Source: Paramoeba atlantica
Taxonomy: Eukaryota; Protista; Discosea
DNA length: 64,000 nt
Direction of reading: 5' to 3'
NCBI GenBank assembly: GCA_977017575.1
Contig: CDRNVI010000050.1
Coordinates: 41,506 to 105,505, forward strand
Part shown: positions 1 through 64,000 of the stretch, one piece after another
How the letters are laid out: every line of letters begins with the position of its first letter
How positions within the stretch are numbered: position 1 is the first letter of the stretch
Position numbers and translations under genes: made by a program
Notes under the pieces: model-generated
Databases searched by the model: none
Seen by the model: only the letters and a program-made list of their open reading frames with translations
Told to the model about the DNA's origin: nothing

Positions 1-533
1 GGATGACGCTTGTTTTTCGCCTTTGAGTCAAGCTTGAATTATGGGGATAGAATGAATACTTTTTTAACGATGTGAATACCACTCGAGAAATAGTACCGGT
101 ACTGAAAAGAGGAATATCGGCGATGGATACCTTGAAATTTCCGTCCTCAAACGAATAGTATTTATATCGGAAAACTAAGCATTTCGTGTTACTCTTTTAA
201 TACTTCTATTTAATGGTTCTGTCGTATCAGACATTTTCGCAGAAATGTGATCGCACGAAATGATTTTTAGAACCCCTGTTCACGTACCTTTGCCGCGTTA
301 TTCATATTTTTCAATCTTTGGATGCTCATCTATAATTTTTATGTTTCTTTATTACTTTTTAAGATTCGCTAAACGTGGTGATTGTTCTTAGCGGAGAATA
401 CACTACTGCTGCTCTTCACGTTGAAAGCTATTTCATAGGCTATCTCCAACGAAAATCTAGTTGAATCAAACCAAAAACGTACCTTAATATCAAAGTTTCA
501 CCTTATCTTCTACAACCACGTCGTCAAGAAAAA

Positions 534-1238
534 ATGAACACAAGCATTCCGTTGAAGGCTGCAAAGGTGCGAGGGAACTTGCCGCCTCCAGAATATCAAC
601 TTGCGCATCTCATTGAAAACGTGAACCGTTATCGGCCTTCATGGGGTACGGAGATTCCCGCTTGTAAATGGAATGGAGTCACATGCGATGAGGAAGGCCT
701 TGTCACTGGAATCAAATGGTATCGATTCCGCCTTTCAGGTATTCTTCGGTGGGAATTTCTTCCTCATACTCTGGTTGCGCTCAATCTCAATAGCAATAGA
801 CTCGAAGGCAAGGTGCCTTTTATGGAGCTGCCACCTAAACTTCTTCATCTCTACATGGATGGTAATTTTTTTCATAGTGAAGCTGACTTCACCGCGCTTC
901 CAAATACAATAGCCTACATCGTCTTGAGTGACAACAATTTTTCCGGAGAGATCTGTCTCACCAAGTTGCCTCAAACCCTTTCTTTGCTTAACTTGACAAA
1001 AAATCGATTCAGTGGGCCGTTGGATCTAACAAATCTTCCCTCCGCAATGAGTTTACTTTTTCTAAATAGCAATCGTTTTCGTGGTCATGTGAGCTTGAGT
1101 TCTCTCCCCAAAGGAATGAGTCATCTGGGCTTGGACGGTAACCCGTCTCTGTACATTAAAGACAGTGCATTCAAGGACGAAGCATTTGAAGTTCCGGAAG
1201 GAAATGTAATGGATCTTGTGAGGAAAGTAATTCCGTAA
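534..1238 (+). CDS. Leucine-rich repeat protein (234 aa, CxWxGxxC N-cap, plant-type LxxLxLxxNxFxG repeats)
   Basis: ACKWNGVTCD cap followed by repeats such as LVALNLNSNRLEG, LSLLNLTKNRFSG; paralogous to 2753-3457 and 15756-16460. Confidence 0.9.
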   Translation: MNTSIPLKAAKVRGNLPPPEYQLAHLIENVNRYRPSWGTEIPACKWNGVTCDEEGLVTGIKWYRFRLSGILRWEFLPHTLVALNLNSNRLEGKVPFMELPPKLLHLYMDGNFFHSEADFTALPNTIAYIVLSDNNFSGEICLTKLPQTLSLLNLTKNRFSGPLDLTNLPSAMSLLFLNSNRFRGHVSLSSLPKGMSHLGLDGNPSLYIKDSAFKDEAFEVPEGNVMDLVRKVIP

Positions 1239-1680
1239 TTTTGTCCATTAGCGTAGACTTTAACAATCATACTTGGACCTACAAACATCTCAGGAACTAA
1301 TTTTAAGTCTGTTCAAGGACTCATTTGGGCAAACTACGACTGGTAGTGGCCGAATGGTTGAAGTTGTGCACCTTTTTTAAACCGATGAGAATGCCATCCG
1401 AGAAATACTACCCGTGATGAATACACACAAGGCCGTAGAGGAAGGAGGAGACGCAAGGTAAAACGGCAGAAGGCGGATATTTTGTAGATATTGATATGGC
1501 GGATTTTTTGTATTCAGCTATTTACAAAATAATATCGCTGCGCTGGTAACGTATGCTAGTAGTGTAGGCATGAGTGTCACCTAATAGTACCCATAGATAG
1601 TTCATCTCATTTCGTTCTACAAAAGAAATAAGAATGAATATAGAAAGTTTTAGCATTCGAAAGGTTTTTTTGCTACCTAT

Positions 1681-1869
1681 TACTGTCCTCCCCCCCTTTA
1701 AGCGCACCCGGTCAGCCCCCCCCCCCCCGTTTAAGCGCACATAGAGTTGAAGGAAAGAGCCCGGCGCCGCGAAGCGGCGCCAATTTTTTTTTATGTAGTG
1801 ATTCAGACCCCCCCGTTTAAGCGTACTTTTCGCGGAAAACGAGGTGCGCTTAAACGGGGGGGGACAGTA
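1681..1869. mobile_element. MITE-like element with terminal inverted repeats
   Basis: TACTGTCC-C-run-TTAAGCGCAC at left and GTGCGCTTAAAC-G-run-ACAGTA at right; internal hairpin CGGCGCCGCGAAGCGGCGCC. Confidence 0.6.
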
Positions 1870-2118
1870 TAAAGAAATTCTTGTCCCAAAAAAAAGATGA
1901 AAAGTAATCGCCCCAGAGAGTTTATGTCCGTAAAATTAGTATTTAGCATTCCCCCCACGAGCCTTCAGCACTGCCTTCATACGGGCAGGCATATTGTCCA
2001 CCTGGACACGGCATGGTATGTTCGAGGGTGGTATGTTCGTCCATTTCATTTTTACCCTCTCCCACAACTCTCGGACTCCGCTTGGGGGATCATCGTGCGC
2101 TTCAAGTCGATGGCTATG

Positions 2119-2310
2119 TAACCCAAGCTAAAGTCGACGAGGGAGATACTAAAGGCCCCTTTGGCAAACTACCACAAAACTGGAACGGTGTCTCCCGTTT
2201 TGTAAAGCATTCTGATGTGACAAAAGAATATTTAACGGGAAAAGAATATTTAGCCTGGGTTCAAATTCCAATTTCGAATTCCAATATTTAGCCTGGGTTC
2301 AAATTCCAAT
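2119..2310. repeat. Dispersed repeat / MITE-like (inverted ends AACCCAAGCTAAA ... TTTAGCCTGGGTT)
   Basis: Body (gagggagatactaaagg...aactggaacg) recurs in reverse orientation at ~25700-25780 and ~57550-57625. Confidence 0.55.
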
Positions 2311-2337
2311 TTTGAATAATACACCGTTCCCCGGGTT

Positions 2338-2685
2338 AGTTACAGGGGGAAAAAAAGTTATGTCAACAAAAGTCGAGGCAACAAAAGTTGTGTCAACAAA
2401 AGTCGTGTTAATGCGAAACGTGGGGAGGAACAAAAGTATGTTAAAAAATATAATTGCTCTTACTTTTGGTAAAATAGGTGCATATTCGCTCTTTTACCTT
2501 GGAGCGAAGGTCACTTGACCATCGAGAGTGCGGTTTCAGGGGTATTACATGACGCTCTGGCACTGCTATCTCGCTGATGGAGGGGACAAAAGTTGTGGTA
2601 ACATAAGTTGTGTCAAGAAAAGTCGTGTTAATCCCAGAAATTAACACGACTTTTCTTGACACAACATAATTTCCCCCCTGTAACT
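2338..2685. mobile_element. MITE-like element just upstream of LRR copy 2
   Basis: Inverted ends AGTTACAGGGGGAAAAAAAGTTATGT / ACATAATTTCCCCCCTGTAACT with internal aaaagtcgtgttaat / aaaagttgtg repeats. Confidence 0.55.
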
Positions 2686-2752
2686 CAAACCAAACGCATA
2701 CATTACTATCAAAGTTTCACCTTATCTTCTACTATCACGTCGTCAAGAAAAA

Positions 2753-3457
2753 ATGAACACAAGCATTCCGTTGAAGGCTGCAAAGGTGCGAGGAAACTTG
2801 CCGCCTCCAGAATATCAACTTGCGCAACTCATTGAAAACGTGAAACTTCATCGGCCGTCATGGATTATGGACACTCCTACTTGTAAATCGAGTGGAATCA
2901 CATGCGATGAGGAAGGCCGTGTTACTGAAATTGAATGGCATCGATTCCACCTTTCAGGGATTCTTCGGTGGGAATTTCTTCCTCATACTCTGGTTGCGCT
3001 CAATCTCAATAGCAATAAACTCGAAGGTAAGGTGCCTTTTATGGAGCTGCCACCTAAACTTACTACTCTCTGCATGGAAAGCAATTTTTTTCATACTGAA
3101 GCTGACTTCACTGCGCTTCCAAATACAATAGCCTATATCGTCTTGAATGACAACAATTTTTCAGGAGAGATCTGTCTCACCAAGTTACCTCAAACTCTTT
3201 CTTTCCTTAACTTGGCAAGAAATCGATTCAGTGGGACGTTGGATCTAACTAACCTTCCTTCCGCAATGAATTCACTCTTTCTAAATAGCAATCGTTTTCG
3301 TGGTCATGTGAGCTTGAGTTCTCTTCCCAAAGGAATGAGTAAACTTGTTTTGAACGGTAACTCGGTTCTATACATTAAAGACAGTACTTTCAAGGAGGAA
3401 GCTTTTCGAATCCCTGGAGGAAATGTAATGGATCTTGTTAAGAACGTAATTCCTTAA
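2753..3457 (+). CDS. Leucine-rich repeat protein paralog (234 aa)
   Basis: Same length and near-identical to 534-1238, including the 5' and 3' flanks. Confidence 0.9.
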   Translation: MNTSIPLKAAKVRGNLPPPEYQLAQLIENVKLHRPSWIMDTPTCKSSGITCDEEGRVTEIEWHRFHLSGILRWEFLPHTLVALNLNSNKLEGKVPFMELPPKLTTLCMESNFFHTEADFTALPNTIAYIVLNDNNFSGEICLTKLPQTLSFLNLARNRFSGTLDLTNLPSAMNSLFLNSNRFRGHVSLSSLPKGMSKLVLNGNSVLYIKDSTFKEEAFRIPGGNVMDLVKNVIP

Positions 3458-3938
3458 TTGTGTCCATTGGCGTAGACTTTAACAATCATACTTGGACCTA
3501 CAAACGTCTCAGAAACTAATTTTAAGTCTGTTCAAGGACGCATCTGGGCGAAATACGACCGGTGGTGGCTGAATGGTTGAAATTGTGCACCTTTTTTAAA
3601 CCGATGAGAATACCATCGGAGAAATACTACCAGTAATGAATATTTTGTAATTTGCAGCCGGTAACGGGTAAAATCATGATCAATCACTTTGATGGTGGGT
3701 TTTGTTGTGGGTATCTTGAAATCAACTGTGTCACACGTCTTCCGTTTAGTGAGGTTAAGCCCGCTGGTACGAGTTTTGTTGGATGTGGCAATGTTTTGTA
3801 CGGAACTCGTCTTGTCTGCATCATTTTGATTTTCTTTGGAATTCGCTGATATTTAGTCACTTTTAGAATTTTTTTGCAAAGTGTGCAAACTTCGTTTAAT
3901 CTGACCTAAATTTAGTAGTTTAAGTTTACACAACTTAA

Positions 3939-4286
3939 ACCCTGTTCCGGGTTATTGTGCCTAGAGCTACTTATTGTGCAGGGGGGCACAATAAGTGGAA
4001 ACGACGACTATTATTGTGCCCCCCCCTCCAAAATATGGCGCCGCTTCGCGGCGCCGCATTTTTTTGCGGGTTTTTTATTCCCATTTTCTCGAAATTAACG
4101 GTGTTTGTTCAGCAACGCACTCGTTAAATAGAACTCATTCTGCACATGAACGTGTTTGTTCACAAAAAGGACACCGCGAAGCGGCGCCAATTTTTCTTTT
4201 ACCCTTTTTTTGGTTTTTTCCAATATTTAGTTATTGTGCCTAGAGCCAGTTGTTGCGCAGGGGGGCACAATAACCCGGAACAGGGT
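3939..4286. mobile_element. MITE with perfect 23-bp TIRs flanked by TTAA
   Basis: TTAA(3935-3938)-ACCCTGTTCCGGGTTATTGTGCC ... GGCACAATAACCCGGAACAGGGT-TTAA(4287-4290). Confidence 0.75.
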
Positions 4287-4620
4287 TTAAATGCAAACAA
4301 AATGCACAACTTAAACTTTGAAGTGTCCAATCGTGGCACCGATTGTCCCATAGTGGCCCCAGAAATGCACCGAAATTGCTGGGGGTCCAATGGTGCTTAA
4401 TATTCCTACCCCCCCCTCTCCCTGACACCTACCCTGTCTTTGCTTGAGATCCAGACAATTTATCCCTCGAAAATCCCTTTTTGGTATGATTTTTTCATCA
4501 AAATAGCAAGCCCAACGCGCACACAAGACCCGAACAGACCAAAACGAGCACAAGATCAAAGATCGCGCCGCTTCGTGGCGCGAAAAAAAATTTGGTGCTT
4601 TTCTGCTAATTTTTTAAACC

Positions 4621-5867
4621 ACTGTCCGGGTTAATATTCCTGGTAGTAATATTAAGAGGGTATACTCCCTCTCTCATTAATTTTTATAAATAGATTTCGA
4701 GTTATAAAAATTTAATTTATGCGGGATCATTAATTTTTATAAATCAGAAATTTATCGAACGCTATTTCTTAATTTTTTTCTAAACCAAAGAATTTTTTCC
4801 GTTATTCTACTTAAGATGGATTATTTTGTGAACGTGGATGGACGCGCTTCGAAGAAATTTCTTACAGAAAAGCGCAAATGGTTGATTTCTATGCTGGAGG
4901 CATAGAAGGCATGTAATATCACTTACTTTCTTAAAGAAATGTTTCTTTTATGCGTTTTTAGGTGTACCGTCACCCCCCCTCCCTTGACTTAGCCTGCCAA
5001 AAAGTCGAAAAAATAGGGAAAAGCGGATAAGTCGCCCAGCCGACTGCGGGCCTAATTTATCCGAAGGAGCGTCTTCGTTGCTCGGTCGCAATCCTATGTC
5101 GTAATGCATATTGCACTGCCGGATCCCAGGAGTTCTTCTAGAACTCGCGTTTTCTTCCACGTAAACTCAACCAGGACAGGTGGGATCGGTCGGGATCGTA
5201 AATCTCTAGTTTCAACCCTCTCAGCTTCAGATATTAGATTGATTCGTGAAAAAATGCTCATGTAGGGGAAAAGATAATCTTTTTGGGGGGGATTTTCTTT
5301 CTGAGATGAAGATACTGATTTTTGTAAAACGCGATTCACTGAAAAAATTCAGCATGGGGAAGCATGGTCGGGACCTACTCGCGGTCTTCCCTGGCACTAC
5401 CATCTTACAGATCGTACTAACGCCGACCTTTTTTTAGAATAGCGGTCATTTATACGGGATCATTAATTTTTATAATTATAATTATAACTCACTTTTTGTT
5501 ATAATTTATAATTTATAAAAATTAATGAGAGGGAGAGTAGGAATATTACGAGGTATAGGAATGTTAAAAAATTAGCAAAAAAAGACCAAGTTTTTTTTCG
5601 CGCCGCTTCGAACCTGCGACCACCAGATTATGAACGGCAGGTCTTACCCACTGGACTACCTGGGTTCGAGTCCCGGGACCTACGTTTTTAAGCACAGTGA
5701 TTTGTGCCCAAATCGAGGATAGGGGCTGGACCCCCTTTTCTCACACTGCTGGATCCACCCTACCCCGGACACCTTAAAGAAGGGAGAAGCAGAGGTTGTA
5801 AACAACCCCCGCAATATTCCTATTACCCCCTCTTAATATTCCTACCAGGAATATTAACCCGGACAGT
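4621..5867. mobile_element. Non-autonomous TIR element (40-bp TIRs, 1 mismatch)
   Basis: ACTGTCCGGGTTAATATTCCTGGTAGTAATATTAAGAGGG at 4621-4660; reverse complement ends at 5867. No clear TSD, no intact ORF. Confidence 0.7.
5605..5680 (-). pseudogene. Degenerate tRNA-like sequence (Met-like, CAT anticodon) fused to an oppositely oriented T-arm
   Basis: Minus: TA-GTCCAGTGGGTAAGAC (D arm), TTCATAA loop, GCAGGTTCGAA; anticodon and T stems do not pair. Plus: CTGGG-TTCGAGT-CCCGG T-arm at ~5660-5676. Confidence 0.45.
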
Positions 5868-7140
5868 TATAAGGTTATAGTTAAGATTAGTATATCTTTA
5901 ATTAAACGGTGTTACAGGATAACATACCCCCCGGTATGTTATCGTGTTACAGGTATGTTATGCTGTTACAGGTATGTTAACTTTTATGCCATCATTTTTT
6001 TTGAAGAATATGATTCACCAATTCAAAAAATTACTCCAATATATTTTACTCCACAATTTCAGGACAACTATGTCTTGGAAAATACTCCTGAATTGTCAAT
6101 GTCTTCCTCCTCTTCTCCCTCCTCGTCTTCCTCTTCATCCTCCTCCGACGAAACAACCTCGCTTGGAATTTCTTCATGAATACCACTCAGTTCTTGCGTG
6201 CTCATGTTGACAAAAAAATTATCAGTATTACACATGTAAAAAAATCTCAAAAATAAAATTGACCCCTAAACTCCAAAATCCAGAGGGGGGTATGTTATCC
6301 ACCCCTGTTCACGATAACATACCCCCCAGGTATGTTAACGTGTTACAGGTATGTTATCCCGGGCCCCCGTTTAGTGTCATTTTCTCGACCGACACTAATT
6401 AAAAATACACTAATTTTTACGAGCACTGTAGGTCGGTCTCTGCCTCGGAAACCGCGTGAGCTTGGCCACGAGAGTAAAGCAAGATATTAGCTTTAGCACT
6501 AAATTTAAGTCTGTTCAAGGACACATTTGGGCTAAATACGACCGGTGGTGGCTGAATGATTAAAGTTGTGCAAAACAAAAATTCGGACCTAAAGGGTTTT
6601 TGTGTCGGAAGAATGGTGTGGTTGAAGTCGCATTATTTACCCATTACGTGCAATAGTCTTGTATTCATGCCTACGAGTGATTTCTCACACGCAAATGTTG
6701 GATTTAGTGCTCTGAGCGTAAATCTACGCAAAAATGCCCCTATTTTTACCTAAAAATCGGCTATTTTTGGTTTAACGCCGTCCGGTTTCTTCGGCTTTCG
6801 TAACCAATTTTTCTTTTCTAGGCTCTTCGTTAAACGCGGAGGTAGTTTTCAACGCGAATCGCGCAGCATGAGTGACTTCTAAGTTGAAAACAACCACCGC
6901 GTTTAACGAAGATCCTAAAAAAGAAATCGGTGGAATTAATCCAGTATTGCGCAAAAAATATTTTTTTTCGCCCAATTTTTTAACACTTTTCCAATTTTTA
7001 TTTTCGTCTCGTAAAAGCGTTAGACGTCGTTTCTTAGCATATTTATGTTCATTTTTGTCTTACAAGCGCTCCTTCCGCATGACTTAGGAAAATTTTACTC
7101 CGGTTTGCGCAGGATGCCCGGATATTTCTTGTGTTAAGAG

Positions 7141-7570
7141 CATTGGCATGAGCAAAGTTGGCTCCTGGGATGCAGGTCAGTGCATTTTATGGCTCAGGGG
7201 CCCAAACTAATAGCTCAAACCGTGAAATGTGAGCGAGGACATTCACAAACCACATACGTTATCCAGGGGGGGGGAGCGATGGGTATTTTTTTTATATCCA
7301 GTGCGTACTTGTCGAGCGCCGGAGTCTCCTTTTCTCTCCCGTAGATATCGACTCACCCCCCACACAAGCTATCCTAGGCCTCATTGGGTATTCACACTCA
7401 ATGAAAAGAACGAATATAGCCGAAGAGTGCGGGTTAATACCAGCACGGTGAAAGGGGCAAATTCTATGCTTAAAAAGAGATTAACTTCTGAGGGGGGAGT
7501 CTGGGAAGAAATGAGGACTCTCGAGAGGCACGCCTCCGTGCTATGGCCGAAAAGTACAACGACAGACTAA
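7141..7570 (+). pseudogene. Possible internally deleted Merlin/IS1595-like transposase relic
   Basis: With one frameshift reads CILWLRGP(K)LIAQTVKCERGH, then GERWVF, then VNTSTVKGANSMLKKRL, which resembles the IS1595/Merlin C-terminal HTNxIEGxxSxLKRxL motif with E changed to K. Confidence 0.4.
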
Positions 7571-7747
7571 TAAAGTATCAAAAATGCCCCCGAAAAAGAA
7601 TATTTGAGGACATAAAATACTTCTGTTCTGAGATATTTTCGTGTTAGAAAATTTATGGCATCGAAAATTTTAAAATACACATTTTTTTCGAAAGTGTGCA
7701 ATATTGGGTTCTGACCAAGAAATCATTATCATTCTTGAAGTTTATTG

Positions 7748-8736
7748 TTATGCGGCCATCACCGCATGTTCCGAAACCTTGCTCGGGGGGATGGGAGCCA
7801 TGGGAACGACGCCGTTCGTAAATAAACTTTTTACGGCGGACTTTCTGGGCACCATCCCCTTCGAAGACAAAGCGGAGGACATGCAGGCCAAAGCAGTCAA
7901 GGCCTTACAAGGCCAGTCCCCCGGCACCCCCTCCAGGGAGCAGCGACGCGCTTATGGGGCGGCTGCTCTGGACAAGGCACCGTCGGCCACGCATCTGGTC
8001 TGCATGCGCCAGATCCAGAACATCCACTCGACCAAGTGGATGAATGCGTGGCCGAACAGGCCGGAGTACTACATGCGGGATCCCGAATGGGGGACCGTCG
8101 CTAGGCTCCGGTACATGGTGGCCCCCACCTCCGAACCTGAAATCCAATGTGTGTGCGGCGCGGCCCTCAAAAATGAGGAGTTCTGCGTCCACGCCATGGA
8201 TTGCAAGAAGGTTCGGGGGAAGACACAAGCCTCTCGCCACAAGGGGGTTAAGGAAACTTTCCGCAACCTACTAATCCAGTACGGATTCTCCCCAGACCTA
8301 GTCGAACCTAGATTCGATAACGGTCAGGGACCGGACATCTGCCTCCTTTTGGGGCGGAAACTAGTCCTAGTGGACGTGACGGTGGTAAACCCACTGGCCC
8401 CGTCCTACGTCGATAAGGGGGCAGCTGAGCCCTCCTTCACCGTGAGGCAGGCTGAGCGCCTCAAAAGGCGCACTCACGAGGAAATGGCGGGGGCCGGGGA
8501 GATGGATTTCTTCCCTTTAGCCTTCATCACGTACAGTGTCCCCGGGCCCGAGACCCTCTAGTTTCTAAATTTGGTCGCTCGGAAGGCCACCGGCGAGAAG
8601 AATGGTTGCCTCAGCCATTTTATCATGGCAATCGGGGTATCCATCCAAAAGGGGAACGCCCAGATAGCGCATGTCGCGGTACAAAACTGGTACCGTAGGG
8701 GCGTGCGCTAATGGGTTCGGGGGATGACAAAAAAAA
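7748..8736 (+). mobile_element. 5'-truncated CRE-like (RLE-type) non-LTR retrotransposon 3' end with poly(A)
   Basis: CxC...HAMDC zinc knuckle, GPDICLLLGRKLVLVDVTVVNP (PD-D RLE motif), premature TAG at 8559-8561, 3' UTR gggttcggggg shared with the 52.3 kb copy, A-run 8729-8736. Confidence 0.8.
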
Positions 8737-8775
8737 TATTGTTATCATTATTAATGGCAGGGACAGTAGTGTCTT

Positions 8776-10072
8776 CAGTAAAGGGGGCGTACGTCTATTG
8801 TTCGCAATCATCTATTGTTCGCAAACTAATAAAATCATCTATTGTTGGCAATCGGTTATTGTTGACATTTAATTAATTTTGATTTTTTTGATTCATTGCC
8901 ATGTATGGCGGATAAAATCCTGGAGTCTGCTAAGGTCAAAATTTCCACTTTTTTCGAAACTTTTCGAAAATTTCCTCTTTTTCGAAGATACGTATACATG
9001 TATGTATCCTCGTGTATGTGAGGGGGGGGCGACGGTAGTGTAAGTGATTGCGGTGGTTGTAAAACTACCGCTCTACCCTCGATTATTAAAAAAAAGGTGA
9101 ACAAAAACAGTGAAAATATAAAGAGGAACACAGTAATATAATAGAAGAAAAAAATATAAAAGGGGGCTCCGGTGGTCCAAAACTTAAAAAAAATTGAAAA
9201 AAATTGGGGGTCCAGGGGGGTCATGGTCGAGCAAATTTTTTCGAAAAAATTAGTTTTCGAAAACAAACCGCAGAAAGGGTAGCCGGGGTCTTGGCGCGCA
9301 TTTTCCACCCCCTTACCCGGGGGTGATCCCCCCGCGTATCCGCAGGACGGGTCCGCCAAGTTCGGATTTTTTCGGAAAAAAAAAATTGAAAAAAATTTCA
9401 ACTTGGCGAAAAAAATGGCAAAAAAAATATTTTTCCAAAATCGTTTCCCCTATTGTATTTTGATAGTTTGGGACCTACACTAGCTTTCTCCGCAGTTGTT
9501 TTCGCAAGGTATCCCTTCTTCTAACCGTGCTGCGCCCCTCAAAATGACCCATTTTTGACTAAAAAAGGTGAAAAAGTATTTTTCGGACCTAAAGGGGCAT
9601 TTTAGTGTCGAAAGAATGGTATGTTTGGAGTCGCATTCTCTACCCAATACGTTTGGTAGGCTTCCATTCATGCCTACGAGTGATTTCCCACGCGCAAATG
9701 TCGGATTTAGTGCTCGGAGAGCAAAAATACGCGAAAATCACCCCATTTTTACCCGAAATTCGGCTATTTTTGGCTATAATCTTTCCGTTTTCCAGGCTAA
9801 ATTATCTTTTTTAGGCTCTTCGTTAAACTCGGTGGTAGTTTTCAACGCGAAGCGCGCAGCATGAGTGACTTCTAAGTTAAAAACAACCACCGCGTTTAAC
9901 GAAGAGCCTAAAAAATAAACGTAGCGTAAGTTACCTTGATGGCCAACAATAGATGATTTTATTGCCGTTCCATCTATTGTTGGTTAAAGGGGGTATTGTA
10001 TCATCTATTGTTGGCAATCGGCTATTGTTGGCAAAAAAAGTTGCCAACAGTAGACGAGCCCTCCCTTTAGTA
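8776..10072. mobile_element. Imperfect-TIR element (catctattgttgg subterminal repeats) containing a nested hairpin-repeat copy
   Basis: Left agtaaagggggcgtacgtctattgtt versus right aacagtagacgagccctccctttagta; CTATTGTT repeats at 8790-8870 and 9936-10050. Confidence 0.5.
9047..9915 (-). repeat. Copy of the ~0.9 kb long-hairpin repeat family
   Basis: Same modules as the 26.4-32.7 kb copies: 34-bp-arm palindrome at ~9812-9912, terminus TACAACCACCGCAAT at 9047. Confidence 0.85.
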
Positions 10073-10219
10073 TTTTTTTTTCAGATTTACCCATAACCGG
10101 TGGTAAAACTCCTTCGAATAACCGGTGGCAAAACCTCGAATAACCGGTGACAAAAAATTGATTCGAGCCGGTGAACTTTGTTTCTCTTCCTTATTAGAAA
10201 CTCTTAAAAAGCATTCTAT

Positions 10220-10861
10220 ATGCCTATCTACCACAACATTTTGTTGCGTACATTGGCTTCAGAAGCTCCACATGGCCAGCGCCCGGGAAAAGTATCTGGA
10301 GTTCCCCTCCCCCTGGAGTATGACTTGGCACGATTCGTGAAAAACGTGGAACAGGATCAAGACACGTGGAGTACCGATACCCCCGCATGTGAATGGGGTG
10401 GAATTGATTGCGATTTAGAACTCAACGTGATGGGCATTTATTGGTACAACGGTTACCTCAGTGGTGAGTTGGATTGGAATTATCTTCCCACAACTGTAGT
10501 AGAGTTAAAGCTTTGGGGAAATCAATTGGAAGGAAACGTTCCGTTTGAATGTCTGCCTTCCTCATTGGAAAATCTCGGCATTTCAGACAATAAATTTACT
10601 GGAACGCCGAATTTTCTGTCTTTGCCTCCTTCGATAAAATACTTGAGCATTGCTGGAAACGACTTTTCAGGGTGGGTTGATTTTTCGGTTCTCCCCTCGT
10701 CTCTGCGTGACATTTATCTGGATGGAAACAAAAAATTAGAGGGGATTTTGGACGTGGAGGAAAGGTATAAGGGCTTGTACTATGATGTGACACGAACTGA
10801 AATTATCGTCAACAATGGTATACTCACCCGCGTTCGAGGGTTTGAGGATTTCAGCGGCTAG
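10220..10861 (+). CDS. Divergent leucine-rich repeat protein (213 aa)
   Basis: DTPACEWGGIDCD cap; LKLWGNQLEG, LGISDNKFTG, LSIAGNDFSG repeats. Confidence 0.85.
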   Translation: MPIYHNILLRTLASEAPHGQRPGKVSGVPLPLEYDLARFVKNVEQDQDTWSTDTPACEWGGIDCDLELNVMGIYWYNGYLSGELDWNYLPTTVVELKLWGNQLEGNVPFECLPSSLENLGISDNKFTGTPNFLSLPPSIKYLSIAGNDFSGWVDFSVLPSSLRDIYLDGNKKLEGILDVEERYKGLYYDVTRTEIIVNNGILTRVRGFEDFSG

Positions 10862-11205
10862 GCTGTTTTTCTTTTTTCTCTTTTTTCAGGGTTCTCGGTG
10901 TTTAAATAAGTTTATATTTTCTTTGTTTGGTTTTCGTCACTTCTTTGGACGCGGTGTTTGTTCTCAACGTCCTCCAAAGACCTCTTCTGCATGTGTGACT
11001 TCATCATTTTTTCTGTAAAAGACACACACACTCAACAGGAAAAAACAGGAAAACAAAAATTTGTGAATTTTTTATTGTGTAACAATTTTAATCTTAATAA
11101 ATTCATTAGCCCGTACCCCGAGTAGGTTTTTCCAGTACCGCAAGGCAAAAAATCAAAGCTCAACGTCCACTATCTAACCAGTAATAGATAAATTCCCTTT
11201 CCTAC

Positions 11206-14200
11206 ATGACGACCTTTTCTACACCTAATCTCCATCTTGAAAACGACTGTGTAGAGAACGCAGAATACCTCCAGGAGCTTCGTAATCGAAATCTGGAACC
11301 CAAACCGTACCGACTGGACACAGCCCAACTCCGTGAGCTCTCCAGTGACATGAAAAGATCCGCGATATTTCTTCGTCGCATTGCGGAGTTCAAAAGCAGT
11401 TCTCTCCCGGTCGTGATACGTGACGTGCAACAACTTAATCTAAGCCGCTATCTTACCGAGGCCGCAGGAAACATTATCAGCACCGTTCTAGAAGGAAAAA
11501 CCAAATCTTCCGATGTACCGAGCCTTGCCCTGGTGTGTGGAGAGATGCACCAACGCTACGGAAGCTTTACTCCTGCCCTTTTAGGAGAGCTCAAAAAACG
11601 ATGGACCCTTTCTTTTTTTCTTGCTCCCCGAAAGGAGGCAGAAGACGTGACCCGATCTCGCATTCTCACGCGACTGTGTTGTGCGTTATTTCGCTATGGT
11701 GTTATCACCGAGTGGAAATTGTTTCGTTGGGTTATTTCTCAGTTACAACGTTCCTACCTTTCTAGAGAAGCGCTCAAAACGCTGCAAAATTCAGAAAATA
11801 ACCCGGAGTTAATTCCTCCATCGGGTATTGTCACACTTGCGTTGTCCGTGGTGCAAATTATTGTAAAAAGTATTGGCTGCCATTTGTATGGTGCGAAACA
11901 GTGGCACGAAATATCAGAGTCGGGCGAAGAAAGGAATAAAAATGCATCATTTGACGATACTGTTTCACGTAAAGAGCCCAGTTTGGAACTTTATGTCAGC
12001 CAGGCGTCCGCGGAGGAATTTAAAGAACTTGTAAAAAACGTTTCCCAATTCTGTACTGACATTTTAGATGAAGTTTTCTCCGAAATGAAAGCGTTGTGGA
12101 AAGAAAATCTGGAAGTCATCCGACGTACCGGGGAGCTTCCCGAGACGCTTTGTGAACAATTCGGGACGCAGAAAAAAATAGCCGACAAGCTTTATCAGCT
12201 ACTTCACCCTATTGTTGTGACACACCCGAATGGGGAATTGATTCCTCTACAAAACCCCCCTACCTTGGCATCGTTACAGGATGACTTAAAATCTTCTCAA
12301 AAAGATTCCGCAAACACATCGGATATCGTTCTGCTCTCCGGGCTGTCTGCTTTCTATTCCGTGGGGGAGATTTCCTGGTCCAGCGATAAACTTTTTGAAA
12401 CGGAAGACGAGGAAGCCTTTTATCGTAATGTTGCCTCCATAGCCATTCCGATTGATGAGGCGTTGGGAGCTCCGAGAGCCGCCTCTCTCACGGACACGGA
12501 TGTTGAAGTTGAGGAGCAAGAAGCGGTTCTATCTGTTACTCAGGACCTGGGCTTACTTTATCATGTGCTTTCGTCCGAAGCTATGGACCTGGTAAAAGTT
12601 TCTCATTCCGCTGAGACATGGCTTTCTACCTTTTTATCCCCTTCTCATGCGCTCAATCGATACCGCACACGGCATTCCAAGGATCAAGGGCGCTCGTTTT
12701 TACTCTCCTGTAAGAAAAAACTGATCCGATCGATCAGTGAGATGCCTTTTGAGCACAAAGCCAGTGCTCCCGGATTGCTACGCATTGCAGCGATGCTACA
12801 AGCCTCTTCTGAACCCATTTTGACCGATTTAGGTGAGATTTGCTTCAAACAATGCGAAGAGGGGCTGATGAAAATGGTCGAGCAACCCGCTTTCTCCGAT
12901 CTCGGCCCTAAACACGCATTGGTTACGTTGCTGTGTGAGGCAACGAAGTTCCAACTCGGTTCCAGTGCAAGTTTACTTCGTCTGCTTTCCTACTGCGGAG
13001 ACATTGCGCAACTCAAAGGGAGATCCCATAATGGGGAATCGCTGCTGCTGTTTTTACAATCTGTAGGTCCCTATTTAACTCGAAACGCCGTAACACGACC
13101 TAAATTCGAATCCCTCCTTCGAAGTTTTGTAAAATCCATTCGTGTGCTGGGAGGTGAGTTGGAGCTTCGTCTCGGGACTGCCATCTCCACATGTAAATCC
13201 ATTATAGAAGACCAAACAGCGGCCCAGGAAAAAGCATTGCTTAACGTCCCCAAGACAACACGAAAAGACACCGACAAACCCATGCTGGAACGTTACTTTC
13301 GCCATTTACTTTTCGTGGAGCTTTCCAGTGACAATGTCAGTTTCGTGAGCAAACAAATTCGTAAACTGGACTGTTCAAAACCGGAAAATCTCCAAATGCT
13401 TCAACGTGTGATGCGAAAAACCGCTCGTATGCGGGATACGGGCATCGAAGACCTCACCAATGTGCTTCACATTCTGTGGAAAAACGACAAAATGTGGCGT
13501 ACGCACACTCACCTTTTAATTGACGACATTGTCGAACGACTTCGTCAGGATTTAGAAAACGAATTCTTTTCGTCGCTCCATCCCGTTCGTTCGATACAAA
13601 AACGAATCCACGATATTCGCTTCCTTGGGGAGTTCGCCTCACGTCGTATGCTCACCGATGGGACTCTTTTCTATGTTCTCTATATGGTAACGCTGTATGG
13701 GATGGAGCAGGACACCCCCCATGGGGGCTACGCCCGGGCGCGGCTTGTGCTTACCCTCCTGCACGCGCTCACGCTTTCCCGGTTTAAAACACGGTTTACG
13801 GATCCTCTTTTTCGCTCCCGGCTGTTTTATTATCTTTTTTATTTTTTTCGAAACATGCAGCGTTTGCCGAAACCGCTTCCCGTCGCTCTGGGGTTTCTAT
13901 TTGCAGAAGTCCATGAAGGGCTTTCGAAACAATCGCCTGCGGGGTTCAATCTCGTTTCAGCCTTTCCTGCAACCTTAAAGGAGGCAAATGAGAATTTAGA
14001 CCGCGTGATGAAAGAGTTGGATCGAGCGGCAGCAGAAACGCGAAATTCGGGAAAAAAGAACAGCAAGAGCAGTAAAGCAAATGCTTTTACGCTTTCTTCT
14101 TTTTCCCGTAAAGCGGGGATGACAAAGTCAAGAGTGCAGGAGGCTTCTCAAGATCCTGTGAACGACTATGTGTATTATTTCGCGATATCGCATGCCGAAA

Positions 14201-14961
14201 TGGATAAAGCGTTGCATCCGATTGAGGATGACCGATTTTTACAACAAGTGGAGGTGCAAGATTCACTGGAGGGGACAGAGGAGGAAGAGCTCACCACGGA
14301 GGAAGAAATGAAGCGTCTAAATGTTTCTAAAGAGGAAAAAACAACTGCACGAGACGAGAGCCAATCCAAGGACGCTGAAATCGATGCAGAAAATGAATTT
14401 GAGAACCAAAAATGGGATGAGGAAGAGAACGCAACTCACCCGAATCAACCATTAAGCAATCCAAAAGAAGAGGAGGAGATGGACCGACTTCTACGAGAAA
14501 CGGCCAAAGAAAGCTTTGATGCCATCAAGTTACAAAATACCCTTAAATCCATGGGAGGTCGTAGACTGGGTCCTACCCCTTTGGCCGGTCGCACGTCCTT
14601 ACTACGATCCTCTCACGAAAACAAGGAATCATTATCCCATGAAAAAGGGGAAGATCATGCCAAAGAAAATGATCTTTTGTTATCCTCAAAAAATACGGAA
14701 AAAAAGATCCATACCCCGCAAACGGTTTCGCTTGGGGTAGCGATTCGTAAGAAGCGAGTGGGGGGAGGGGCGACCGAGGGATCCTCGAAGTCTTCCTATG
14801 GGGTCGGGTATGAAATACGACACGTGGAGGTTCCGGTTACCCACACTCTGGTGGAAGCACAGCAAGCACAGCTCGCGCAACGAAAGAAAGAGGAGATGGA
14901 ATACCGAAAAGCGACCCAGCGAAGGCTGGAAGAGCTGTCACGGGAGGAAATGCTTTCCTGA
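11206..14961 (+). CDS. UPF2: Nonsense-mediated decay factor UPF2 (MIF4G repeats, acidic region, C-terminal UPF1-binding region)
   Basis: LSSDMKRSAIFLRRI, LNLSRYLTEA, MHQRYGSFTPALL, RIHDIRFLGEF match UPF2 MIF4G motifs; E-rich C-terminal region. Confidence 0.85.
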   Translation: MTTFSTPNLHLENDCVENAEYLQELRNRNLEPKPYRLDTAQLRELSSDMKRSAIFLRRIAEFKSSSLPVVIRDVQQLNLSRYLTEAAGNIISTVLEGKTKSSDVPSLALVCGEMHQRYGSFTPALLGELKKRWTLSFFLAPRKEAEDVTRSRILTRLCCALFRYGVITEWKLFRWVISQLQRSYLSREALKTLQNSENNPELIPPSGIVTLALSVVQIIVKSIGCHLYGAKQWHEISESGEERNKNASFDDTVSRKEPSLELYVSQASAEEFKELVKNVSQFCTDILDEVFSEMKALWKENLEVIRRTGELPETLCEQFGTQKKIADKLYQLLHPIVVTHPNGELIPLQNPPTLASLQDDLKSSQKDSANTSDIVLLSGLSAFYSVGEISWSSDKLFETEDEEAFYRNVASIAIPIDEALGAPRAASLTDTDVEVEEQEAVLSVTQDLGLLYHVLSSEAMDLVKVSHSAETWLSTFLSPSHALNRYRTRHSKDQGRSFLLSCKKKLIRSISEMPFEHKASAPGLLRIAAMLQASSEPILTDLGEICFKQCEEGLMKMVEQPAFSDLGPKHALVTLLCEATKFQLGSSASLLRLLSYCGDIAQLKGRSHNGESLLLFLQSVGPYLTRNAVTRPKFESLLRSFVKSIRVLGGELELRLGTAISTCKSIIEDQTAAQEKALLNVPKTTRKDTDKPMLERYFRHLLFVELSSDNVSFVSKQIRKLDCSKPENLQMLQRVMRKTARMRDTGIEDLTNVLHILWKNDKMWRTHTHLLIDDIVERLRQDLENEFFSSLHPVRSIQKRIHDIRFLGEFASRRMLTDGTLFYVLYMVTLYGMEQDTPHGGYARARLVLTLLHALTLSRFKTRFTDPLFRSRLFYYLFYFFRNMQRLPKPLPVALGFLFAEVHEGLSKQSPAGFNLVSAFPATLKEANENLDRVMKELDRAAAETRNSGKKNSKSSKANAFTLSSFSRKAGMTKSRVQEASQDPVNDYVYYFAISHAEMDKALHPIEDDRFLQQVEVQDSLEGTEEEELTTEEEMKRLNVSKEEKTTARDESQSKDAEIDAENEFENQKWDEEENATHPNQPLSNPKEEEEMDRLLRETAKESFDAIKLQNTLKSMGGRRLGPTPLAGRTSLLRSSHENKESLSHEKGEDHAKENDLLLSSKNTEKKIHTPQTVSLGVAIRKKRVGGGATEGSSKSSYGVGYEIRHVEVPVTHTLVEAQQAQLAQRKKEEMEYRKATQRRLEELSREEMLS

Positions 14962-15755
14962 GAGAGCACAGAGGCTATCTGGAAGAATGAATTCTGTTGA
15001 GGATGATGGGGTTGGATGGAAGGAAAAGATGAGGCAAAGAAGGTTCTGGAAGGCGAATAGGAATTTGTAAAGCACAATGGTAAAGATGCGCCTTTTGAAG
15101 TGTCATGTGAAAATGATTCAGTTATTTTCGAGCGGTTTTTCGGTGCCATGGAGTCCTCAAAACTTAGTGCAACTTCTTACTCCCATTCTTGTGTCCAATA
15201 CACCTCTGAAAGGTTTTTAACCCAGTATTCAATAGTGGTATAGGACAGCTTGCGGAGCCTTGTTCTTGGCTTTGTTGCTGAAGCTGAAACATCTGCAAGG
15301 ATTTTCCTGTCAGTGGATGGTGGTTAGGGTCTACGTATCCAAGTGTAATATCGTAGCGAATACTTCATAAAACTTAAAAAGTGTAATCTGGGTACCGATT
15401 AATATCAGCTTGCTTTTCAATATTCCAATGTCACTTTAATGTTCAATTAGTCACTTTACCGGTGATGCGCTTTGCAGCGCAAAATATACAAAAAAAAACA
15501 ATGGAGATACGTAAGTACAGGGGAGGTTATTGACCTCCCCCCCCCCCGTCGTGGGGAATTTTGATTCTTTTTTTTTCGTTTTTGCTCATTGTTGTTGCAA
15601 AGAAGAGATCTCTCTCCCCTAGCGAAGAGCTTTGCCGCCCTTACTTTCGTGTTACTAACACGGAACATGGCTTATTACGATTTTCCGATTTCCAACTTGT
15701 TTTTATGCAAGAATTATGTGCTTCAGTCAACTTTTCTTATTTCCCTAGCAGAAGT

Positions 15756-16460
15756 ATGAACACGAGCATTCCACTGAGGGCTGCAAAGGTGCGAGGAAAC
15801 TTGCCGCCTCCAGAATATCAACTTGCGCATCTCATTGAAAACGTGAAACTTCATCGGCCGTCATGGAATATAGACACTCCCGCTTGTAGGTGGAGTGGAA
15901 TCACATGCGATGAGGAAGGCCGTGTTACTGAAATTGAATGGCATCGATTCCGCCTTTCGGGGATTCTTCGGTGGGAATTTCTCCCTCATGCTCTGGTTCT
16001 TTTAAAACTCTACAGTAATGGACTGGAAGGTGAGGTACCTTTTACGGAGCTGCCACCGAAGCTTCTTAATTTCTGCATTGATGGTAATTTTTTTCGTGGA
16101 AAGGCTGACTTCACTGCGCTTCCAGGTAATATGGCCTATATGGTCTTGAGTAACAACAATTTTTCCGGAGAGATCTGTCTCACCAAGTTACCTCAAACTC
16201 TTTATTTGCTTGAATTGGTTAGCAATCAATTCAGTGGGCCGTTGGATTTAACAAACCTTCCTTCCGCAATGAATTCACTTCTTCTAAATAGCAATCGTTT
16301 TCGTGGTCATGTCAGCTTGAGTTCTCTTCCCAAAGGAATGGGTCAACTGGGCTTGGACGGTAACCCGTTTCTGTACGTTAAAGACAGTGCATTCAAGGAG
16401 GAAGCTTTTCGAGTTCCGGGAGGAAATGTAATGGATCTTGTGAAGAAGGTAATTCCTTAA
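15756..16460 (+). CDS. Leucine-rich repeat protein paralog (234 aa; true start ATG 15756)
   Basis: MNTSIPLRAAK start identical to the paralogs; preceded by a pyrimidine tract and AG (ttttcttatttccctag). Confidence 0.9.
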   Translation: MNTSIPLRAAKVRGNLPPPEYQLAHLIENVKLHRPSWNIDTPACRWSGITCDEEGRVTEIEWHRFRLSGILRWEFLPHALVLLKLYSNGLEGEVPFTELPPKLLNFCIDGNFFRGKADFTALPGNMAYMVLSNNNFSGEICLTKLPQTLYLLELVSNQFSGPLDLTNLPSAMNSLLLNSNRFRGHVSLSSLPKGMGQLGLDGNPFLYVKDSAFKEEAFRVPGGNVMDLVKKVIP

Positions 16461-16997
16461 CAATACGCATAGCCATCAAAGTAGACTTTAACGATCGTAC
16501 TTGGGCCCACAAACGTTCCATGAACAAAATTCAGGGAGATACGGAATACAGGTTGGAACTTACTATAATTAAGTGTAATTACGCGACACGTTAATTAAGG
16601 CACATCCCCTTTTAGGTTGAAAATGTCCTGTAATTCTCGAAGACTATATCTTGAAGATTCATTCACTCTCGATTCACAGGATTTATCGACCTGTAATTCA
16701 GTGTCCTTTATTGCAGCGGTTATTTTACATAACTACCGCTCTACCCTCGTTTATTGAAGAAACAAAGTGAACAAAAACAGTGAAAAAATAAAGCTCTCGT
16801 TGGTAATTCTTCACACAGAATAGACTTGGAGTTTTTACCTCCTCTCCTGAACGTTTGTAATCTATGTTCGAAGTTTCCGAACCTCAGTCGCCTGCCCGAG
16901 ACCTTGCGTGACTAAAATCTCCGTTGTTGTCTTTCGATAATTTGACACCAGAACAAGGAACGATCCTCTTCAACCCTTTTTTATTTACCTCTTCTCT

Positions 16998-17136
<139 letters not shown>

Positions 17137-17157
17137 AACACTTTCTCCCCCTCTCTC

Positions 17158-19761
17158 ATGTCCAGCACAACCGAATGGACCCAAATGGCCCAACGCGCCC
17201 TCTCCACCGCTCTCGCCATGGCCAAACAAAAAGGCTGTGGTTTTCTCTCCCCGTTCCACCTCGCCTGTGCCCTTTTCGAGGACCCCCACGGGCTGGCCGC
17301 GCGGGTGGCGCAAAAACTGGGGGCCGACCCGACCCATTTAGAGAGGCTGTTTCGTGAAAAAGCCAACGCGCTTCCGGGACAATCCCCTCCCCCGGCCTCG
17401 GTCTCCCCGAACAGTGAACTCCAGCGCATTTTAAACACCGCGGAGCAGAAACGAATTTCTCTGCAGGACACGCTGCTGGCCGTGGATCACTTTTTACTCA
17501 GTCTCCACGAGAGCCGGGAGCTCGGGGAGGTTCTGACCCGACAGGGGCTTTCGAAAAAAGCGATCGAGGGGAAAGTCACGGAGCTGCGAAAGGGTAAAAA
17601 GGTGACCTCCGCGCATCAGGAAACCACCTATGAGGCGCTGGAGAAATACAGCCAGGACATTTGCCAACTCGCGGAGGAGGGGAAGATCGACCCGGTGGTG
17701 GGGCGGGATGAGGAGATCCGTCGCACCATTCGGGTGTTAAGCCGACGGACGAAAAATAACCCCGTGCTGATTGGGGAGCCCGGGGTGGGGAAGACGGCGA
17801 TCGTGGAGGGGATAGCCCAGCGGATTGTGCGAGGGGACATTCCGGAAAGTTTAAAAGGGAGAATTTTTTCTCTTGATATGGGAGCGCTGATTGCGGGGGC
17901 CAGTCACCGTGGGGAGTTTGAGGAAAGATTGAAAGCGGTGCTGAATGAGGTGAAGGAGAATCCGAATGAGATTATTTTGTTTATTGATGAGATTCATCTG
18001 GTGCTGGGTGCGGGAAAAGCGGAAGGGGCCATGGATGCGGCGAATTTGTTAAAGCCCATGCTCGCACGAGGGGAGTTGCGAACCATTGGGGCCACGACCC
18101 TTCAAGAGTACCGAAAGCATGTGGAAAAAGACGCCGCTTTTGAGCGCCGGTTTCAGCCTGTCTACGTTAACGAGCCCAATGTCCCGGACTGTATTTCTAT
18201 TCTTCGAGGACTCCAGGAGCGGTATGAAACCCATCATGGGGTACAGATCACGGATAACGCGATTGTGCTCGCCGCTCAGCTCTCGGATCGGTACATCACC
18301 AATCGATTTCTCCCGGACAAGGCGATTGATTTAATCGATGAGGCTTGTGCCAACGTTCGCGTACAGCTGGACTCACGACCGGAGAACATCGACACCTTAG
18401 AGCGCCGTCAACGACAACTGGAGATTGAAACCAAAGCCCTGGAACGGGATTCGGAAAATCCCAAAAACAAAGAACGTCTGCAAGCAATCCAGGCCGAGAT
18501 TCAACGCATCCGAGACGAACTCGGGCCTCTCCTGGCCCGTTACGAAGCCGAGCGCAGTCTGGTGCATCAACTCACCGATCTACAAACCCGTTTAGAGGAA
18601 AAACGGGTAAAACTCGAACGTGCGGAGCGCTCCCACGACATGGAAGCTGCCGCGGATCTTCGCTACAACGCCATCCCGCAAATCCAAGACATGATTCGTT
18701 CCACAAAAGAAAAAATGGAACGTGAAAAAAAAACCCACATGTTACAAAACTGTGTCACAGAAAACGACATTGCGCTGATCGTGGCGCGGTGGACCGGAAT
18801 CCCCGTGAGTAAACTCAACCAAACCGAGCAGCAGCGGCTGCTTCACCTCCCCGCGGTCCTCCACCGGCGTATCCAGGGCCAGGAGGAGGCCGTGGCTGCG
18901 GTCTCCGAGGCGATTCTGCGCTCCCGTGCGGGACTCTCCCACCGGTCCCGCCCCACGGGATGTTTTCTCTTCATCGGGCCCACGGGGGTGGGAAAGACAG
19001 AGCTCGCGAAAGCGCTCGCCTCTGAGCTCTTCGACAGTGAAAAGAATATGGTCCGAATCGACATGAGTGAGTACATGGAGCCCCACAGCGTGGCACGGCT
19101 TGTCGGGGCGCCCCCGGGGTATGTCGGGCATGAGGAAGGGGGCCAACTCACGGAGCCCGTGCGACGACGACCGCACTCCGTGGTGCTGTTCGATGAGGTG
19201 GAGAAGGCCCACCCGAACGTGCTGAATGTGCTGCTGCAAACCCTCGATGATGGACGACTCACGGATAGCCAAGGCCGAACGGTGGATTTTACCAACACCG
19301 TGATGATCTTGACCTCCAATTTGGGGGCTGAGTTTTTGCAACACGCCCCGGAGAGTCCAGGGATTCATGAGGTGGCGAAGGGTAAAGTTTTGCAAGCGGT
19401 TCGACAGTTTTTTCGTCCCGAGTTTCTTAACCGACTGGATGATATTGTTATGTTTAAAAGACTCGGGTTTGCGGAACTTCATGGGATTGTGGAGGCGTTG
19501 GTGAAAACGTTAAATCAGCAGCTCGCGGAGAAACGCGTGACGGTGGTGCTGGAGCCCGCGGCTAAGACGTTTATTCTGGAACAAGCCTATGACCCGGAAT
19601 TTGGAGCACGACCGTTAAAACGGTGGATGGATAAAAATGTGGTCACCCAGCTGAGTCGGATGATCATAAGTAATGAGCTCGTGGAGGACAGTGTCGTGGA
19701 GGTCGGGTTGGATAGCAGCGGGAGCAGGCTGCGTTTTGTGGTGAAAGGGGGGAAGGTGTAA
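17158..19761 (+). CDS. HSP100: HSP100/ClpB-Hsp104 disaggregase (867 aa)
   Basis: Clp N-domain, Walker A GEPGVGKT and GPTGVGKT, Walker B LFIDEIH and LFDEVEK, M-domain coiled coil, FGARPL. Confidence 0.97.
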   Translation: MSSTTEWTQMAQRALSTALAMAKQKGCGFLSPFHLACALFEDPHGLAARVAQKLGADPTHLERLFREKANALPGQSPPPASVSPNSELQRILNTAEQKRISLQDTLLAVDHFLLSLHESRELGEVLTRQGLSKKAIEGKVTELRKGKKVTSAHQETTYEALEKYSQDICQLAEEGKIDPVVGRDEEIRRTIRVLSRRTKNNPVLIGEPGVGKTAIVEGIAQRIVRGDIPESLKGRIFSLDMGALIAGASHRGEFEERLKAVLNEVKENPNEIILFIDEIHLVLGAGKAEGAMDAANLLKPMLARGELRTIGATTLQEYRKHVEKDAAFERRFQPVYVNEPNVPDCISILRGLQERYETHHGVQITDNAIVLAAQLSDRYITNRFLPDKAIDLIDEACANVRVQLDSRPENIDTLERRQRQLEIETKALERDSENPKNKERLQAIQAEIQRIRDELGPLLARYEAERSLVHQLTDLQTRLEEKRVKLERAERSHDMEAAADLRYNAIPQIQDMIRSTKEKMEREKKTHMLQNCVTENDIALIVARWTGIPVSKLNQTEQQRLLHLPAVLHRRIQGQEEAVAAVSEAILRSRAGLSHRSRPTGCFLFIGPTGVGKTELAKALASELFDSEKNMVRIDMSEYMEPHSVARLVGAPPGYVGHEEGGQLTEPVRRRPHSVVLFDEVEKAHPNVLNVLLQTLDDGRLTDSQGRTVDFTNTVMILTSNLGAEFLQHAPESPGIHEVAKGKVLQAVRQFFRPEFLNRLDDIVMFKRLGFAELHGIVEALVKTLNQQLAEKRVTVVLEPAAKTFILEQAYDPEFGARPLKRWMDKNVVTQLSRMIISNELVEDSVVEVGLDSSGSRLRFVVKGGKV

Positions 19762-20220
19762 GGCGGAGAGCGGGGAGTGGAAGAATAGATATGAGTTTTT
19801 TTGCCTTCGAAGGGGTTTGTATATTTGTGGGGATCAGATAGCAAATAACGAAAGTAAAGCTTTTTCTCATGTGTTTTTTATCTTCAATTTGGGTCTGAAT
19901 TCTTCTTAGAATTTAGTGCCCGTGTTTAAGTTTAAGCATTTGGTTGGCAGCGTTGCTTTTTTTAAGTGACTTCTATTTTTTTGCTTCTTTTAGAAACACG
20001 TTAAATGTGAATAGTAACAATAACAAAAACGTATTTATAGAAAAAATACCTCTTTTCTTACCTCCTTCTTTTTCCTTCTTTCTCTCCTACCCTTTCCTTT
20101 CCTATATCCCCACCCTCTCCCCTATCTTCTTCACCTCTCTCTCTCTTTCTTTTTTATCTCCTAAAAACCCTCTTATACCCCAAAAACCCCTTATACCCTT
20201 ATCCAAGCCTTCTAAATACC

Positions 20221-21576
20221 ATGTCCGACCCCTTATCCTGCCCTCCCCCCTCTTCCTCTTCCCGCTCCGACTGCCTTTCCTGGCTCAACACCGTCCTGGG
20301 ACTCTCCTACACCTCCATCGAGCAATGCGGCTCCGGGGAGGCCTTTGTTTTTTTATTTTCTTATTTAAGCTCCACGCCATGTCCCCGGCACCGGGTCCGC
20401 TCCCCCGTGCGCTCCCCTTCGGAGGCGCTGCATAATTTTAAATTACTGCAAGAGCTGTTTGCGGCAGAGTGTACGACGAAGGAGTTGGAGGTACGCAAAT
20501 TAGCCGCGGGCAACTTTCAGCATAATTTAGAGTTGCTGCAGTGGATGAAGGGGCAGAGTGAGAGGGTAGGAGGGTGGGGGTGGGGGGGAGAGAAAAGGGG
20601 GGGAGAAGAAATCCAACAACAACAACAAATCCAACAAAAACGACAATATGGGGGGCTAGGGGGAATAAAGGAGCTCTCAAGTAGCTCTGGAGGTCGTTTA
20701 GGACGAACCTCTCCGCGGTTGACACGGTCGAGTGTGAATTCGTATCGTGCAGGGAGTGTGGGAAAAAGTAGTCGAGCCCCGAGTGTTGGGGGGACAAGCG
20801 CGGTGGTGGGGATGCAAAAGGAGAGAAGTAAAACCGGGGCGGTGTCCGGACAGCGGGGTTTGTTTTCGTCGTGTTCCTCTGCGCTTCGCACGCCTTTTTC
20901 GAAAATGGGTTCTTATGCGTTGGACGCGCACGGGGAGGGGAATTTTGATTTCGAGCCCAGCATTCGACCACCTCTGCCTTCTTCCTCGTTTGAGACCCCG
21001 CTGGGAAAAGCACTCGGGAGAGTGCGTAGTGCCTCGAGACAGCGTACGGTGCCTTCCGGGAGTTTATCTCAAATGAGCGCCGCCGTAAAGGATAAAAACC
21101 AAAAGGGTGTGCTTCCCCGATCATCGAGAACCCCAACGACATCGAATTTGTCGTATCCCACCCAACGCTCCTCGAGTGTTTCGACAAATCGAACGGGTTT
21201 CATGTCGCGATCGAATGGTTTGAGTAAAAATACGAATGCTGCTGTTTCTTCAAGGGTATCGAGTGTTCGAGAAACTGGAGTACGAGCGAATTTGAGGACA
21301 CAACCACGAACCCCCACGCAAGGCACTTTTTCATCGTCTGTGAGTTCCAATCGTTTTACGAGAGGACCAAGTTTTTCAGGGAATAGCCTAAGTTCTCGAG
21401 GAATGGGAAGAAACGAGGAGGCGTTGCTGCGGTATAAAAAAGAGGCGGAGATGTATCAAAGAAAACTACACGATTTGGTGACCTATTTCAAGGACGAGAC
21501 GTTGTTAGCGCTGCATGATAAAGAGCAGGTTGTGGAACACGCGCGAGAGCTGTTGTCGAGCGCTCCAAATGAGTGA
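20221..21576 (+). CDS. EB1: EB1/RP-family microtubule plus-end protein-like (CH domain, long S/R-rich linker, degenerate EBH)
   Basis: SRSDCLSWLN...IEQCGSG...HNFKLLQ...KLAAGNFQHNLELLQWMK matches the EB1 CH domain; EAEMYQRKLHDL resembles ERDFYxxKLRxIE. Confidence 0.7.
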   Translation: MSDPLSCPPPSSSSRSDCLSWLNTVLGLSYTSIEQCGSGEAFVFLFSYLSSTPCPRHRVRSPVRSPSEALHNFKLLQELFAAECTTKELEVRKLAAGNFQHNLELLQWMKGQSERVGGWGWGGEKRGGEEIQQQQQIQQKRQYGGLGGIKELSSSSGGRLGRTSPRLTRSSVNSYRAGSVGKSSRAPSVGGTSAVVGMQKERSKTGAVSGQRGLFSSCSSALRTPFSKMGSYALDAHGEGNFDFEPSIRPPLPSSSFETPLGKALGRVRSASRQRTVPSGSLSQMSAAVKDKNQKGVLPRSSRTPTTSNLSYPTQRSSSVSTNRTGFMSRSNGLSKNTNAAVSSRVSSVRETGVRANLRTQPRTPTQGTFSSSVSSNRFTRGPSFSGNSLSSRGMGRNEEALLRYKKEAEMYQRKLHDLVTYFKDETLLALHDKEQVVEHARELLSSAPNE

Positions 21577-21964
21577 AAGAGGGGAAAATGTGGTTTATAG
21601 ATATTTTTTTTGAAATCATAAGAAACGAAGGGTGTAGAATATGAAAAAGGGGGAGATATGGTGTTTTATGCTTTTAATGTTATTGGAAATCGAGTGCAAA
21701 GCTTGTTCATGTTACAATTTACAGTACAGGAACATTCTAATATGAAGCGCTGTGATCGCTTACATACTGTAGATAGAAGCTTACAAACTACAGCAACACG
21801 CTTTCCTAAATTTTACAAGCATTGCAGACTTTGAGTTTGTAGTTTTGATGGAGAACGTTGTGGTTCACAACGTTTCAAAACGAACCAATCGATCTCCACC
21901 ATCACAGAAACCAATAGAAAACTCTTTTCTATCCCTTTTCTTCCCCCTCTCACCCCTTACCCCC

Positions 21965-24202
21965 ATGTCACCTCCCCCCTGTATTTTCTTCCCCCACAAA
22001 ACCCACACCACGGAACTCCACAAAGGGTACGGTAAAGTGATTCTCTTTGGGGAACACTTTGTGGTCTACGGCGAGCCCGCACTCGTCGCGGCGGTCTCGG
22101 AGTACACCGCGTGTTCGATTCAAGTGCTGCAATGTCCTGATGCTTCGCTTTTTAGCCAATTTGCTCATAGCAGCGCTCCGTTTTTAAACAACAACTTCGA
22201 AAACACTTCTCCTTCTTTAAACAACAACAGCGATTCATACTTATCCACACTTCCTATAATCCGAATGGAAGTCACGGATCGTCGTCCCGCAGTCCCGGGA
22301 TACAAACACGAGAAACGATTTGAACAACGCAAAGCGCATCGTCTTGTTTTGGAGCATCTCTTTCAAATTTCGCTTTTAGACGTGAATGAAGTTGAAAATA
22401 GAAGTGAAACCAGTGAGGCACCAAAAGACAAGAACAAACGGTTTACCGCATTATTTGACTGGAGTACGGACGAAGGTGGTGAGAGTGAAACGAGCGTAAC
22501 GCCTGTTTCTGTGAGCGGGGATGGTAAACCGAGAAAACCAAACGGTTTGTCGTCGAATGCAGAAAACTTAAAAGTGGCTTCCAACGAATCGGATCGCACT
22601 TCTGCATCGTCAAATACGATTCCAGGAAGCAGAGAGTCGTCTTCTGCATCTTCTTCTGTGCCTTATTCCTCTGTGCCTTCATCTGTGTCTTCTACATCGT
22701 CAAATAACCTTCCAAAAAACACAAAATGGTCTCCTACAAAAGACCCTATCTCCATTTCAGCGTCTTCTCCTCCTCCTTCTTCTTCTCTATCCTCCAAATC
22801 CTCTCTATCCTCCAAATCCTCTCTATCCCCTCAATCCTCTCTATCCTCCAAATCCTCTCTATCCCCTCAATCCTCTCTATCCTCCAAATCCTCTCTATCC
22901 TCCAAATCCTCTCTATCCTCCAAATCCTCTCTATCCCCTCAATCCTCTCTATCCCCTAACTCTTCTCTATCCTCTCAATCTCCTTCCCTCTCTCTCTCCC
23001 TCACCCTCCACGGCCCCCTCACCGCGGTCTCCGGCGTCGGGGCCAGCGCCGCGGACGTCGTCGCCCTCTCCCGCGCCCTCAGCAGTCTCTACGGGCTCGG
23101 CCTCAGCGAGCGCGCGATCAACCGCAGCGGGTACGCCGGGGAGCGCGGGTACCACGGCAACCCCTCGGGCGTGGACAACACGGCCGCGACCTACGGGGGG
23201 GTGCTGCTGTACCGGAGAGGGGGGAGGGGGGGTAGAGGGGATAGAGGAGAAGGAGGTGGAAAGGAAAAGGAAGAAGATGGTGGAAAGAAAGAAGAAGAAG
23301 ATAGAAAGGAAAAAGAAGAAGAAAATAGAAAAGAAGGAGAAGAAGAAGAAGAAGATAGAAAGGAAAAAGAAGAAGATAGAAAAGAAGAAGGCGAAAGTAG
23401 AACAGAAAAAGAAGAAATGGGAAGAGAAGAAGAAACGAAAAGAGTAGAAGAAGACAGAAAGGAAAAAGAAAAAGATAGAAAAGAAAAAAAAACGAGAAAA
23501 GAAGAAGAAACGGGCAACGAAAAAAAGAGCGAAAAAGAGGAAACGAGAAAAGAAGAAAAGGCTAGAAAAGAAGGTGAAAAAGCTATCAAGGAGGAAAGAA
23601 AGGAGGTAGAAATGAAGGAGTATTGGGAAATGGTGAGCAGAATAGAATCCGCCGGGGATACGATCCAAGGCGAGGGATGTTGCTTTACGATACTTCGAGG
23701 AGCACGGAAAAATCGAGGGGAAGCCACACCGAACGATGAGAATACCCAAAAACGAGTTCTTTCTTTGCTAGTTCTCTCGACAGGAATTACCTCGAGTACC
23801 GCACAGGTGGTGGAGGCGGTACGAAGTCGTGCATTAGCTCATCCGTGTTGGTTTTATCAAATTTTGTGCCGTTATCGTGTGGATGTTCTTCTTCCCGTTT
23901 TACATTCGCTGAGTTCCTCTACGATCTCACTCGAAGCTCTGGGAAACGCCATGACAAATAATCACGTATTGCTACAAGACATCGGGGTCTCCTGTGAGGC
24001 CCTGGAATGGATTGTACAAAACGCGACATCCAGAAACGGAGTGCTCGGTGCAAAGCTCTCGGGTACGGGATGTGGTGGTATTGCTGTGGTGTTGTGCTCG
24101 GGGAAAGAACAGCAGAAAAACGTTTCGCGGTTTTTTCGGGAGGCTTGTGATGCATCTGGGGCACATAAAGTGCTTATGTGGGACTATAGCGTAGAGAGCT
24201 AA
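21965..24202 (+). CDS. MVK: Mevalonate kinase (trypanosomatid type) with two large low-complexity insertions (745 aa)
   Basis: GYGKVILFGEHFVVYG, GPLTAVSGVGASAADVVALSRAL, GYHGNPSGVDNTAATYGG, AKLSGTGCGG, all in one frame. Confidence 0.88.
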   Translation: MSPPPCIFFPHKTHTTELHKGYGKVILFGEHFVVYGEPALVAAVSEYTACSIQVLQCPDASLFSQFAHSSAPFLNNNFENTSPSLNNNSDSYLSTLPIIRMEVTDRRPAVPGYKHEKRFEQRKAHRLVLEHLFQISLLDVNEVENRSETSEAPKDKNKRFTALFDWSTDEGGESETSVTPVSVSGDGKPRKPNGLSSNAENLKVASNESDRTSASSNTIPGSRESSSASSSVPYSSVPSSVSSTSSNNLPKNTKWSPTKDPISISASSPPPSSSLSSKSSLSSKSSLSPQSSLSSKSSLSPQSSLSSKSSLSSKSSLSSKSSLSPQSSLSPNSSLSSQSPSLSLSLTLHGPLTAVSGVGASAADVVALSRALSSLYGLGLSERAINRSGYAGERGYHGNPSGVDNTAATYGGVLLYRRGGRGGRGDRGEGGGKEKEEDGGKKEEEDRKEKEEENRKEGEEEEEDRKEKEEDRKEEGESRTEKEEMGREEETKRVEEDRKEKEKDRKEKKTRKEEETGNEKKSEKEETRKEEKARKEGEKAIKEERKEVEMKEYWEMVSRIESAGDTIQGEGCCFTILRGARKNRGEATPNDENTQKRVLSLLVLSTGITSSTAQVVEAVRSRALAHPCWFYQILCRYRVDVLLPVLHSLSSSTISLEALGNAMTNNHVLLQDIGVSCEALEWIVQNATSRNGVLGAKLSGTGCGGIAVVLCSGKEQQKNVSRFFREACDASGAHKVLMWDYSVES

Positions 24203-24649
24203 CTTAGTCACATGGTCTCAATGTGCGCTTGTTTATCCTTTTTTAGGACTTTCAACATTTCTGTTTCAACGCTTGGCAATCCAACATACAGTCGTGGTTC
24301 CCCCCAAGGCCACAGCTGCGCGCTTCGCGTTGAAAACTACCTCCGCGTTTACAGGGAGTGGTAACCCCCACATGTGTGTGAGGGGGGGGCGGGGGGGAAT
24401 TATCGCCGCGGCCTACTCTACCACCACCTACTCTACCCGCACCCTTATCTGTCATAGAAACTCGCACCCTGATCTGTCATAAATGCTCCCGTATCTGTCA
24501 CAATGCACCCTTATCTGTCATAATGCACATGTTGTGGGGTATGGAGGCCTCTCGCAACTCCGGGGCCTCACCGGGAGCACAATCGAGGTTACCCATTTTT
24601 TATGTTAACTGTGTAGCAAAAATGTAATTTTTTGCAAGGGGTTGAAAAT

Positions 24650-25690
24650 AAGCTTTTCTTTTTTAGGCTCTTCGTTAAACGCGGTGGTTGTTTTCAACTT
24701 AGAAGTCCCTCATGCTACGCGCTCCGCGTTGAAAACTACCACCGCGTTTAACGAAGAGCCTAAAAAAGAAAATTTGGCCTGGAAAGCTAAAGAAAACACA
24801 AGGATTATGGCCAAAATTAGCCGATTTTCAGGTAAAAATGGGGTGATTTTTGCGTATTCTTGCTCTCAGAGCACTAAATCTTGTATTTGCGTGTGAAAAA
24901 TCACTCGTAGGCGTGAATGAAAGCCTACTAAACGTATTGGGCAGAGAATGCGACTCCAACCACACCATTCTTTTGACATCAAAAGACCCCATTAGGTCCG
25001 AAAATTATTTTTTCGCACTTTTTGGTCAAAAACGGGCTATTGTGGGAGGCGTGCCACGGCTCCACGAAGTGATATCTTGCGAAAACAACTGCGCAGAAAG
25101 CTAGTATAGGTCCCAAACTGTCAAAATACAATAGGGCAAAAAGGTTGAAAAAATATTTTTTTTACCGTTTTTTTCGCCAAGTTGAATTTTTTTTCCGAAA
25201 AAATCCGAACTTGGCGGACCCGTTCTTTCAACATCCGAACTTGGCGAACGCGGGGGGTCACCCCCGGGTAGGGGGGTGGAAAATGCGCGCCAAGATCCCG
25301 GCCACCGCTGCTGCGGGTTTTTTTCTAAAAACCAAACTCCTAAAACACGTTTTAGGAGTCGATTTTGGAAAAATAAAATTTTTACTTTTTTCCGGGTCCA
25401 AAAAAAATTTTTTTGGTCATCCCAAAAAATTCGGAATTTTTGACCTTGTCGGACCCCTCCAGCGCGTACCAGGGGGGGGGGGGGTACACACAGGCGGTGG
25501 GGGTGGAACGTCATCGCCGCGGCCTACTCTACCACTTCCCTGCGCTCGATTTCGAAAATCAAGATTTTCAAAAAGCGACTTGTGCCACCCCCCGATGGAC
25601 CCCCATTTTTTTCAATTTTTTTTAAAATTTTGGACCACCGGAGCCCCCTTTTATAAATATACCGGAGCCCCCTTTTTATATATAAAATAT
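24650..25690 (+). repeat. Variant copy of the long-hairpin repeat family (extra module ttaggagtcgattttggaaaa...gaccttgtcggacccc)
   Basis: Palindrome at ~24662-24765, body homologous to other copies; the extra module recurs at ~28750-28850, 52100-52270 and 55980-56150. Confidence 0.8.
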
Positions 25691-26229
25691 ATATAAACCG
25701 GGAGATATCGTTCCAGTTTTGTGGTAGTTTGCCAAAGGTGCCTTTAGTATCTCCCTCGTCCACTTTAGCCTGGGTTACAGAGCCATCGAAAGATGCTCCC
25801 TAGGACCTCTTACAGCTTCCCACGCGAGGAAGTCGTCGTCGCCGCGGCAAAAGGACAGAAGGCTACGCCTTCTGCCTTTTTGCCTTGCGCCTCCTCCTTC
25901 CTCTGATTTCAGAAATTGCTATGATCACCCTGGTGGGGAGGGGGGGCAGGGGGTACCCATCGGAATTGTTGAAAAACTAGTGATCTTGTCACTCAATTCG
26001 ATTCATACGTCTTTGTAAACTTTTTTTTAGAAAACTCACCTGAAACGATATCGGGCGCGATATCGGGCATGAAATCGGGCCACAAATCGTGGCCTCAATA
26101 TTGTCCCTTAAATACCCGTCCCGTAATAACACCACGCACTGTAATATAATAGAAGAAAAAATTGAAAGGGGGGCCCCGGTGGTCCAAAATTGAAAAAAAT
26201 GGGGAGTCCAGGGGGGGGGGCATATTATA

Positions 26230-26440
26230 TTGCATGAATTCACCTTTATCTGGCATGAATTCACTTTTATCTGGCATAATGCACCTTTATCTGGCATAAT
26301 GCACCTTTATATTGCATAAGGCACCTTAATATTGCATAATTCACCTTGATATTGCATATTCAGCGGCACCTTCATTTTGCATATTAAGCTGCACCTTTAT
26401 ATTGTATAATCACCTTTATATTGCATAGTGTACCTTTATA
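26230..26440 (+). repeat. Degenerate ~20-bp minisatellite (gcataatgcacctttatatt-like)
   Basis: About 10 diverged units; related reverse copies at ~28595-28740 and 31262-31405, weak copy at ~24440-24525. Confidence 0.75.
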
Positions 26441-26444
26441 ATTC

Positions 26445-29400
26445 TTTTTTAAGCTCTTCGTTAAACGCGGTGGTTGCTTTCAACTTAGAAGTCACTCATG
26501 CTGCGCGCTTCGCGTTGAAAACTACCGCCGCGTTTAACGAAGAGCCTAAAAAAGAAAATTTAGCCTGGAAAACGGAAAGATTATAGCCAAAGATAGCCGA
26601 ATTTCGGGTACAAATGGGTTCATTTTCTCGTAGTTTTGCTGTCAGAGCACTCAATCCGACATTTGCGCGTGGGAAATCACTCGCAGGCATGAATGAAAGC
26701 CTACCGAACGTATTGGGTAGAGAATGCGACTCCAACCATACCATTCTTTCGACACAAAAATGCCCCTTTAGGTCCGAAAAATACTTTTTCACCTTTTTTA
26801 GTCAAAAATGGGTCATTTTGGGGGGCGCACCACAGTTAGAAGAAGTGATACCTTGCGAAAACAACTGCGTAGAAAGTTAGTGTAGGTCCCAAACTATCAA
26901 AGTACAATAGGGGAAACGATTTTGGAAAAATATTTTTTTTGTCATTTTTTTCGCCAAGTTGAAATTTTTTTCAAAACTTTTTTTTCCGAAAAAATCCGAA
27001 CTTGGCGGACCCGTCCTGCGGATACGCGGGGGGGTCACCCCCGGGTAGGGGGGTGGAAAATGCGCGCCAAGACCCCGGCTACCCTTTCTGCGGTTTTTTT
27101 TCGAAAACTAATTTTTTCGAAAAAATTTGCTCGACCATGCCCCCCCCCTGGACCCCCCCCTGGACCACCCCCATGGACCCCCCATTTTTTTCAAATCATT
27201 TTTTTCAGTTTTGGACCACCGGAGCCCCCTTTTATATTTTTTTCTTCTATTATATTACTGTGTTCCCCTTTATATTTTCACTGTTTTTGTTCACTTTTTT
27301 TTCAATAATCGAGTGTAGAGCGGTAGTTTTACAACCACCGCAATTTAGGCTCTTCGTTAAACGCGGTGGTTGCTTTCAACTTAGAAGTCACTCATGCTGC
27401 GCGCTTCGCGTTGAAAACTACCGCCGCGTTTAACGAAGAGCCTAAAAAAGAAAATTTAGCCTGGAAAACGGAAAGATTATAGCCAAAGATAGCCGAATTT
27501 CGGGTACAAATGGGTTCATTTTCGCGTAGTTTTGCTGTCAGAGCACTAAATCCGACATTTGCGCGTGGGAAATCACTCGCAGGCATGAATGAAAGCCTAC
27601 CGAACGTATTGGGTAGAGAATGCGACTCCAACCATACCATTCTTTCGACACAAAAATGCCCCTTTAGGTCCGAAAAATACTTTTTCACCTTCTTTAGTCA
27701 AAAATGGGTCATTTTGGGGGGCGCACCACAGTTAGAAGAAGTGATACCTTGCGAAAACAACTGCGTAGAAAGCTAGTGTAGGTCCCAAACTATCAAAATA
27801 CAATAGGGGAATTTTCTCGACCATGACCCCCCCTGGACCCCCCCCCATGGACCCCCCATTTTTTTCAAATCTTTTTTTTCAGTTTTGGACCACCGGAGCC
27901 CCCTTTTATATTTTTTTCTTCTATTATATTACTGTGTTCCCCTTTATATTTTCACTGTTTTTGTTCACTTTTTTTTCAATAATCGAGTGTAGAGCGGTAG
28001 TTTTACAACCACCGCAATTGCAGCATTAGATCTTGTATACACCAGTTTTCCTTTTTATTCACCATTCGCATGACATCAGAGAATTAAGAAAAGCACAGTT
28101 GGGATTTTATTCGCTTCAAGATTATATGCAATATGTGCGCTCCCTTGCTGGTTTTATATTTCCAGTTATCATATAATTACTTGTAAGTACATTAGAGAAT
28201 TAAGAAAAGCACAGTTGGGATTTTACTCCCGACAGGTAAACTAGTTCTCGTTGTCGTATGTTTCCATCGCAGACGGGTAAACAAGGTCTTGGTTCATTGG
28301 CCCGGCCGGCCCCTCCGTGCGTTCGGTCTCTTATTCCCAAAACAACTACCACCTTCCCCCCCTATTTAGCGGGGGGATTTAGCACATGTTGTGGGGTATG
28401 GAGGCCTCTCGCAACTCCGGGGCCTCACCGGGAGCAAAGGTGAATTTATTTAATTCCATTTTTTGGCAATGTTAAGAACCTAAAATTTCTAGTCAACCTC
28501 AAATTTCGCGAACACCAACCAAAAATGATCATATTTTTTAAGGGGTCAAAATTTTTTTAAGGGCTCGAAAAAAATTTAAGGGCTCGATTTTTTTTCAACT
28601 TTTATGCCAGACAAAGGTGTAGAATTTATGCAATATAAAGGTGCAGCTTAATATGCCATATAAAGGTGAATTATGCAATATAAAGGTGCAGCTTAGTATG
28701 CAATATAAGTGGCCACTTTTTATGCCAGATAAAGGTGCGAGTGGGGTACCCCCCCATGGTACGCGCGGGAGGGGTCCGACAAGGTCAAAAATTCCGAAAA
28801 AAGCAAAAATAATATTTTTCCAAAATCGACTCCTAAACCGCATTTGGAGAGTTTGGGACCTCACCTACCATTCTGCGGCGTTTTTGTCGACAGATTAAGG
28901 GCATCCAAAACGGCCCAAATTCGGTGTAATATTTCGCAATTTTTGCCGAAAAATCGAACTTTTCCCCCCCAAAAAAGTAGATTATTCATGATCTTTTGGA
29001 GATCACCAACTTAGAAGTCACTCATGCTGCGCGCTTCACGTTGAAAACTACCACCGCGTTTAACGAAGAGCCTAAAAAAGAAAAAAATATGCATTATAAA
29101 GGTTACAATTCTTTTTTAGGCTCTTCGTTAAACGCGGTGGTTGTTTTCAACTTAGAAGTCACTCATGCTGCGCGCTTCGCGTTGAAAACTACCGCCGCGT
29201 TTAACGAAGAGCCTAAAAAAGAAAATTTGGCCTGGAAAACGGAAAGATTATAGCCAAAAATAGCCGAATTTCGGGTAAAAATGGGTTCATTTTCGCGTAT
29301 TTTTGCTCTCAGAGCACTCAATCCGACATTTGCGCGTGGAAAATCACTCGTAGGCATGAATGAAAGCCTACCGAACGTATTGGGTAGAGAATACGACTCC

Positions 29401-32400
29401 AACCATACCATTCTTTCGACACAAAAATGCCCCTTTAGGTCCGAAAAATACTTTTTCACCTTTTTTAGTCAAAAATGGGTCATTTTGGGGGGCGCACCAC
29501 AGTTAGAAGAAGTGATACCTTGCGAAAACAACTGCGTAGAAAGTTAGTGTAGGTCCCAAACTATCAAAATACAATAGGGGAAACGATTTTGGAAAAATAT
29601 TTTTTTTGTCATTTTTTTCGCCAAGTTGAAATTTTTTTCAAAACTTTTTTTTCCGAAAAAATCCGAACTTGGCGGACCCGTCCTGCGGATACGCGGGGGG
29701 GTCACCCCCGGGTAGGGGGGTGGAAAATGCGCGCCAAGACCCCGGCTACCCTTTCTGCGGTTTTTTTTCGAAAACTAATTTTTTCGAAAAAATTTGCTCG
29801 ACCATGCCCCCCCCTGGACCCCCCCCCTGGACCACCCCCATGGACCCCCCATTTTTTTCAAATCATTTTTTTCAGTTTTGGACCACCGGAGCCCCCTTTT
29901 ATATTTTTTTCTTCTATTATATTACTGTGTTCCCCTTTATATTTTCACTGTTTTTGTTCACTTTTTTTTCAATAATCGAGTGTAGAGCGGTAGTTTTACA
30001 ACCACCGCAATTTAGGCTCTTCGTTAAACGCGGTGGTTGCTTTCAACTTAGAAGTCACTCATGCTGCGCGCTTCGCGTTGAAAACTACCGCCGCGTTTAA
30101 CGAAGAGCCTAAAAAAGAAAATTTAGCCTGGAAAACGGAAAGATTATAGCCAAAGATAGCCGAATTTCGGGTACAAATGGGTTCATTTTCGCGTAGTTTT
30201 GCTGTCAGAGCACTAAATCCGACATTTGCGCGTGGGAAATCACTCGCAGGCATGAATGAAAGCCTACCGAACGTATTGGGTAGAGAATGCGACTCCAACC
30301 ATACCATTCTTTCGACACAAAAATGCCCCTTTAGGTCCGAAAAATACTTTTTCACCTTCTTTAGTCAAAAATGGGTCATTTTGGGGGGCGCACCACAGTT
30401 AGAAGAAGTGATACCTTGCGAAAACAACTGCGTAGAAAGCTAGTGTAGGTCCCAAACTATCAAAATACAATAGGGGAATTTTCTCGACCATGACCCCCCC
30501 TGGACCCCCCCCCATGGACCCCCCATTTTTTTCAAATCTTTTTTTTCAGTTTTGGACCACCGGAGCCCCCTTTTATATTTTTTTCTTCTATTATATTACT
30601 GTGTTCCCCTTTATATTTTCACTGTTTTTGTTCACTTTTTTTTCAATAATCGAGTGTAGAGCGGTAGTTTTACAACCACCGCAATTGCAGCATTAGATCT
30701 TGTATACACCAGTTTTCCTTTTTATTCACCATTCGCATGACATCAGAGAATTAAGAAAAGCACAGTTGGGATTTTATTCGCTTCAAGATTATATGCAATA
30801 TGTGCGCTCCCTTGCTGGTTTTATATTTCCAGTTATCATATAATTACTTGTAAGTACATTAGAGAATTAAGAAAAGCACAGTTGGGATTTTACTCCCGAC
30901 AGGTAAACTAGTTCTCGTTGTCGTATGTTTCCGTCGCAGACGGGTAAACAAGGTCTCGGTTCATTGGCCCGGCCGGCCCCTCCGTGCGTTCGGTCTCTTA
31001 TTCCCAAAACAACTACCACCTTCCCCCCCTATTTAGCGGGGGGATTTAGCACATGTTGTGGGGTATGGAGGCCTCTCGCAACTCCGGGGCCTCACCGGGA
31101 GCAAAGGTGAATTTATTTAATTCCATTTTTTGGCAATGTTAAGAACCTAAAATTTCTAGTCAACCTCAAATTTCGCGAACACCAACCAAAAATGATCATA
31201 TTTTTTAAGGGGTCAAAATTTTTTTAAGGGCTCGAAAAAAATTTAAGGGCTCGATTTTTTTTCAACTTTTATGCCAGACAAAGGTGTAGAATTTATGCAA
31301 TATAAAGGTGCAGCTTAATATGCCATATAAAGGTGAATTATGCAATATAAAGGTGCAGCTTAGTATGCAATATAAGTGGCCACTTTTTATGCCAGATAAA
31401 GGTGCGAGTGGGGTACCCCCCCATGGTACGCGCGGGAGGGGTCCGACAAGGTCAAAAATTCCGAAAAAAGCAAAAATAATATTTTTCCAAAATCGACTCC
31501 TAAACCGCATTTGGAGAGTTTGGGACCTCACCTACCATTCTGCGGCGTTTTTGTCGACAGATTAAGGGCATCCAAAACGGCCCAAATTCGGTGTAATATT
31601 TCGCAATTTTTGCCGAAAAATCGAACTTTTCCCCCCAAAAAAGTAGATTATTCATGATCTTTTGGAGATCACCAACTTAGAAGTCACTCATGCTGCGCGC
31701 TTCACGTTGAAAACTACCACCGCGTTTAACGAAGAGCCTAAAAAAGAAAAAAATATGCATTATAAAGGTTACAATTCTTTTTTAGGCTCTTCGTTAAACG
31801 CGGTGGTTGTTTTCAACTTAGAAGTCACTCATGCTGCGCGCTTCGCGTTGAAAACTACCGCCGCGTTTAACGAAGAGCCTAAAAAAGAAAATTTGGCCTG
31901 GAAAACGGAAAGATTATAGCCAAAAATAGCCGAATTTCGGGTAAAAATGGGTTCATTTTCGCGTATTTTTGCTCTCAGAGCACTCAATCCGACATTTGCG
32001 CGTGGAAAATCACTCGTAGGCATGAATGAAAGCCTACCGAACGTATTGGGTAGAGAATACGACTCCAACCATACCATTCTTTCGACACAAAAATGCCCCT
32101 TTAGGTCCGAAAAATACTTTTTCACCTTTTTTAGTCAAAAATGGGTCATTTTGGGGGGCGCACCACAGTTAGAAGAAGTGATACCTTGCGAAAACAACTG
32201 CGTAGAAAGTTAGTGTAGGTCCCAAACTATCAAAATACAATAGGGGAAACGATTTTGGAAAAATATTTTTTTTGTCATTTTTTTCGCCAAGTTGAAATTT
32301 TTTTCAAAACTTTTTTTTCCGAAAAAATCCGAACTTGGCGGACCCGTCCTGCGGATACGCGGGGGGGTCACCCCCGGGTAGGGGGGTGGAAAATGCGCGC

Positions 32401-32678
32401 CAAGACCCCGGCTACCCTTTCTGCGGTTTTTTTTCGAAAACTAATTTTTTCGAAAAAATTTGCTCGACCATGCCCCCCCCCTGGACCCCCCCCCTGGACC
32501 ACCCCCATGGACCCCCCATTTTTTTCAAATCATTTTTTTCAGTTTTGGACCACCGGAGCCCCCTTTTATATTTTTTTCTTCTATTATATTACTGTGTTCC
32601 CCTTTATATTTTCACTGTTTTTGTTCACTTTTTTTTCAATAATCGAGTGTAGAGCGGTAGTTTTACAACCACCGCAAT
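26445..32678 (+). repeat. 2,667-bp tandem duplication (~2.3 units), each with head-to-tail long-hairpin repeats
   Basis: Shadow ORFs recur at a constant 2666-2667 offset (26496/29163, 27392/30059, 28258/30925). Repeat copies end at 27344, 28018, 30011, 30685 and 32678. Confidence 0.95.
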
Positions 32679-33069
32679 AAATGTGTTATTGCGGTGGTTG
32701 TATTCTTTTCCAGGCTCTTCGTTAAACGCGGTGGTTGTTTTCAACTTAGAAGGCACCACTGCTGCGCGCTTCGCGTTGAAAGCTACCTCCGCGTTTAACG
32801 AAGAGCCTAGAAAAGAAAAATTTGGAGAACGATGGACAATTTGGAGAACGAAAATTTAGGAGAATGAAAATATAGATTTGGAGAACGAGTAGTACTTTAC
32901 TTGTTAAACAGAACAGTATGGGCTTTTAGAGGAGAAAAAGTGGAGAAGAAAAACATGAAAACGTGCACTGAAAAACCCCCGGAAAACTACGTTTTAGAAA
33001 TTCACTTCTTCGACAAAGAAAAAAACTTTCTTCCTGTATCACTTTTCTTTGTCAATTAATCTTCGCCTT

Positions 33070-33435
33070 TCAAAACTTCATCTTCTTCACCTGCTTTTTT
33101 GGCTGTGTTTTTTGGCTGCCCTTGCTCTTGCGGTACGTGCTGCATGCATGTTTAGCTTGTTCTGTCGTAGCAAAACAGACATACGCACGTTTGAACTTTC
33201 TAATTATTGTGACAAGTTTTACGTCACCAAAGAAGGCATAATACTCACTTAGATTTTTGTTTGTCATTTCCGCCGGAACATGCTCCACAGTGATCGAGCG
33301 CTCGTCACGCTCGCCCAGAGCTGAACTCAAGTTCATCTCTGATTCGTGCAAGTCATCCCGCTTCCGCTTAACATCACTGATCTTCAGCGATGTATCGCAT
33401 TCTGCGGTGAGGACGTTCTCCGGAAGAGTAGACAT
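33070..33435 (-). CDS. Small RRM-domain protein with basic tail, inside the Helitron distal region
   Basis: ITVEHVP (RNP2-like), LSEYYAFFGDV, RAYVCF (RNP1-like), A..A helix; ATG start. Confidence 0.6.
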   Translation of the reverse strand: MSTLPENVLTAECDTSLKISDVKRKRDDLHESEMNLSSALGERDERSITVEHVPAEMTNKNLSEYYAFFGDVKLVTIIRKFKRAYVCFATTEQAKHACSTYRKSKGSQKTQPKKQVKKMKF

Positions 33436-34106
33436 ATAGGGAGGAAGGGTAAAAAGATAAGGTGATTAAAAAAGTGAATCAGATATTAAACCATGTTCCA
33501 GGATAGTATACGTAGTAGTTATACTAAATGAGTAGGTATACTAAGTGGGTGCGATGAATGGTGAAAGAGATGAAGGTGAATAAAAAAGTGAATCAGATAC
33601 TACTGAACTTCGAGACACGCTGACGCAGGGATGTGATTTACTTCGCTTCGGGGAATTTTTAACAGAGCAGGATGGATACCTCTTCTTTTCGTAGCGGCCG
33701 TGTGAGCGTTCGGATCGCTCGTACTTTTTCGTAATTTTAGTTTCGGACCCTTCTAGGAGGTGCTGGCGAGGGGGGTGCTTTACTTTGTGGTAGGTAATTT
33801 TGAAGGACGCAAGGTTCTGAAATCTTTTTTTTGAAGGGCCCGTTGCGCGGGCCCTTCGAGTGGGTGCAGACCCGCTGGGGCGGGGGGTGCTCTACTTCCT
33901 GGCAGATAATTTTGAAGGAATAGTTTGTTTTTGAAGGTGCTTTTAAAGGAGACTTCTTAATGGAGACATTTTTTTTGGTAGGGGCCACGTGAGCGTTGGG
34001 GTCACACTTCTTCTGCCAAAGCTGAAGACGCCGGGCTTGTGACCGGTATCAAGCGTGCTACCCCCCTGGAGAGGTCTTCCTGAGAAGATGGTTTCATTCT
34101 AATGTC

Positions 34107-35929
34107 TTAGAATTGATAAGACAAATCGGTAAGCCGATTTGCTTTTTCCATGGCCGGAAATTTAGGCCTATGGTAACCTGAATTCAGGTGTGTTCCTGGG
34201 CGATCTGTGCCCATGCCAGGGAGCACTCGAATATCACCGAAGCATTGTGCCCTGGATATTGCTACTGTGAGCTTGGCGAGTCCTCAACCACGTCCTATCA
34301 TTCAAGTCAAGAATAACACCTTTCTTCACGGTGATACCTTGTACTTTGTGATACGTATAGGCAAATCCCAATTCCACTTAAAAGTTTCCTTGGGTTGTCT
34401 TGTCATGGTGCTGCGCCTTTTTGGCGTAAAACTCTACTCCTGACCCCTTCTCAATGCATTGCATAAAAGAAGGGGCTTTTCTTAGATAACGAACACAATC
34501 AATAGTGTCGTATGACAAATCGTCTGACACAAGATCTTTCATTTCAATCACGGTCCCATTCGCAATTTTCAATGTATAAGGAGCAATGTTCTCCGTGATT
34601 ACAACGGGTGCTCCTTTTACAAATACAGAAAATGCTTCAGGGTGTGTGTCAATGAGTTTACCTTGGACGTTATCGCCTGTCCATGCAAACAATGGGCAAT
34701 TGTGACGTCTGGCAAAAATTCTTGCCATTGCGACATTAATCTTGTGTCGTTCAATATTTGTTCCAACAATGACAATTGCATTGCGGAACTTTTCTTGGTC
34801 CTCAGAGGTCAGAGGTTTTACCAATTGGATGAACTTCAACCCCTCATTCGGAGTTTTTCGAACAAGACGCAAGATATCTGAAAATACAGTATCTTGTCGT
34901 GCTCGCATTTGCTGTTTGAGTTCAAACACATGCGAGACTTGAAAAATATTCCCAAAAATGGGATTATTACCAGGAGGACTATCTTCTATGGTAAGAGATG
35001 CTCCTTGTACTGGTCGCAGCTGATAAAAATCTCCCAAAAAGAGCATGTTGATGCCTCCATAGGGGAGCTGCTCATTGCCTTTGATTTGCTGCAATCTAGT
35101 GTTGATACAAGCAAGGAAACACTTGCTGATCATTGACACTTCGTCGACTATGATTAATCGACATTTCTCATACCTTTAGAAGCCTACTGCTTGAAAGATG
35201 TTTCAAATTTCTTGCAGTAGCCCCTATCGGTATGCAGAGTGAAGCGTGTATTGTGCAACAGTGCAGTACTGATGCGGCGATCCCATTGGGCGCCATTGTA
35301 ATACATTGGCTTCCCAGTTCTTGCATTATAAAACGGGAAGCTAGACTTTTCCCGGTTCCGGGGCCACCGAGCAGAAACATACATTTCCGCTCGCGGTCTA
35401 GTTTCCCGTTTAGTAAATTTTCAATTTGATTTACGCACTGTTTCTGTGCTTAGTTCAGTTCAATGGAACTGTTGACTTCTTGAATGTAGCTGCGATCGAA
35501 CGTAATCTCGTCGTATTACTGCGAGCCAGCGGACGATCCTCATTAAAATGAGCTCTGTCCATTGGTGCACTTGGCTCAGATTGAGCCGAAGTTGCAAGTC
35601 GCTCGTTTTGAATCATTTCAGCATAGCGCTCTCTCGCATTTATGACTGAAATATTGGACCTCGTCCTTGTCATCGTCGATGCAAGATCAACATTTTCTTC
35701 AGGGGAGTTCTCAGTAGAACTTCCTAACGCGGCCGTTAAAGTTCACGTTTGTAGTTCGCAGTATGCATTCTGCTGAACCAATCGCTCTTCATTGACCACT
35801 GCAGTGTTCTGCTGTGCTTCAAGAGCATCTTGAAGATGAGGTTCAACCTCTCGGACTTCAAGCTCATTTTCGTACACAATGTTGCGTGCTAATCTTGCTT
35901 CTTCTAGATGGCAAGCATCTTTGCGTTAT
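34107..35929 (-). pseudogene. Helitron PIF1-family helicase, frameshifted
   Basis: GGPGTGKS (I), MAPNGIAA (Ia), IIVDEVSM (II), GDFYQLRPV (III), FAYTYHKVQGITV (V), LTVAISRA (VI), spread over several frames. Confidence 0.9.
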
Positions 35930-35976
35930 ACAAATCTGCCTATCCTATCCTATCCTATAAGACCGATTTGCATCGG

Positions 35977-38900
35977 TTAAGAACACATCCGTTTTTGTCG
36001 TCGCTTCGACGTCTTTCTCTCAGGTGAATTCGCCCTTTCATGCTCCTTGTCCGCTGAACCGGGCGTGGTACGTCTTTCATGCAACTTTGTATTTTTGGCA
36101 TCACATTCCTCAGGCAAACACTCTTTCTTTTCAGGAGAATCCACTCCAGTCTCTACAGGTGGCGAGGTACCCTTTTTGGAGAGAGGATCACCTTCTGCAA
36201 TCTTGAAGTAATCCCGTCTTTTCCCTAATGGCTTAGGTATTTGGCCACAGTGTTTCCGAGGACGATTCATGGCTTGAACGGTTTCTGAGCTAACCCTTTG
36301 AGCTTCTGAGGCACTTGTCGCAGTCTTTCTCCTCTTTATTTCTGAGGCTGGGACTATTTTTCTCGACCCTGCAAGCGCCAAGGTGTCTGCCTTCTCATTG
36401 TAAATGTTCCCGTTGTGGGATTTCACTTTGCACACGTAACACCTTTTATCCATCGATTGGAGCGTTCGAATTTCCCGATCCAATTTCTCAAGGATACCCC
36501 CATTCGGTAGATTGTGATACCCAATGATTCGCCGTCGTAGACGAGTATGATGGAAGAAATTCCATACATAGAACGAATCGGTGTGTATGACAACTGTTTG
36601 AGCCTCATTAGGTATCCTGTCCAGCGCTTCCCTCAGCGATTCAACCTCAGCTCTCTCAGCTGAGCCAGCATCCAATGCTATGGAATAGTATTTGTCTTCT
36701 GTTCCACTCATTCTCAGAACTATTCCCGCACCGGATCTTTGTTCCTTGGACCCCCGCAACTGCCGAACAGAGCCATCAATATACATATGAACCTCACCCT
36801 CACTCATGGGGAACGGATCCGAGCCTTCCTCCACAAATTGTAGCTCATAAGAGCTTTTGCTTTTGACCGCTTGAGTGTGTTTAGTTTTCCACCTTGGAGA
36901 CCTTAATACCTCATACATCGGAAGTGGTTCAAGTTTCTGCCTGAGCTCATCGCATAGCTTTTGCCAGTGTATCCGATCCTGCGAGTAAACAAGCGCCTGC
37001 TCCAGAGTGACCCCTAGATCATTAAAACTTGCTTCGCTAGGAGAAATATTTCTTGTTTTTTCCGTGCTATTCCATTGAACGAGCTCGCGAAACGTAGAGG
37101 AGTGCCTGAGCATGTGGCCAACGATTTTCGCACGGGCAACACGATGCACGGTCGAAAATCGAGGCGTACCACAATACAAGGACTCTAATGGGTAGCAGTG
37201 TCCGAAATCGTCAAGCTTTGCTGAGTTACAAGCGAATCTCCTCATCATATTTACCTCAACCTCCGTTTTTCGAAGCATTTTGTTAGAAAGAGAAAGACAG
37301 GCTGCACCAAACGTTAAAATAGGGTAGATCAAGCAGTCAAACAGGCGTATTTTCGTGGCAGCACTCAGAGGAGAAGCCCAAATGCCACTGAGTTTACGAA
37401 ATGCTGCCCATGTGAGCCTTAACCTGTCCTTGATGGGGGATGATGCTGTAGCATCTTGAAGATGACCAAGATGCCGGTAGGAATCCACAAGAGGAATCTT
37501 GCCAAGCGATCCTGCTCGAAGTTCTCGCGTCCCCCCCGGAACTTTCCCAAAGGCCATCCACGCAGTCTTGGTTTTCCCCACGGCAATCCTCAGATTAGCT
37601 GGTTTTGCCTCATTTGCCGTAGCTTCGATCATTTGCGATATTTCATGTTTCGTGGAAGCTAAAAGTGCTATGTCGTCTGCGTAGTCGATGTCCTTTAGTC
37701 TAAATTTTTGAATTCCCCTGCTTTTCGTCCCGCTGCTCCTTAGAAGAATCCCGAGCGGCTTGTTATCGAGTGCTTTGTTGAGAATCCTATCGATTACAAG
37801 CACAAAGAGATAAGGAGCAAGCACGTCCCCTTGAAGAATTCCTGTTTCAATGGGAAAAGAATCCGTATTTCCGTATGGTGTGCGGACTATTCCTTTTAAA
37901 TCCGAGTACAAGGACATTACCATCCTAGTAAGCGCGGGTCCGACATGAAAGGCATTCAATGCAGCACGGATCGCATGAAACGATACCGAGGGGAATGCTT
38001 TTGCGAAGTCCATGAATGCCACTGCAATGCCTTTCTGGCCCCTGGTCGCACGAACTCTTGCATCATTCAAAATGATTTGCGCCCCTGCCGTGGACCTTTC
38101 TGGCCGAAAACCAAATTGACTGTCGCGAAGGAGCGGCTCGATGGATGGTCTGATTCTTTTCAGGATCATTGCATTCATCAATTTAACCGCACTGTTCACG
38201 AGACAGATTGGCCGCCAATTCGCTATTTGTGTCAGGTCGCCTTTTTTTGGAATAGGCACCTGAAGGACAATTTTCCAGGACGCAGGCGAAACCCCTGTTC
38301 GATGAACCTCGTTTATAATATGTAATAAGGATTTTCTCAGCTCAGCATGTTCTGTGATCATTCTGAGTGCCTCCGCCGGAATTTGGTCTATTCCAGGTGC
38401 CTTGTTGCGCGCTAGTCTAATGATGCCGCCCTCGAGCTCTTCTACAGTGAAACTTTCATCGTTGATTGGTACTTTCGGGCTGACTACTTTGTCAAATTTT
38501 ATATCTTTATCTCCGCGATCATCGGACCCCATACGAGCAAAGAAATCTTTAACAATGTTAAGAGTTTCCCTTGTCGACGAGGTCTCGATGCAAAGAGTCT
38601 CCCTGTACAAACCGCAAATTCTACGTAGCGTACGCCACGGATTAGAACGGTTTCGCCGCAGACCTGCTTCAATTTCGGCGCATTCTTGCCCAATCTGCGC
38701 CTCAATTTCTTCTCCGTGCTCTTTTAGCACTTCCTTGAAGTGGTCCGGTTTTCGACTCTGAAGAAATAAGTCGCGAAACCCTGAGATGCGCGGTGTTTCT
38801 GTACCCGGTGGTGTGGTTTCTGTCCCTGTAGGTGCGTTGGTCGTTTTTGTGGTTCGGTCCTTTTTTGAGAGTCTTTTCGCTGTGTGTACCATATTTTCCG

Positions 38901-40569
38901 ATAAGTGTTCCCATGTGATCTCTTCCTCTTTCTTCGCCATTTCCCACACTGCTTGCTGGAAGGATGCCTTCTTCTCTTCATCTCCAAGTCTTGGCCAGGG
39001 TACCTTGCTTTGCCCCCCTGTACCTTTAGAACGCCACTTGATTTTCACATCCGCCATAACGACGCAGTGTACTGTAGGCACTGGCGCCTTGAGTACTTTG
39101 TGCCTCCTAATGCTGGAGGCAAAGCGCTCACTGACCATGATGTGGTCAAGCTGTCTCCGCACCTTGTTGTCCCCACGCCTTTTGCTACCTCCCTTTTTGC
39201 CGACCTCCCCTTTTACGTGCATGTACTCGCAGGCCTTGTCCCCATTTTCCTCTCCTTCCCTTCCCCTCTTCACCATACCGTTGTTATCCGTCCCCTCTGG
39301 CTCTGATCCTTTCCTTCCCATTTCCACCTTTCCTTCTTCCCCCTTCTGCCCCAGCTTCTCTGTTCCTACGTTGCGACGGTCCTTTGTCTCCGCCCTCCTG
39401 CCCGGCAGCTCACATGTCCATTTCCTCTTGCTCGGGCAGAGGGTGTGTGCTGACTTACAGCCAATGGAGCACAAGAGGCCTTTCAGCTGAGAGACCGCTG
39501 GGGGATCCATGCTCGGATTCGTCACGAGCGTTATCGGTGCATTGAAATCCCCCATGACCAATAAAGGTCTTCGTTTCCGTTCAGCCTTGACCTCACGACA
39601 CGCCTTGTCCAAGTCACCCAGAAATGCCGCATGAACGGCTTCTGAGGAGTCCCGTATTGGGGCATAGACATTGAACAAAGTGCCGGTCCCCTCTTCCAGG
39701 GGATACTCAGCTCCCATCACCCTGTTGCTCACCATCCAAACCTTCCGAAACGCATGCCGGCTCACTATGGCCATGCCATTATATGAATCGCGTGCGGCGG
39801 CCGACTGCAAATACAGGTGAAACCTCTCCCCTAGGTTTTCAACCTGCCTGTAGAGGATTCCATCCTCATGTCCTTCCTTCGAGAAATTGTATCTGGTCTC
39901 CTGAAGGCACATGACACCAACCCCCCTTACCTGCATGAAAGCAAGCACCTCGTTCAAACGGGTGCATCTTCGAAGAGAGAATTCATCTTCCCCCTCGAGT
40001 TTTAACGTCGTAACATTAAGCGTTGCAACGGTGGTGTTCTCCTTCACAGCGGAACCTTTGAGGTTCTCCGAATCTCGTTGGGCGTGTGTGCCACGCGACG
40101 CCCAGTGTGACCGAGGGCGGTGACGGGAGCTCCTTCGTTTCGCCTTTGCCGGGTTACTCACCTGCACCGCGCAGAGCACGACACCTGTATTCGGTAAGGG
40201 GGGAAAGGGGAGAGTCGTGTGCGGCCTCGCCACGTACCGAACACGAAATGTACCGGCCAAAGGTTCACCTCGAGTTACCGAGGATCCCCCCTGAGTATGC
40301 CAGCCTACGCTTTTCAGATAAGCCGGCCCCTCACACACGACCTCGCCCTCCCAAACAAACAAAGTGTCGCAACAGTTGTCGTGTCTCCACGCGACGCGAA
40401 GATGAGCCCCAACGCGGACAAACTTACAGAGCGCCCGCACCGCCCTCAGGCGGAGTTTAGCAGGCCCCTCTCGCTCGGGTGAACGAAAGATGACCCCCCG
40501 ACCACGCTTGGTCCGTGTAAGGGTTTCAAAAACCTCTGTCCCCTTACACGTGCCGGAAGCATCCGCCAT
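35977..40569 (-). CDS. Intact LINE polyprotein (1530 aa): unknown N-domain, APE endonuclease, reverse transcriptase, RNase H
   Basis: APE: LNVTTL, CLQETR, NVYAP, MGDFNA, QLDHIMVS. RT: NWRPICL, QFGFRPERST, DFAKAF, LQGDVLAP, YADD. RNH: YIDGS, AERAE, HTDS, SHNG...NEKADTLA. Confidence 0.95.
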   Translation of the reverse strand: MADASGTCKGTEVFETLTRTKRGRGVIFRSPEREGPAKLRLRAVRALCKFVRVGAHLRVAWRHDNCCDTLFVWEGEVVCEGPAYLKSVGWHTQGGSSVTRGEPLAGTFRVRYVARPHTTLPFPPLPNTGVVLCAVQVSNPAKAKRRSSRHRPRSHWASRGTHAQRDSENLKGSAVKENTTVATLNVTTLKLEGEDEFSLRRCTRLNEVLAFMQVRGVGVMCLQETRYNFSKEGHEDGILYRQVENLGERFHLYLQSAAARDSYNGMAIVSRHAFRKVWMVSNRVMGAEYPLEEGTGTLFNVYAPIRDSSEAVHAAFLGDLDKACREVKAERKRRPLLVMGDFNAPITLVTNPSMDPPAVSQLKGLLCSIGCKSAHTLCPSKRKWTCELPGRRAETKDRRNVGTEKLGQKGEEGKVEMGRKGSEPEGTDNNGMVKRGREGEENGDKACEYMHVKGEVGKKGGSKRRGDNKVRRQLDHIMVSERFASSIRRHKVLKAPVPTVHCVVMADVKIKWRSKGTGGQSKVPWPRLGDEEKKASFQQAVWEMAKKEEEITWEHLSENMVHTAKRLSKKDRTTKTTNAPTGTETTPPGTETPRISGFRDLFLQSRKPDHFKEVLKEHGEEIEAQIGQECAEIEAGLRRNRSNPWRTLRRICGLYRETLCIETSSTRETLNIVKDFFARMGSDDRGDKDIKFDKVVSPKVPINDESFTVEELEGGIIRLARNKAPGIDQIPAEALRMITEHAELRKSLLHIINEVHRTGVSPASWKIVLQVPIPKKGDLTQIANWRPICLVNSAVKLMNAMILKRIRPSIEPLLRDSQFGFRPERSTAGAQIILNDARVRATRGQKGIAVAFMDFAKAFPSVSFHAIRAALNAFHVGPALTRMVMSLYSDLKGIVRTPYGNTDSFPIETGILQGDVLAPYLFVLVIDRILNKALDNKPLGILLRSSGTKSRGIQKFRLKDIDYADDIALLASTKHEISQMIEATANEAKPANLRIAVGKTKTAWMAFGKVPGGTRELRAGSLGKIPLVDSYRHLGHLQDATASSPIKDRLRLTWAAFRKLSGIWASPLSAATKIRLFDCLIYPILTFGAACLSLSNKMLRKTEVEVNMMRRFACNSAKLDDFGHCYPLESLYCGTPRFSTVHRVARAKIVGHMLRHSSTFRELVQWNSTEKTRNISPSEASFNDLGVTLEQALVYSQDRIHWQKLCDELRQKLEPLPMYEVLRSPRWKTKHTQAVKSKSSYELQFVEEGSDPFPMSEGEVHMYIDGSVRQLRGSKEQRSGAGIVLRMSGTEDKYYSIALDAGSAERAEVESLREALDRIPNEAQTVVIHTDSFYVWNFFHHTRLRRRIIGYHNLPNGGILEKLDREIRTLQSMDKRCYVCKVKSHNGNIYNEKADTLALAGSRKIVPASEIKRRKTATSASEAQRVSSETVQAMNRPRKHCGQIPKPLGKRRDYFKIAEGDPLSKKGTSPPVETGVDSPEKKECLPEECDAKNTKLHERRTTPGSADKEHERANSPERKTSKRRQKRMCS

Positions 40570-40584
40570 GTTTTTATAATTAGA

Positions 40585-43500
40585 TTACAAAAAACGATGG
40601 TCTTACAAAAAACGATGGTCTTACAAAAAACGATGGTCTTACAAAAAACGATGGTCTTACAAAAAACGATGGTCTTACAAAAAACGATGGTCTTACAAAA
40701 AACGATGGTCTTACAAAAAACGATGGTCTTACAAAAAACGATGGTCTTACAAAAAACGATGGTCTTACAAAAAACGATGGTCTTACAAAAAACGATGGTC
40801 TTACAAAAAACGATGGTCTTACAAAAAACGATGGTCTTACAAAAAACGATGGTCTTACGAAAAACGATGGTCTTACAAAAAACGATGGTCTTACAAAAAA
40901 CGATGGTCTTACAAAAAACGATGGTCTTACAAAAAACGATGGTCTTACAAAAAACGATGGTCTTACAAAAAACGATGGTCTTACAAAAAACGATGGTCTT
41001 ACAAAAAACGATGGTCTTACAAAAAACGATGGTCTTACAAAAAACGATGGTCTTACAAAAAACGATGGTCTTACAAAAAACGATGGTCTTACAAAAAACG
41101 ATGGTCTTACAAAAAACGATGGTCTTACAAAAAACGATGGTCTTACGAAAAACGATGGTCTTACAAAAAACGATGGTCTTACAAAAAACGATGGTCTTAC
41201 AAAAAACGATGGTCTTACAAAAAACGATGGTCTTACAAAAAACGATGGTCTTACAAAAAACGATGGTCTTACAAAAAACGATGGTCTTACAAAAAACGAT
41301 GGTCTTACAAAAAACGATGGTCTTACAAAAAACGATGGTCTTACAAAAAACGATGGTCTTACAAAAAACGATGGTCTTACAAAAAACGATGGTCTTACAA
41401 AAAACGATGGTCTTACAAAAAACGATGGTCTTACAAAAAACGATGGTCTTACAAAAAACGATGGTCTTACAAAAAACGATGGTCTTACAAAAAACGATGG
41501 TCTTACAAAAAACGATGGTCTTACAAAAAACGATGGTCTTACGAAAAACGATGGTCTTACAAAAAACGATGGTCTTACAAAAAACGATGGTCTTACAAAA
41601 AACGATGGTCTTACAAAAAACGATGGTCTTACAAAAAACGATGGTCTTACAAAAAACGATGGTCTTACAAAAAACGATGGTCTTACAAAAAACGATGGTC
41701 TTACAAAAAACGATGGTCTTACAAAAAACGATGGTCTTACAAAAAACGATGGTCTTACAAAAAACGATGGTCTTACAAAAAACGATGGTCTTACAAAAAA
41801 CGATGGTCTTACAAAAAACGATGGTCTTACGAAAAACGATGGTCTTACAAAAAACGATGGTCTTACAAAAAACGATGGTCTTACAAAAAACGATGGTCTT
41901 ACAAAAAACGATGGTCTTACAAAAAACGATGGTCTTACAAAAAACGATGGTCTTACAAAAAACGATGGTCTTACAAAAAACGATGGTCTTACAAAAAACG
42001 ATGGTCTTACAAAAAACGATGGTCTTACAAAAAACGATGGTCTTACAAAAAACGATGGTCTTACAAAAAACGATGGTCTTACAAAAAACGATGGTCTTAC
42101 AAAAAACGATGGTCTTACAAAAAACGATGGTCTTACAAAAAACGATGGTCTTACAAAAAACGATGGTCTTACAAAAAACGATGGTCTTACAAAAAACGAT
42201 GGTCTTACAAAAAACGATGGTCTTACAAAAAACGATGGTCTTACAAAAAACGATGGTCTTACAAAAAACGATGGTCTTACAAAAAACGATGGTCTTACAA
42301 AAAACGATGGTCTTACAAAAAACGATGGTCTTACAAAAAACGATGGTCTTACAAAAAACGATGGTCTTACAAAAAACGATGGTCTTACAAAAAACGATGG
42401 TCTTACAAAAAACGATGGTCTTACAAAAAACGATGGTCTTACAAAAAACGCTGATCTTACGAAAAACGATGGTCTTACGAAAAACGATGGTCTTACAAAA
42501 AACGATGGTCTTACAAAAAACGATGGTCTTACAAAAAACGATGGTCTTACAAAAAACGATGGTCTTACAAAAAACGATGGTCTTACGAAAAACGATGGTC
42601 TTACAAAGAACGATGGTCTTACAAAAAACGATGGTCTTACAAAAAACGATGGTCTTACAAAAAACGATGGTCTTACAAAAAACGATGGTCTTACAAAAAA
42701 CGATGGTCTTACAAAAAACGATGGTCTTACAAAAAACGATGGTCTTACAAAAAACGATGGTCTTACAAAAAACGATGGTCTTACAAAAAACGATGGTCTT
42801 ACAAAAAACGATGGTCTTACAAAAAACGATGGTCTTACAAAAAACGATGGTCTTACAAAAAACGATGGTCTTACAAAAAACGATGGTCTTACAAAAAACG
42901 ATGGTCTTACAAAAAACGATGGTCTTACAAAAAACGATGGTCTTACAAAAAACGATGGTCTTACAAAAAACGATGGTCTTACAAAAAACGATGGTCTTAC
43001 AAAAAACGATGGTCCTACAAAAAACGATGGTCTTACAAAAAACGATGGTCTTACAAAAAACGATGGTCTTACAAAAAACGATGGTCTTACAAAAAACGAT
43101 GGTCTTACAAAAAACGATGGTCTTACAAAAAACGATGGTCTTACAAAAAACGATGGTCTTACAAAAAACGATGGTCTTACAAAAAACGATGGTCTTACAA
43201 AAAACGATGGTCTTACAAAAAACGATGGTCTTACAAAAAACGATGGTCTTACAAAAAACGATGGTCTTACAAAAAACGATGGTCTTACAAAAAACGATGA
43301 TCTTACAAAAAACGATGGTCTTACAAAAAACGATGGTCTTACAAAAAACGATGGTCTTACAAAAAACGATGGTCTTACAAAAAACGATGGTCTTACAAAA
43401 AACGATGGTCTTACAAAAAACGATGGTCTTACAAAAAACGATGGTCTTACAAAAAACGATGGTCTTACAAAAAACGATGGTCTTACAAAAAACGATGGTC

Positions 43501-46500
43501 TTACAAAAAACGATGGTCTTACAAAAAACGATGGTCTTACAAAAAACGATGGTCTTACAAAAAACGATGGTCTTACAAAAAACGATGGTCTTACAAAAAA
43601 CGATGGTCTTAAAAAAACGATGGTCCTACAAAAAACGATGGTCTTACAAAAAACGATGGTCTTACAAAAAACGATGGTCTTACAAAAAACGATGGTCTTA
43701 CAAAAAACGATGGTCTTACAAAAAACGATGGTCTTACAAAAAACGATGGTCTTACAAAAAACGATGGTCTTACAAAAAACGATGGTCTTACAAAAAACGA
43801 TGGTCTTACAAAAAACGATGGTCTTACAAAAAACGATGGTCTTACAAAAAACGATGGTCTTACAAAAAACGATGGTCTTACAAAAAACGATGGTCTTACA
43901 AAAAACGATGGTCTTACAAAAAACGATGGTCTTACAAAAAACGATGGTCTTACAAAAAACGATGGTCTTACAAAAAACGATGGTCTTACAAAAAACGATG
44001 GTCTTACAAAAAACGATGGTCTTACAAAAAACGATGGTCTTACAAAAAACGATGGTCTTACAAAAAACGATGGTCTTACAAAAAACGATGGTCTTACAAA
44101 AAACGATGGTCTTAAAAAAACGATGGTCCTACAAAAAACGATGGTCTTACAAAAAACGATGGTCTTACAAAAAACGATGGTCTTACAAAAAACGATGGTC
44201 TTACAAAAAACGATGGTCTTACAAAAAACGATGGTCTTACAAAAAACGATGGTCTTACAAAAAACGATGGTCTTACAAAAAACGATGGTCTTACAAAAAA
44301 CGATGGTCTTACAAAAAACGATGGTCTTACAAAAAACGATGGTCTTACAAAAAACGATGGTCTTACAAAAAACGATGGTCTTACAAAAAACGATGGTCTT
44401 ACAAAAAACGATGGTCTTACAAAAAACGATGGTCTCACAAAAAACGATGGTCTTACAAAAAACGATGGTCTTACAAAAAACGATGGTCTTACAAAAAACG
44501 ATGGTCTTACAAAAAACGATGGTCTTACAAAAAACGATGGTCTTACAAAAAACGATGGTCTTACAAAAAACGATGGTCTTACAAAAAACGATGGTCTTAC
44601 AAAAAACGATGGTCTTACAAAAAACGATGGTCTTACAAAAAACGATGGTCTTACAAAAAACGATGGTCTTACAAAAAACGATGGTCTTACAAAAAACGAT
44701 GGTCTTACAAAAAACGATGGTCTTACAAAAAACGATGGTCTTACAAAAAACGATGGTCTTACAAAAAACGATGGTCTTACAAAAAACGATGGTCTTACAA
44801 AAAACGATGGTCTTACAAAAAACGATGGTCTTACAAAAAACGATGGTCTTACAAAAAACGATGGTCTTACAAAAAACGATGGTCTTAAAAAAACGATGGT
44901 CCTACAAAAAACGATGGTCTTACAAAAAACGATGGTCTTACAAAAAACGATGGTCTTACAAAAAACGATGGTCTTACAAAAAACGATGGTCTTACAAAAA
45001 ACGATGGTCTTACAAAAAACGATGGTCTTACAAAAAACGATGGTCTTACAAAAAACGATGGTCTTACAAAAAACGATGGTCTTACAAAAAACGATGGTCT
45101 TACAAAAAACGATGGTCTTACAAAAAACGATGGTCTTACAAAAAACGATGGTCTTACAAAAAACGATGGTCTTACAAAAAACGATGGTCTTACAAAAAAC
45201 GATGGTCTTACAAAAAACGATGGTCTTACAAAAAACGATGGTCTTACAAAAAACGATGGTCTTACAAAAAACGATGGTCTTACAAAAAACGATGGTCTTA
45301 CAAAAAACGATGGTCTTACAAAAAACGATGGTCTTACAAAAAACGATGGTCTTACAAAAAACGATGGTCTTACAAAAAACGATGGTCTTAAAAAAACGAT
45401 GGTCCTACAAAAAACGATGGTCTTACAAAAAACGATGGTCTTACAAAAAACGATGGTCTTACAAAAAACGATGGTCTTACAAAAAACGATGGTCTTACAA
45501 AAAACGATGGTCTTACAAAAAACGATGGTCTTACAAAAAACGATGGTCTTACAAAAAACGATGGTCTTACAAAAAACGATGGTCTTACAAAAAACGATGG
45601 TCTTACAAAAAACGATGGTCTTACAAAAAACGATGGTCTTACAAAAAACGATGGTCTTACAAAAAACGATGGTCTTACAAAAAACGATGGTCTTACAAAA
45701 AACGATGGTCTCACAAAAAACGATGGTCTTACAAAAAACGATGGTCTTACAAAAAACGATGGTCTTACAAAAAACGATGGTCTTACAAAAAACGATGGTC
45801 TTACAAAAAACGATGGTCTTACAAAAAACGATGGTCTTACAAAAAACGATGGTCTTACAAAAAACGATGGTCTTACAAAAAACGATGGTCTTACAAAAAA
45901 CGATGGTCTTACAAAAAACGATGGTCTTACAAAAAACGATGGTCTTACAAAAAACGATGGTCTTACAAAAAACGATGGTCTTACAAAAAACGATGGTCTT
46001 ACAAAAAACGATGGTCTTACAAAAAACGATGGTCTTACAAAAAACGATGGTCTTACAAAAAACGATGGTCTTACAAAAAACGATGGTCTTACAAAAAACG
46101 ATGGTCTTACGAAAAACGATGGTCTTACAAAAAACGATGGTCTTACAAAAAACGATGGTCTTACAAAAAACGATGGTCTTACAAAAAACGATGGTCTTAC
46201 AAAAAACGATGGTCTTACAAAAAACGATGGTCTTACAAAAAACGATGGTCTTACAAAAAACGATGGTCTTACAAAAAACGATGGTCTTACAAAAAACGAT
46301 GGTCTTACAAAAAACGATGGTCTTACAAAAAACGATGGTCTTACAAAAAGCGATGGTCTTACAAAAAACGATGGTCTTACAAAAAACGATGGTCTTACAA
46401 AAAACGATGGTCTTACAAAAAACGATGGTCTTACAAAAAACGATGGTCTTACAAAAAACGATGGTCTTACAAAAAACGATGGTCTTACAAAAAACGATGG

Positions 46501-49276
46501 TCTTACAAAAAACGATGGTCTTACAAAAAACGATGGTCTTACAAAAAACGATGGTCTTACAAAAAACGATGGTCTTACAAAAAACGATGGTCTTACGAAA
46601 AACGATGGTCTTACAAAAAACGATGGTCTTACAAAAAACGATGGTCTTACAAAAAACGATGGTCTTACAAAAAACGATGGTCTTACAAAAAACGATGGTC
46701 TTACAAAAAACGATGGTCTTACAAAAAACGATGGTCTTACAAAAAACGATGGTCTTACGAAAAACGATGGTCTTACAAAAAACGATGGTCTTACAAAAAA
46801 CGATGGTCTTACAAAAAACGATGGTCTTACAAAAAACGATGGTCTTACAAAAAACGATGGTCTTACAAAAAACGATGGTCTCACAAAAAACGATGGTCTT
46901 ACAAAAAACGATGGTCTTACAAAAAACGATGGTCTTACAAAAAACGATGGTCTTACAAAAAACGATGGTCTTACAAAAAACGATGGTCTTACAAAAAACG
47001 ATGATCTTACAAAAAACGATGGTCTTACAAAAAACGATGGTCTTACAAAAAACGATGGTCTTACAAAAAACGATGGTCTTACAAAAAACGATGGTCTTAC
47101 AAAAAACGATGGTCTTACGAAAAACGATGGTCTTACAAAGAACGATGGTCTTACAAAAAACGATGGTCTTACAAAAAACGATGGTCTTACAAAAAACGAT
47201 GGTCTTACAAAAAACGATGGTCTTACAAAAAACGATGGTCTTACAAAAAACGATGGTCTTACAAAAAACGATGGTCTTACAAAAAACGATGGTCTTACAA
47301 AAAACGATGGTCTTACAAAAAACGATGGTCTTACAAAAAACGATGGTCTTACAAAAAACGATGGTCTTACAAAAAACGATGGTCTTACAAAAAACGATGG
47401 TCTTACAAAAAACGATGGTCTTACAAAAAACGATGGTCTTACAAAAAACGATGGTCTTACAAAAAACGATGGTCTTACAAAAAACGATGGTCTTACAAAA
47501 AACGATGGTCTTACAAAAAACGATGGTCTTACAAAAAACGATGGTCTTACAAAAAACGATGGTCTTACAAAAAACGATGGTCTTACAAAAAACGATGGTC
47601 TTACAAAAAACGATGGTCTTACAAAAAACGATGGTCTTACAAAAAACGATGGTCTTACAAAAAACGATGGTCTTACAAAAAACGATGGTCTTACAAAAAA
47701 CGATGGTCTTACAAAAAACGATGGTCTTACAAAAAACGATGGTCTTACAAAAAACGATGGTCTTACAAAAAACGATGGTCTTACAAAAAACGATGGTCTT
47801 ACAAAAAACGATGGTCTTACAAAAAACGATGGTCTTACAAAAAACGATGGTCTTACAAAAAACGATGGTCTTACAAAAAACGATGGTCTTACAAAAAACG
47901 ATGGTCTTACAAAAAACGATGGTCTTACAAAAAACGATGGTCTTACAAAAAACGATGGTCTTACAAAAAACGATGGTCTTACAAAAAACGATGGTCTTAC
48001 AAAAAACGATGATCTTACAAAAAACGATGGTCTTACAAAAAACGATGGTCTTACAAAAAACGATGGTCTTACAAAAAACGATGGTCTTACAAAAAACGAT
48101 GGTCTTACAAAAAACGATGGTCTTACAAAAAACGATGGTCTTACAAAAAACGATGGTCTTACAAAAAACGATGGTCTTACAAAAAACGATGGTCTTACAA
48201 AAAACGATGGTCTTACAAAAAACGATGGTCTTACAAAAAACGATGGTCTTACAAAAAACGATGGTCTTACAAAAAACGATGGTCTTACAAAAAACGATGG
48301 TCTTACAAAAAACGATGGTCTTACAAAAAACGATGGTCTTACAAAAAACGATGGTCTTACAAAAAACGATGGTCTTACAAAAAACGATGGTCTTACAAAA
48401 AACGATGGTCTTACAAAAAACGATGGTCTTACAAAAAACGATGGTCTTACAAAAAACGATGGTCTTACAAAAAACGATGGTCTTACAAAAAACGATGGTC
48501 TTACAAAAAACGATGGTCTTACAAAAAACGATGGTCTTACAAAAAACGATGGTCTTACAAAAAACGATGGTCTTACAAAAAACGATGGTCTTACAAAAAA
48601 CGATGGTCTTACAAAAAACGATGGTCTTACAAAAAACGATGGTCTTACAAAAAACGATGGTCTTACAAAAAACGATGGTCTTACAAAAAACGATGGTCTT
48701 ACAAAAAACGATGGTCTTACAAAAAACGATGGTCTTACAAAAAACGATGGTCTTACAAAAAACGATGGTCTTACAAAAAACGATGGTCTTACAAAAAACG
48801 ATGGTCTTACAAAAAACGATGGTCTTACAAAAAACGATGGTCTTACAAAAAACGATGGTCTTACAAAAAACGATGGTCTTACAAAAAACGATGGTCTTAC
48901 AAAAAACGATGGTCTTACAAAAAACGATGGTCTTACAAAAAACGATGATCTTACAAAAAACGATGGTCTTACAAAAAACGATGGTCTTACAAAAAACGAT
49001 GGTCTTACAAAAAACGATGGTCTTACAAAAAACGATGGTCTTACAAAAAACGATGGTCTTACAAAAAACGATGGTCTTACAAAAAACGATGGTCTTACAA
49101 AAAACGATGGTCTTACAAAAAACGATGGTCTTACAAAAAACGATGGTCTTACAAAAAACGATGGTCTTACAAAAAACGATGGTCTTACAAAAAACGATGG
49201 TCTTACAAAAAACGATGGTCTTACAAAAAACGATGGTCTTACAAAAAACGATGGTCTTACAAAAAATGATGGTCTT
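40585..49276. repeat. Tandem array of an 18-bp unit (TTACAAAAAACGATGGTC), ~483 copies, 8.7 kb
   Basis: Seen directly; highly homogeneous with sparse variant units; ends ~16 bp upstream of the LINE ATG. Confidence 0.99.
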
Positions 49277-49278
49277 GT

Positions 49279-49550
49279 AAAAGTTTCCACCAGTGGGGGC
49301 CATGTTCAACAGGACGGGAAGTTCACCGTGTTCTGCCAACCCAGTGCGGCGGCACTTGTGAGCTGCTCCGTTTCCGGCCTGGCCCGGTTCAGTGCACGTT
49401 ACACGCAGGGCAACCTCTGCGCTACCGCAGATTCTCCCCGGTACCACACTGTAAGGGAGGCGGCGAACTTCCCGTCCATTAAGAACAGGTGCCACGGCGA
49501 ATCCTTATTTCGCTGCCCAAAGGGTGACAGGTTTGGAACCCCAGCACCCC
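49279..49550 (-). ncRNA. 7SL: Full-length eukaryote-type SRP (7SL) RNA, ~270 nt, ending in TTTT
   Basis: Helix 8 GGGC-CAGG-CCG-GAAA-CGG-AGCA-GCTC; helix 6 TCTGCG-GTAG-CGCAGA (GNAR loop); long helix 5 GGACGGGAAGTTCGCCG / CGGTGAACTTCCCGTCC; small Alu domain GCTG-GGGTTCCAAACC-TGTCA(UGUNR)-CCCTTTGGG-CAGC. Confidence 0.88.
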
Positions 49551-49562
49551 AACAAATCTGCC

Positions 49563-51490
49563 GCGTTCTCTGTATTCTTAGAAGCATGTAAAAGCCGAAG
49601 AAAGTTGCACATTGTGTCATACTTTCCAGGTGTATTTACTTTCGCTTCATTGAGAAGCTTTTCAAACCCTTCTAGGGTCATTTCATGGCTCGGTGAGCCT
49701 TTCGTCCATGGGGAAAACAATGCCACCATGCGTTTCCCTACTCGAAGCTGGCTTCGAGCTCGTGTCCCAGGTTCTTTTGAAGAACTCAATATGGGAAAAC
49801 CTGGTATAGCTGGCACAGTGTGCAAAGAGCGCAACTGTTGCTCAACAATATATCCAGGCTCAAATTCCGGGAGGCCCTCAATTTCCTCAAAGGCGTATCT
49901 CCCATTAGCACGACGTCCGCGACGACGTCTTCGATTTGTCCCTGACTCAAAATCTGAATCATGATCGGGCTCTTCTTGAGCTAGCTCAGCTCTTTTCTTC
50001 TTTACGCTGACAATGCTTGCATAGGAATACAGTTCAAGGTCTTGAAGATCTTCGCCCCTGTGCATGTAACGCACATGGAGCGGTGCAATAACTGCACAAT
50101 CATGTTCGGTGATCATTATAGGAGCCTCTAAGATACCGTTGTCGAACTCTATATCGGAGTCTTGTGACGAATCATCGTCACTGATTTCTATATATCTGTG
50201 ATCTAACTCACTTGAGATGTTTGCCAGGAACTTCATTACACGGTTCATATTGATCCATGTGAAGTTATGGCTCATGTACTCGGAGGGTTGGCCGAGACAA
50301 AAGACAGTTGCCATTTCGATTGAAACTTCCATCTTTCGATGTGTCATGTTCGACAATTTCTGTAAAACTAAGCGTGCCATCGGAATGTCAGTTTGCACTC
50401 TGTGCTCTGAATTCAGACCCCTTTGAAGGTGGTCATTGGCTGCGCGAAGTGCTGGTACAATGTACACAGGTGGACCAATGTTCTTGCTCATATATTTTAT
50501 GAGATACTGCATAATTTTTATGCCGGGGCCTTCGCTCCCAATGAAAACTGCACATGTATTGCATCTTACGCAAGCAGTGAGTGTTTCATTGTACGGAACG
50601 GTGATGGATTCCCGTTTAGTGTCTTGTGTCGGGTCATGGTTATTGCGCAGAAGCACAATCAGAGACCGTTCATCAAGTACTGACCAAATGGCATCATTTT
50701 TAATCGACCGTGTTGGAGGCTTGAGCCGGAATTCCGGTTGTCCAGATTCATCCATCTGAACCTCAACCTCTCCAACTTCCGTTTCATTTTCATGAAGTAC
50801 GGATGGAATGCCATATCGGTATTTGTTCTTGTTTATGTTTCCTTTCATTTTTAAAAACATGGGTCTGTGACCAACGTGCTGCTGAACATCAACAGCACTT
50901 TTGGCCACATGTTCCCTGAAATATCCTTTTCATCAGGAATGATATGTAGTCCTCCGCGATACATCTTTGAGTAGTCGAGCGTTGCAGGGCCGTAAAGCTC
51001 CTTACTGATCCTTCGCGCCCACTCGTGCAGATCAGAGCGCATCGTCGTACTCAAAGACTTCGCGAGACCATCGTGCTCCTTCACAATGTGAATTAATTCG
51101 GAGACGTAGTGTGGACTAAGATTCGTCCATAGTACACTATGAAAGTGTAGCGCACCTCGTTTCTGGCATTCTACGACACCAAAAAATGCTCGAGGGCGAC
51201 CAAAGAGGCCTTCAAGAACGTCACGTTCCTTCTTTACCTCATCTACATTCGACATTCCGTACAATTTGGTAAGAAGAGTACGGATTTGCCGTTCGAAAGG
51301 TTGGCCCGCATTTCCTGCATTTTTTCGCTCTCATCATTTGTAATGATTCTTAGAGCTAGATTTTTATCGTTCTTGTTTGGACCCACTGCGATCCTGTAAG
51401 TTGGCAGCCCGTATCGCCTGTATAAGGCGTAGATCTGACCTTGTGATGCCTTTCGCTTTGCTGGCGAAAAGGGTATCGTTTTTTTCATGG
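49563..51490 (-). pseudogene. Helitron Rep (HUH endonuclease) region, frameshifted and N-terminally truncated
   Basis: RRYGLPTYRIAVGP (motif I), FFGVVECQKRGALHFHSVLW (HUH motif II), MQYLIKYMSK (two-Tyr motif III). Confidence 0.88.
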
Positions 51491-52289
51491 TCGAGCAAAT
51501 TTTTTCGAAAACATTAGCTTTCGAAAACAAACCGCAGAAAGGGTAGCCGGGGTCTTGGCGCGCATTTTCCACCCCCCTACCCGGGGGTGACCCCCCCGCG
51601 TATCCGCAGGACGGGTCCGCCAAGTTCGGATTTTTTCGGAAAAAAAAATTTGAAAAAAAATTCAACTTAGCTAAAAAAATGACAAAAAAATATTTTTCCA
51701 AAATCGTTTCCCCTATTGTATTTTGACAGTTTGGGACCTACACTAGCTTTCTCCGCAGTTGCTTTCGCAAGGTATCCCTTCTTCAAGACGTGGTACGCCC
51801 GCGAAATTGGCCCATTTTTGACTAAAAAGGGTGAAAAAGTATTTTTCGGACCCCAAGGGGCCTTTTTGTGTCGAAAGAATGGTATGGTTGGAGTCGTATT
51901 CTCCACCCAATACGTTCGGTAGGCTTTCATTCATGCCTAAGAGTAATTTCCCAAGCGCAAATGTCTGATTTAATGCTCTGAGAGCGAAAATAGCTAAAAT
52001 TGACCCCATTTTTACCTGAAAATCGGCTTTTTTTGGCTCCAATCCTTCCGGTTTCTCCTGTTTTCGAAGCCAATTTTTGTTTTTTAGGCTCTTTCGTATA
52101 ATACTTCACTGTATATCGCGGCGATAATTTTCCATCCCCCCCTTGGTACGCGCAGGAGGGGTCCGACAAGGTCAAATTTTCTGAAATTTTTGGGTTGACC
52201 AAAAATTTTTTTCTTTGACCCAAAAAAAAGTAAAAATATTATTTTTCCAAAATCGACTCCTAAAACGTATTTTAAGTATGATATGTTAA

Positions 52290-54025
52290 CCCCCCTAGGC
52301 CCACCGGAAGCCTACCCCCCCTCCCTGGTCCTACCCCCGAACCCAGCGGCGGTACCAGTCCTGTACCGCCGCCTGCGCAATCTGGGCATTCCCTCTCTGG
52401 ATGGCCACCCCGATGGCCATTAAGAGATGGGCGAGACACCCATTCTTGTCCGATGAGTGGGCCCGGGCCACCTTGTTGAGGAAGGTCAAGGTTTCTGGGC
52501 CCGGGACCCTGTACGTGGAGAAGGCCGGAGGGTGGAATCCCATGCCCCTCACCAGCGCCATCTCCTCATGAGAGCGCCTTTTGTTGGCCTCAGCTATCCT
52601 CAGCGTGTGGGGTGGCTCCGCGCCCTCCTTCTCCACGTACGACGAGGCCAGTGGGTTCACAACTGTGACGTCAACCTGGACGATCTTCCTTCCCAGATGG
52701 AAACAGATGTCTGGCCCCCGTCCATTGTCGAACCTCGGCTCGTGGAGGTCCGAAAATCCAAAAAGGAAACCCTCGGCTAGTGGAGGTCCGGGTTGAACCC
52801 ATAATGGACCAAGAGGTTCCGAAACGTCTCTTTGACTTCCTTATGGCGGGAGGCCTGAGTTTTCCCCTTCACCTTCTTGCAGTCCAGTGCGTGTACGCAA
52901 AACTCCTTGCTGAGGGTTGCACCGCACACACACTGGAGCTCAGGCTCCGAGGTCGGGGCAACCAGGTACCGGAGGCGGGCCGCAGTCTCCCACTTTGGAC
53001 CCCGCATGTAGTACTCCGGCCTGTTCGGCAGGGCACACATCCACTTGGTGGAGTGCACATTCTGGATCTGTCGCATGCAGACCAGTTGGATTGCCGTTCG
53101 GGCGTTCCCCAGGGCTGCCGCACAAAGGTTGCGTCGTAGATCTTTGGCAGAAATTTCAGGTGCTATGTCTTGAAGGGCGTTTTTCGCCTTAACCTGCATA
53201 TCCTGGGCCTTGTGCTCGAAGGGGGTGGTCCCCAGGAAATCTGCCGTAAAAAGGTTATTAGTAAACGGCGTTTTCCCCAGGGAACCCATCCCCCCGACCA
53301 GGGCCTCGGCACATGCCATGACGGCCTTATCGACCTGGTCGTTGGCCCTTTTGGTTACCGGAGGCTCATGCGTCCTCACAATGAAGTTCTACCTGGGGCT
53401 TCCGCAGAGCCTCAGGAGGGGCAAGGCGCATTGCCTGCTGATCTCCTTCAATTTCTCGAGGAAGGAGATCACCTTGTTGTTCCTGGAAAGAACCCAATCC
53501 TCTTCCTTGTCCTCGGACTCCCCGATGTACGCCCCCAGGAGTTTTAACCCCCCTGGGGAATGTATCACCCGAGTCCCAGAGAACTCCGTGAAGAATTTTT
53601 CGTGCCTTGTGGCAACTTTACACTTGGCGGCGTTCATCCGTAGTCCGAGGTATTTTAACTCCTCGCTGAGGGCCTCCAGGGATTCCGCGCATACCTTTGG
53701 TTCACCCGCGAAGGTGACGTCATCAAGTTATGCCCAGACCTTGAGTGCGCCTGTGAATTTGGCAGCCACTCGGGCGATCGCCCCCTGAATCCCAATAGCA
53801 AAGAGGATGGGGGCCATGGGGTCCCCTTGTTTTGCCCCCCTTGAGCTCGTGCTGGTCGCCCCTTCCCCTAGATGGGCGGAGCTTTTGGTCCCATAGCTTA
53901 AAATAGGGTTATGCCCTCTATGGGGGGAAGCTTCGGGTCCCGCCTTACGGCCCGGAAGATGGCCGACCTCGAAATGCTATTGAAAGCATTCTCGAGGTCG
54001 GCTGCGACAACTCCAAATCCCCAAA
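52290..54025 (-). mobile_element. 5'-truncated, decayed CRE-like non-LTR retrotransposon (RT + zinc knuckle + RLE)
   Basis: AADLENAFNSISR, GAKQGDPMAP, A*LDD (YLDD mutated to stop), GLKLLG, CxC...HALDC, GPDICFHLGRKIVQVDVTVVNP; homologous to 7748-8736. Confidence 0.85.
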
Positions 54026-54029
54026 AGGG

Positions 54030-54915
54030 GGGGGAGTCCAGGGGGGGGGTCCAGGGGGGGGTCATGGTCGAGCAAATTGTTTATTTCGAAAAAAATAGTT
54101 TTCGAAAACAAACCGCAGAAAGGGTAGCCGGGGTCTTGGCGCGCATTTTCCACCCCCTTACCCGGGGGTGATCCCCCCGCGTATCCGCAGGACGGGTCCG
54201 CCAAATTCGGAATTTTTCGGAAAAAAAAATTTGAAAAAAAATTTCAACTTGGCGAAAAAAATGGCAAAAAAAATATTTTTCCAAAATCGTTTCCCCTATT
54301 GTATTTTGATAGTTTGGGACCTACACTAGCTTGCTCCTCAGTTGTTTTCGCAAGGCATCACTTCTTCTAACCGTGGTGTGGCCCTCAAAATGACACATTT
54401 TTGACTAAAGAAGGTGAAAAAGTATTTTTCGGACCTAAAGGGGCATTTTTGTGTCGAAAGAATCCAATCCAATCCAAATCATTCCGGATTGCTCCGGATG
54501 GTCACTGGCAAGCCAGACCCTTCACAAACAGATTTGGAAGTTCCGAGGCCGACGTCCTCTACCTCTAGTCGAAAGAATGGTATGGTTGGAGTCGAATTCT
54601 CTGCCCAATACGTTTGGTAGGCTTCCATTCATGCCTTAGAGTGTTCCATTCATGCCTTTCAGGCTTTCCATTCATGCCTAAGAGTGATTTCCCACGCGCA
54701 AATGTCGGATTTAGTGCTCTGACAGCAAAAATACGCGAAAATCACCCCATTTTTACCCGAATTTCGGCTATTTTTGGCTATAATCTTTCCGTTTTCCAGG
54801 CTAATTTTCCTTTTATAGGCTCTTTGTTAAACGCGGCGGTAGTTTTCAACGCGAAGCGCGCAGCATGAGTGACTTCTACGTTGAAAACAACCACCGCGTT
54901 TAACGAAGAGCCTAA
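54030..54915 (-). repeat. Long-hairpin repeat copy carrying a SINE insertion
   Basis: Palindrome at ~54815-54915; body colinear with the other copies except for the insert at 54464-54567. Confidence 0.85.
54464..54567 (-). mobile_element. 5'-truncated SINE with 11-bp TSD
   Basis: GTCGAAAGAAT at 54453-54463 and 54568-54578; SINE 3' end with TCCGGA-GCAA-TCCGGA and (GGATT)n tail. Confidence 0.85.
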
Positions 54916-55046
54916 TAGCGTTATTGTATAGCGTTATTTATAGCGTTATAGTGTATAGTGTAATATAGCGTCACTGAATAATATACAGTTCAACTTACCC
55001 TTCTGCTCCAACGTATCCTTCTGCTTTTAACTTGTCTTTACCTACT

Positions 55047-55969
55047 TCAAAGCAGGAATAACTCTCGAAACTTCTGAGGAATCTACGAGTTGAGACATTT
55101 TCGAGGTCGATTATTCAGCTTTCGTGCCGTCTTGCTCACTTCAACTTTCGTCAAATTTTCGAAGGTGTCAGACTTTGAAAGGTATTGACGAACCAAACCG
55201 TTCTTATTTTCGACGGCCCCCTTTTCCCACGAACGATAAGGCTGACAGAAGTAAGACTTACAATTTCATTTTCTATTTGCCTTTTCATGATTCCAAAATT
55301 CGTTTCCATTGTCGTATGTAATAGTCACCATACCGGCGCCTTTTGTTAACGATTTCAAGGCGCACACCGATAGGCACGCGGTTCGGAATCGTGCTCCGGC
55401 CATGTGCTCGACGCTTGTAGGGGCGCTTTCCTCTAATGCGCAGAGCCTTGTGTACGCTACCGCCTGCATCCTTACCCCGTCGGACTAAAAGATAAATTGT
55501 GGAAGTAGACGGGGAGACTCTGTGAACCAAAGATTAAGGTATGGGCCGCTTGCTCTGGGCTATGAAGTTTTTTGAACCGAGCTTTAACTTTTGCTTCGAC
55601 GTCCCCACGAATAATCTGAGGCCTCGTCCCTTTCTTACTCAGGCGATTTCGTACGACGCGATTCGCACGGCCAGCCAAGTAATACTTGCCCCTTTTCTTT
55701 TTTCGTACTAACTCTAGGCAAACAGTGCTGTGAGATTTATTTATAGAACGGGCAATTTCTCTGCGTGTCGATTCGCTCTCACGCATCGTCTGAATGTCTT
55801 GCCGCTCCTGAAGAGTTAATTTTCGATATTTAGGCATATAAGGTGCGAGTTTCGATTAGAAAGAAAAGCTATTATGATAAAATATGTACCTCTTGGTGCA
55901 CTGAGTATGACAATCCTATAAATTGTGGTGCACTGAGTATGACAATTTGGTGCACTGACATTGACAACC
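55047..55969 (-). pseudogene. Decayed IS30-family transposase with a putative end bearing three 20-bp direct repeats
   Basis: HTH LTLQERQDI...SPEQAA; STIY; RVPIGVRLEIVNKRRRYGD; then ITYDNGNEF and YFCQPYRSWEKGAVENKNGLVRQYL...LNNRPRKCL. First catalytic Asp region deleted. ggtgcactgagtatgacaat at 55895, 55927 and (degenerate) 55949. Confidence 0.85.
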
Positions 55970-55974
55970 CACCC

Positions 55975-57720
55975 ACGTTTTAGGAGTCGATTTTGAAAAA
56001 ATAATATTTTTACTTTTTTTTGGGTCAAGAAAAAAATTCTTTTGGTCACCCCAAAATTTTCGGAAATTTTGACCTTGTCGGACCCCTCCTGCGCGTACCA
56101 GGGGGGGTACCCCCAGGGGGGGCGGTCGAAAATTATCGCCGCGGCCTACTCTACTACTTCCCTGCGCTCGATTTCGAAAAGCGAAAAATTCGAAAACAAA
56201 ATTCGGGACGTATGCTCAACCCCCTGGGCTCCCCATTTTTTTGAATTTTTTTTTTCAGTTTTGGACCACCGGGGCCCCCTTTTATATTTTTTTCTTCTAT
56301 TGTACTACTGTGTTTCTCTTTATATTTTCACTGTTTGTGTTCACTTTTTTTTCCATAATCGAGGGTTGAGCGGTAGTTATACAACCACCGCAATCGAGCG
56401 AATGCATCAAAAAAGTGAACAAAAACAGTGAAAATATAAAGGGGAACACAGTAATATAATAGAAGAAAAAAATATAAAAGGGGGCTCCGGTGGACCAAAA
56501 CTGGAAAACAAAATTGAAACAAATGGGGGGTCCATGGGGGGGGGGTCCAGGGGGGGGGGGTCCAGGGGGGGGGTCCAGGGGGGGGGGTCATGGTCGAGCA
56601 AATTTTTTGTTTCGAAAAAAATAGTTTTCGAAAGAAAACCGCAGAAAGGGTAGCCGGGGTCTTGGCGCGCATTTTCCACCCCCCTACGGGGGGGTCATGG
56701 TCGAGCGAAAAAATTAGTTTTCGAAAACAAAACCGCAGAAAGGGTAGCCGGGGTCTTGGCGCGCATTTTCCACCCCCCTACCCGGGGGTGACCCCCCCGC
56801 GTATCCGCAGGACGGGTCCGCCAAGTTCGGATTTTTTCGGAAAAAAAATTTGAAAAAAAAATTCAACTTGGCGAAAAAATGGCAAAAAAAATATTTTTCC
56901 AAAATCGTTTCTCCTATTGTATTTTGATAGTTTGGGACCTACACTAGCTTGCTCCTCAGTTGTTTTCGCAAGGCATCACTTCTTCTAACCGTGGTGCGGC
57001 CCTCAAAATGACACATTTTTGACTAAAAAAGGTGAAAAAGTATTTTTCGAACCTAAAGGGGCATTTTTGTGTCGAAAGAATGGTATGGTTGGAGTCGAAT
57101 TCTCTACCCAATACGTTTGGTAGGCTTCCATTCATGCCTTAGAGTGTTCCATTCATGACTTTCAGGCTTTCCATTCATGCCTAAGAGTGATTTCCCACGC
57201 GCAAATGTCGGATTTAGTGCTCTGACAGCAAAACTACGCGAAAATCACCCCATTTTTACCCGAATTTCGGCTATTTTTGGCTATAATCTTTCCGTTTTCC
57301 AGGCTAAATTTTCTTTTTTAGGCTCTTTGTTGAACGCGGCGGTAGTTTTCAACGCGAAGCGCGCAGCGTGAGTGACTTCTAAGTCCCCCTGGTCCCCCCC
57401 CTGGAGCCCCCCCATGGACCCCCCATTTTTTTCAAAACAAATTTTTCGTTTTGGTCCACTTATATTTTTTTCCTCTATTATATTACTGTGTTCCCCTTTA
57501 TATTTTCACTGTTTTCTGATGCATTCTGATGTGGCGAAAAGGTCTTTAACGGGTGATACCGTTCCAGTTTCGAGGTGGTTTTCCTAAAGTGCCTTTATTA
57601 TCTCCCTTGTCCACTTTAGCCTGGATTATATTACTGTGTTCCTCTTTATATTTTAACTGTTTTTGTTCACTTTTGTTTTAATAATCGAGTGTAGAGCGGT
57701 AGTTTTACAACCACCGCAAT
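55975..57720. repeat. Cluster of long-hairpin repeat fragments in both orientations, with an expanded (GnTCCA) G-run tract
   Basis: CAACCACCGCAAT termini at 56394 and 57720; minus-strand copy ~56400-57380; G-tracts at 56525-56590. Confidence 0.8.
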
Positions 57721-57760
57721 CAATGTGCTATATGCATTATCAAGTGCCGCTTAGTATGCA

Positions 57761-57975
57761 TCAGGGAACCAGCCCCCCTACCCGGCTTACACCTCTTGGG
57801 TGAGCCGTGTTGACGTACAGTTCGTCGACGCAGCGTGTTGGCAACAGCATGTTGGTGCCGCCTTGGACAAGCGGAAACTGGTAGAGGACGTCGGCTTCGG
57901 AACTTCCAAATCTGTCTGTGAAGGGCCTGGCTTGCCAGTGACCATCCGGAGCAATCCGGAACGATTCGGATTTTT
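57761..57975 (+). mobile_element. SINE 3' half (diverged copy)
   Basis: Colinear with 63.56-63.79 kb; ends ccggagcaatccggaacgattcgga plus a T-run; no TSD found. Confidence 0.8.
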
Positions 57976-57989
57976 TTTTTTTGCGATGA

Positions 57990-58803
57990 TTTCTTAAGGA
58001 TTTCGTTGAGAATAATTTGGGCTCCTCAGGTGGACCTCTCCGGGCGGAAACCATATTGATTTTCGCGTAGAACTCGCTCGGTCGAGGGCCGAATACGATT
58101 TAAAATCATACCGTTAATTATCTTGAGGATAACGTTGACAAGCCATATTGGCCATGCTGTTTTGTTCCATGCCGTTTTGTTGACACCAGCGGCTATACTC
58201 AAATTAGCTTTGGATGCTTCAGCAGCGACGCTGTCAACCATCCTTTCTAATGAACGTTTGGAGTCGGAAAACAGGATCGAATCATCAGCGTAATCAATAT
58301 CAGTCACTCGTATTGATTTATATCCACGTTTTCTGGTTCCGGTGGAGCTCAGCGTTAGTCCATCATCTTTATGTTTCAATGCCGCGTGAAGGATGCGATC
58401 GAGAACCATGATAAATAAATACGGAGCCAGTACATCCCCTTGCAAAATACCCGAGGTAATAGGAAAGGAGCTGGTTTTCCCAAACGGGGTACGTACAATC
58501 TAAACCCATCCTCTAAACCCTCGTAGGCCGACATTGCAAGGGTTGTCATTCGATGTCCTACGTGGAACGAATGTAACGCTGCCCTGATAGATGAGTGTGA
58601 AAGCGATGGAAAGGCACTCGCGAAGTCGATGAAAGCAATCATGACATTTTCATGACTTCGATTCCGTCTTGATTTCGTGAGGATTTCGTTGAGAATAATT
58701 TGGGCTCCACAGGTGGACTTCTCCGGGCGGAAACCATATTGATTTTCGCGTAGAATTCGCTCGGTCGAGGGCCGAATACGATTTAAAATCATACCGTTAA
58801 TTA
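57990..58803 (-). pseudogene. Rearranged RT fragment of a third LINE family member
   Basis: ENQYGFRPEKST, FIDFASAFPS, QGDVLAPYLF, DIDYADD; the ~110-bp MILNRIRP...GAQIILNE segment occurs twice (~58000-58115 and 58680-58800). Confidence 0.85.
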
Positions 58804-61667
58804 GCTCAAAACAACGGGTTTAACTAAACCTTTGTTTTTTTGAACATTTTCAAAAATATGGCGGAGGCGCCCGGGCCTGCACAGCTAGGAATTATTAACC
58901 TTCTGTTTAGGTCCACGTTAGGTCGGGGTGCTCTGTTTGACCCGATGTTGGTGTCAGACGGGCATGCTAAACTTCGCTCCCTTGCAGTGATGAGCATTAG
59001 TAAAATTATTCGCCCAGGTTACAACATCGCACTCTGCTGGAGATACGCGAGCAGTGCGGAGTTTCGGATTTGGAAGGGCACTGTAACTCAACGAAGGCCT
59101 GGTTTCCTCTTTCAGCTAGGTCGCTGGCGGGTAAAGTACCACCAGCGATCGGAAACGCTTCCCTTTCCGCCGTATGATTCGCGAATCGTGTTATGCGGAG
59201 CACGCATTCGAAAACCTGGGCGTTCGAACAACCGTAGAAAAGCACGGAAAACTAGGGTACTGTGTGGCAAGCATGCCCTACGCGACGACGACCCGAAAGG
59301 GTCTGCTGTGAAGAAGTGTCTGGCTGTAGGCACTCTTAATACGACATCATTGAAACTTGAAGGTGACGACGTTTTCAAACTGAAAGCTTCTGCTCGATTG
59401 CACGAGATTGTGCGATACATGTCACAAACCAACTTGCATATACTGGCTCTCCAGGGGACAAGGTTTACTTTTACTTCTGGCGAAGGATTTGATATTTTAA
59501 AGCGCAAGCTTCGACACGGGAATAAAATCTTTTTCATCTACCTTATGTCTGCAGTGAAAGGGTATAACGGTATGGGGTTCATCACGCAAGAGCCAATAAA
59601 GGCGTGGAAAGTAAATGATAGGATAATTGCCGGCGAGTTCAACATCGAAGGAGGGTCAGCCTTTATGCTCAACGCATATGGGCCGACGCGTGACTCCCCA
59701 GAGGAGGCCAAACAAGAGTTTGATATTTCTTTGACAAACGCGTTTCACGAAGCAGTAGGCAAAGCCCCTCGAAGACCCGCACTTCTACTTGGGGACTTAA
59801 ATGCACCTCTCACTTTCGGCAAAACGACAGAAGAAGACGAACTTGTTGTTGAAAGGTTGAAGGGGCTTTTGGAAGGGATAGATTTCAAATCAGGACACTC
59901 CTTATGCCCTAGCAAGCGAGTATGGACATGCATATTGCCTAATGATGCTAAACGCCAGTTGGATCACATTGCAGTGTGCCCACGCTTTGCATCAGCTCTG
60001 CGACATCATCAAGTTTTTGCCGCTCCTACGCCGACAGTGCACTTTCTTGTGCGAGCAGAGATTCGAATCAAATGGAAGATATCGTCCAACATCAAAAGAT
60101 CGAAAATACACTGGTTTCAATTATCAAACACAGAACATGCAGAGAAGTTTAACAACAGAATTTGTGAACAGGTCGCAGCGCAACTGCATACAGAAGATCT
60201 TCCTTCCTGGGATCTTCTTGCCTCTTGCCTTCGATCTTCGGGAAAGGAAATTCCGAAACCAATCACAAAAATATCTCTTGATATACAGGCACCTGTTGAA
60301 GGATTGCAAGGTGCTGAAACAGATAACCTACGCAACATTTTCATGCAAAGCAAAAGGTATAAGGACTTTAATGAACTAGTATCACACAACAGGGGAGCAA
60401 TCGAGGATGCTATAACTAGGTCTTGTGAAGTCCTAGAATCTAAGATGAAGAAAAATCACGCCAGCCCATGGAGAGCAGTAAAAGAAATATGTGGAGTTGA
60501 TCGAGAAGACTTCAACATACCGGGGACCTCAAACAGACAGAGGCTGGCGGAGATAAAAACGTTTTTTGAAGCTTTTGCTGGAGACACAGGGGGCGACGAC
60601 AATATAAGATTCTTAGAGGCGAATCTTCCAACAAACACACCTGAGGACGCCCCTTTCACTGAGGAAGAGCTTCGAAGCGGAATTTCACACTTTGGGGGGG
60701 GTAAGGCACCGGGAAAGGATGAAATCCCCATGGAGGCTTTTGCGTGCATCGTTGATAATGATTATCTTAGAAAGTGGTTGCTCAGCATTATCAACCGGGT
60801 TTACGATACGGGATTGGCTCCGGAAGTTTGGGGTGACGTCCTATAAGTTCCGATACCGAAGAAAGGTGACTTGACTCTTTTAAAGAATTGGAGGCCCATA
60901 TGCTTAGTAAATTGTGTTGTTAAACTTATGAACTGTTTAATATTACAACGAATTCGTCCGTATGTAGAGCCTGTGCTTCGCCATAATCAATGTGGGTTCA
61001 GACCTGACCGTTCGACAATGCAAGCCCAGGCGATTCTCAACGAAGCACGAGTAAAAGCATTAAGAGGAAACGGGATGTGCATTGGTTTTGTAGATTTTTC
61101 GAAAGCTTTTCCATCCGTTTTATTTAGTGCCATTCATGCATCCCTAGTGGCGTTTCACATTGGACCGAAATTGCGAGAAATGATTATGTCAGTATGTCGG
61201 AATATGCGAGGGGTCGTGCGAACATCATATGGTTTAACAGAAACATTCCCCATTACAACCGGCATTCTTCAAGGGGATGTCCTCGCTCCCTACCTCTTCG
61301 TAATGGTTCTGGATCGTATATTAAGCAAAGCTATTGATTCAAAATCCCATGGCATCCTTCTATCACCCAAAGGTACCAAGAGCAGAGGCCTGAGGGAAAC
61401 ACGTCTTACGGATCTAAATTATGCTGATGATCTTCTTTTCTTTTCAGATAACAAGGCTGATCTACAGAGTATGATTGAGGATACAGCGGAACAAGCCCTC
61501 TCCGCGAACCTAAGAATAGCAGTAGGCCCTGCTAAAACAGCGTGGATGCAACTAGGAAGGCAACGAGGCCCCGATGAAATGATATCTGATCCTTTGGGGA
61601 CGGTGCTCAAAGTACTTTCCTATAGGTATCTGGGAAATCTTTTCCATGAAACTGAACCATTGGCATG

Positions 61668-62186
61668 AGTACATGAGGTGGCGGAGTGGCAAGAACTCAA
61701 AGTTTGAAGCACATGGTGCCCAGACGGCGAGTTCAAACCCACTCATCGCAATATCCCCGGCGGCCTCACTCTAAGAGGCTGGGCTGATAACCGACTAGGC
61801 CCAGTACTCGGAGGACCGTCCCGGACCCTCCCCTCAGGGAACCAGCTCCCTTAGTACGGAGGTGGCGGAGTGGCAAGAACTCAAAGTTTGAAGCACATGG
61901 TGCCCAGACGGCGAGTTCAAACCCACTCATCGCAATATCCCCGGCGGCCTCACTCTAAGAGGCTGGGCTGATAACCGACTAGGCCCAGTACTCGGAGGAC
62001 CGTCCCGGACCCTCCCCTCAGGGAACCAGCTCCCTTACCCGGCTTACACCTCTTGGGTAAGCCGTGTTGACGTACAGTTCGTCGGAACTTCCAAATCCGT
62101 CCTCGGAACTTCCAAATCTGTCTGTGAAGGGTCTGGCTTGCCAGTGACCATCCGGAGCAATCCGGAATGATTTGGATTTGGATTTG
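61668..62186 (+). mobile_element. tRNA-headed SINE (duplicated head, internal deletion) with 14-bp TSD
   Basis: GAACCATTGGCATG at 61654-61667 and 62187-62200; heads at 61675 and 61858 with A box TGGCGGAGTGG and B box GAGTTCAAACC; tail (GATTTG)x3. Confidence 0.85.
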
Positions 62187-62264
62187 GAACCATTGGCATG
62201 TATTAGGGACAGGTTGCGACTTACGTGGGCAGGTTTCTCAAAATTTCGGGGCATATGGGTATCG

Positions 62265-62660
62265 GATTTTCCGGATTGCTCCGGAGATAAAGAACTCCGG
62301 ATGGTCACTGGCGAGCCAGACCCTTCACAGACAGATTTGGAAGTTCCGAGGCCGACGTCCTCTACCAGTTTCCGCTTGTCCAAGGCGGCACCAACGTGCT
62401 GTTGCCAACACGCTGCTGGGACGAACTGCACGTCAACACGGCTCACCCAAGAGGGGTAAGCCGGGTAAGGGAGCTGGTTCCCTGAGGGGGGGGGTCCGGG
62501 ACGGTCCTCCGAGTACTGGGCCTATTCGGTTCTCAGCCCAGCCTCTTAGAGTGAGGCCGCCGGGAATATTGCGATGAGCGGGTTTGAACTCGCCGTCTGA
62601 GCACCATGTGCTTCAAACTTTGAATTCTTGCCACTCCGCCACCTCCGCCGCTATCCCCCG
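62265..62660 (-). mobile_element. Full-length tRNA-headed SINE (~396 bp) with 12-bp TSD
   Basis: ATATGGGTATCG at 62253-62264 and 62661-62672; cloverleaf-like head GCGGAGG...TCATCGCA; 3' TCCGGA-GCAA-TCCGGA hairpin. Confidence 0.88.
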
Positions 62661-62745
62661 ATATGGGTATCGCCCTTGAGCGTCAAGACAAAACTTCGTT
62701 TTTCGATGCCCTCGTATACCCTATCCTAAATTACAACTCGGGCAC

Positions 62746-64000
62746 ATGTCGGAATATGCGAGGGGTCGTGCGAACATCATATGGTTTAACAGAAACATTC
62801 CCCATTACAACCGGCATTCTTCAAGGGGATGTCCTCGCTCCCTACCTCTTCGTAATGGTTCTGGATCGTATATTAAGCAAAGCTATTGATTCAAAATCCC
62901 ATGGCATCCTTCTATCACCCAAAGGTACCAAGAGCAGAGGCCTGAGGGAAACACGTCTTACGGATCTAAATTATGCTGATGATCTTCTTTTCTTTTCAGA
63001 TAACAAGGCTGATCTACAGAGTATGATTGAAGATACAGCGGAACAAGCCCTCTCCGCGAACCTAAGAATAGCAGTAGGCCCTGCTAAAACAGCGTGGATG
63101 CAACTAGGAAGGCAACGAGGCCCCGATGAAATGATATCTGATCCTTTGGGGACGGTGCTCAAAGTACTTTCCTATAGGTATCTGGGAAATCTTTTCCATG
63201 AAACTGAACCATTGGCATGAGTACATGAGGTGGCGGAGTGGCAAGAACTCAAAGTTTGAAGCACATGGTGCCCAGACGGCGAGTTCAAACCCACTCATCG
63301 CAATATCCCCGGCGGCCTCACTCTAAGAGGCTGGGCTGATAACCGACTAGGCCCAGTACTCGGAGGACCGTCCCGGACCCTCCCCTCAGGGAACCAGCTC
63401 CCTTAGTACGGAGGTGGCGGAGTGGCAAGAACTCAAAGTTTGAAGCACATGGTGCCCAGACGGCGAGTTCAAACCCACTCATCGCAATATCCCCGGCGGC
63501 CTCACTCTAAGAGGCTGGGCTGATAACCGACTAGGCCCAGTACTCGGAGGACCGTCCCGGACCATCCCCTCAGGGAACCAGCTCCCTTACCCGGCTTACA
63601 CCTTTTGGGTAAGCCGTGTTGACGTACAGTTCGTCCCAGCAGCGTGTTGGCAACAGCACGTTGGTGCCGCCTTGGACAAGCGGAAACTGGTAGAGGACGT
63701 CGGCCTCGGAACTTCCAAATCTGTCTGTGAAGGGTCTGGCTTGCCAGTGACCATCCGGAGTTCTTTATCTCCGGAGCAATCCGGAAAATCCGATACCCAT
63801 ATGCCCCGAAATTTTGAGAAACCTGCCCACGTAAGTCGCAACCTGTCCCTAATACATGCCAATGGTTCCAAATCCAAATCCAAATCATTCCGGATTGCTC
63901 CGGATGGTCACTGGCAAGCCAGACCCTTCACAGACAGATTTGGAAGTTCCGAGGACGGATTTGGAAGTTCCGACGAACTGTACGTCAACACGGCTTACCC
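62746..64000. repeat. Duplication of 61194 onward (offset 1552) whose right part is inverted relative to the first copy
   Basis: 62746-~63630 repeats 61194-~62080; 63796-64000 is the reverse complement of ~62055-62264. Confidence 0.9.

What the first reader, a model, noticed from the sequence alone, without database searches (positions are those of the whole stretch)
35930..49562. 7SL-RNA-headed LINE: one TSD-bounded unit containing SRP RNA, an 8.7 kb array and an intact APE-RT-RNase H ORF
Seen: the 11-mer ACAAATCTGCC occurs at 35930-35940 and 49552-49562, and removing everything between rejoins Helitron sequence (...ENAADL|Y...). In sense (minus) order the unit is a ~270-nt RNA with all SRP hallmarks ending in TTTT, then the 18-bp array, a 16-nt spacer, a 1530-aa intact ORF, a hairpin and (GGATA)3. 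Established: 7SL gives rise to non-autonomous SINEs (Alu/B1), and LINE RTs make chimeras by template switching onto small RNAs (U6-L1). Inference: either this is an autonomous LINE lineage that adopted 7SL as its 5' module (promoter, RNP/ribosome or ER targeting), or it is a single 7SL-LINE chimeric retrocopy. The TTTT and the T6 in every array unit would stop Pol III, so a simple Pol III promoter role is doubtful.
Basis: partly seen in the sequence, partly recalled or inferred. Interest (0 to 1): 0.92.

Follow-up and report, generated by a model that had tools for sequence, protein, structure and literature searches.

The report
One-off 7SL RNA–LINE chimeric retrocopy
A jumping gene (LINE) in a kinetoplastid endosymbiont copied a whole signal-recognition-particle RNA onto its front end during one insertion; this is a known kind of accident, not a new LINE lineage with a 7SL module.

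Summary
One 11-bp target-site duplication (TSD) encloses, in sense order on the minus strand:
- a complete SRP/7SL RNA (Rfam 74.6 bits)
- 483 copies of an 18-bp unit
- an intact 1530-aa APE-RT-RNase H ORF
- a 6-bp hairpin
- (GGATA)3

A paralogous Helitron copy is uninterrupted at this site and carries a single copy of the 11-mer.

The headline interpretation, a 7SL-headed LINE lineage, is not supported. Four other full-length copies of the same LINE (98.6-99.7% identical) and one 5'-truncated copy lack 7SL.

The genuine 7SL gene lies elsewhere, 94 nt downstream of a divergent tRNA-Lys in a tRNA cluster, which is the kinetoplastid Pol III layout. The copied segment matches it from transcript nucleotide +1 to the terminator U-run and not beyond.

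This is therefore a single, very young chimeric retrocopy. The reverse transcriptase most likely switched from the LINE RNA's 5' end to the 3' U-tail of a mature 7SL RNA, as in U6/L1 and 7SL/L1 chimeras. It is unusual in that the LINE part is full-length.

The array is a family trait. It consists of the LINE's own first 16 nt plus GA, in 0.8 to 483 copies per element. How it grows is unresolved.

The host is probably the Perkinsela-like endosymbiont of Paramoeba atlantica. Earlier scan notes report similar chimeras elsewhere in this genome; I did not check them.

The parts
49552..49562 (-). 5' copy of the target-site duplication (sense GGCAGATTTGT)
   Evidence: Exact 11-mer, present twice in the window, 0.03 expected by chance. 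Present once in the uninterrupted Helitron paralog L005.
49546..49551 (-). 6-nt filler TGGGGT between the TSD and 7SL; identical to 7SL nt 3-8
   Evidence: Read directly. Homology to the genuine gene starts at G 49545. Reading it as a re-copy of the 7SL 5' end is my inference; I estimate the chance of such a match at about 0.002.
49279..49545 (-). Complete retro-copied SRP (7SL) RNA, from +1 G to the terminal TTTT
   Evidence: Rfam RF00017 at 74.6 bits. 100% identical to 7SL contigs with different flanks in runs X2 and X4. Identical except for one A to the gene at L007:4954-5226.
40585..49278 (-). Array of 483 18-bp units (sense GTAAGACCATCGTTTTTT), each being the LINE's first 16 nt plus GA. 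The first unit (49261-49278) is aberrant.
   Evidence: TRF. Unit parsing and higher-order variant pattern. Copies L004 and L001 have only the single 5' terminus, while L003 and L002 have 17-19 units.
40570..40584 (-). Rest of the LINE 5' UTR (TCTAATTATAAAAAC) before the ATG
   Evidence: identical in all full-length copies.
35977..40569 (-). Intact 1530-aa ORF with APE endonuclease, reverse transcriptase and RNase H
   Evidence: Other intact 1529-1530-aa copies exist (P0059, P0063, P0066).
35962..35977 (-). 3' hairpin: 6-bp stem ACCGAT/ATCGGT with a GCAA loop
   Evidence: Sequence and centroid fold. The energy z-score alone is not significant (-1.06). Conserved in all copies.
35941..35955 (-). 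(GGATA)3 tail
   Evidence: Other copies have 3-5 repeats.
35930..35940 (-). 3' copy of the target-site duplication
49563..51483 (-). Interrupted Helitron, upstream part (target DNA)
   Evidence: Collinear with paralog L005, which carries Helitron_like_N.
34378..35929 (-). Interrupted Helitron, downstream part (target DNA), including the PIF1-like helicase ORF at 34378-35139

Best explanation
This is a single, recent retrotransposition event in which the LINE's reverse transcriptase made a bipartite chimera. Target-primed reverse transcription began at the (GGATA)n/hairpin 3' end of a full-length LINE RNA in a Helitron copy. It ran to the LINE's 5' end, which either already carried 18-nt terminal repeats or acquired them during or after insertion. 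It then switched template onto the 3' oligo-U end of a mature Pol III 7SL transcript and copied that to its first nucleotide. It re-copied six nucleotides of the 7SL 5' end, and the cDNA was joined to the target, leaving an 11-bp duplication. Shown here: the anatomy, the exact transcript boundaries of the 7SL part, the separate genuine 7SL gene, the empty paralogous site, and the absence of 7SL from other copies. Inferred: the template switch itself, use of the U-run/T6 microhomology, and the timing of array growth. The 7SL part is a passenger, not a functional module of the element.
For: (1) One TSD encloses everything, and an uninterrupted paralog has a single copy of it. (2) The 7SL part is collinear and in the same orientation as the LINE, with no tail or TSD of its own. 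(3) The genuine gene at L007:4954-5226 sits 94 nt from a divergent tRNA-Lys in a four-tRNA cluster. Homology between gene and chimera starts at the G of GCTGGGG and ends in the T-run; the gene continues TCGGCG while the chimera continues ACAAGACC. Short-read contigs in X2 and X4 carry the same 267 nt at 100% identity with the gene's flanks. (4) Four other full-length 5' ends and one 5'-truncated copy of the same family lack 7SL; three of these copies have clear TSDs of their own (L003 TTGGGTGACAC, L004 AGATTATAT, L008 GTACTAAAAC), and Rfam finds no small RNA at any of those 5' ends. (5) The 7SL U-run sits in register with a unit's T6, allowing up to 4 nt of microhomology. (6) The architecture meets the published criteria for LINE template-switch chimeras, which include 7SL (PMC2104539; bioRxiv 10.1101/2025.02.02.635956).
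Against: In the published class the LINE part is usually 5'-truncated at a random point; here it is full-length with an 8.7-kb array in between. No read-level proof of contiguity was obtained. The only other assembly (ENA ERZ24900291, contig ctg4008l = L002) joins the same 3' half of this LINE to another copy's 5' half, 19-unit array and flank. Contigs of runs X2 and X4 show only the genuine 7SL context. Run X1 has a 274-nt contig that reaches only 5 and 2 nt into the chimeric junctions, and X1 may be the data the window was assembled from. Template switching itself cannot be observed from sequence.
Confidence: 0.8

Rival explanations
1. An autonomous LINE lineage has adopted 7SL as a heritable 5' module for promoter activity, RNP assembly or ER/ribosome targeting.
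For: The ORF is intact and the composite lies inside one TSD. If the composite were transcribed from upstream it could in principle propagate.
Against: All other examined copies of the family lack 7SL. No other 7SL-headed copy was noted in 312 scanned windows of this genome (a lead only). The real gene's likely promoter, the upstream tRNA-Lys, was not copied. T4 and T6 runs would terminate Pol III (established knowledge). The 7SL part is identical to the gene, so there has been no time as a lineage.
Confidence: 0.04
2. 5' transduction: a source LINE sat just downstream of a 7SL gene, and a read-through transcript starting at 7SL +1 was retrotransposed.
For: The 7SL part starts at +1, as a transcript from the 7SL promoter would.
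Against: The genuine gene's downstream flank (TCGGCGTTG...) is absent from the chimera; the junction falls exactly in the terminator U-run. Pol III would have to read through T4 and then 483 T6 runs. In L007 the gene is followed by unrelated sequence, not an array.
Confidence: 0.05
3. Two separate events: a 7SL retropseudogene inserted later, exactly at the 5' edge of an existing LINE insertion.
For: LINE machinery can mobilise small RNAs in trans (established for L1).
Against: There is no second TSD and no (GGATA)n or hairpin tail after the 7SL. The outer TSD pairs the 7SL side with the LINE 3' end.
Confidence: 0.03
4. Assembly artefact: the 7SL-array or array-LINE join, or the array length, is a mis-join through repeats.
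For: A second assembly is a mosaic at this very LINE. All 13 substitutions lie in the 5' 2.9 kb, followed by about 10 kb of 100% identity. Arrays of 18-mers are very abundant in the read sets.
Against: A mis-join cannot create matching TSDs plus collinear Helitron flanks around the unit. The 7SL is bounded on one side by the TSD and on the other by array units that occur only at this LINE's 5' end. Only the array's length is really at risk.
Confidence: 0.05

Closest known systems
U6/L1, 5S/L1 and 7SL/L1 bipartite chimeric retrocopies of mammals, and MINE/MGL chimeras of Magnaporthe (template switching during LINE reverse transcription; PMC2104539; bioRxiv 10.1101/2025.02.02.635956)
   Same: A full-length small cellular RNA sits at the 5' side in sense orientation, fused directly to LINE sequence, with one TSD around both, the LINE's own 3' tail, and each chimera being a unique event.
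   Different: The LINE part is not 5'-truncated; it is complete and coding, with an 8.7-kb expansion of its 5' terminus between the two parts. The LINE is a hairpin/(GGATA)n-tailed APE-RT-RNase H element of a kinetoplastid, not L1 or MGL.
7SL-derived SINEs (Alu, B1)
   Same: 7SL sequence mobilised by LINE machinery.
   Different: Those are short, non-autonomous, multi-copy elements transcribed by Pol III from internal promoters. This is a single 13.6-kb copy whose 7SL ends in a terminator and lacks the upstream tRNA promoter element of the kinetoplastid gene.
Mouse L1 5' monomer arrays
   Same: Tandem units at the LINE 5' end whose number varies between otherwise near-identical copies (0.8, 17, 19 and 483 here).
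   Different: Units here are 18 bp, not about 200 bp, and consist of the element's own first 16 nt plus GA. Promoter activity is untested.
End-to-end template jumping of the R2 reverse transcriptase (Bibillo & Eickbush 2004, as cited in PMC2104539)
   Same: A jump from the 5' end of one RNA to the 3' end of another, with few or no shared bases, would give exactly this junction.
   Different: That is a biochemical property shown for R2. It is only inferred here, for an APE-type LINE.
ingi/L1Tc-clade LINEs of kinetoplastids (reported in Perkinsela, PMC5601477)
   Same: Kinetoplastid host and a single long ORF with APE, RT and RNase H.
   Different: The 5' UTR is only 31 nt, with no Rfam ribozyme hit in the window, so there is no sign of a Pr77/HDV-like hallmark. 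The tail is (GGATA)n rather than poly(A). Clade membership was not tested by phylogeny.

Membership tests
Bipartite chimeric retrocopy by LINE template switching | The 5' part is a full-length copy of a cellular RNA | tested here: met
   Homology to the genuine 7SL gene runs from +1 G to the terminator T-run and stops there.
Bipartite chimeric retrocopy by LINE template switching | The 3' part is a LINE copy truncated at a random 5' position | tested here: not met
   The LINE part is full-length and is preceded by 483 repeats of its own 5' terminus. The switch occurred at the template's end, not internally.
Bipartite chimeric retrocopy by LINE template switching | Both parts are directly joined in the same transcriptional orientation | tested here: met
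   The 7SL TTTT is followed at once by the first array unit, and both are on the minus strand.
Bipartite chimeric retrocopy by LINE template switching | One pair of short direct repeats flanks the whole chimera, and the empty site has a single copy | tested here: met
   11-bp TSD; uninterrupted paralog L005 and read contigs.
Bipartite chimeric retrocopy by LINE template switching | Each chimera is a unique event, and ordinary copies of the LINE lack the head | tested here: met
   L001, L002 (5' part), L003, L004 and L008 lack 7SL.
SRP RNA (Rfam clan CL00003) | Covariance-model score above the gathering threshold over the full model | tested here: met
   RF00017 at 74.6 bits against 70, model positions 1-299. 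The genuine gene scores 71.6 bits.
Functional kinetoplastid 7SL gene | A divergent tRNA gene about 95 bp upstream that supplies the A/B boxes | tested here: not met
   ARAGORN finds no tRNA anywhere in the window. The genuine locus has tRNA-Lys 94 nt upstream. The requirement is known from trypanosomatids (PMC4950102) and is assumed, not shown, for this organism.
7SL-derived SINE | Short, non-autonomous and multi-copy, with a 7SL-derived head | tested here: not met
   A single 13.6-kb unit with an intact ORF; no second copy in the window or in eight fetched loci.
5' transduction | The extra 5' sequence continues into the source locus's downstream flank | tested here: not met
   The gene's downstream flank is absent; the junction lies in the U-run.
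LINE with 5' monomer (promoter) array | The number of tandem 5' units varies between copies | tested here: met
   0.8 units (L004, L001), 17 (L003), 19 (L002) and 483 (window).
LINE with 5' monomer (promoter) array | The units have promoter activity | not testable with these tools
   The only RNA run available laid nothing on the stretch.
ingi/L1Tc clade | Pr77/HDV-like ribozyme hallmark at the 5' end, a poly(A) tail, and RT phylogeny | tested here: inconclusive
   No ribozyme family reached the Rfam threshold. The 5' UTR is 31 nt and the tail is (GGATA)n. No reference ingi/L1Tc sequence was available for a tree, and the named protein hits are only remote.

The most novel reading that the evidence does not exclude
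This LINE's reverse transcriptase habitually re-copies template ends. On reaching an RNA's 5' end it restarts a few to 16 nt downstream. That would explain three things at once: the 18-bp arrays (the LINE's first 16 nt + GA, up to 483 copies), the TGGGGT filler (7SL nt 3-8 copied twice), and the L003 junction, where target and LINE-5'-end pieces alternate three times. The same end-jumping habit would make it unusually prone to capture Pol III RNAs whole (7SL here; 5S, SL and pre-rRNA chimeras are reported by other unchecked notes on this genome). It would then be a natural system for watching composite retroelements form.
Probability: 0.25. Interest if true: 0.65.

Novelty: new member of a known kind. 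Interest (0 to 1): 0.42.

Why it matters
The finding gives a cleanly resolved example, outside mammals and fungi, of a LINE reverse transcriptase fusing a complete small RNA to its own cDNA. Source gene, transcript boundaries, empty site and sister copies are all in hand.

The event is young: the 7SL part is identical to its gene, the ORF is intact and the TSD is perfect. The LINE part is full-length, so the switch happened at the very end of the template. That speaks to how 5' ends are handled in target-primed reverse transcription and how SINE-like composites could start.

It also removes a tempting over-reading. In kinetoplastids a 7SL copy cannot carry its promoter along, because that lies in an upstream tRNA gene.

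The variable 18-bp 5' array is the less ordinary feature and deserves its own study.

Tried and rejected
- **Exact-protein look-up of the window's LINE ORF.** Not on record.
- **Look-ups of two small ORFs spanning the 7SL-TSD junction in the ENA assembly.** Not on record, which is uninformative.
- **Protein search with the Helitron ORF next to the junction.** It found only an 86% paralog. That paralog gave the empty site but not the orthologous locus.
- **RNA evidence.** The one RNA run laid nothing.
- **Related LINE families at 65% identity (L006, L007).** Their 5' ends lie off the fetched DNA or contig, so conservation of the array across families could not be tested.
- **LINE clade assignment.** The Atlas and homology searches gave only unnamed or remote relatives.
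- **Organism identification from an RNB protein via the Atlas.** Uninformative. A ClpB ORF did work.
- **Simple microhomology model for array growth (considered and rejected).** A jump from nt 1 back to nt 16-18 has no matching bases at the junction, and the recurrent variant blocks (71-unit period) show copy-of-copy growth rather than 483 independent copies of one template.
- **Host-amoeba origin of the 7SL (rejected).** The genuine gene has the kinetoplastid tRNA-linked layout.
Full report
**Observation**

- The 11-mer ACAAATCTGCC occurs only at 35930-35940 and 49552-49562, with 0.03 matches expected by chance.
- Rfam's Metazoa_SRP model matches 49279-49544 on the minus strand over its full length, at 74.6 bits against a gathering score of 70.
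- Tandem Repeats Finder reports one 18-bp array at 40585-49276, with 483 copies and 99% matches.
- The ORF at 35977-40569 (minus, 1530 aa) carries an AP-type endonuclease, a reverse transcriptase and an RNase H.

Read in sense, the unit is:
- TSD
- TGGGGT
- 7SL ending in TTTT
- array
- TCTAATTATAAAAAC
- ATG...ORF...TAA, overlapping a 6-bp stem with a GCAA loop
- CTTATA
- (GGATA)3
- TSD

These parts are read.

**It is an insertion into a Helitron**

I joined the 5' flank, one TSD copy and the 3' flank, and aligned the result to a paralogous copy from another assembly of the same organism (L005). It aligns as one collinear 2.4-kb segment at 91.65%. The paralog reads ...GAACGC-GGCAGATTTGT-ATCGACGC..., with one copy of the 11-mer and no gap. 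The same uninterrupted paralog appears as loose ends at 49552 in contigs of three DNA runs. The flanks carry a PIF1-like helicase (34378-35139), and the paralog carries Helitron_like_N.

**Organism**

A ClpB/HSP100 ORF 16 kb away (16924-19758) gives the following identities:

| Compared with | Identity |
|---|---|
| EukProt protein of Paramoeba atlantica (MMETSP0151_2) | 100% |
| Perkinsela sp. CCAP 1560/4 | 76% |
| Trypanosomatids | about 65% |
| Amoebozoa | about 58% |

The window therefore most likely comes from the Perkinsela-like kinetoplastid endosymbiont of P. atlantica. This rests on a single gene. Perkinsela is reported to hold many ingi-type LINEs and SL fragments associated with retrotransposons (PMC5601477).

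**Other copies of the LINE lack 7SL**

A protein search found a 90%-identity cluster of 24 members, all in ENA assembly ERZ24900291. The loci I fetched show the following:

| Locus | 5' end | TSD |
|---|---|---|
| L004 | Full-length copy starting ...CGTTTTTTGTAATCTAATT..., with no array and no 7SL | AGATTATAT |
| L001 | Starts CCATCGTTTTTTGTAATCT, with no array | none evident |
| L003 | 17 units, preceded by three copies of the target sequence interleaved with short pieces of the LINE 5' end | TTGGGTGACAC |
| L008 | 5'-truncated at nt 425 | GTACTAAAAC |

Rfam finds no SRP RNA or other small RNA at any of these 5' ends.

**The genuine 7SL gene**

Scanning fetched loci with Rfam turned up a second SRP RNA at L007:4954-5226 (71.6 bits). 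It lies 94 nt downstream of a divergently oriented tRNA-Lys(UUU) within a Met/Gln/Ala/Lys tRNA cluster. This is the arrangement through which trypanosomatid 7SL and snRNA genes receive their Pol III A/B-box promoter elements (PMC4950102, citing Nakaar et al. 1994 and Ben-Shlomo et al. 1997).

The alignment shows the two 7SL sequences are identical except for one A in an A-run. Similarity begins at the G of GCTGGGG and ends in the T-run. After that the gene continues TCGGCGTTG..., while the window continues ACAAGACC.... Short-read contigs in runs X2 (629 nt) and X4 carry the window's 267 nt at 100% identity with the gene's flanks.

The captured segment is therefore a mature Pol III transcript, not a piece of DNA with its flanks. 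The retrocopy left the likely promoter behind, and there is no tRNA in the window.

**Mechanism**

The best fit is template switching during target-primed reverse transcription. This matches the published class of bipartite chimeric retrocopies, which have these features:
- a full-length cellular RNA at the 5' side
- the same orientation as the LINE part
- a direct junction
- a common TSD
- the LINE's own tail

7SL is among the known partners (PMC2104539; bioRxiv 10.1101/2025.02.02.635956).

Two junction details are suggestive:
- The 7SL U-run occupies the exact phase of a unit's T6 (TTTT-ACAAGACCATCA-TTTTTT-GTAAGACCATCG...). Up to four A residues of nascent cDNA could have paired with the 7SL 3' end.
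- The six bases between the TSD and 7SL (TGGGGT) equal 7SL nt 3-8, as if the enzyme re-copied the template's end before the cDNA was joined to the target. I estimate the chance of this match at about 0.002.

The main departure from the known class is that the LINE part is complete rather than randomly truncated.

**The array**

Each unit is the LINE's own first 16 nt (CCATCGTTTTTTGTAA) plus GA, and the last unit runs into the unique 5' UTR. Copy number varies among near-identical elements: about 0.8 (L004, L001), 17 (L003), 19 (L002) and 483 here. The array always lies inside the TSD where a TSD is visible.

Of the 483 units, 451 are consensus. The variants recur in higher order: a block E...GH...GH repeats with a 71-unit period, GH pairs lie 28 units apart, and CD occurs twice. 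The array therefore grew at least partly by copying existing array, either by unequal exchange or slippage or by jumps back on an array-bearing template. It did not arise from 483 independent copies of one terminus.

Summed word depth over the array is roughly 2,500-4,100 times that of the 7SL contig in the three DNA runs. This is a rough figure, but it suggests thousands of units genome-wide. Whether the array is made by the reverse transcriptase, acts as a promoter, or supplies splice acceptors (each unit creates T6-GTAAG) is open.

**Contiguity caveat**

ENA contig ctg4008l (L002) matches the window from inside the array down to 25976 at 99.89%. Upstream, however, it has only 19 units, a different flank, no TSD partner and no 7SL. 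All 13 substitutions against the window lie in the LINE's first 2.9 kb, and the next ~10 kb is identical. That contig is therefore a mosaic of two LINE copies, from either an assembly switch or a real recombinant.

The window's version is the internally consistent one, because its two ends share a TSD and collinear Helitron flanks. Even so, I could not obtain long reads. X1's 274-nt contig reaches only 5 and 2 nt into the chimeric junctions, and X1 may be the assembly's own data. X2 and X4 show only the genuine 7SL context. The array length in particular remains unverified.

**Verdict**

It is a new member of a known kind, notable for three things:
- the full-length, intact LINE part
- the very recent date
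- the kinetoplastid-endosymbiont host

Earlier notes of this scan list a 5S-headed LINE, an SL/LINE-tail chimera, a pre-rRNA/L1-like chimera and other 18-mer arrays in the same genome. I did not check those. If they hold, template jumping is frequent in this genome.

Noticed in passing
L007:4384-5226 (ENA ERZ24900291 ctg2335l): The genuine 7SL RNA gene of this organism sits 94 nt downstream of a divergent tRNA-Lys(UUU), inside a tRNA-Met/Gln/Ala/Lys cluster. The trypanosomatid-type extragenic Pol III promoter layout thus appears conserved in a Perkinsela-like early-branching kinetoplastid.
   Followed up: partly
L002:1-12863 versus window 37707-40925: ENA contig ctg4008l is a mosaic. Its 5' flank, 19-unit array and first 2.9 kb of LINE come from another copy (13 substitutions), followed by 100% identity to the window for about 10 kb. 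This is either an assembly switch inside the repeat or ectopic recombination between LINE copies.
   Followed up: partly
L003:9590-9700: Complex 5' junction of another LINE copy. The target sequence CATTGGGTGAC(AC) occurs three times, interleaved with short LINE-5'-end pieces (ATCGTTTTTT-GGGGTTT, ATCGTTT), before a 17-unit array. It looks like repeated template jumps between the target and the RNA end.
   Followed up: partly
L001 (ENA ctg3719c, flagged circular, 28 kb): A 10.7-kb unit is repeated in tandem. It contains a full-length LINE copy, a fragment of a second, SINE-like repeats and 67-bp satellite arrays in both orientations. This is either a tandem amplification or a circular molecule.
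   Followed up: no
window 49240-49288 in runs X1, X2, X4: Summed k-mer depth of the 18-bp unit is about 2,500-4,100 times that of the 7SL contig, suggesting several thousand units (tens of kb) genome-wide.
   Followed up: no
window 16924-19761, 11206-14961, 21845-24202: Long intron-less host genes lie next to the transposon-rich half of the window: ClpB/HSP100, a MIF4G protein and a GHMP kinase. The ClpB ties the contig to the P. atlantica holobiont and to kinetoplastids.
   Followed up: partly
window 32688-35929 and 49563-52270; L005:9226-11977: Helitron-like elements (Helitron_like_N, PIF1 helicase) occur in several copies in a kinetoplastid genome. L005 and L006 also carry Tc1/mariner-type DDE_3 and DDE_Tnp_4 ORFs. 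A 2021 paper (PMC8101967) described Merlin as the first DNA transposon in kinetoplastids.
   Followed up: no
window 58840-60846: A further 668-aa ORF with an Exo_endo_phos domain, probably another LINE family, lies beside SINE-like repeats at 61.2-63.8 kb that recur next to LINE copies in L001, L003 and L004.
   Followed up: no

Follow-up and report, generated by a model that had tools for sequence, protein, structure and literature searches.

The closest described counterparts of the retrotransposon ends reported here come from fish. For the eel LINE UnaL2, a 3′ stem-loop and a terminal UGUAA repeat are both required, reverse transcription starts within the repeat with slippage, and UnaSINE1 and UnaSINE2 are mobilised through a tail that they have in common with the LINE (PMC1636434). 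For the zebrafish LINE ZfL2, the stem is recognised generally, as a shape, while the loop is recognised specifically (PMC4176376). Both LINEs belong to the L2 clade and are of the stringent type. The trypanosomatid elements ingi and L1Tc have poly(A) ends and a Pr77 signature at their start, and their partners RIME, NARTc and SIDER are internal-deletion derivatives (PMC12278014, PMC5786205). An anole pair from an Ingi-related clade, Vingi-2_ACar and SINE2-1_ACar, is cited in PMC5786205 as having a tRNA-type SINE whose 3′ end matches the LINE. We found no published report of a hairpin-repeat LINE/SINE tail partnership in kinetoplastids, nor of a tRNA-derived SINE there.

The window analysed here is a stretch of 64,000 nucleotides from an assembly filed under Paramoeba atlantica (GCA_977017575.1, contig CDRNVI010000050.1). 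Two full-length KMP-11 genes (150-151 bits) are present in this genome, which fits a genome of kinetoplastid type. On the minus strand the window contains a LINE, here called family A, with a 1530-aa open reading frame (35977..40569) in which an APE endonuclease (PF03372), a reverse transcriptase (RT, PF00078) and an RNase H (PF00075) occur together. A homolog search and Atlas returned no named ingi sequence or LINE clade; among named proteins the best matches, at ~30-34% identity, were hypothetical proteins of metazoans, and the Atlas matches were generic.

A first-pass annotation of the window had described a hairpin followed by a GGATW tail at the 3′ end of this LINE, and reading the minus strand base by base confirmed the structure. 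The TAA stop codon (35979-35977) overlaps the first stem base of the hairpin ACCGAT-GCAA-ATCGGT (35962..35977), which is made up of ACCGAT at 35977-35972, GCAA at 35971-35968 and ATCGGT at 35967-35962. From the sequence reading, a spacer CTTATA (35956..35961) leads to the tail (GGATA)3GG (35939..35955). The 3′ UTR, ~38 nt long, therefore comprises little beyond the hairpin and the tail. The target-site duplication (TSD) follows directly: its 3′ copy CAGATTTGT lies at 35930..35938 and its 5′ copy at 49552..49560, where it precedes the 5′ end of the unit, which has an SRP-RNA head, giving a length of 9 bp, or 11 if the GG of the tail is included (35930-35938/40 and 49552-49560/62).

Approximately 25 family A copies are 98-100% identical across their last 300 nt, and the hairpin is kept in all of them. 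The tails comprise 2.5 to 6 units with variable end points within the repeat, and two copies (L004 and L015) finish with a GGATT unit. The loop is GTAA in two linked copies and TCAA in one diverged pair. Intact frames of 1534-1535 aa are present among the copies, and family A is the commonest single family, accounting for 25 of the first 100 matches to the module patterns given below. The 39 bases at the end of the window LINE probably make up the whole of the module by which the 3′ end of this young non-LTR retrotransposon, of the APE-RT-RNase H type, is recognised.

A search of the genome with the RT gave >100 scored matches, whose identities fell in bands ranging from 48% to 100% and of which 20 representatives were retrieved; the LINE 3′ ends read are those of families other than the 55%, 54%, 50% and 48% RT-identity families and a second LINE of the window at 58.9 kb. 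A hairpin followed by a GGATW tail was found in at least 12 related LINE families or module types, with RTs about 58-100% identical to that of family A. Among families ending in GGATT, the stem-loop is ACCGAT-GAAA-ATCGGT in the 86% RT-identity family (2 of the first 100 module matches, intact 1535-aa frame), GCCGAT-GTAA-ATCGGC in the 72% family (3 of the first 100), GCCGAT-TTAT-ATCGGC in the 74% family, ACCGAC-ATAT-GTCGGT in F59 (59%), ACCGAC-TTTAC-GTCGGT in a family at 57-59%, and GCCGAC-TTT-GTCGGT in F63 (63%). Families ending in GGATA include F71 (71%; GCCGAC-GCAA-GTCAGC, with ATCGGC in other copies), F75 (75%; ATCGGTT-TTT-AACCGAT) and F76 (76%; ACTGGTT-TTAAT-AACCAGT). Further module types carry the loops TTTAC, TTTAA, TTAC and TTAT. 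The spacer is U-rich and 4-6 nt long across the LINE families, and units of GGATTT and GGATTTT are present in the tails of two GGATT-type LINEs (L062 and L057). An apparent tracking of the tail unit by the last spacer base (A with GGATA, T with GGATT) was dismissed as repeat phase.

Pattern searches of the whole genome gave 114 matches to CCGA...TCGG...(GGATW)2 and 22 to the swapped-arm form, so that LINE-type modules total 136 pattern matches, while the reversed-pattern controls gave 0 in each case. Approached from the tail, a perfect hairpin was found upstream of 81 of 87 GGATW tandem tails in the ~350 kb examined, and five of the other six had a hairpin with one mismatch. The module is confined within the wider group. 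In the same genome, a LINE relative at 51% RT identity (L081, contig C80) has copies whose alignment ends in an A-rich tail, with the module absent, indicating that the hairpin and GGATW end mark one subclade and that it is this subclade that the SINE described below resembles.

Several further LINE sequences were read alongside these. A public contig (L086) is an F71 copy of the same genome. L081 and L083 are LINE copies of the same genome interrupted by other repeats, the latter having no readable 3′ end. No GGAT tail was seen in L082, a public contig that may not be from the same genome, and the contig of L085 stops 18 nt past the stop codon. L084, from a different metagenome, has a hairpin followed by (TGG)6 and is a single case.

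The first-pass annotation had proposed, from one LINE and one SINE, that the stem covaries while the GCAA loop is kept. Covariation of the stem was borne out, with 12 LINE families giving much firmer evidence of it than the comparison of one LINE with one SINE. In a trimmed alignment of 14 rows comprising LINE families and the SINE, the 6-bp helix was paired in 98.8% of cells, and five of the six stem pairs showed compensatory changes on both sides. The covariation score was 0.639 compared with 0.226 in shuffles, and 0 of 500 shuffles reached the observed value; as the rows are related families, these shuffle counts overstate the significance, and it is safer to judge by the slid controls (at most 44% paired) and by how many distinct pair types occur. 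RNAalifold independently yielded the identical helix. With the LINE rows alone, 71 of 72 cells were paired and compensatory changes fell at the identical five pairs. Single-sequence fold z-scores were weak (-1.2 to -1.9). The SINE copies have one common stem, and there is no covariation within the SINE family.

Constancy of the loop did not survive the wider comparison, since a kept GCAA holds for the pair of family A and the SINE, while GTAA, GAAA, U-rich and other loops occur among the other families. Loops seen across the LINE families were GCAA, GTAA, GAAA, TCAA, TTAT, ATAT, TTT, TTTAC, TTTAA, TTAC and TTAAT. A GNRA loop is present in four LINE families (GCAA or GTAA in family A, GAAA in the 86% family, GTAA in the 72% family, GCAA in F71) and in the SINE, and at least eight other module types have U-rich loops of 3-5 nt that are not GNRA. 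The loop is therefore not a conserved part of the module, and both the stem sequence and the last base of the repeat (GGATA or GGATT) also vary by family.

The SINE ends in the same way. On the plus strand its hairpin TCCGGA-GCAA-TCCGGA (62151..62166), captured by the motif TCCGGAGCAATCCGGA, is followed by the spacer ATGATTT and the tail GGATTT-GGATTT-GGA (together 62167..62188), and the TSD GAACCATTGGCATG is found at 62187-62200 and 61654-61667. A second 3′ end lies on the minus strand at 54461..54498 (hairpin 54483-54498, spacer 54476-54482, tail (GGATT)3 at 54461-54475); the annotation had placed these two ends at 62150-62186 and 54464-54495, both correctly. A third, on the plus strand at 57945..57982, has its hairpin at 57945-57960, a spacer ACGATTC and a tail of GGAT then 12 T. 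An inverted copy on the minus strand (hairpin 62270..62285) has an extra insertion of TCCGGA plus 10 nt upstream, and the GGAT tail is absent; two more hairpins, at 63770-63785 on the plus and 63889-63904 on the minus strand, lie within an inverted duplicate (63770..63904) of 62151-62285. Altogether the motif has six matches in the window compared with 0.03 expected by chance, and the SINE hairpin has 302 exact copies in the genome (45.7 Mb) compared with 0 for the reversed control. The proposal of a common LINE/SINE 3′ signal, consisting of a hairpin, a short spacer and GGATW repeats, is thus supported. In the SINE head two motifs ~40 nt apart were recognised by eye, TGGCGGAGTGG as an A box and AGTTCAAACCC as a B-like box; no tRNA was detected there by ARAGORN or Rfam.

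Comparison of 48 distinct SINE ends showed that the tail consists of ATGATTT followed by units of GGAT plus 1-16 T. It is therefore made of GGAT-based repeats, as had been described, but not strictly of (GGATT)n or (GGATTT)n, and its distance from the hairpin is the same as in the LINE modules. TSDs of 18 clean copies had a median length of 11 bp (range 9-22). Those of LINEs were 9-11 bp for the window unit and 13 bp for L021, a truncated copy, two cases only; SINE and LINE lengths agree, as the annotation had suggested. In 15 of the 18 SINE copies the first 1-7 bases of the TSD run on in the tail register, which fits priming on the repeat by the nicked target.

The register of the TSDs would also be expected if the GGAT repeats alone mattered, through a relaxed, tail-primed recognition in which the SINE hairpin was incidental or served RNA stability or Pol III 3′-end formation. 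The T-runs of the tail could terminate Pol III transcripts, and when the SINE end was folded alone, the predicted minimum free energy structure did not use the hairpin: a rival hairpin between its 3′ arm and the first tail unit was favoured (-11.2 compared with -9.7 kcal/mol). However, 0.95% of random window positions have a 6-bp Watson-Crick hairpin (loop of 3-5 nt) lying 4-7 nt upstream, a chance of ~1% that leaves the identity of the SINE loop with that of family A uncounted. Moreover, compensatory changes have preserved the hairpin in the LINEs, where it is therefore under selection. Taken together, these observations make a role for the repeats alone very unlikely.

The explanation that we regard as likely overall is instead a 3′ module conserved in related LINE families, together with a SINE that is mobilised in trans through it. 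The sequences show the anatomy of the ends, the compensatory changes that accompany their conservation, the copy numbers and the TSDs. By analogy with UnaL2 and ZfL2, the LINE protein would bind the hairpin. Synthesis of cDNA would then begin within the GGAT repeats, with the nicked target serving as primer through 1-3 nt of microhomology, and slippage would alter the repeat number and the length of the T-runs. As the ~300-copy SINE ends in the common architecture, with a private stem, its RNA is most likely copied in trans, through target-primed reverse transcription, by the protein of at least one of these LINEs. Mobilisation in trans by this LINE group appears well supported on sequence grounds.

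Identifying the partner is less straightforward. Aligning the 3′ ends of related LINEs with the SINE tail, as the annotation had advised, revealed an architecture and a helix in common, but the loop is not common and the SINE stem was seen in no LINE. The hairpins of the SINE and of family A agree at 10 of 16 positions; three lower-middle pairs of the SINE stem match the LINE consensus, and the three that differ are all compensated. The annotation had favoured as the driver either the family of the window LINE, which proved to be one of several candidates, or perhaps the relative at 58.9 kb. This second LINE (58840..61668, plus strand, APE and RT) is cut at 61668 by a SINE insertion and its 3′ end is absent from the window. 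Its RT is 58% identical to that of family A, and it represents a separate family with six other copies that are 97-98% identical, among them those at C62:12286, C59:351727, C59:64212, C9:222097 and C26:176975; no module pattern match was found at the expected distance from any of the six.

The families with GNRA loops (A, 86%, 72% and F71) are the best partner candidates, and the individual features of the SINE end point in different directions among them. The GCAA loop favours family A or F71, both of which are GGATA-tailed. Family A as the driver gains from its being the most numerous single family, from its youth (98-100% identity and intact frames), and from the two copies that finish with GGATT; furthermore, the loop is the family-specific determinant in ZfL2 (PMC4176376), which favours the LINE whose loop the SINE carries. 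However, that loop is not private to family A, the stems differ at three of six pairs, the spacers differ (CTTATA in family A, ATGATTT in the SINE), and so do the tail units (GGATA and GGATT or GGATTT, respectively). Mobilisation of the SINE by family A is accordingly a reading that we advance only tentatively.

The tail unit instead favours relatives with a GGATT tail, among them the 86% and 72% families, with the U-rich-loop families at 58-63% RT identity as further candidates. These relatives match the SINE tail unit, including the longer GGATTT and GGATTTT forms seen in L062 and L057; the GAAA and GTAA loops belong, as does the GCAA of the SINE, to the GNRA type, and the 86% family has retained an intact frame. 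Set against this, the families that combine GNRA with GGATT have few copies (two and three of the first 100 module matches), the abundant GGATT families have loops that are not GNRA, and no GGATT relative has the SINE stem or spacer. A driver among these relatives is a serious possibility, though short of probable.

A stringent SINE usually takes its tail sequence from its partner (PMC5786205, PMC3747384), raising the alternative that the SINE here owes its tail to a LINE family with a TCCGGA stem that has died out, is missing from the assembly or lies outside the set of 3′ ends read. Several LINE families do lie outside that set. Among the pentamer-tailed modules no LINE with the TCCGGA stem was found, and a LINE bearing the exact SINE stem was rejected there, because a module pattern search with a CCGG stem gave 23 matches, all of them with the SINE spacer. 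Nor was any SINE hairpin found at the expected distance downstream of the RT matches, among the matches listed. A vanished or unread donor therefore seems improbable.

The sequence-level homology between SINE tail and LINE 3′ end that is the hallmark of classical stringent pairs was absent among the LINE ends read, and architecture alone is common to the two. As its stem was seen in no LINE, the SINE copies the architecture and not the sequence. Extending this, the SINE might be a structural mimic, and the reverse transcriptases might read a minimal code in which any stem of 6 bp would serve, the loop would be specific to the family and the GGAT repeats would lie at a set distance. The SINE might then exploit several LINE families at once. 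We consider this possible but somewhat doubtful. If true, the dozen co-resident LINE families, with their different loops and A or T variants of the tail, would offer a natural series in which proteins and the RNAs that they recognise have co-evolved pair by pair, within a kinetoplastid of deep branching.

Set beside the fish systems, the elements described here have the same order of parts, with a stem-loop followed by a tandem pentamer (UGUAA in UnaL2/UnaSINE1/2 and ZfL2, GGAUA or GGAUU here). As in those systems, a SINE bears the module, the repeat number varies as slippage predicts, and the stem is kept by structure while the loops differ between families. In contrast, these LINEs belong to a different clade with a single APE-RT-RNase H frame, in a kinetoplastid host, and the stem is a plain 6 bp with no internal loop or hinge, in a 3′ UTR of ~38 nt. 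Whereas the eel pair has ~60 nt of SINE/LINE sequence homology, the pair described here has its architecture alone in common and is known only from its sequences.

With ingi and L1Tc there are similarities in the kinetoplastid host, the APE, RT and RNase H domains, the non-autonomous partners and the TSDs. However, the LINEs end in a hairpin with (GGATA)n or (GGATT)n rather than poly(A), an A-rich end being found in the 51% relative only, and the non-autonomous partner is an independent, small-RNA-like SINE in place of a deletion derivative. The anole pair Vingi-2_ACar/SINE2-1_ACar, as far as its description is cited in PMC5786205, differs in that its SINE has the actual 5′ and 3′ sequence of the LINE, and in its vertebrate host. 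The Drosophila I element, also a LINE with RNase H, likewise finishes in a short tandem repeat, (TAA)n, and not in poly(A), but neither a partner SINE nor a conserved terminal hairpin is known to be reported for it (PMC3747384).

Stringent LINE/SINE 3′ recognition is a known principle, encountered here in a new lineage, with a probable mechanism and candidate partners. The principle is textbook, and the gain is one of breadth and of a clean comparative data set rather than of a new mechanism. This genome presents hairpin-and-repeat LINE 3′ recognition in a relative of the trypanosomatid parasites, alongside an independent SINE with the same ending. Its co-resident families, with compensatory stems and different loops, provide material for asking which part of the tail is read by the enzyme and how partner specificity evolves.

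The unit of LINE family A, a non-LTR element of the window, spans positions 35930-49562, where it is delimited by a duplication of CAGATTTGT. At its start the unit carries an SRP (7SL) RNA sequence (Rfam match at 49279-49544, 74.6 bits); after this comes a long minisatellite, still upstream of the LINE ORF. The 3′ flank of the element is adjoined by an ORF on the minus strand (34378-35139) with a weak match to PIF1-like helicases (E 1.6e-4, below the Pfam cut-off), which would be compatible with a Helitron.

The 3′ module of this LINE, a hairpin followed by short GGAT-type repeats, has a counterpart at the end of the SINE. At the end of the window, a SINE pair is contained within an inverted duplication of ~600 bp (61840-62440 and 63400-64000), and one of its copies lacks the GGAT tail and bears an extra insert upstream of the hairpin, consisting of TCCGGA plus 10 nt. 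At 62147-62190, the first unit of the tail is complementary to the 3′ arm of the SINE hairpin together with the spacer, so that AAUCCGGA can pair with UUUGGAUU. The resulting predicted fold competes with the LINE-like hairpin and could act as a switch.

LINE and SINE ends were also observed joined to a second short element, which comprises a tRNA-like stretch, a body of ~400 nt and a (CTT)4-74 run (L025:941-1502, minus strand; further copies in the retrieved sequences L023, L048, L050, L018 and L020). In L025 this element runs directly into a 5′-truncated piece of the SINE (its last 55 nt), in L023 it is directly followed by a 5′-truncated LINE family A (last ~470 nt), and in both L048 and L050 by the last ~60 nt of the 76% LINE (named, like those below, by RT identity to family A) with hairpin and tail. 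These combinations of one short element with differing retroelement ends look like either template-switch chimeras or a SINE that swaps tails.

On several contigs of the genome the 3′ modules of LINEs and of the SINE are repeated at constant intervals, with periods of ~3.95 kb (C10 and C105), ~3.05 kb (C96 and C106), 6.485 kb (C12:137-163 kb) and ~2 kb (C21:766-780 kb). Such regular spacing indicates that segments containing retroelement ends have been amplified as tandem arrays.

A copy of the 51% LINE family carries an inserted repeat of ~404 nt (L081:6629-7033) with at least 267 candidate copies genome-wide, and its A-rich end is adjoined by another family of 5′-truncated repeats (L081:7404). 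A LINE with 46% RT identity was identified in a different metagenome, from an unrelated sample (L084:4900-4975; ENA ERZ27280213), where ACCAAC...GTTGGT and then (TGG)6 stand directly past the stop codon, the end of the element being undefined there. This single contig hints that the combination of hairpin and short repeat predates the genome studied here.

Follow-up and report, generated by a model that had tools for sequence, protein, structure and literature searches.

A decayed IS30-family transposon copy in Paramoeba atlantica and its diversified relatives in the same protist

A transposase pseudogene on the minus strand

The DNA analysed here is a 64,000-nucleotide stretch of a Paramoeba atlantica contig, hereafter the window, in which self-BLAST delimits a foreign stretch of 1058 bp (54916-55973) that is single-copy within the window and surrounded by repeated sequence. 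An earlier note, made from the letters alone, had placed a relic of a bacterial-type IS30 transposase at 55047-55969; the feature is real and lies on the minus strand, but its extent is corrected here to 54916-55973. Reading in three frames recovers four collinear coding pieces of one protein on the minus strand between 55040 and 55840. The first (55472-55837) opens with an ATG start codon and encodes an HTH_38 N-terminus (PF13936, E 1.6e-10, 41 bits versus a Pfam cut-off of 27), the second (55333-55530) contains STSTIY and RSTIPNRVPIGVRLEIVNKRRRYGD, the third (55269-55379) contains TITYDNGNEF, and the fourth (55086-55265) contains PYRSWEKGAVENKNGLVRQY and LNNRPRK. The motifs that had been read as an IS30 signature, STIY and DNGNEF among them, are thereby all accounted for, and the four pieces match the NCBIfam model for IS30 family transposases (NF033563) in collinear order, at profile positions 1-64, 68-132, 188-208 and 213-267, with 18.7, 27.1, 17.2 and 72.3 bits, each below the 80-bit cut-off of the model. 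Translations, Pfam and NCBIfam matches, and a stitched comparison with P0097, an intact protein from a sibling copy, place the IS30-family transposase pseudogene at 55047-55837 on the minus strand, with the original stop codon at 55047-55049. A tblastn search with the four pieces found no second IS30-like copy in the window at the protein level.

The coding sequence is damaged at several points. Relative to sibling copies, one extra base at about 55516 produces a +1 frameshift, and relative to P0097 a deletion of about 157 nt at about 55323 fuses YGD to TITYDNG, removing profile positions 133-187 and leaving the catalytic triad incomplete, because the segment with the first catalytic Asp lies in the deleted part. 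Premature stop codons occupy 55266-55268 and 55083-55085, the latter position being a Trp in a sibling. Both the frameshift and the missing first-Asp segment had been noticed before, and together with the stops and a truncation described below they uphold the description of the locus as a relic. The frameshift, the deletion of the first Asp and the stops make the window copy a pseudogene from which transposase cannot be made; its descent from the IS30 family is unaffected by them.

One end retained, the other lost

Upstream of the gene, a leader at 55838-55893 (minus strand), conserved with sibling L002, connects the start codon to a terminal array at 55894-55968 (minus strand), in which motif and direct-repeat searches locate three motifs, at 55894, 55926 and 55948, separated by 32 and 22 nt. 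The earlier note had seen these as three 20-bp direct repeats; the unit is 21 nt. Two of the motifs are identical and the third carries 3-4 changes, and the three matches in the window compare with 0.01 expected. The outermost unit (55948-55968) belongs to a terminal inverted repeat, and the element terminus itself, at 55960-55973, has the minus-strand sequence GGTGGGTTGTCAAT, the counterpart of GGTGGATTGTCA in sibling copies and of GGTGGATTCA in related bacterial insertion sequences (ISs). Homology to L002 ends at this terminus and the flanks diverge past that base, and the gene-upstream terminus of the window copy is intact. Between the terminus and a host repeat that starts GTTTTAGGAG lie three bases, CAC (55974-55976), which, from a comparison of host repeat starts and of the 3-bp duplications around siblings, may be one copy of a target duplication whose opposite end has been lost.

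On the downstream side, the alignment with L002 continues past the stop codon and a pair of 17-18-nt direct repeats just 3' of it (54991-55025, minus strand; the same pair is at 6334-6369 in L002) into the remnant of a sub-terminal tandem array (54916-54990, minus strand), where three AACGCTATA-type units about 25 bp apart, recovered as direct repeats D2/D3, align to the array at L002:6383-6481. There the alignment gives way to the end of a host hairpin repeat. Some 300 bp are missing from this side, including a downstream triplet of the 21-nt motif, and a motif search found no further copy of that motif elsewhere in the window, the missing triplet included. No inverted repeat is common to both sides of the window copy, because the copy is truncated, and with one end only its mobilisation is very unlikely.

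Host repeats adjoin the copy on both sides, as had been claimed, one ending at 54915 and the other starting at 55975-55977 (self-BLAST). The left neighbour is a 5'-truncated copy of a hairpin repeat family of about 0.9 kb (copy 1; 54027-54915, plus strand), which finishes in a terminal hairpin and CTAA; other copies of the family stop at the same base and are followed by unrelated sequence. A SINE-like insert of about 100 bp (54463-54567) within copy 1 matches 57880-57972, 62098-62366 and 63689-63954. The right neighbour (55977-57384, plus strand) starts GTTTTAGGAGTCG and continues into hairpin-repeat copy 2 (56219-57384), and three other copies share its start point with different upstream DNA. 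Compared with the features of Helitrons, the left repeat has the hairpin-CTAA ending, but runs of A rather than T follow its other copies, and the right repeat lacks an initial TC. Elsewhere in the window, at 26445-32810, the hairpin repeat and a partner form tandem units of 2667 bp, in which the same two ends that flank the relic occur in the same order around a filler of 280 bp.

Sibling copies and the anatomy of complete elements

Protein searches, HMMER among them, with the N-terminal 121-aa piece and then with the sibling proteins P0003 and P0097 recovered eight further loci in ENA assembly ERZ24900291, each on another contig and with different flanks. Ubiquitin hydrolase, TruD, retroelement reverse transcriptases, and Tc1-like and Merlin-like transposases are among their neighbours. 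With the window copy there are at least nine loci in at least four diverged lineages, with 45-67% protein identity between lineages. L002 belongs to the window copy's own subfamily (90-95% nucleotide identity) and is more deleted than it is. A second subfamily includes L004 and L088, both nearly complete; among L003, L004 and L088 there are near-identical pairs at different loci. Intact copies, which the earlier note had thought worth looking for, are represented by L006, which encodes P0097, an intact transposase of 315 aa. P0097 scores 244.8 bits on NF033563 (cut-off 80) over profile positions 1-267, and combines HTH_38 (48.2 bits) with an rve core. Its catalytic triad is D174 (in WEAD), D228 (in YDNG) and E262 (in SVEH), spaced by about 53 and then 33 residues, and these columns are invariant in the alignment; L004 likewise retains all three residues. 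A PDB sequence search with P0097 found no related solved structure.

A complete member of the family measures about 1.4-1.45 kb and carries one gene, whose product is a transposase of about 315 aa with HTH_38 and DD(33)E, between inverted repeats that start GGTGGATTGTCA at both ends, the sibling repeats having the general form (G/T)GTGGATTGTCA... The upstream triplet and its spacing are complete in L001, L002, L004 and L005, with one or two upstream units retained in L003, L088 and L007. At the far end an inverse triplet is present in L002, L003, L004, L007 and L088, and two inverse units in L006. In complete triplets the units are spaced by 22 and 32 nt before the gene and by 60 and 25 nt behind it, and this spacing is conserved despite protein identities of 45-67% between subfamilies.

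Element boundaries were set five bases outside the outermost motif, by the same rule for every copy, and under this rule four of the five complete copies are bordered by perfect 3-bp target duplications: TCA/TCA in L004, ACT/ACT in L088, GTG/GTG in L002 and CCT/CCT in L006. The fifth, L003, has CCA and CCT, which match at two of three positions. These duplications, of a size typical for IS30, are footprints of transposition inside this genome.

Several sibling loci have been altered by further events. At L007:4801-8468 the copy is split, with the downstream triplet 3.5 kb from the gene and the intervening DNA carries, on the opposite strand, a 733-codon ORF of unassigned family, an arrangement that probably represents a nested insertion. 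In the copy at L001:6310-8870 some 105 codons precede an interruption made up of low-complexity sequence and a retroelement with RVT_1 ORFs, and a tyrosine-recombinase gene lies nearby. Transposase genes of other types also occur near IS30-type copies, at L003:152-1111 and L004:8347-9078, one of IS1595/Merlin type and one Tc1-like (DDE_3), and DNA transposons are abundant in this genome.

Bacterial relatives and phylogeny

The closest proteins outside ERZ24900291 share 43-49% identity with P0097, and the best matches in species-representative genomes are mostly from Verrucomicrobiota. For instance, a Verrucomicrobiae metagenome-assembled genome in one 4.2-Mb contig holds three 100% identical copies of a 1214-bp IS30 element (L020, L021 and L022; L020:2907-4120, for example), bounded by inverted repeats beginning GGTGGATTCA and flanked by a CTG duplication. 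Because three identical copies are found in one genome, this bacterial relative is probably active. The nearest metagenomic relative, the IS that encodes P0245, is 1082 bp long (L090:1484-2565) and is bounded by a 30-nt inverted repeat that starts GGTGGATTCAA and includes AGTGCA, with a GCA duplication. Alignment of the protist terminal motif with the inverted repeat of the compact ISs shows that the first eight bases (the GGTGGATT start) and the AGTGCA block are held in common, from which the outermost unit of each triplet is identified as the former inverted repeat of IS30. The other two motif units per end are additions, as are the tandem arrays downstream of the gene.

The protist element and the compact ISs of Verrucomicrobiota and related metagenomic sources have features in common: both have HTH_38 and DD(33)E transposases of about 315-320 aa with 43-49% identity, an inverted repeat that starts GGTGGATT and contains the AGTGCA block, and a 3-bp duplication. 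They differ in that the compact ISs have one inverted repeat of 25-30 nt per end and a length of 1.08-1.2 kb, whereas the protist elements have two extra sub-terminal motif copies per end, downstream tandem arrays and a length of about 1.4-1.45 kb, reside on eukaryotic chromosomes, and encode proteins that a long stem sets apart as a clade of their own. IS30 elements are usually described as compact, prokaryotic and bounded by one inverted repeat at either end, a description that does not fit the protist family.

For tree building, broken copies were stitched, with an X at each break. A careful tree was computed from 73 rows, namely six protist copies and 67 IS30 proteins from bacteria, archaea and metagenomes, and a quick tree from 116 rows, 110 of which were bacterial, archaeal and metagenomic. 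In the 73-row tree, support is 100/100 for a single clade of the six protist copies, inside which L003, L004 and the window copy cluster together (98/90). With support of 100/97 this protist clade is joined to one of 41 rows in which Verrucomicrobiota predominate; the 41-row clade itself reaches only 88/88, and the protist clade is accordingly nested in, or sister to, the Verrucomicrobiota-type clade. Its stem is long, at 0.66 changes per site, and the quick tree agrees with the careful one. The earlier note had raised the prospect of a eukaryotic IS30-like family and had pointed to phylogeny as a check; the single protist clade next to Verrucomicrobiota-type IS30, together with the 3-bp duplications around siblings, bears that prospect out.

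Eukaryotic residence and alternative readings

The contig that carries the window copy is eukaryotic. An SRP RNA of eukaryotic type is present on it at full length, a LINE encodes endonuclease, reverse transcriptase and RNase H (APE-RT-RNase H), and an intron-less ORF of 1251 codons at 11206-14961 encodes an MIF4G protein that a PDB sequence search identifies as a homologue of UPF2 (NMD2). From 11206 to 24202 the ORFs are all on the plus strand. For a ClpB-like ORF, an atlas search gave nothing but bacterial ClpB clusters. Read depth was assessed over 53300-57800 from Logan contigs of four public runs, with 53320-53640 as the unique host flank; the four runs belong to one study, and the sample behind the assembly is possibly among them. 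Depth over the IS30 part was 40-56 against 57 for the flank in run X1, about 79 against 82-83 in X2, 124-155 against 100 in X3 and 4-9 against 3-6 in X4. Run X1 contains pieces identical to the window copy, and all four runs contain a second, more deleted copy with a joint from 55117 to 55413.

These data bear on whether the locus is an assembly chimera in which bacterial DNA was misjoined to protist repeats. Both borders lie in multi-copy repeats, where assembly errors occur, and among the Logan contigs of the four runs, which are short and broken in repeats, none was found to bridge 54915/54916 or 55973-55977. A misjoin is nevertheless highly improbable: the depth equals that of the unique host flank across the four runs, the G+C content of the IS30 stretch (44%) is that of its surroundings, the pseudogene is strongly decayed and merely 43-49% identical to its closest relatives outside the assembly, and the eight siblings sit in varied eukaryotic contexts (UCH, TruD, LINE/RVT, and Tc1-like and Merlin-like genes), with clean 3-bp target duplications around them in eukaryotic DNA. 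Depth parity, the eukaryotic genes on the contig and the eight siblings thus support residence of the window copy in the eukaryote. A single horizontal transfer that was never followed by multiplication, as with the IS5-like element that a bdelloid rotifer carries in single copy, would agree with the presence of one copy within the window, but is just as improbable once the rest of the assembly is taken in, where at least nine loci in at least four lineages of 45-67% protein identity fall into one clade, where near-identical pairs among L003, L004 and L088 occupy separate loci, and where each complete copy has a target duplication of its own and flanks differ between sibling contigs.

A further reading concerns the placement of the relic and would add to, rather than replace, its identification as a dead IS30-family copy: its position could have been set by the host repeats, either because it was captured as filler between tandem, rolling-circle-like hairpin repeats or because host elements landed at or inside it. 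Both borders coincide with host repeat termini (the hairpin and CTAA at 54915, and the repeat start at 55975-55977), the 2667-bp units at 26445-32810 repeat the same two host ends in order around a different 280-bp filler, and no part of the window contains the missing downstream triplet. Against this, the gene-upstream border falls exactly on the element's own terminus, which would be rare under random capture, no second composite of host repeat, IS30 fragment and host repeat occurs within the window, and contigs that skip from 54915/6 to 56409/10 represent other repeat arrangements rather than an empty site; we regard this reading as unlikely, though more probable than the other alternatives. 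That the locus is instead a domesticated or otherwise functional gene, for example one whose N-terminal ORF of 121 codons yields a DNA-binding HTH protein, draws on the open state of that ORF (55472-55837) and its retained HTH_38 domain, but is the least probable reading of all, since the ORF ends at the frameshift with 14 out-of-frame residues, the remainder carries the deletion and stops, and L002, from the same subfamily, is even more deleted.

Comparison with known systems

To our knowledge, eukaryotic counterparts are known for only a few bacterial IS families, namely IS630, IS256, IS1595, IS5 and IS4, together with IS607 by transfer. Sub-terminal arrays of transposase-binding repeats are familiar from eukaryotic cut-and-paste transposons, among them Ac/Ds, En/Spm-CACTA and the P element. 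The protist family resembles these in having short motif copies, inverted, near both ends and outside a single transposase gene, and differs in that their transposases are unrelated to the IS30 type and that its own motif is so far a putative binding site.

When all IS families were searched for in 430 eukaryote genomes, only IS607 was recovered, and no IS30 (Gilbert and Cordaux 2013, PMC3673617), and the same paper cites the single-copy IS5-like element of the rotifer Adineta vaga. Both cases are like the present one in placing prokaryotic IS families in eukaryotic nuclear genomes through horizontal transfer; however, IS607 encodes a serine recombinase and the rotifer element is single-copy, whereas the lineage described here is of the DDE IS30 type, multi-copy, diversified and associated with target duplications. 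Integrases resemble the transposases of IS3, IS481, IS30 and IS630 (Bao et al. 2010, PMC2836005), and Ginger and other rve DNA transposons of eukaryotes (PMC2836005) share with the protist element an RNase H-fold DDE domain of rve type. Ginger elements are nevertheless kin of Gypsy integrases, without the HTH_38 N-terminus and with no match to the IS30 profile, in contrast to the 244.8 bits of P0097 on the IS30 equivalog model. Full-text searches of the literature found no eukaryotic IS30 lineage, and as far as that search extends the protist family is an undescribed variant of IS30.

Proposed origin and decay

With the family membership, anatomy, target duplications, multi-locus distribution and single clade as observed above, we are confident that 54916-55973 is a dead, one-ended copy of an IS30-family DNA transposon, and that the family resides in the nucleus of this protist as several diverged subfamilies. 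Its ancestor would have been a compact IS resembling those that are common in Verrucomicrobiota today, and would have been gained by horizontal transfer, with the direction from bacteria to protist suggested by the overwhelmingly bacterial distribution of the family. The transposase HTH is predicted to bind the repeated motif, which would provide three putative binding sites per end, and movement would have followed IS30 chemistry. The earlier note had likened the upstream repeats to multiple transposase-binding sites, and the inverse triplets of complete siblings, their conserved spacing and the homology of the outermost unit to the inverted repeat of compact ISs agree with such a role. Bacterial IS30 moves via a circular or joined-end intermediate. 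The window copy kept its gene-upstream end and then decayed through the frameshift, the loss of the first Asp and two stops, while its downstream end was lost and the host hairpin repeat came to abut the remainder. Host elements may have landed at or in the copy, with a later deletion removing the rest, or the fragment may have been carried between tandem host repeats.

It is furthermore probable that these copies represent the first eukaryote-resident IS30-derived lineage (for which IS30EU would be a possible name), in which a Verrucomicrobiota-type IS entered the nucleus of a protist, stayed mobile, diversified, and had its ends rebuilt by motif triplication into arrays of candidate binding sites. 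That it stayed mobile there is suggested by the 3-bp target duplications and by the presence of at least one intact transposase. If such a resident and diversified lineage is real, it would add a case, both recent and traceable, in which a transposon of prokaryotes has adapted to the nucleus; the bacterial-type inverted repeat is still recognisable there, and the clear structural change is the multiplication of the ends. It would allow tests of how a bacterial transposase handles chromatin and nuclear entry, and of whether multiplied end sites are an adaptation. The window copy adds a decayed member to the family and shows the erosion of such elements by host repeats.

One further feature of the window concerns target choice. 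Another copy of the right-flank repeat starts at the centre of a perfect palindrome at 25330-25355 (ACTCCTAAAAC AC GTTTTAGGAGT). The IS30 of E. coli prefers palindromic hot spots, and if the IS30-type element went into the centre of such a palindrome, this would by analogy recall that preference.

Follow-up and report, generated by a model that had tools for sequence, protein, structure and literature searches.

The window, by which I mean the whole 64,000-nucleotide stretch of DNA analysed here, carries nine consecutive large ORFs on one strand, all intron-free, from 7.7 to 25.7 kb, and an intact LINE-A ORF of the APE-RT-RNase H type (35977-40569, minus strand), an element that is abundant in the genome. 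Another non-LTR retrotransposon, with APE and RT domains in its ORFs, runs on the plus strand from 58840 to ~61667 and hosts two copies of a short repeated element, in opposite orientation. Repeat comparison found this element at all five places given in the initial annotation of the sequence (54464, 57761, 61668, 62265 and 63221).

Copy 1 (61668-62186, plus strand) is an atypical full-length copy. Its first 184 nt, which comprise the head plus body, are tandemly doubled, and it has lost a 65-nt segment that is present in the other copies sampled (30 loci), which makes the loss a private deletion. The tRNA-Leu-like head of the second unit lies at 61857-61934 (plus strand; A box 61863-61873, B box 61913-61923), and the same head occurs in the first, doubled unit at ~61675-61750 (plus strand). 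The putative 3' recognition module (62151-62186, plus strand) consists of a TCCGGA stem strand, a GCAA loop, a second TCCGGA strand, an ATGATTT spacer and the tail GGATTT-GGATTT-GG, or (GGATTT)2GG. A 14-nt TSD, GAACCATTGGCATG, flanks the copy at 61654-61667 on the left and again at 62187-62200 on the right, as read from the sequence and from paralogous LINE copies.

Copy 2 (62264-62660, minus strand) represents the common long form as a full-length monomer; about 10 additional nt stand at its 5' junction, and its short tail is a variant. Its 12-bp TSD, ATATGGGTATCG, lies at 62252-62263 on the 3' side (read from the sequence, the joints and paralogous LINEs) and at 62661-62672 on the 5' side (sequence and paralogous LINEs). 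In three paralogous copies of the host LINE from elsewhere in the assembly (L075, L077 and L078), the TSD strings of copies 1 and 2 are single and uninterrupted. These empty sites, each with one TSD string, demonstrate that copies 1 and 2 are precise insertions. Both joints recur in Logan contigs of public runs, with 14 and 12 shared (ambiguous) letters; there they most likely reflect paralogous LINE copies and hence are not independent evidence.

Two further copies are truncated at the 5' end. One, at 54464-54567 on the minus strand, retains the last ~100 nt, a (GGATT)3 tail and an 11-bp TSD, ATTCTTTCGAC; the other, at 57761-57983 on the plus strand, retains the last ~215 nt of the long form and a T13 tail, and inspection of its flanks revealed no clear TSD. 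The remaining place, 63221, has a different history. A tandem duplication with a 1552-bp period covers 61194-62745, with ATG as the microhomology where its units join, and the second unit of this duplication (63220-64000) contains copy 3 and the tail of an inverted copy. Copy 3 (63221, plus strand) has the doubled head and a long-form tail. The inner 435 nt of the second unit are the inverse of 62055-62489, lying between two inverted SINE bodies, and the tail of the inverted copy is cut by the contig end at window base 64000. Since copy 3 sits inside the tandem duplication, it is not an independent insertion. Thus, the independent TSDs of 11, 14 and 12 bp and the 5'-truncated copies described in the initial annotation hold, whereas the copy that it lists at 63221 is not a separate insertion.

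A young family of non-coding retroposons

The assembly searched for further copies totals 45.7 Mb in 248 contigs, some of which seem foreign to a kinetoplastid nucleus. Searches with 35-mers, allowing up to two mismatches, returned 241 matches to the head and 298 to the tail genome-wide, and none for the reversed controls, a result well outside what chance would give; this is the copy count that had been proposed as a check, and, coming from pattern searches, the numbers are lower bounds for diverged copies. The SINE matches listed are all on contigs up to about C109. Typical elements measure 380-395 nt (~385), which corrects the ~396 bp first estimated.

The element has a defined 5' end. Flanks were inspected for 26 distinct full-length copies, and TSDs of 7-27 bp (median 12) were present in 21. 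In most cases 0-6 additional nt stand before the canonical 5' end, GCGGAGGTGGCGGAGTGG, and none of these 26 copies starts with a spliced-leader sequence. A few 5' junctions carry longer additions: three have 4-5 tandem copies of the first 18-20 nt, and one has an inverted copy of the start of the head. The 3' end is constant, ...CCATCCGGAGCAATCCGGAATGATTTGGA, and the tail behind it varies, taking the form of a T-run (up to 20) or of GGATT/GGATTT repeats; many TSDs start with ATT or GATT, and so overlap the tail repeat.

In the copies sampled, 365-nt cores have a mean pairwise identity of 97.3% (range 92.9-99.7%). Four diagnostic positions split these cores into subfamilies, which probably means that more than one source copy has been at work. 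The element contains no ATG-initiated ORF. A stop-free stretch of 109 codons lacks a Met and is interrupted in 10 of 28 copies, and I take it to be due to chance.

The element thus has the attributes of a SINE, being within 80-600 bp in length, non-coding, dispersed and present in many copies, and it bears the footprints of target-primed reverse transcription (TPRT), namely TSDs, variable 3' tails, 5' truncation and empty sites. The family is a young, non-autonomous, non-coding and LINE-mobilised retroposon. It is bounded by TSDs and is not part of a larger element, a possibility that the initial annotation had raised against its own reading. These observations demonstrate that the family has been active recently and that its copies inserted in the manner of LINEs.

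A kinetoplastid host

The initial annotation regarded the host as a probable kinetoplastid, and the genome bears this out. Two full-length KMP-11 genes (PF03037, 150 bits each) lie on the SINE-bearing contigs C2 and C12, and the same search of 14 control genomes found none. The 19-nt kinetoplastid spliced-leader core gave 11 matches at one mismatch (control, 0) and sits within a 39-nt leader-like string; this motif on its own would fit a diplonemid too. Together with the one-directional gene arrays, of which the nine ORFs in the window are an example, KMP-11 and the spliced-leader motif support the conclusion that the organism belongs to the kinetoplastids. Its tRNA genes form tight clusters that occupy both strands, and a free-living type of kinetoplastid is suggested by the wealth of transposons. 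Other routes to the identity of the host were less telling: a protein atlas gave only bacterial ClpB clusters, and homologue searches gave a single EukProt match and no trypanosomatid names for the LINE.

The head resembles a tRNA-Leu gene

The start of the element carries an A box, TGGCGGAGTGG, at +8, which fits TRGCNNAGTGG at 11 of 11 positions, and a B box, GAGTTCAAACC, at +58, which fits its consensus at 10 of 11; the spacing between the two is that of class-II tRNAs, which have a long variable arm. Two acceptor-like strands, GCGGAGG and TCATCGC, pair at six of seven positions. Every motif that the initial annotation had named, the A box, GTTCAAACC, the hairpin AGCAC-ATG-GTGCT and the acceptor-like pair, is present.

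A pattern search for class-II tRNAs recovered the nuclear tRNA-Leu(UAG) and tRNA-Leu(CAA), and the head was compared with 31 distinct tRNAs, which are a sample rather than a census. Its best global match among them is the organism's own tRNA-Leu(UAG), with a score of 21, followed by a Ser tRNA with 12. For shuffled heads, the maximum over all tRNAs averaged 7.7 (sd 1.8) and the largest value in 500 shuffles was 16. Head and tRNA-Leu(UAG) are identical at 60 of 75 aligned bases, and the agreement takes in GGCG.AG..TGGC.GAGTGG, the hairpin where the variable arm lies, GGCG..GTTCAAACCC and the acceptor strand at the 3' end. When both boxes were frozen and the other segments shuffled, the Leu(UAG) score was reached by 56 of 5000 shuffles (p~0.011, uncorrected for the 31 tRNAs), and five other class-II tRNAs treated in this way gave no excess (z 0.4-1.7). 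By these scores the head shows significant similarity to a tRNA of its host; beyond the boxes, the likeness to tRNA-Leu is modest.

The tRNA-Leu(UAG) gene itself (L089 33-116; a second copy is in L091) has much in common with the head: the class-II length, the T-loop region TTCAAACCC, acceptor ends that are similar and, where the variable arm would be, a hairpin. Furthermore, the 5' ends of the SINE coincide with tRNA position +1. The head differs from the gene in lacking D and anticodon stems, in its shortened anticodon arm, in being missed by tRNA finders, and in having no TTTT terminator, which follows the real tRNA-Leu gene.

ARAGORN detected no tRNA in the head when run on the window and the SINE loci, and the Rfam tRNA model (RF00005) did not match the head, even with 106 nt at E<=10. 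A broader Rfam cmscan, at the gathering threshold and at E<=10 and with 1.1 kb and 106 nt as queries, identified no tRNA, 5S, 7SL or snRNA in the element. The minimum-energy fold of the head is one long bent hairpin and not a cloverleaf. A custom covariance model, for which E-values are rough and whose training set was eight Leu and Ser tRNAs found in the assembly, gave true tRNAs 22-83 bits and the head 6.6-13.8 bits. Its alignment covers the head exactly, from one end to the other, with the D stem (2/3 pairs) and the anticodon stem (3/5) broken. One unrelated region in the same 32-kb search reaches the score of the head, and the next ~86 nt of the SINE, which have cloverleaf-like stems and no boxes, score 10.5-15.7 bits. 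A neighbour without boxes and an unrelated region do as well, and what the head scores on this model counts as weak evidence. The second ~86-nt unit may be another decayed tRNA, or its score on this model may be a chance product of GC-rich structure.

Judged by a cloverleaf or a tRNA covariance-model match, then, the head does not qualify as a tRNA, and the covariance check proposed in the initial annotation went against it. The type-II, Leu/Ser-like tRNA head described there survives in part: tRNA-Leu(UAG) is the best match, but neither ARAGORN nor Rfam recognises the head and the two inner stems are broken. The absence of internal T4 runs from the element is consistent with Pol III transcription but uninformative as evidence for it, as 67% of shuffles lack T4 too. 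Of the public runs, none is recorded as RNA, and the one that might be contained no contig from this region, a result that speaks neither for nor against transcription.

What do these results say about where the head came from? The failure of the standard detectors, the folding into a single hairpin and a covariance score equalled by the adjoining box-less segment would all be expected if the element were a LINE-mobilised, SINE-like retroposon whose head does not derive from a tRNA, with boxes that arose by chance or convergence and with RNA supplied by Pol II polycistronic transcription or by some other promoter. I consider this unlikely, because such a head would have to bring together an A box that is perfect over 11 nt and a B box that fits at 10 of 11, both placed and spaced as in class-II tRNAs, a specific proximity to one resident tRNA that extends to the unusual TTCAAAC loop and the acceptor ends, and a sharp 5' end at the equivalent of tRNA +1 that carries no spliced leader.

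Alternatively, the head could be mainly an RNA-processing signal with no promoter role: an RNase P-type activity would cut long Pol II transcripts at the acceptor-like stem and in this way set the 5' end. Transcription covers nearly all of kinetoplastid genomes, the acceptor-like stem pairs at six of seven positions, and the 5' ends of the SINE fall where the 5' end of a mature tRNA would be. However, RNase P substrates require a T arm and a D arm, both of which are degraded in the head, and no data favour processing over a promoter role; processing thus seems a decidedly improbable explanation. I prefer to see the head as a descendant of tRNA-Leu(UAG), or of a close relative, that has retained only what a promoter needs, and I hold this to be likely.

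A hairpin and repeats at the 3' end

The 3' module of the SINE is made up of a 6-bp stem (TCCGGA/TCCGGA), a GCAA loop, a 7-nt ATGATTT spacer and then GGATT or GGA(T)n. A candidate partner-type module lies in the window itself, at the 3' end of the intact LINE-A (35946-35980, minus strand), where an ACCGAT strand, a GCAA loop and an ATCGGT strand are followed by a CTTATA spacer and (GGATA)n. With the C-terminal 350 residues of LINE-A as the query, the genome yielded families at 98-100, 73, 52, 48, 43 and 37% identity, and many of the LINE families found in this way have intact ORFs of about 1400-1500 residues. I then sampled 3' ends from ten families, a survey that is again a sample and not a census. 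LINE-A and five of the sampled families share a common plan, with a 5-6-bp stem, a 3-5-nt loop, a 5-7-nt U-rich spacer and regular GGATT/GGATA repeats.

When the SINE and six LINE 3' ends are aligned, all 42 of 42 stem cells pair, and four of the six pairs have changed on both sides in a compensatory manner. The covariation score of the stem is 0.627, compared with 0.233 for shuffles, and none of 500 shuffles reaches 0.627; in shifted registers of the same alignment, pairing is at most 45%. The GCAA loop of the SINE is identical to that of LINE-A, and its GGATT repeat unit is that of L079, a 73%-identical relative of LINE-A with a GAAA loop. Beyond the loop and the repeats, the SINE tail has no primary sequence in common with the sampled LINE ends, and no single partner is singled out. 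As the architecture is common to them and the sequence is not, the SINE appears to mimic the 3' signal of these LINEs and not to carry a copied LINE tail. The LINE that hosts copies 1 and 2 was considered as a partner and ruled out, since in its family the 3' end is formed by another hairpin and (GTGA)n, with no likeness to the SINE.

That the element might instead be a LINE deletion derivative, with head and tail as the two ends of an autonomous element in the manner of RIME (from ingi), NARTc (from L1Tc) and SIDER, is scarcely credible and can be ruled out: although such derivatives are the sole kind of short retroposon described in trypanosomatids and the tail is LINE-like in architecture, that tail shares no sequence with LINE ends, the head and body are absent from the LINEs of the window and from four 9-kb LINE loci, and the start of the SINE is not that of Pr77, CCCTGGCTCAGCCGG (taken from a primer in PMC4748587).

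Discussion

The short retroposons of kinetoplastids described so far resemble the present element in being non-coding, LINE-dependent and flanked by TSDs. RIME, NARTc and SIDER are, however, deletion derivatives of ingi/L1Tc, and their hallmark start, Pr77, is a Pol II promoter and an HDV-like ribozyme (PMC4748587, PMC4035085), whereas the element described here has a tRNA-like head, no Pr77 start and no body derived from a LINE. Much closer in organisation are the tRNA SINEs with a LINE-type tail, that is, the SINE2/tRNA class, as exemplified by eel UnaSINE1 and its LINE UnaL2 (PMC1636434, PMC4176376). Both have a tRNA-related head that contains A and B boxes, a body of unrelated sequence and, at the 3' end, a stem-loop with short tandem repeats of a kind that LINEs have too, as well as TSDs, 5' truncations and subfamilies. 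The differences are that the host in the present case is a kinetoplastid; that the tail is LINE-like only in its architecture (a compensatory stem, a GNRA-type loop and GGATT repeats), without a shared stretch of sequence; that the tails are rich in T-runs; and that the head is devoid of D and anticodon stems. In UnaL2 and UnaSINE1, a stem-loop and short-repeat tail is common to stringent LINEs and their SINEs (PMC1636434, PMC4176376), and by analogy this pair is the nearest studied parallel for the 3' module of the kinetoplastid SINE.

Published kinetoplastid mobilomes list only ingi/L1Tc, CRE/SLACS, VIPER and TATE, together with short LINE-derived Pr77 elements (PMC12278014, PMC4728078, PMC4748587). 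Likewise, ingi, CRE/SLACS, VIPER and TATE are all that is listed in the genome paper on Bodo saltans and in a survey from 2025 that covered 57 trypanosomatid genomes, and the Diplonema genome paper mentions SINEs by analogy only. A full-text literature search for tRNA-derived SINEs in connection with kinetoplastids or Trypanosoma returned nothing relevant. No paper on such a kinetoplastid element emerged from it, in line with the initial annotation, which knew of none for this group. Read as a tRNA-type SINE whose tail is of LINE type, the element belongs to a classical kind, of which the literature search found no example described in this lineage.

How might such an element have originated, and how would it move? 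The 5' head, of ~80 nt, would have come from a class-II tRNA gene, most likely that for tRNA-Leu(UAG), and would have lost the cloverleaf while keeping the boxes; the body, of ~250 nt, has no traceable origin; and the 3' module has the same architecture as that of several resident APE-RT-RNase H LINE families. From the sequences and spacing of the boxes, Pol III is predicted to initiate at the base equivalent to tRNA +1 by way of these internal promoter elements. It would then read through the head, as no T-run lies behind it, and would probably stop in the T-rich tail. Termination there would explain why SINE tails contain T-runs when LINE tails are regular repeats. The shared, covarying module further suggests that an RT of the LINE-A group, which would recognise its own 3' hairpin and GGAU(U/A) repeats, captures the SINE RNA, and this RNA would be copied into nicked DNA by TPRT. 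The TSDs of 7-27 bp, variable tails, 5' truncations, extra 5' nt and empty paralogous sites are the footprints of TPRT.

Taken as a whole, a SINE of ~385 nt with a tRNA-Leu-like head, an untraced body and a 3' module of LINE architecture, mobilised by LINEs and transcribed by Pol III, is an account that I rate as somewhat better than even. A stronger statement would make it the first SINE of Pol III type and tRNA-Leu derivation in Kinetoplastea and, within the literature searched, in Euglenozoa, recently active, moved by way of a hairpin-(GGAUU)n signal common to a whole set of resident LINE families and possibly endowed with a dimeric tRNA-type head. This stronger statement has in my estimate an even chance of being right.

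The ~300 near-identical copies also drive rearrangements of the genome, as illustrated by the duplication and inversion at the contig end. If the account given above is true, it would extend classical Pol III SINEs to a kinetoplastid lineage and would offer a natural test of how a Pol III promoter is used where nearly everything else is transcribed polycistronically. Finally, a covarying 3' hairpin common to several LINE families would provide a compact system in which to study how the RT of a LINE chooses its template.

Organization of the SINE copies

Three of 26 distinct copies of the SINE carry the element's first 18-20 nt in 4-5 tandem copies at the 5' junction, and in one copy the start of the head is repeated there in inverted orientation. 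The aberrant junctions were found at L010 1432-1516, L012 1417-1516 and L020 1715-1775, and at the 5' junction of L002/L003 (all loci fetched from the assembly). At the 5' end of the SINE RNA, GGAGGTGG and GGAGTGG form near-repeats, and the multiplied junctions suggest repeated template switching or slippage at this end of the RNA, where the near-repeat lies.

Directly behind the tRNA-Leu-like head, positions ~85-170 of the SINE align end to end to the class-II tRNA covariance model with 10.5-15.7 bits (for example L025 1561-1646, minus strand, and L019 1583-1668), and the alignment contains four cloverleaf-like stems. Neither an A box nor a B box was found in this segment. The segment may represent another tRNA unit that has decayed, or the match may be a chance effect of GC-rich structure.

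The copy at L093 1-50 (G000:C109:46220-46270) has a head variant, TGGCCGAGTGG, that is nearer to a real tRNA, and it begins 9 nt past the 3' end and TTTT of an apparent tRNA gene. As a single case, this insertion allows no claim of target preference. Elsewhere, SINE copies recur at regular spacings of 6485, ~1995 and 5438 bp within larger tandemly repeated units (C12:137274-163248, C21:765701-781437 and C54:730498-752283), so copy counts are slightly inflated.

In the window, a LINE fragment and SINE copies take part in a 1552-bp tandem duplication (61194-64000), whose junction at 62745/62746 shows ATG microhomology. The 435 nt that separate the two inverted SINE bodies are flipped in the second unit (62055-62489 versus 63566-64000, 99% complementary). 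The structure reaches the contig end. SINE copies may have mediated an inversion here, or the assembly may be at fault.

Contigs C108-C133 and C137-C185 (for example L031-L046) differ from the kinetoplastid nuclear contigs. The same AT-rich tRNAs of bacterial type recur on about 20 small contigs, which look organellar, and a second set of contigs carries dense, repeated clusters of Lys, Ser, Ile and Asp tRNAs. Because no SINE copy on these contigs was among the matches listed, their probable source is a different organism or compartment.

Other RNAs and LINE 3' ends

At L061 1482-1519, an A-run is followed by a 39-nt spliced-leader-like string, and an ORF begins shortly downstream. The string resembles a retrocopied trans-spliced mRNA more than an SL RNA gene. 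An SRP RNA at 49279-49544 of the window (minus strand; Metazoa_SRP model, 74.6 bits) adjoins the 5' region of LINE-A, the intact LINE there.

Other LINE families of the genome end in (TG)n, (TGTA)n or (GTGA)n microsatellite tails (L085, L087 and L075-L078), each preceded by its own hairpin. Several distinct types of LINE 3' recognition are therefore present in the genome.
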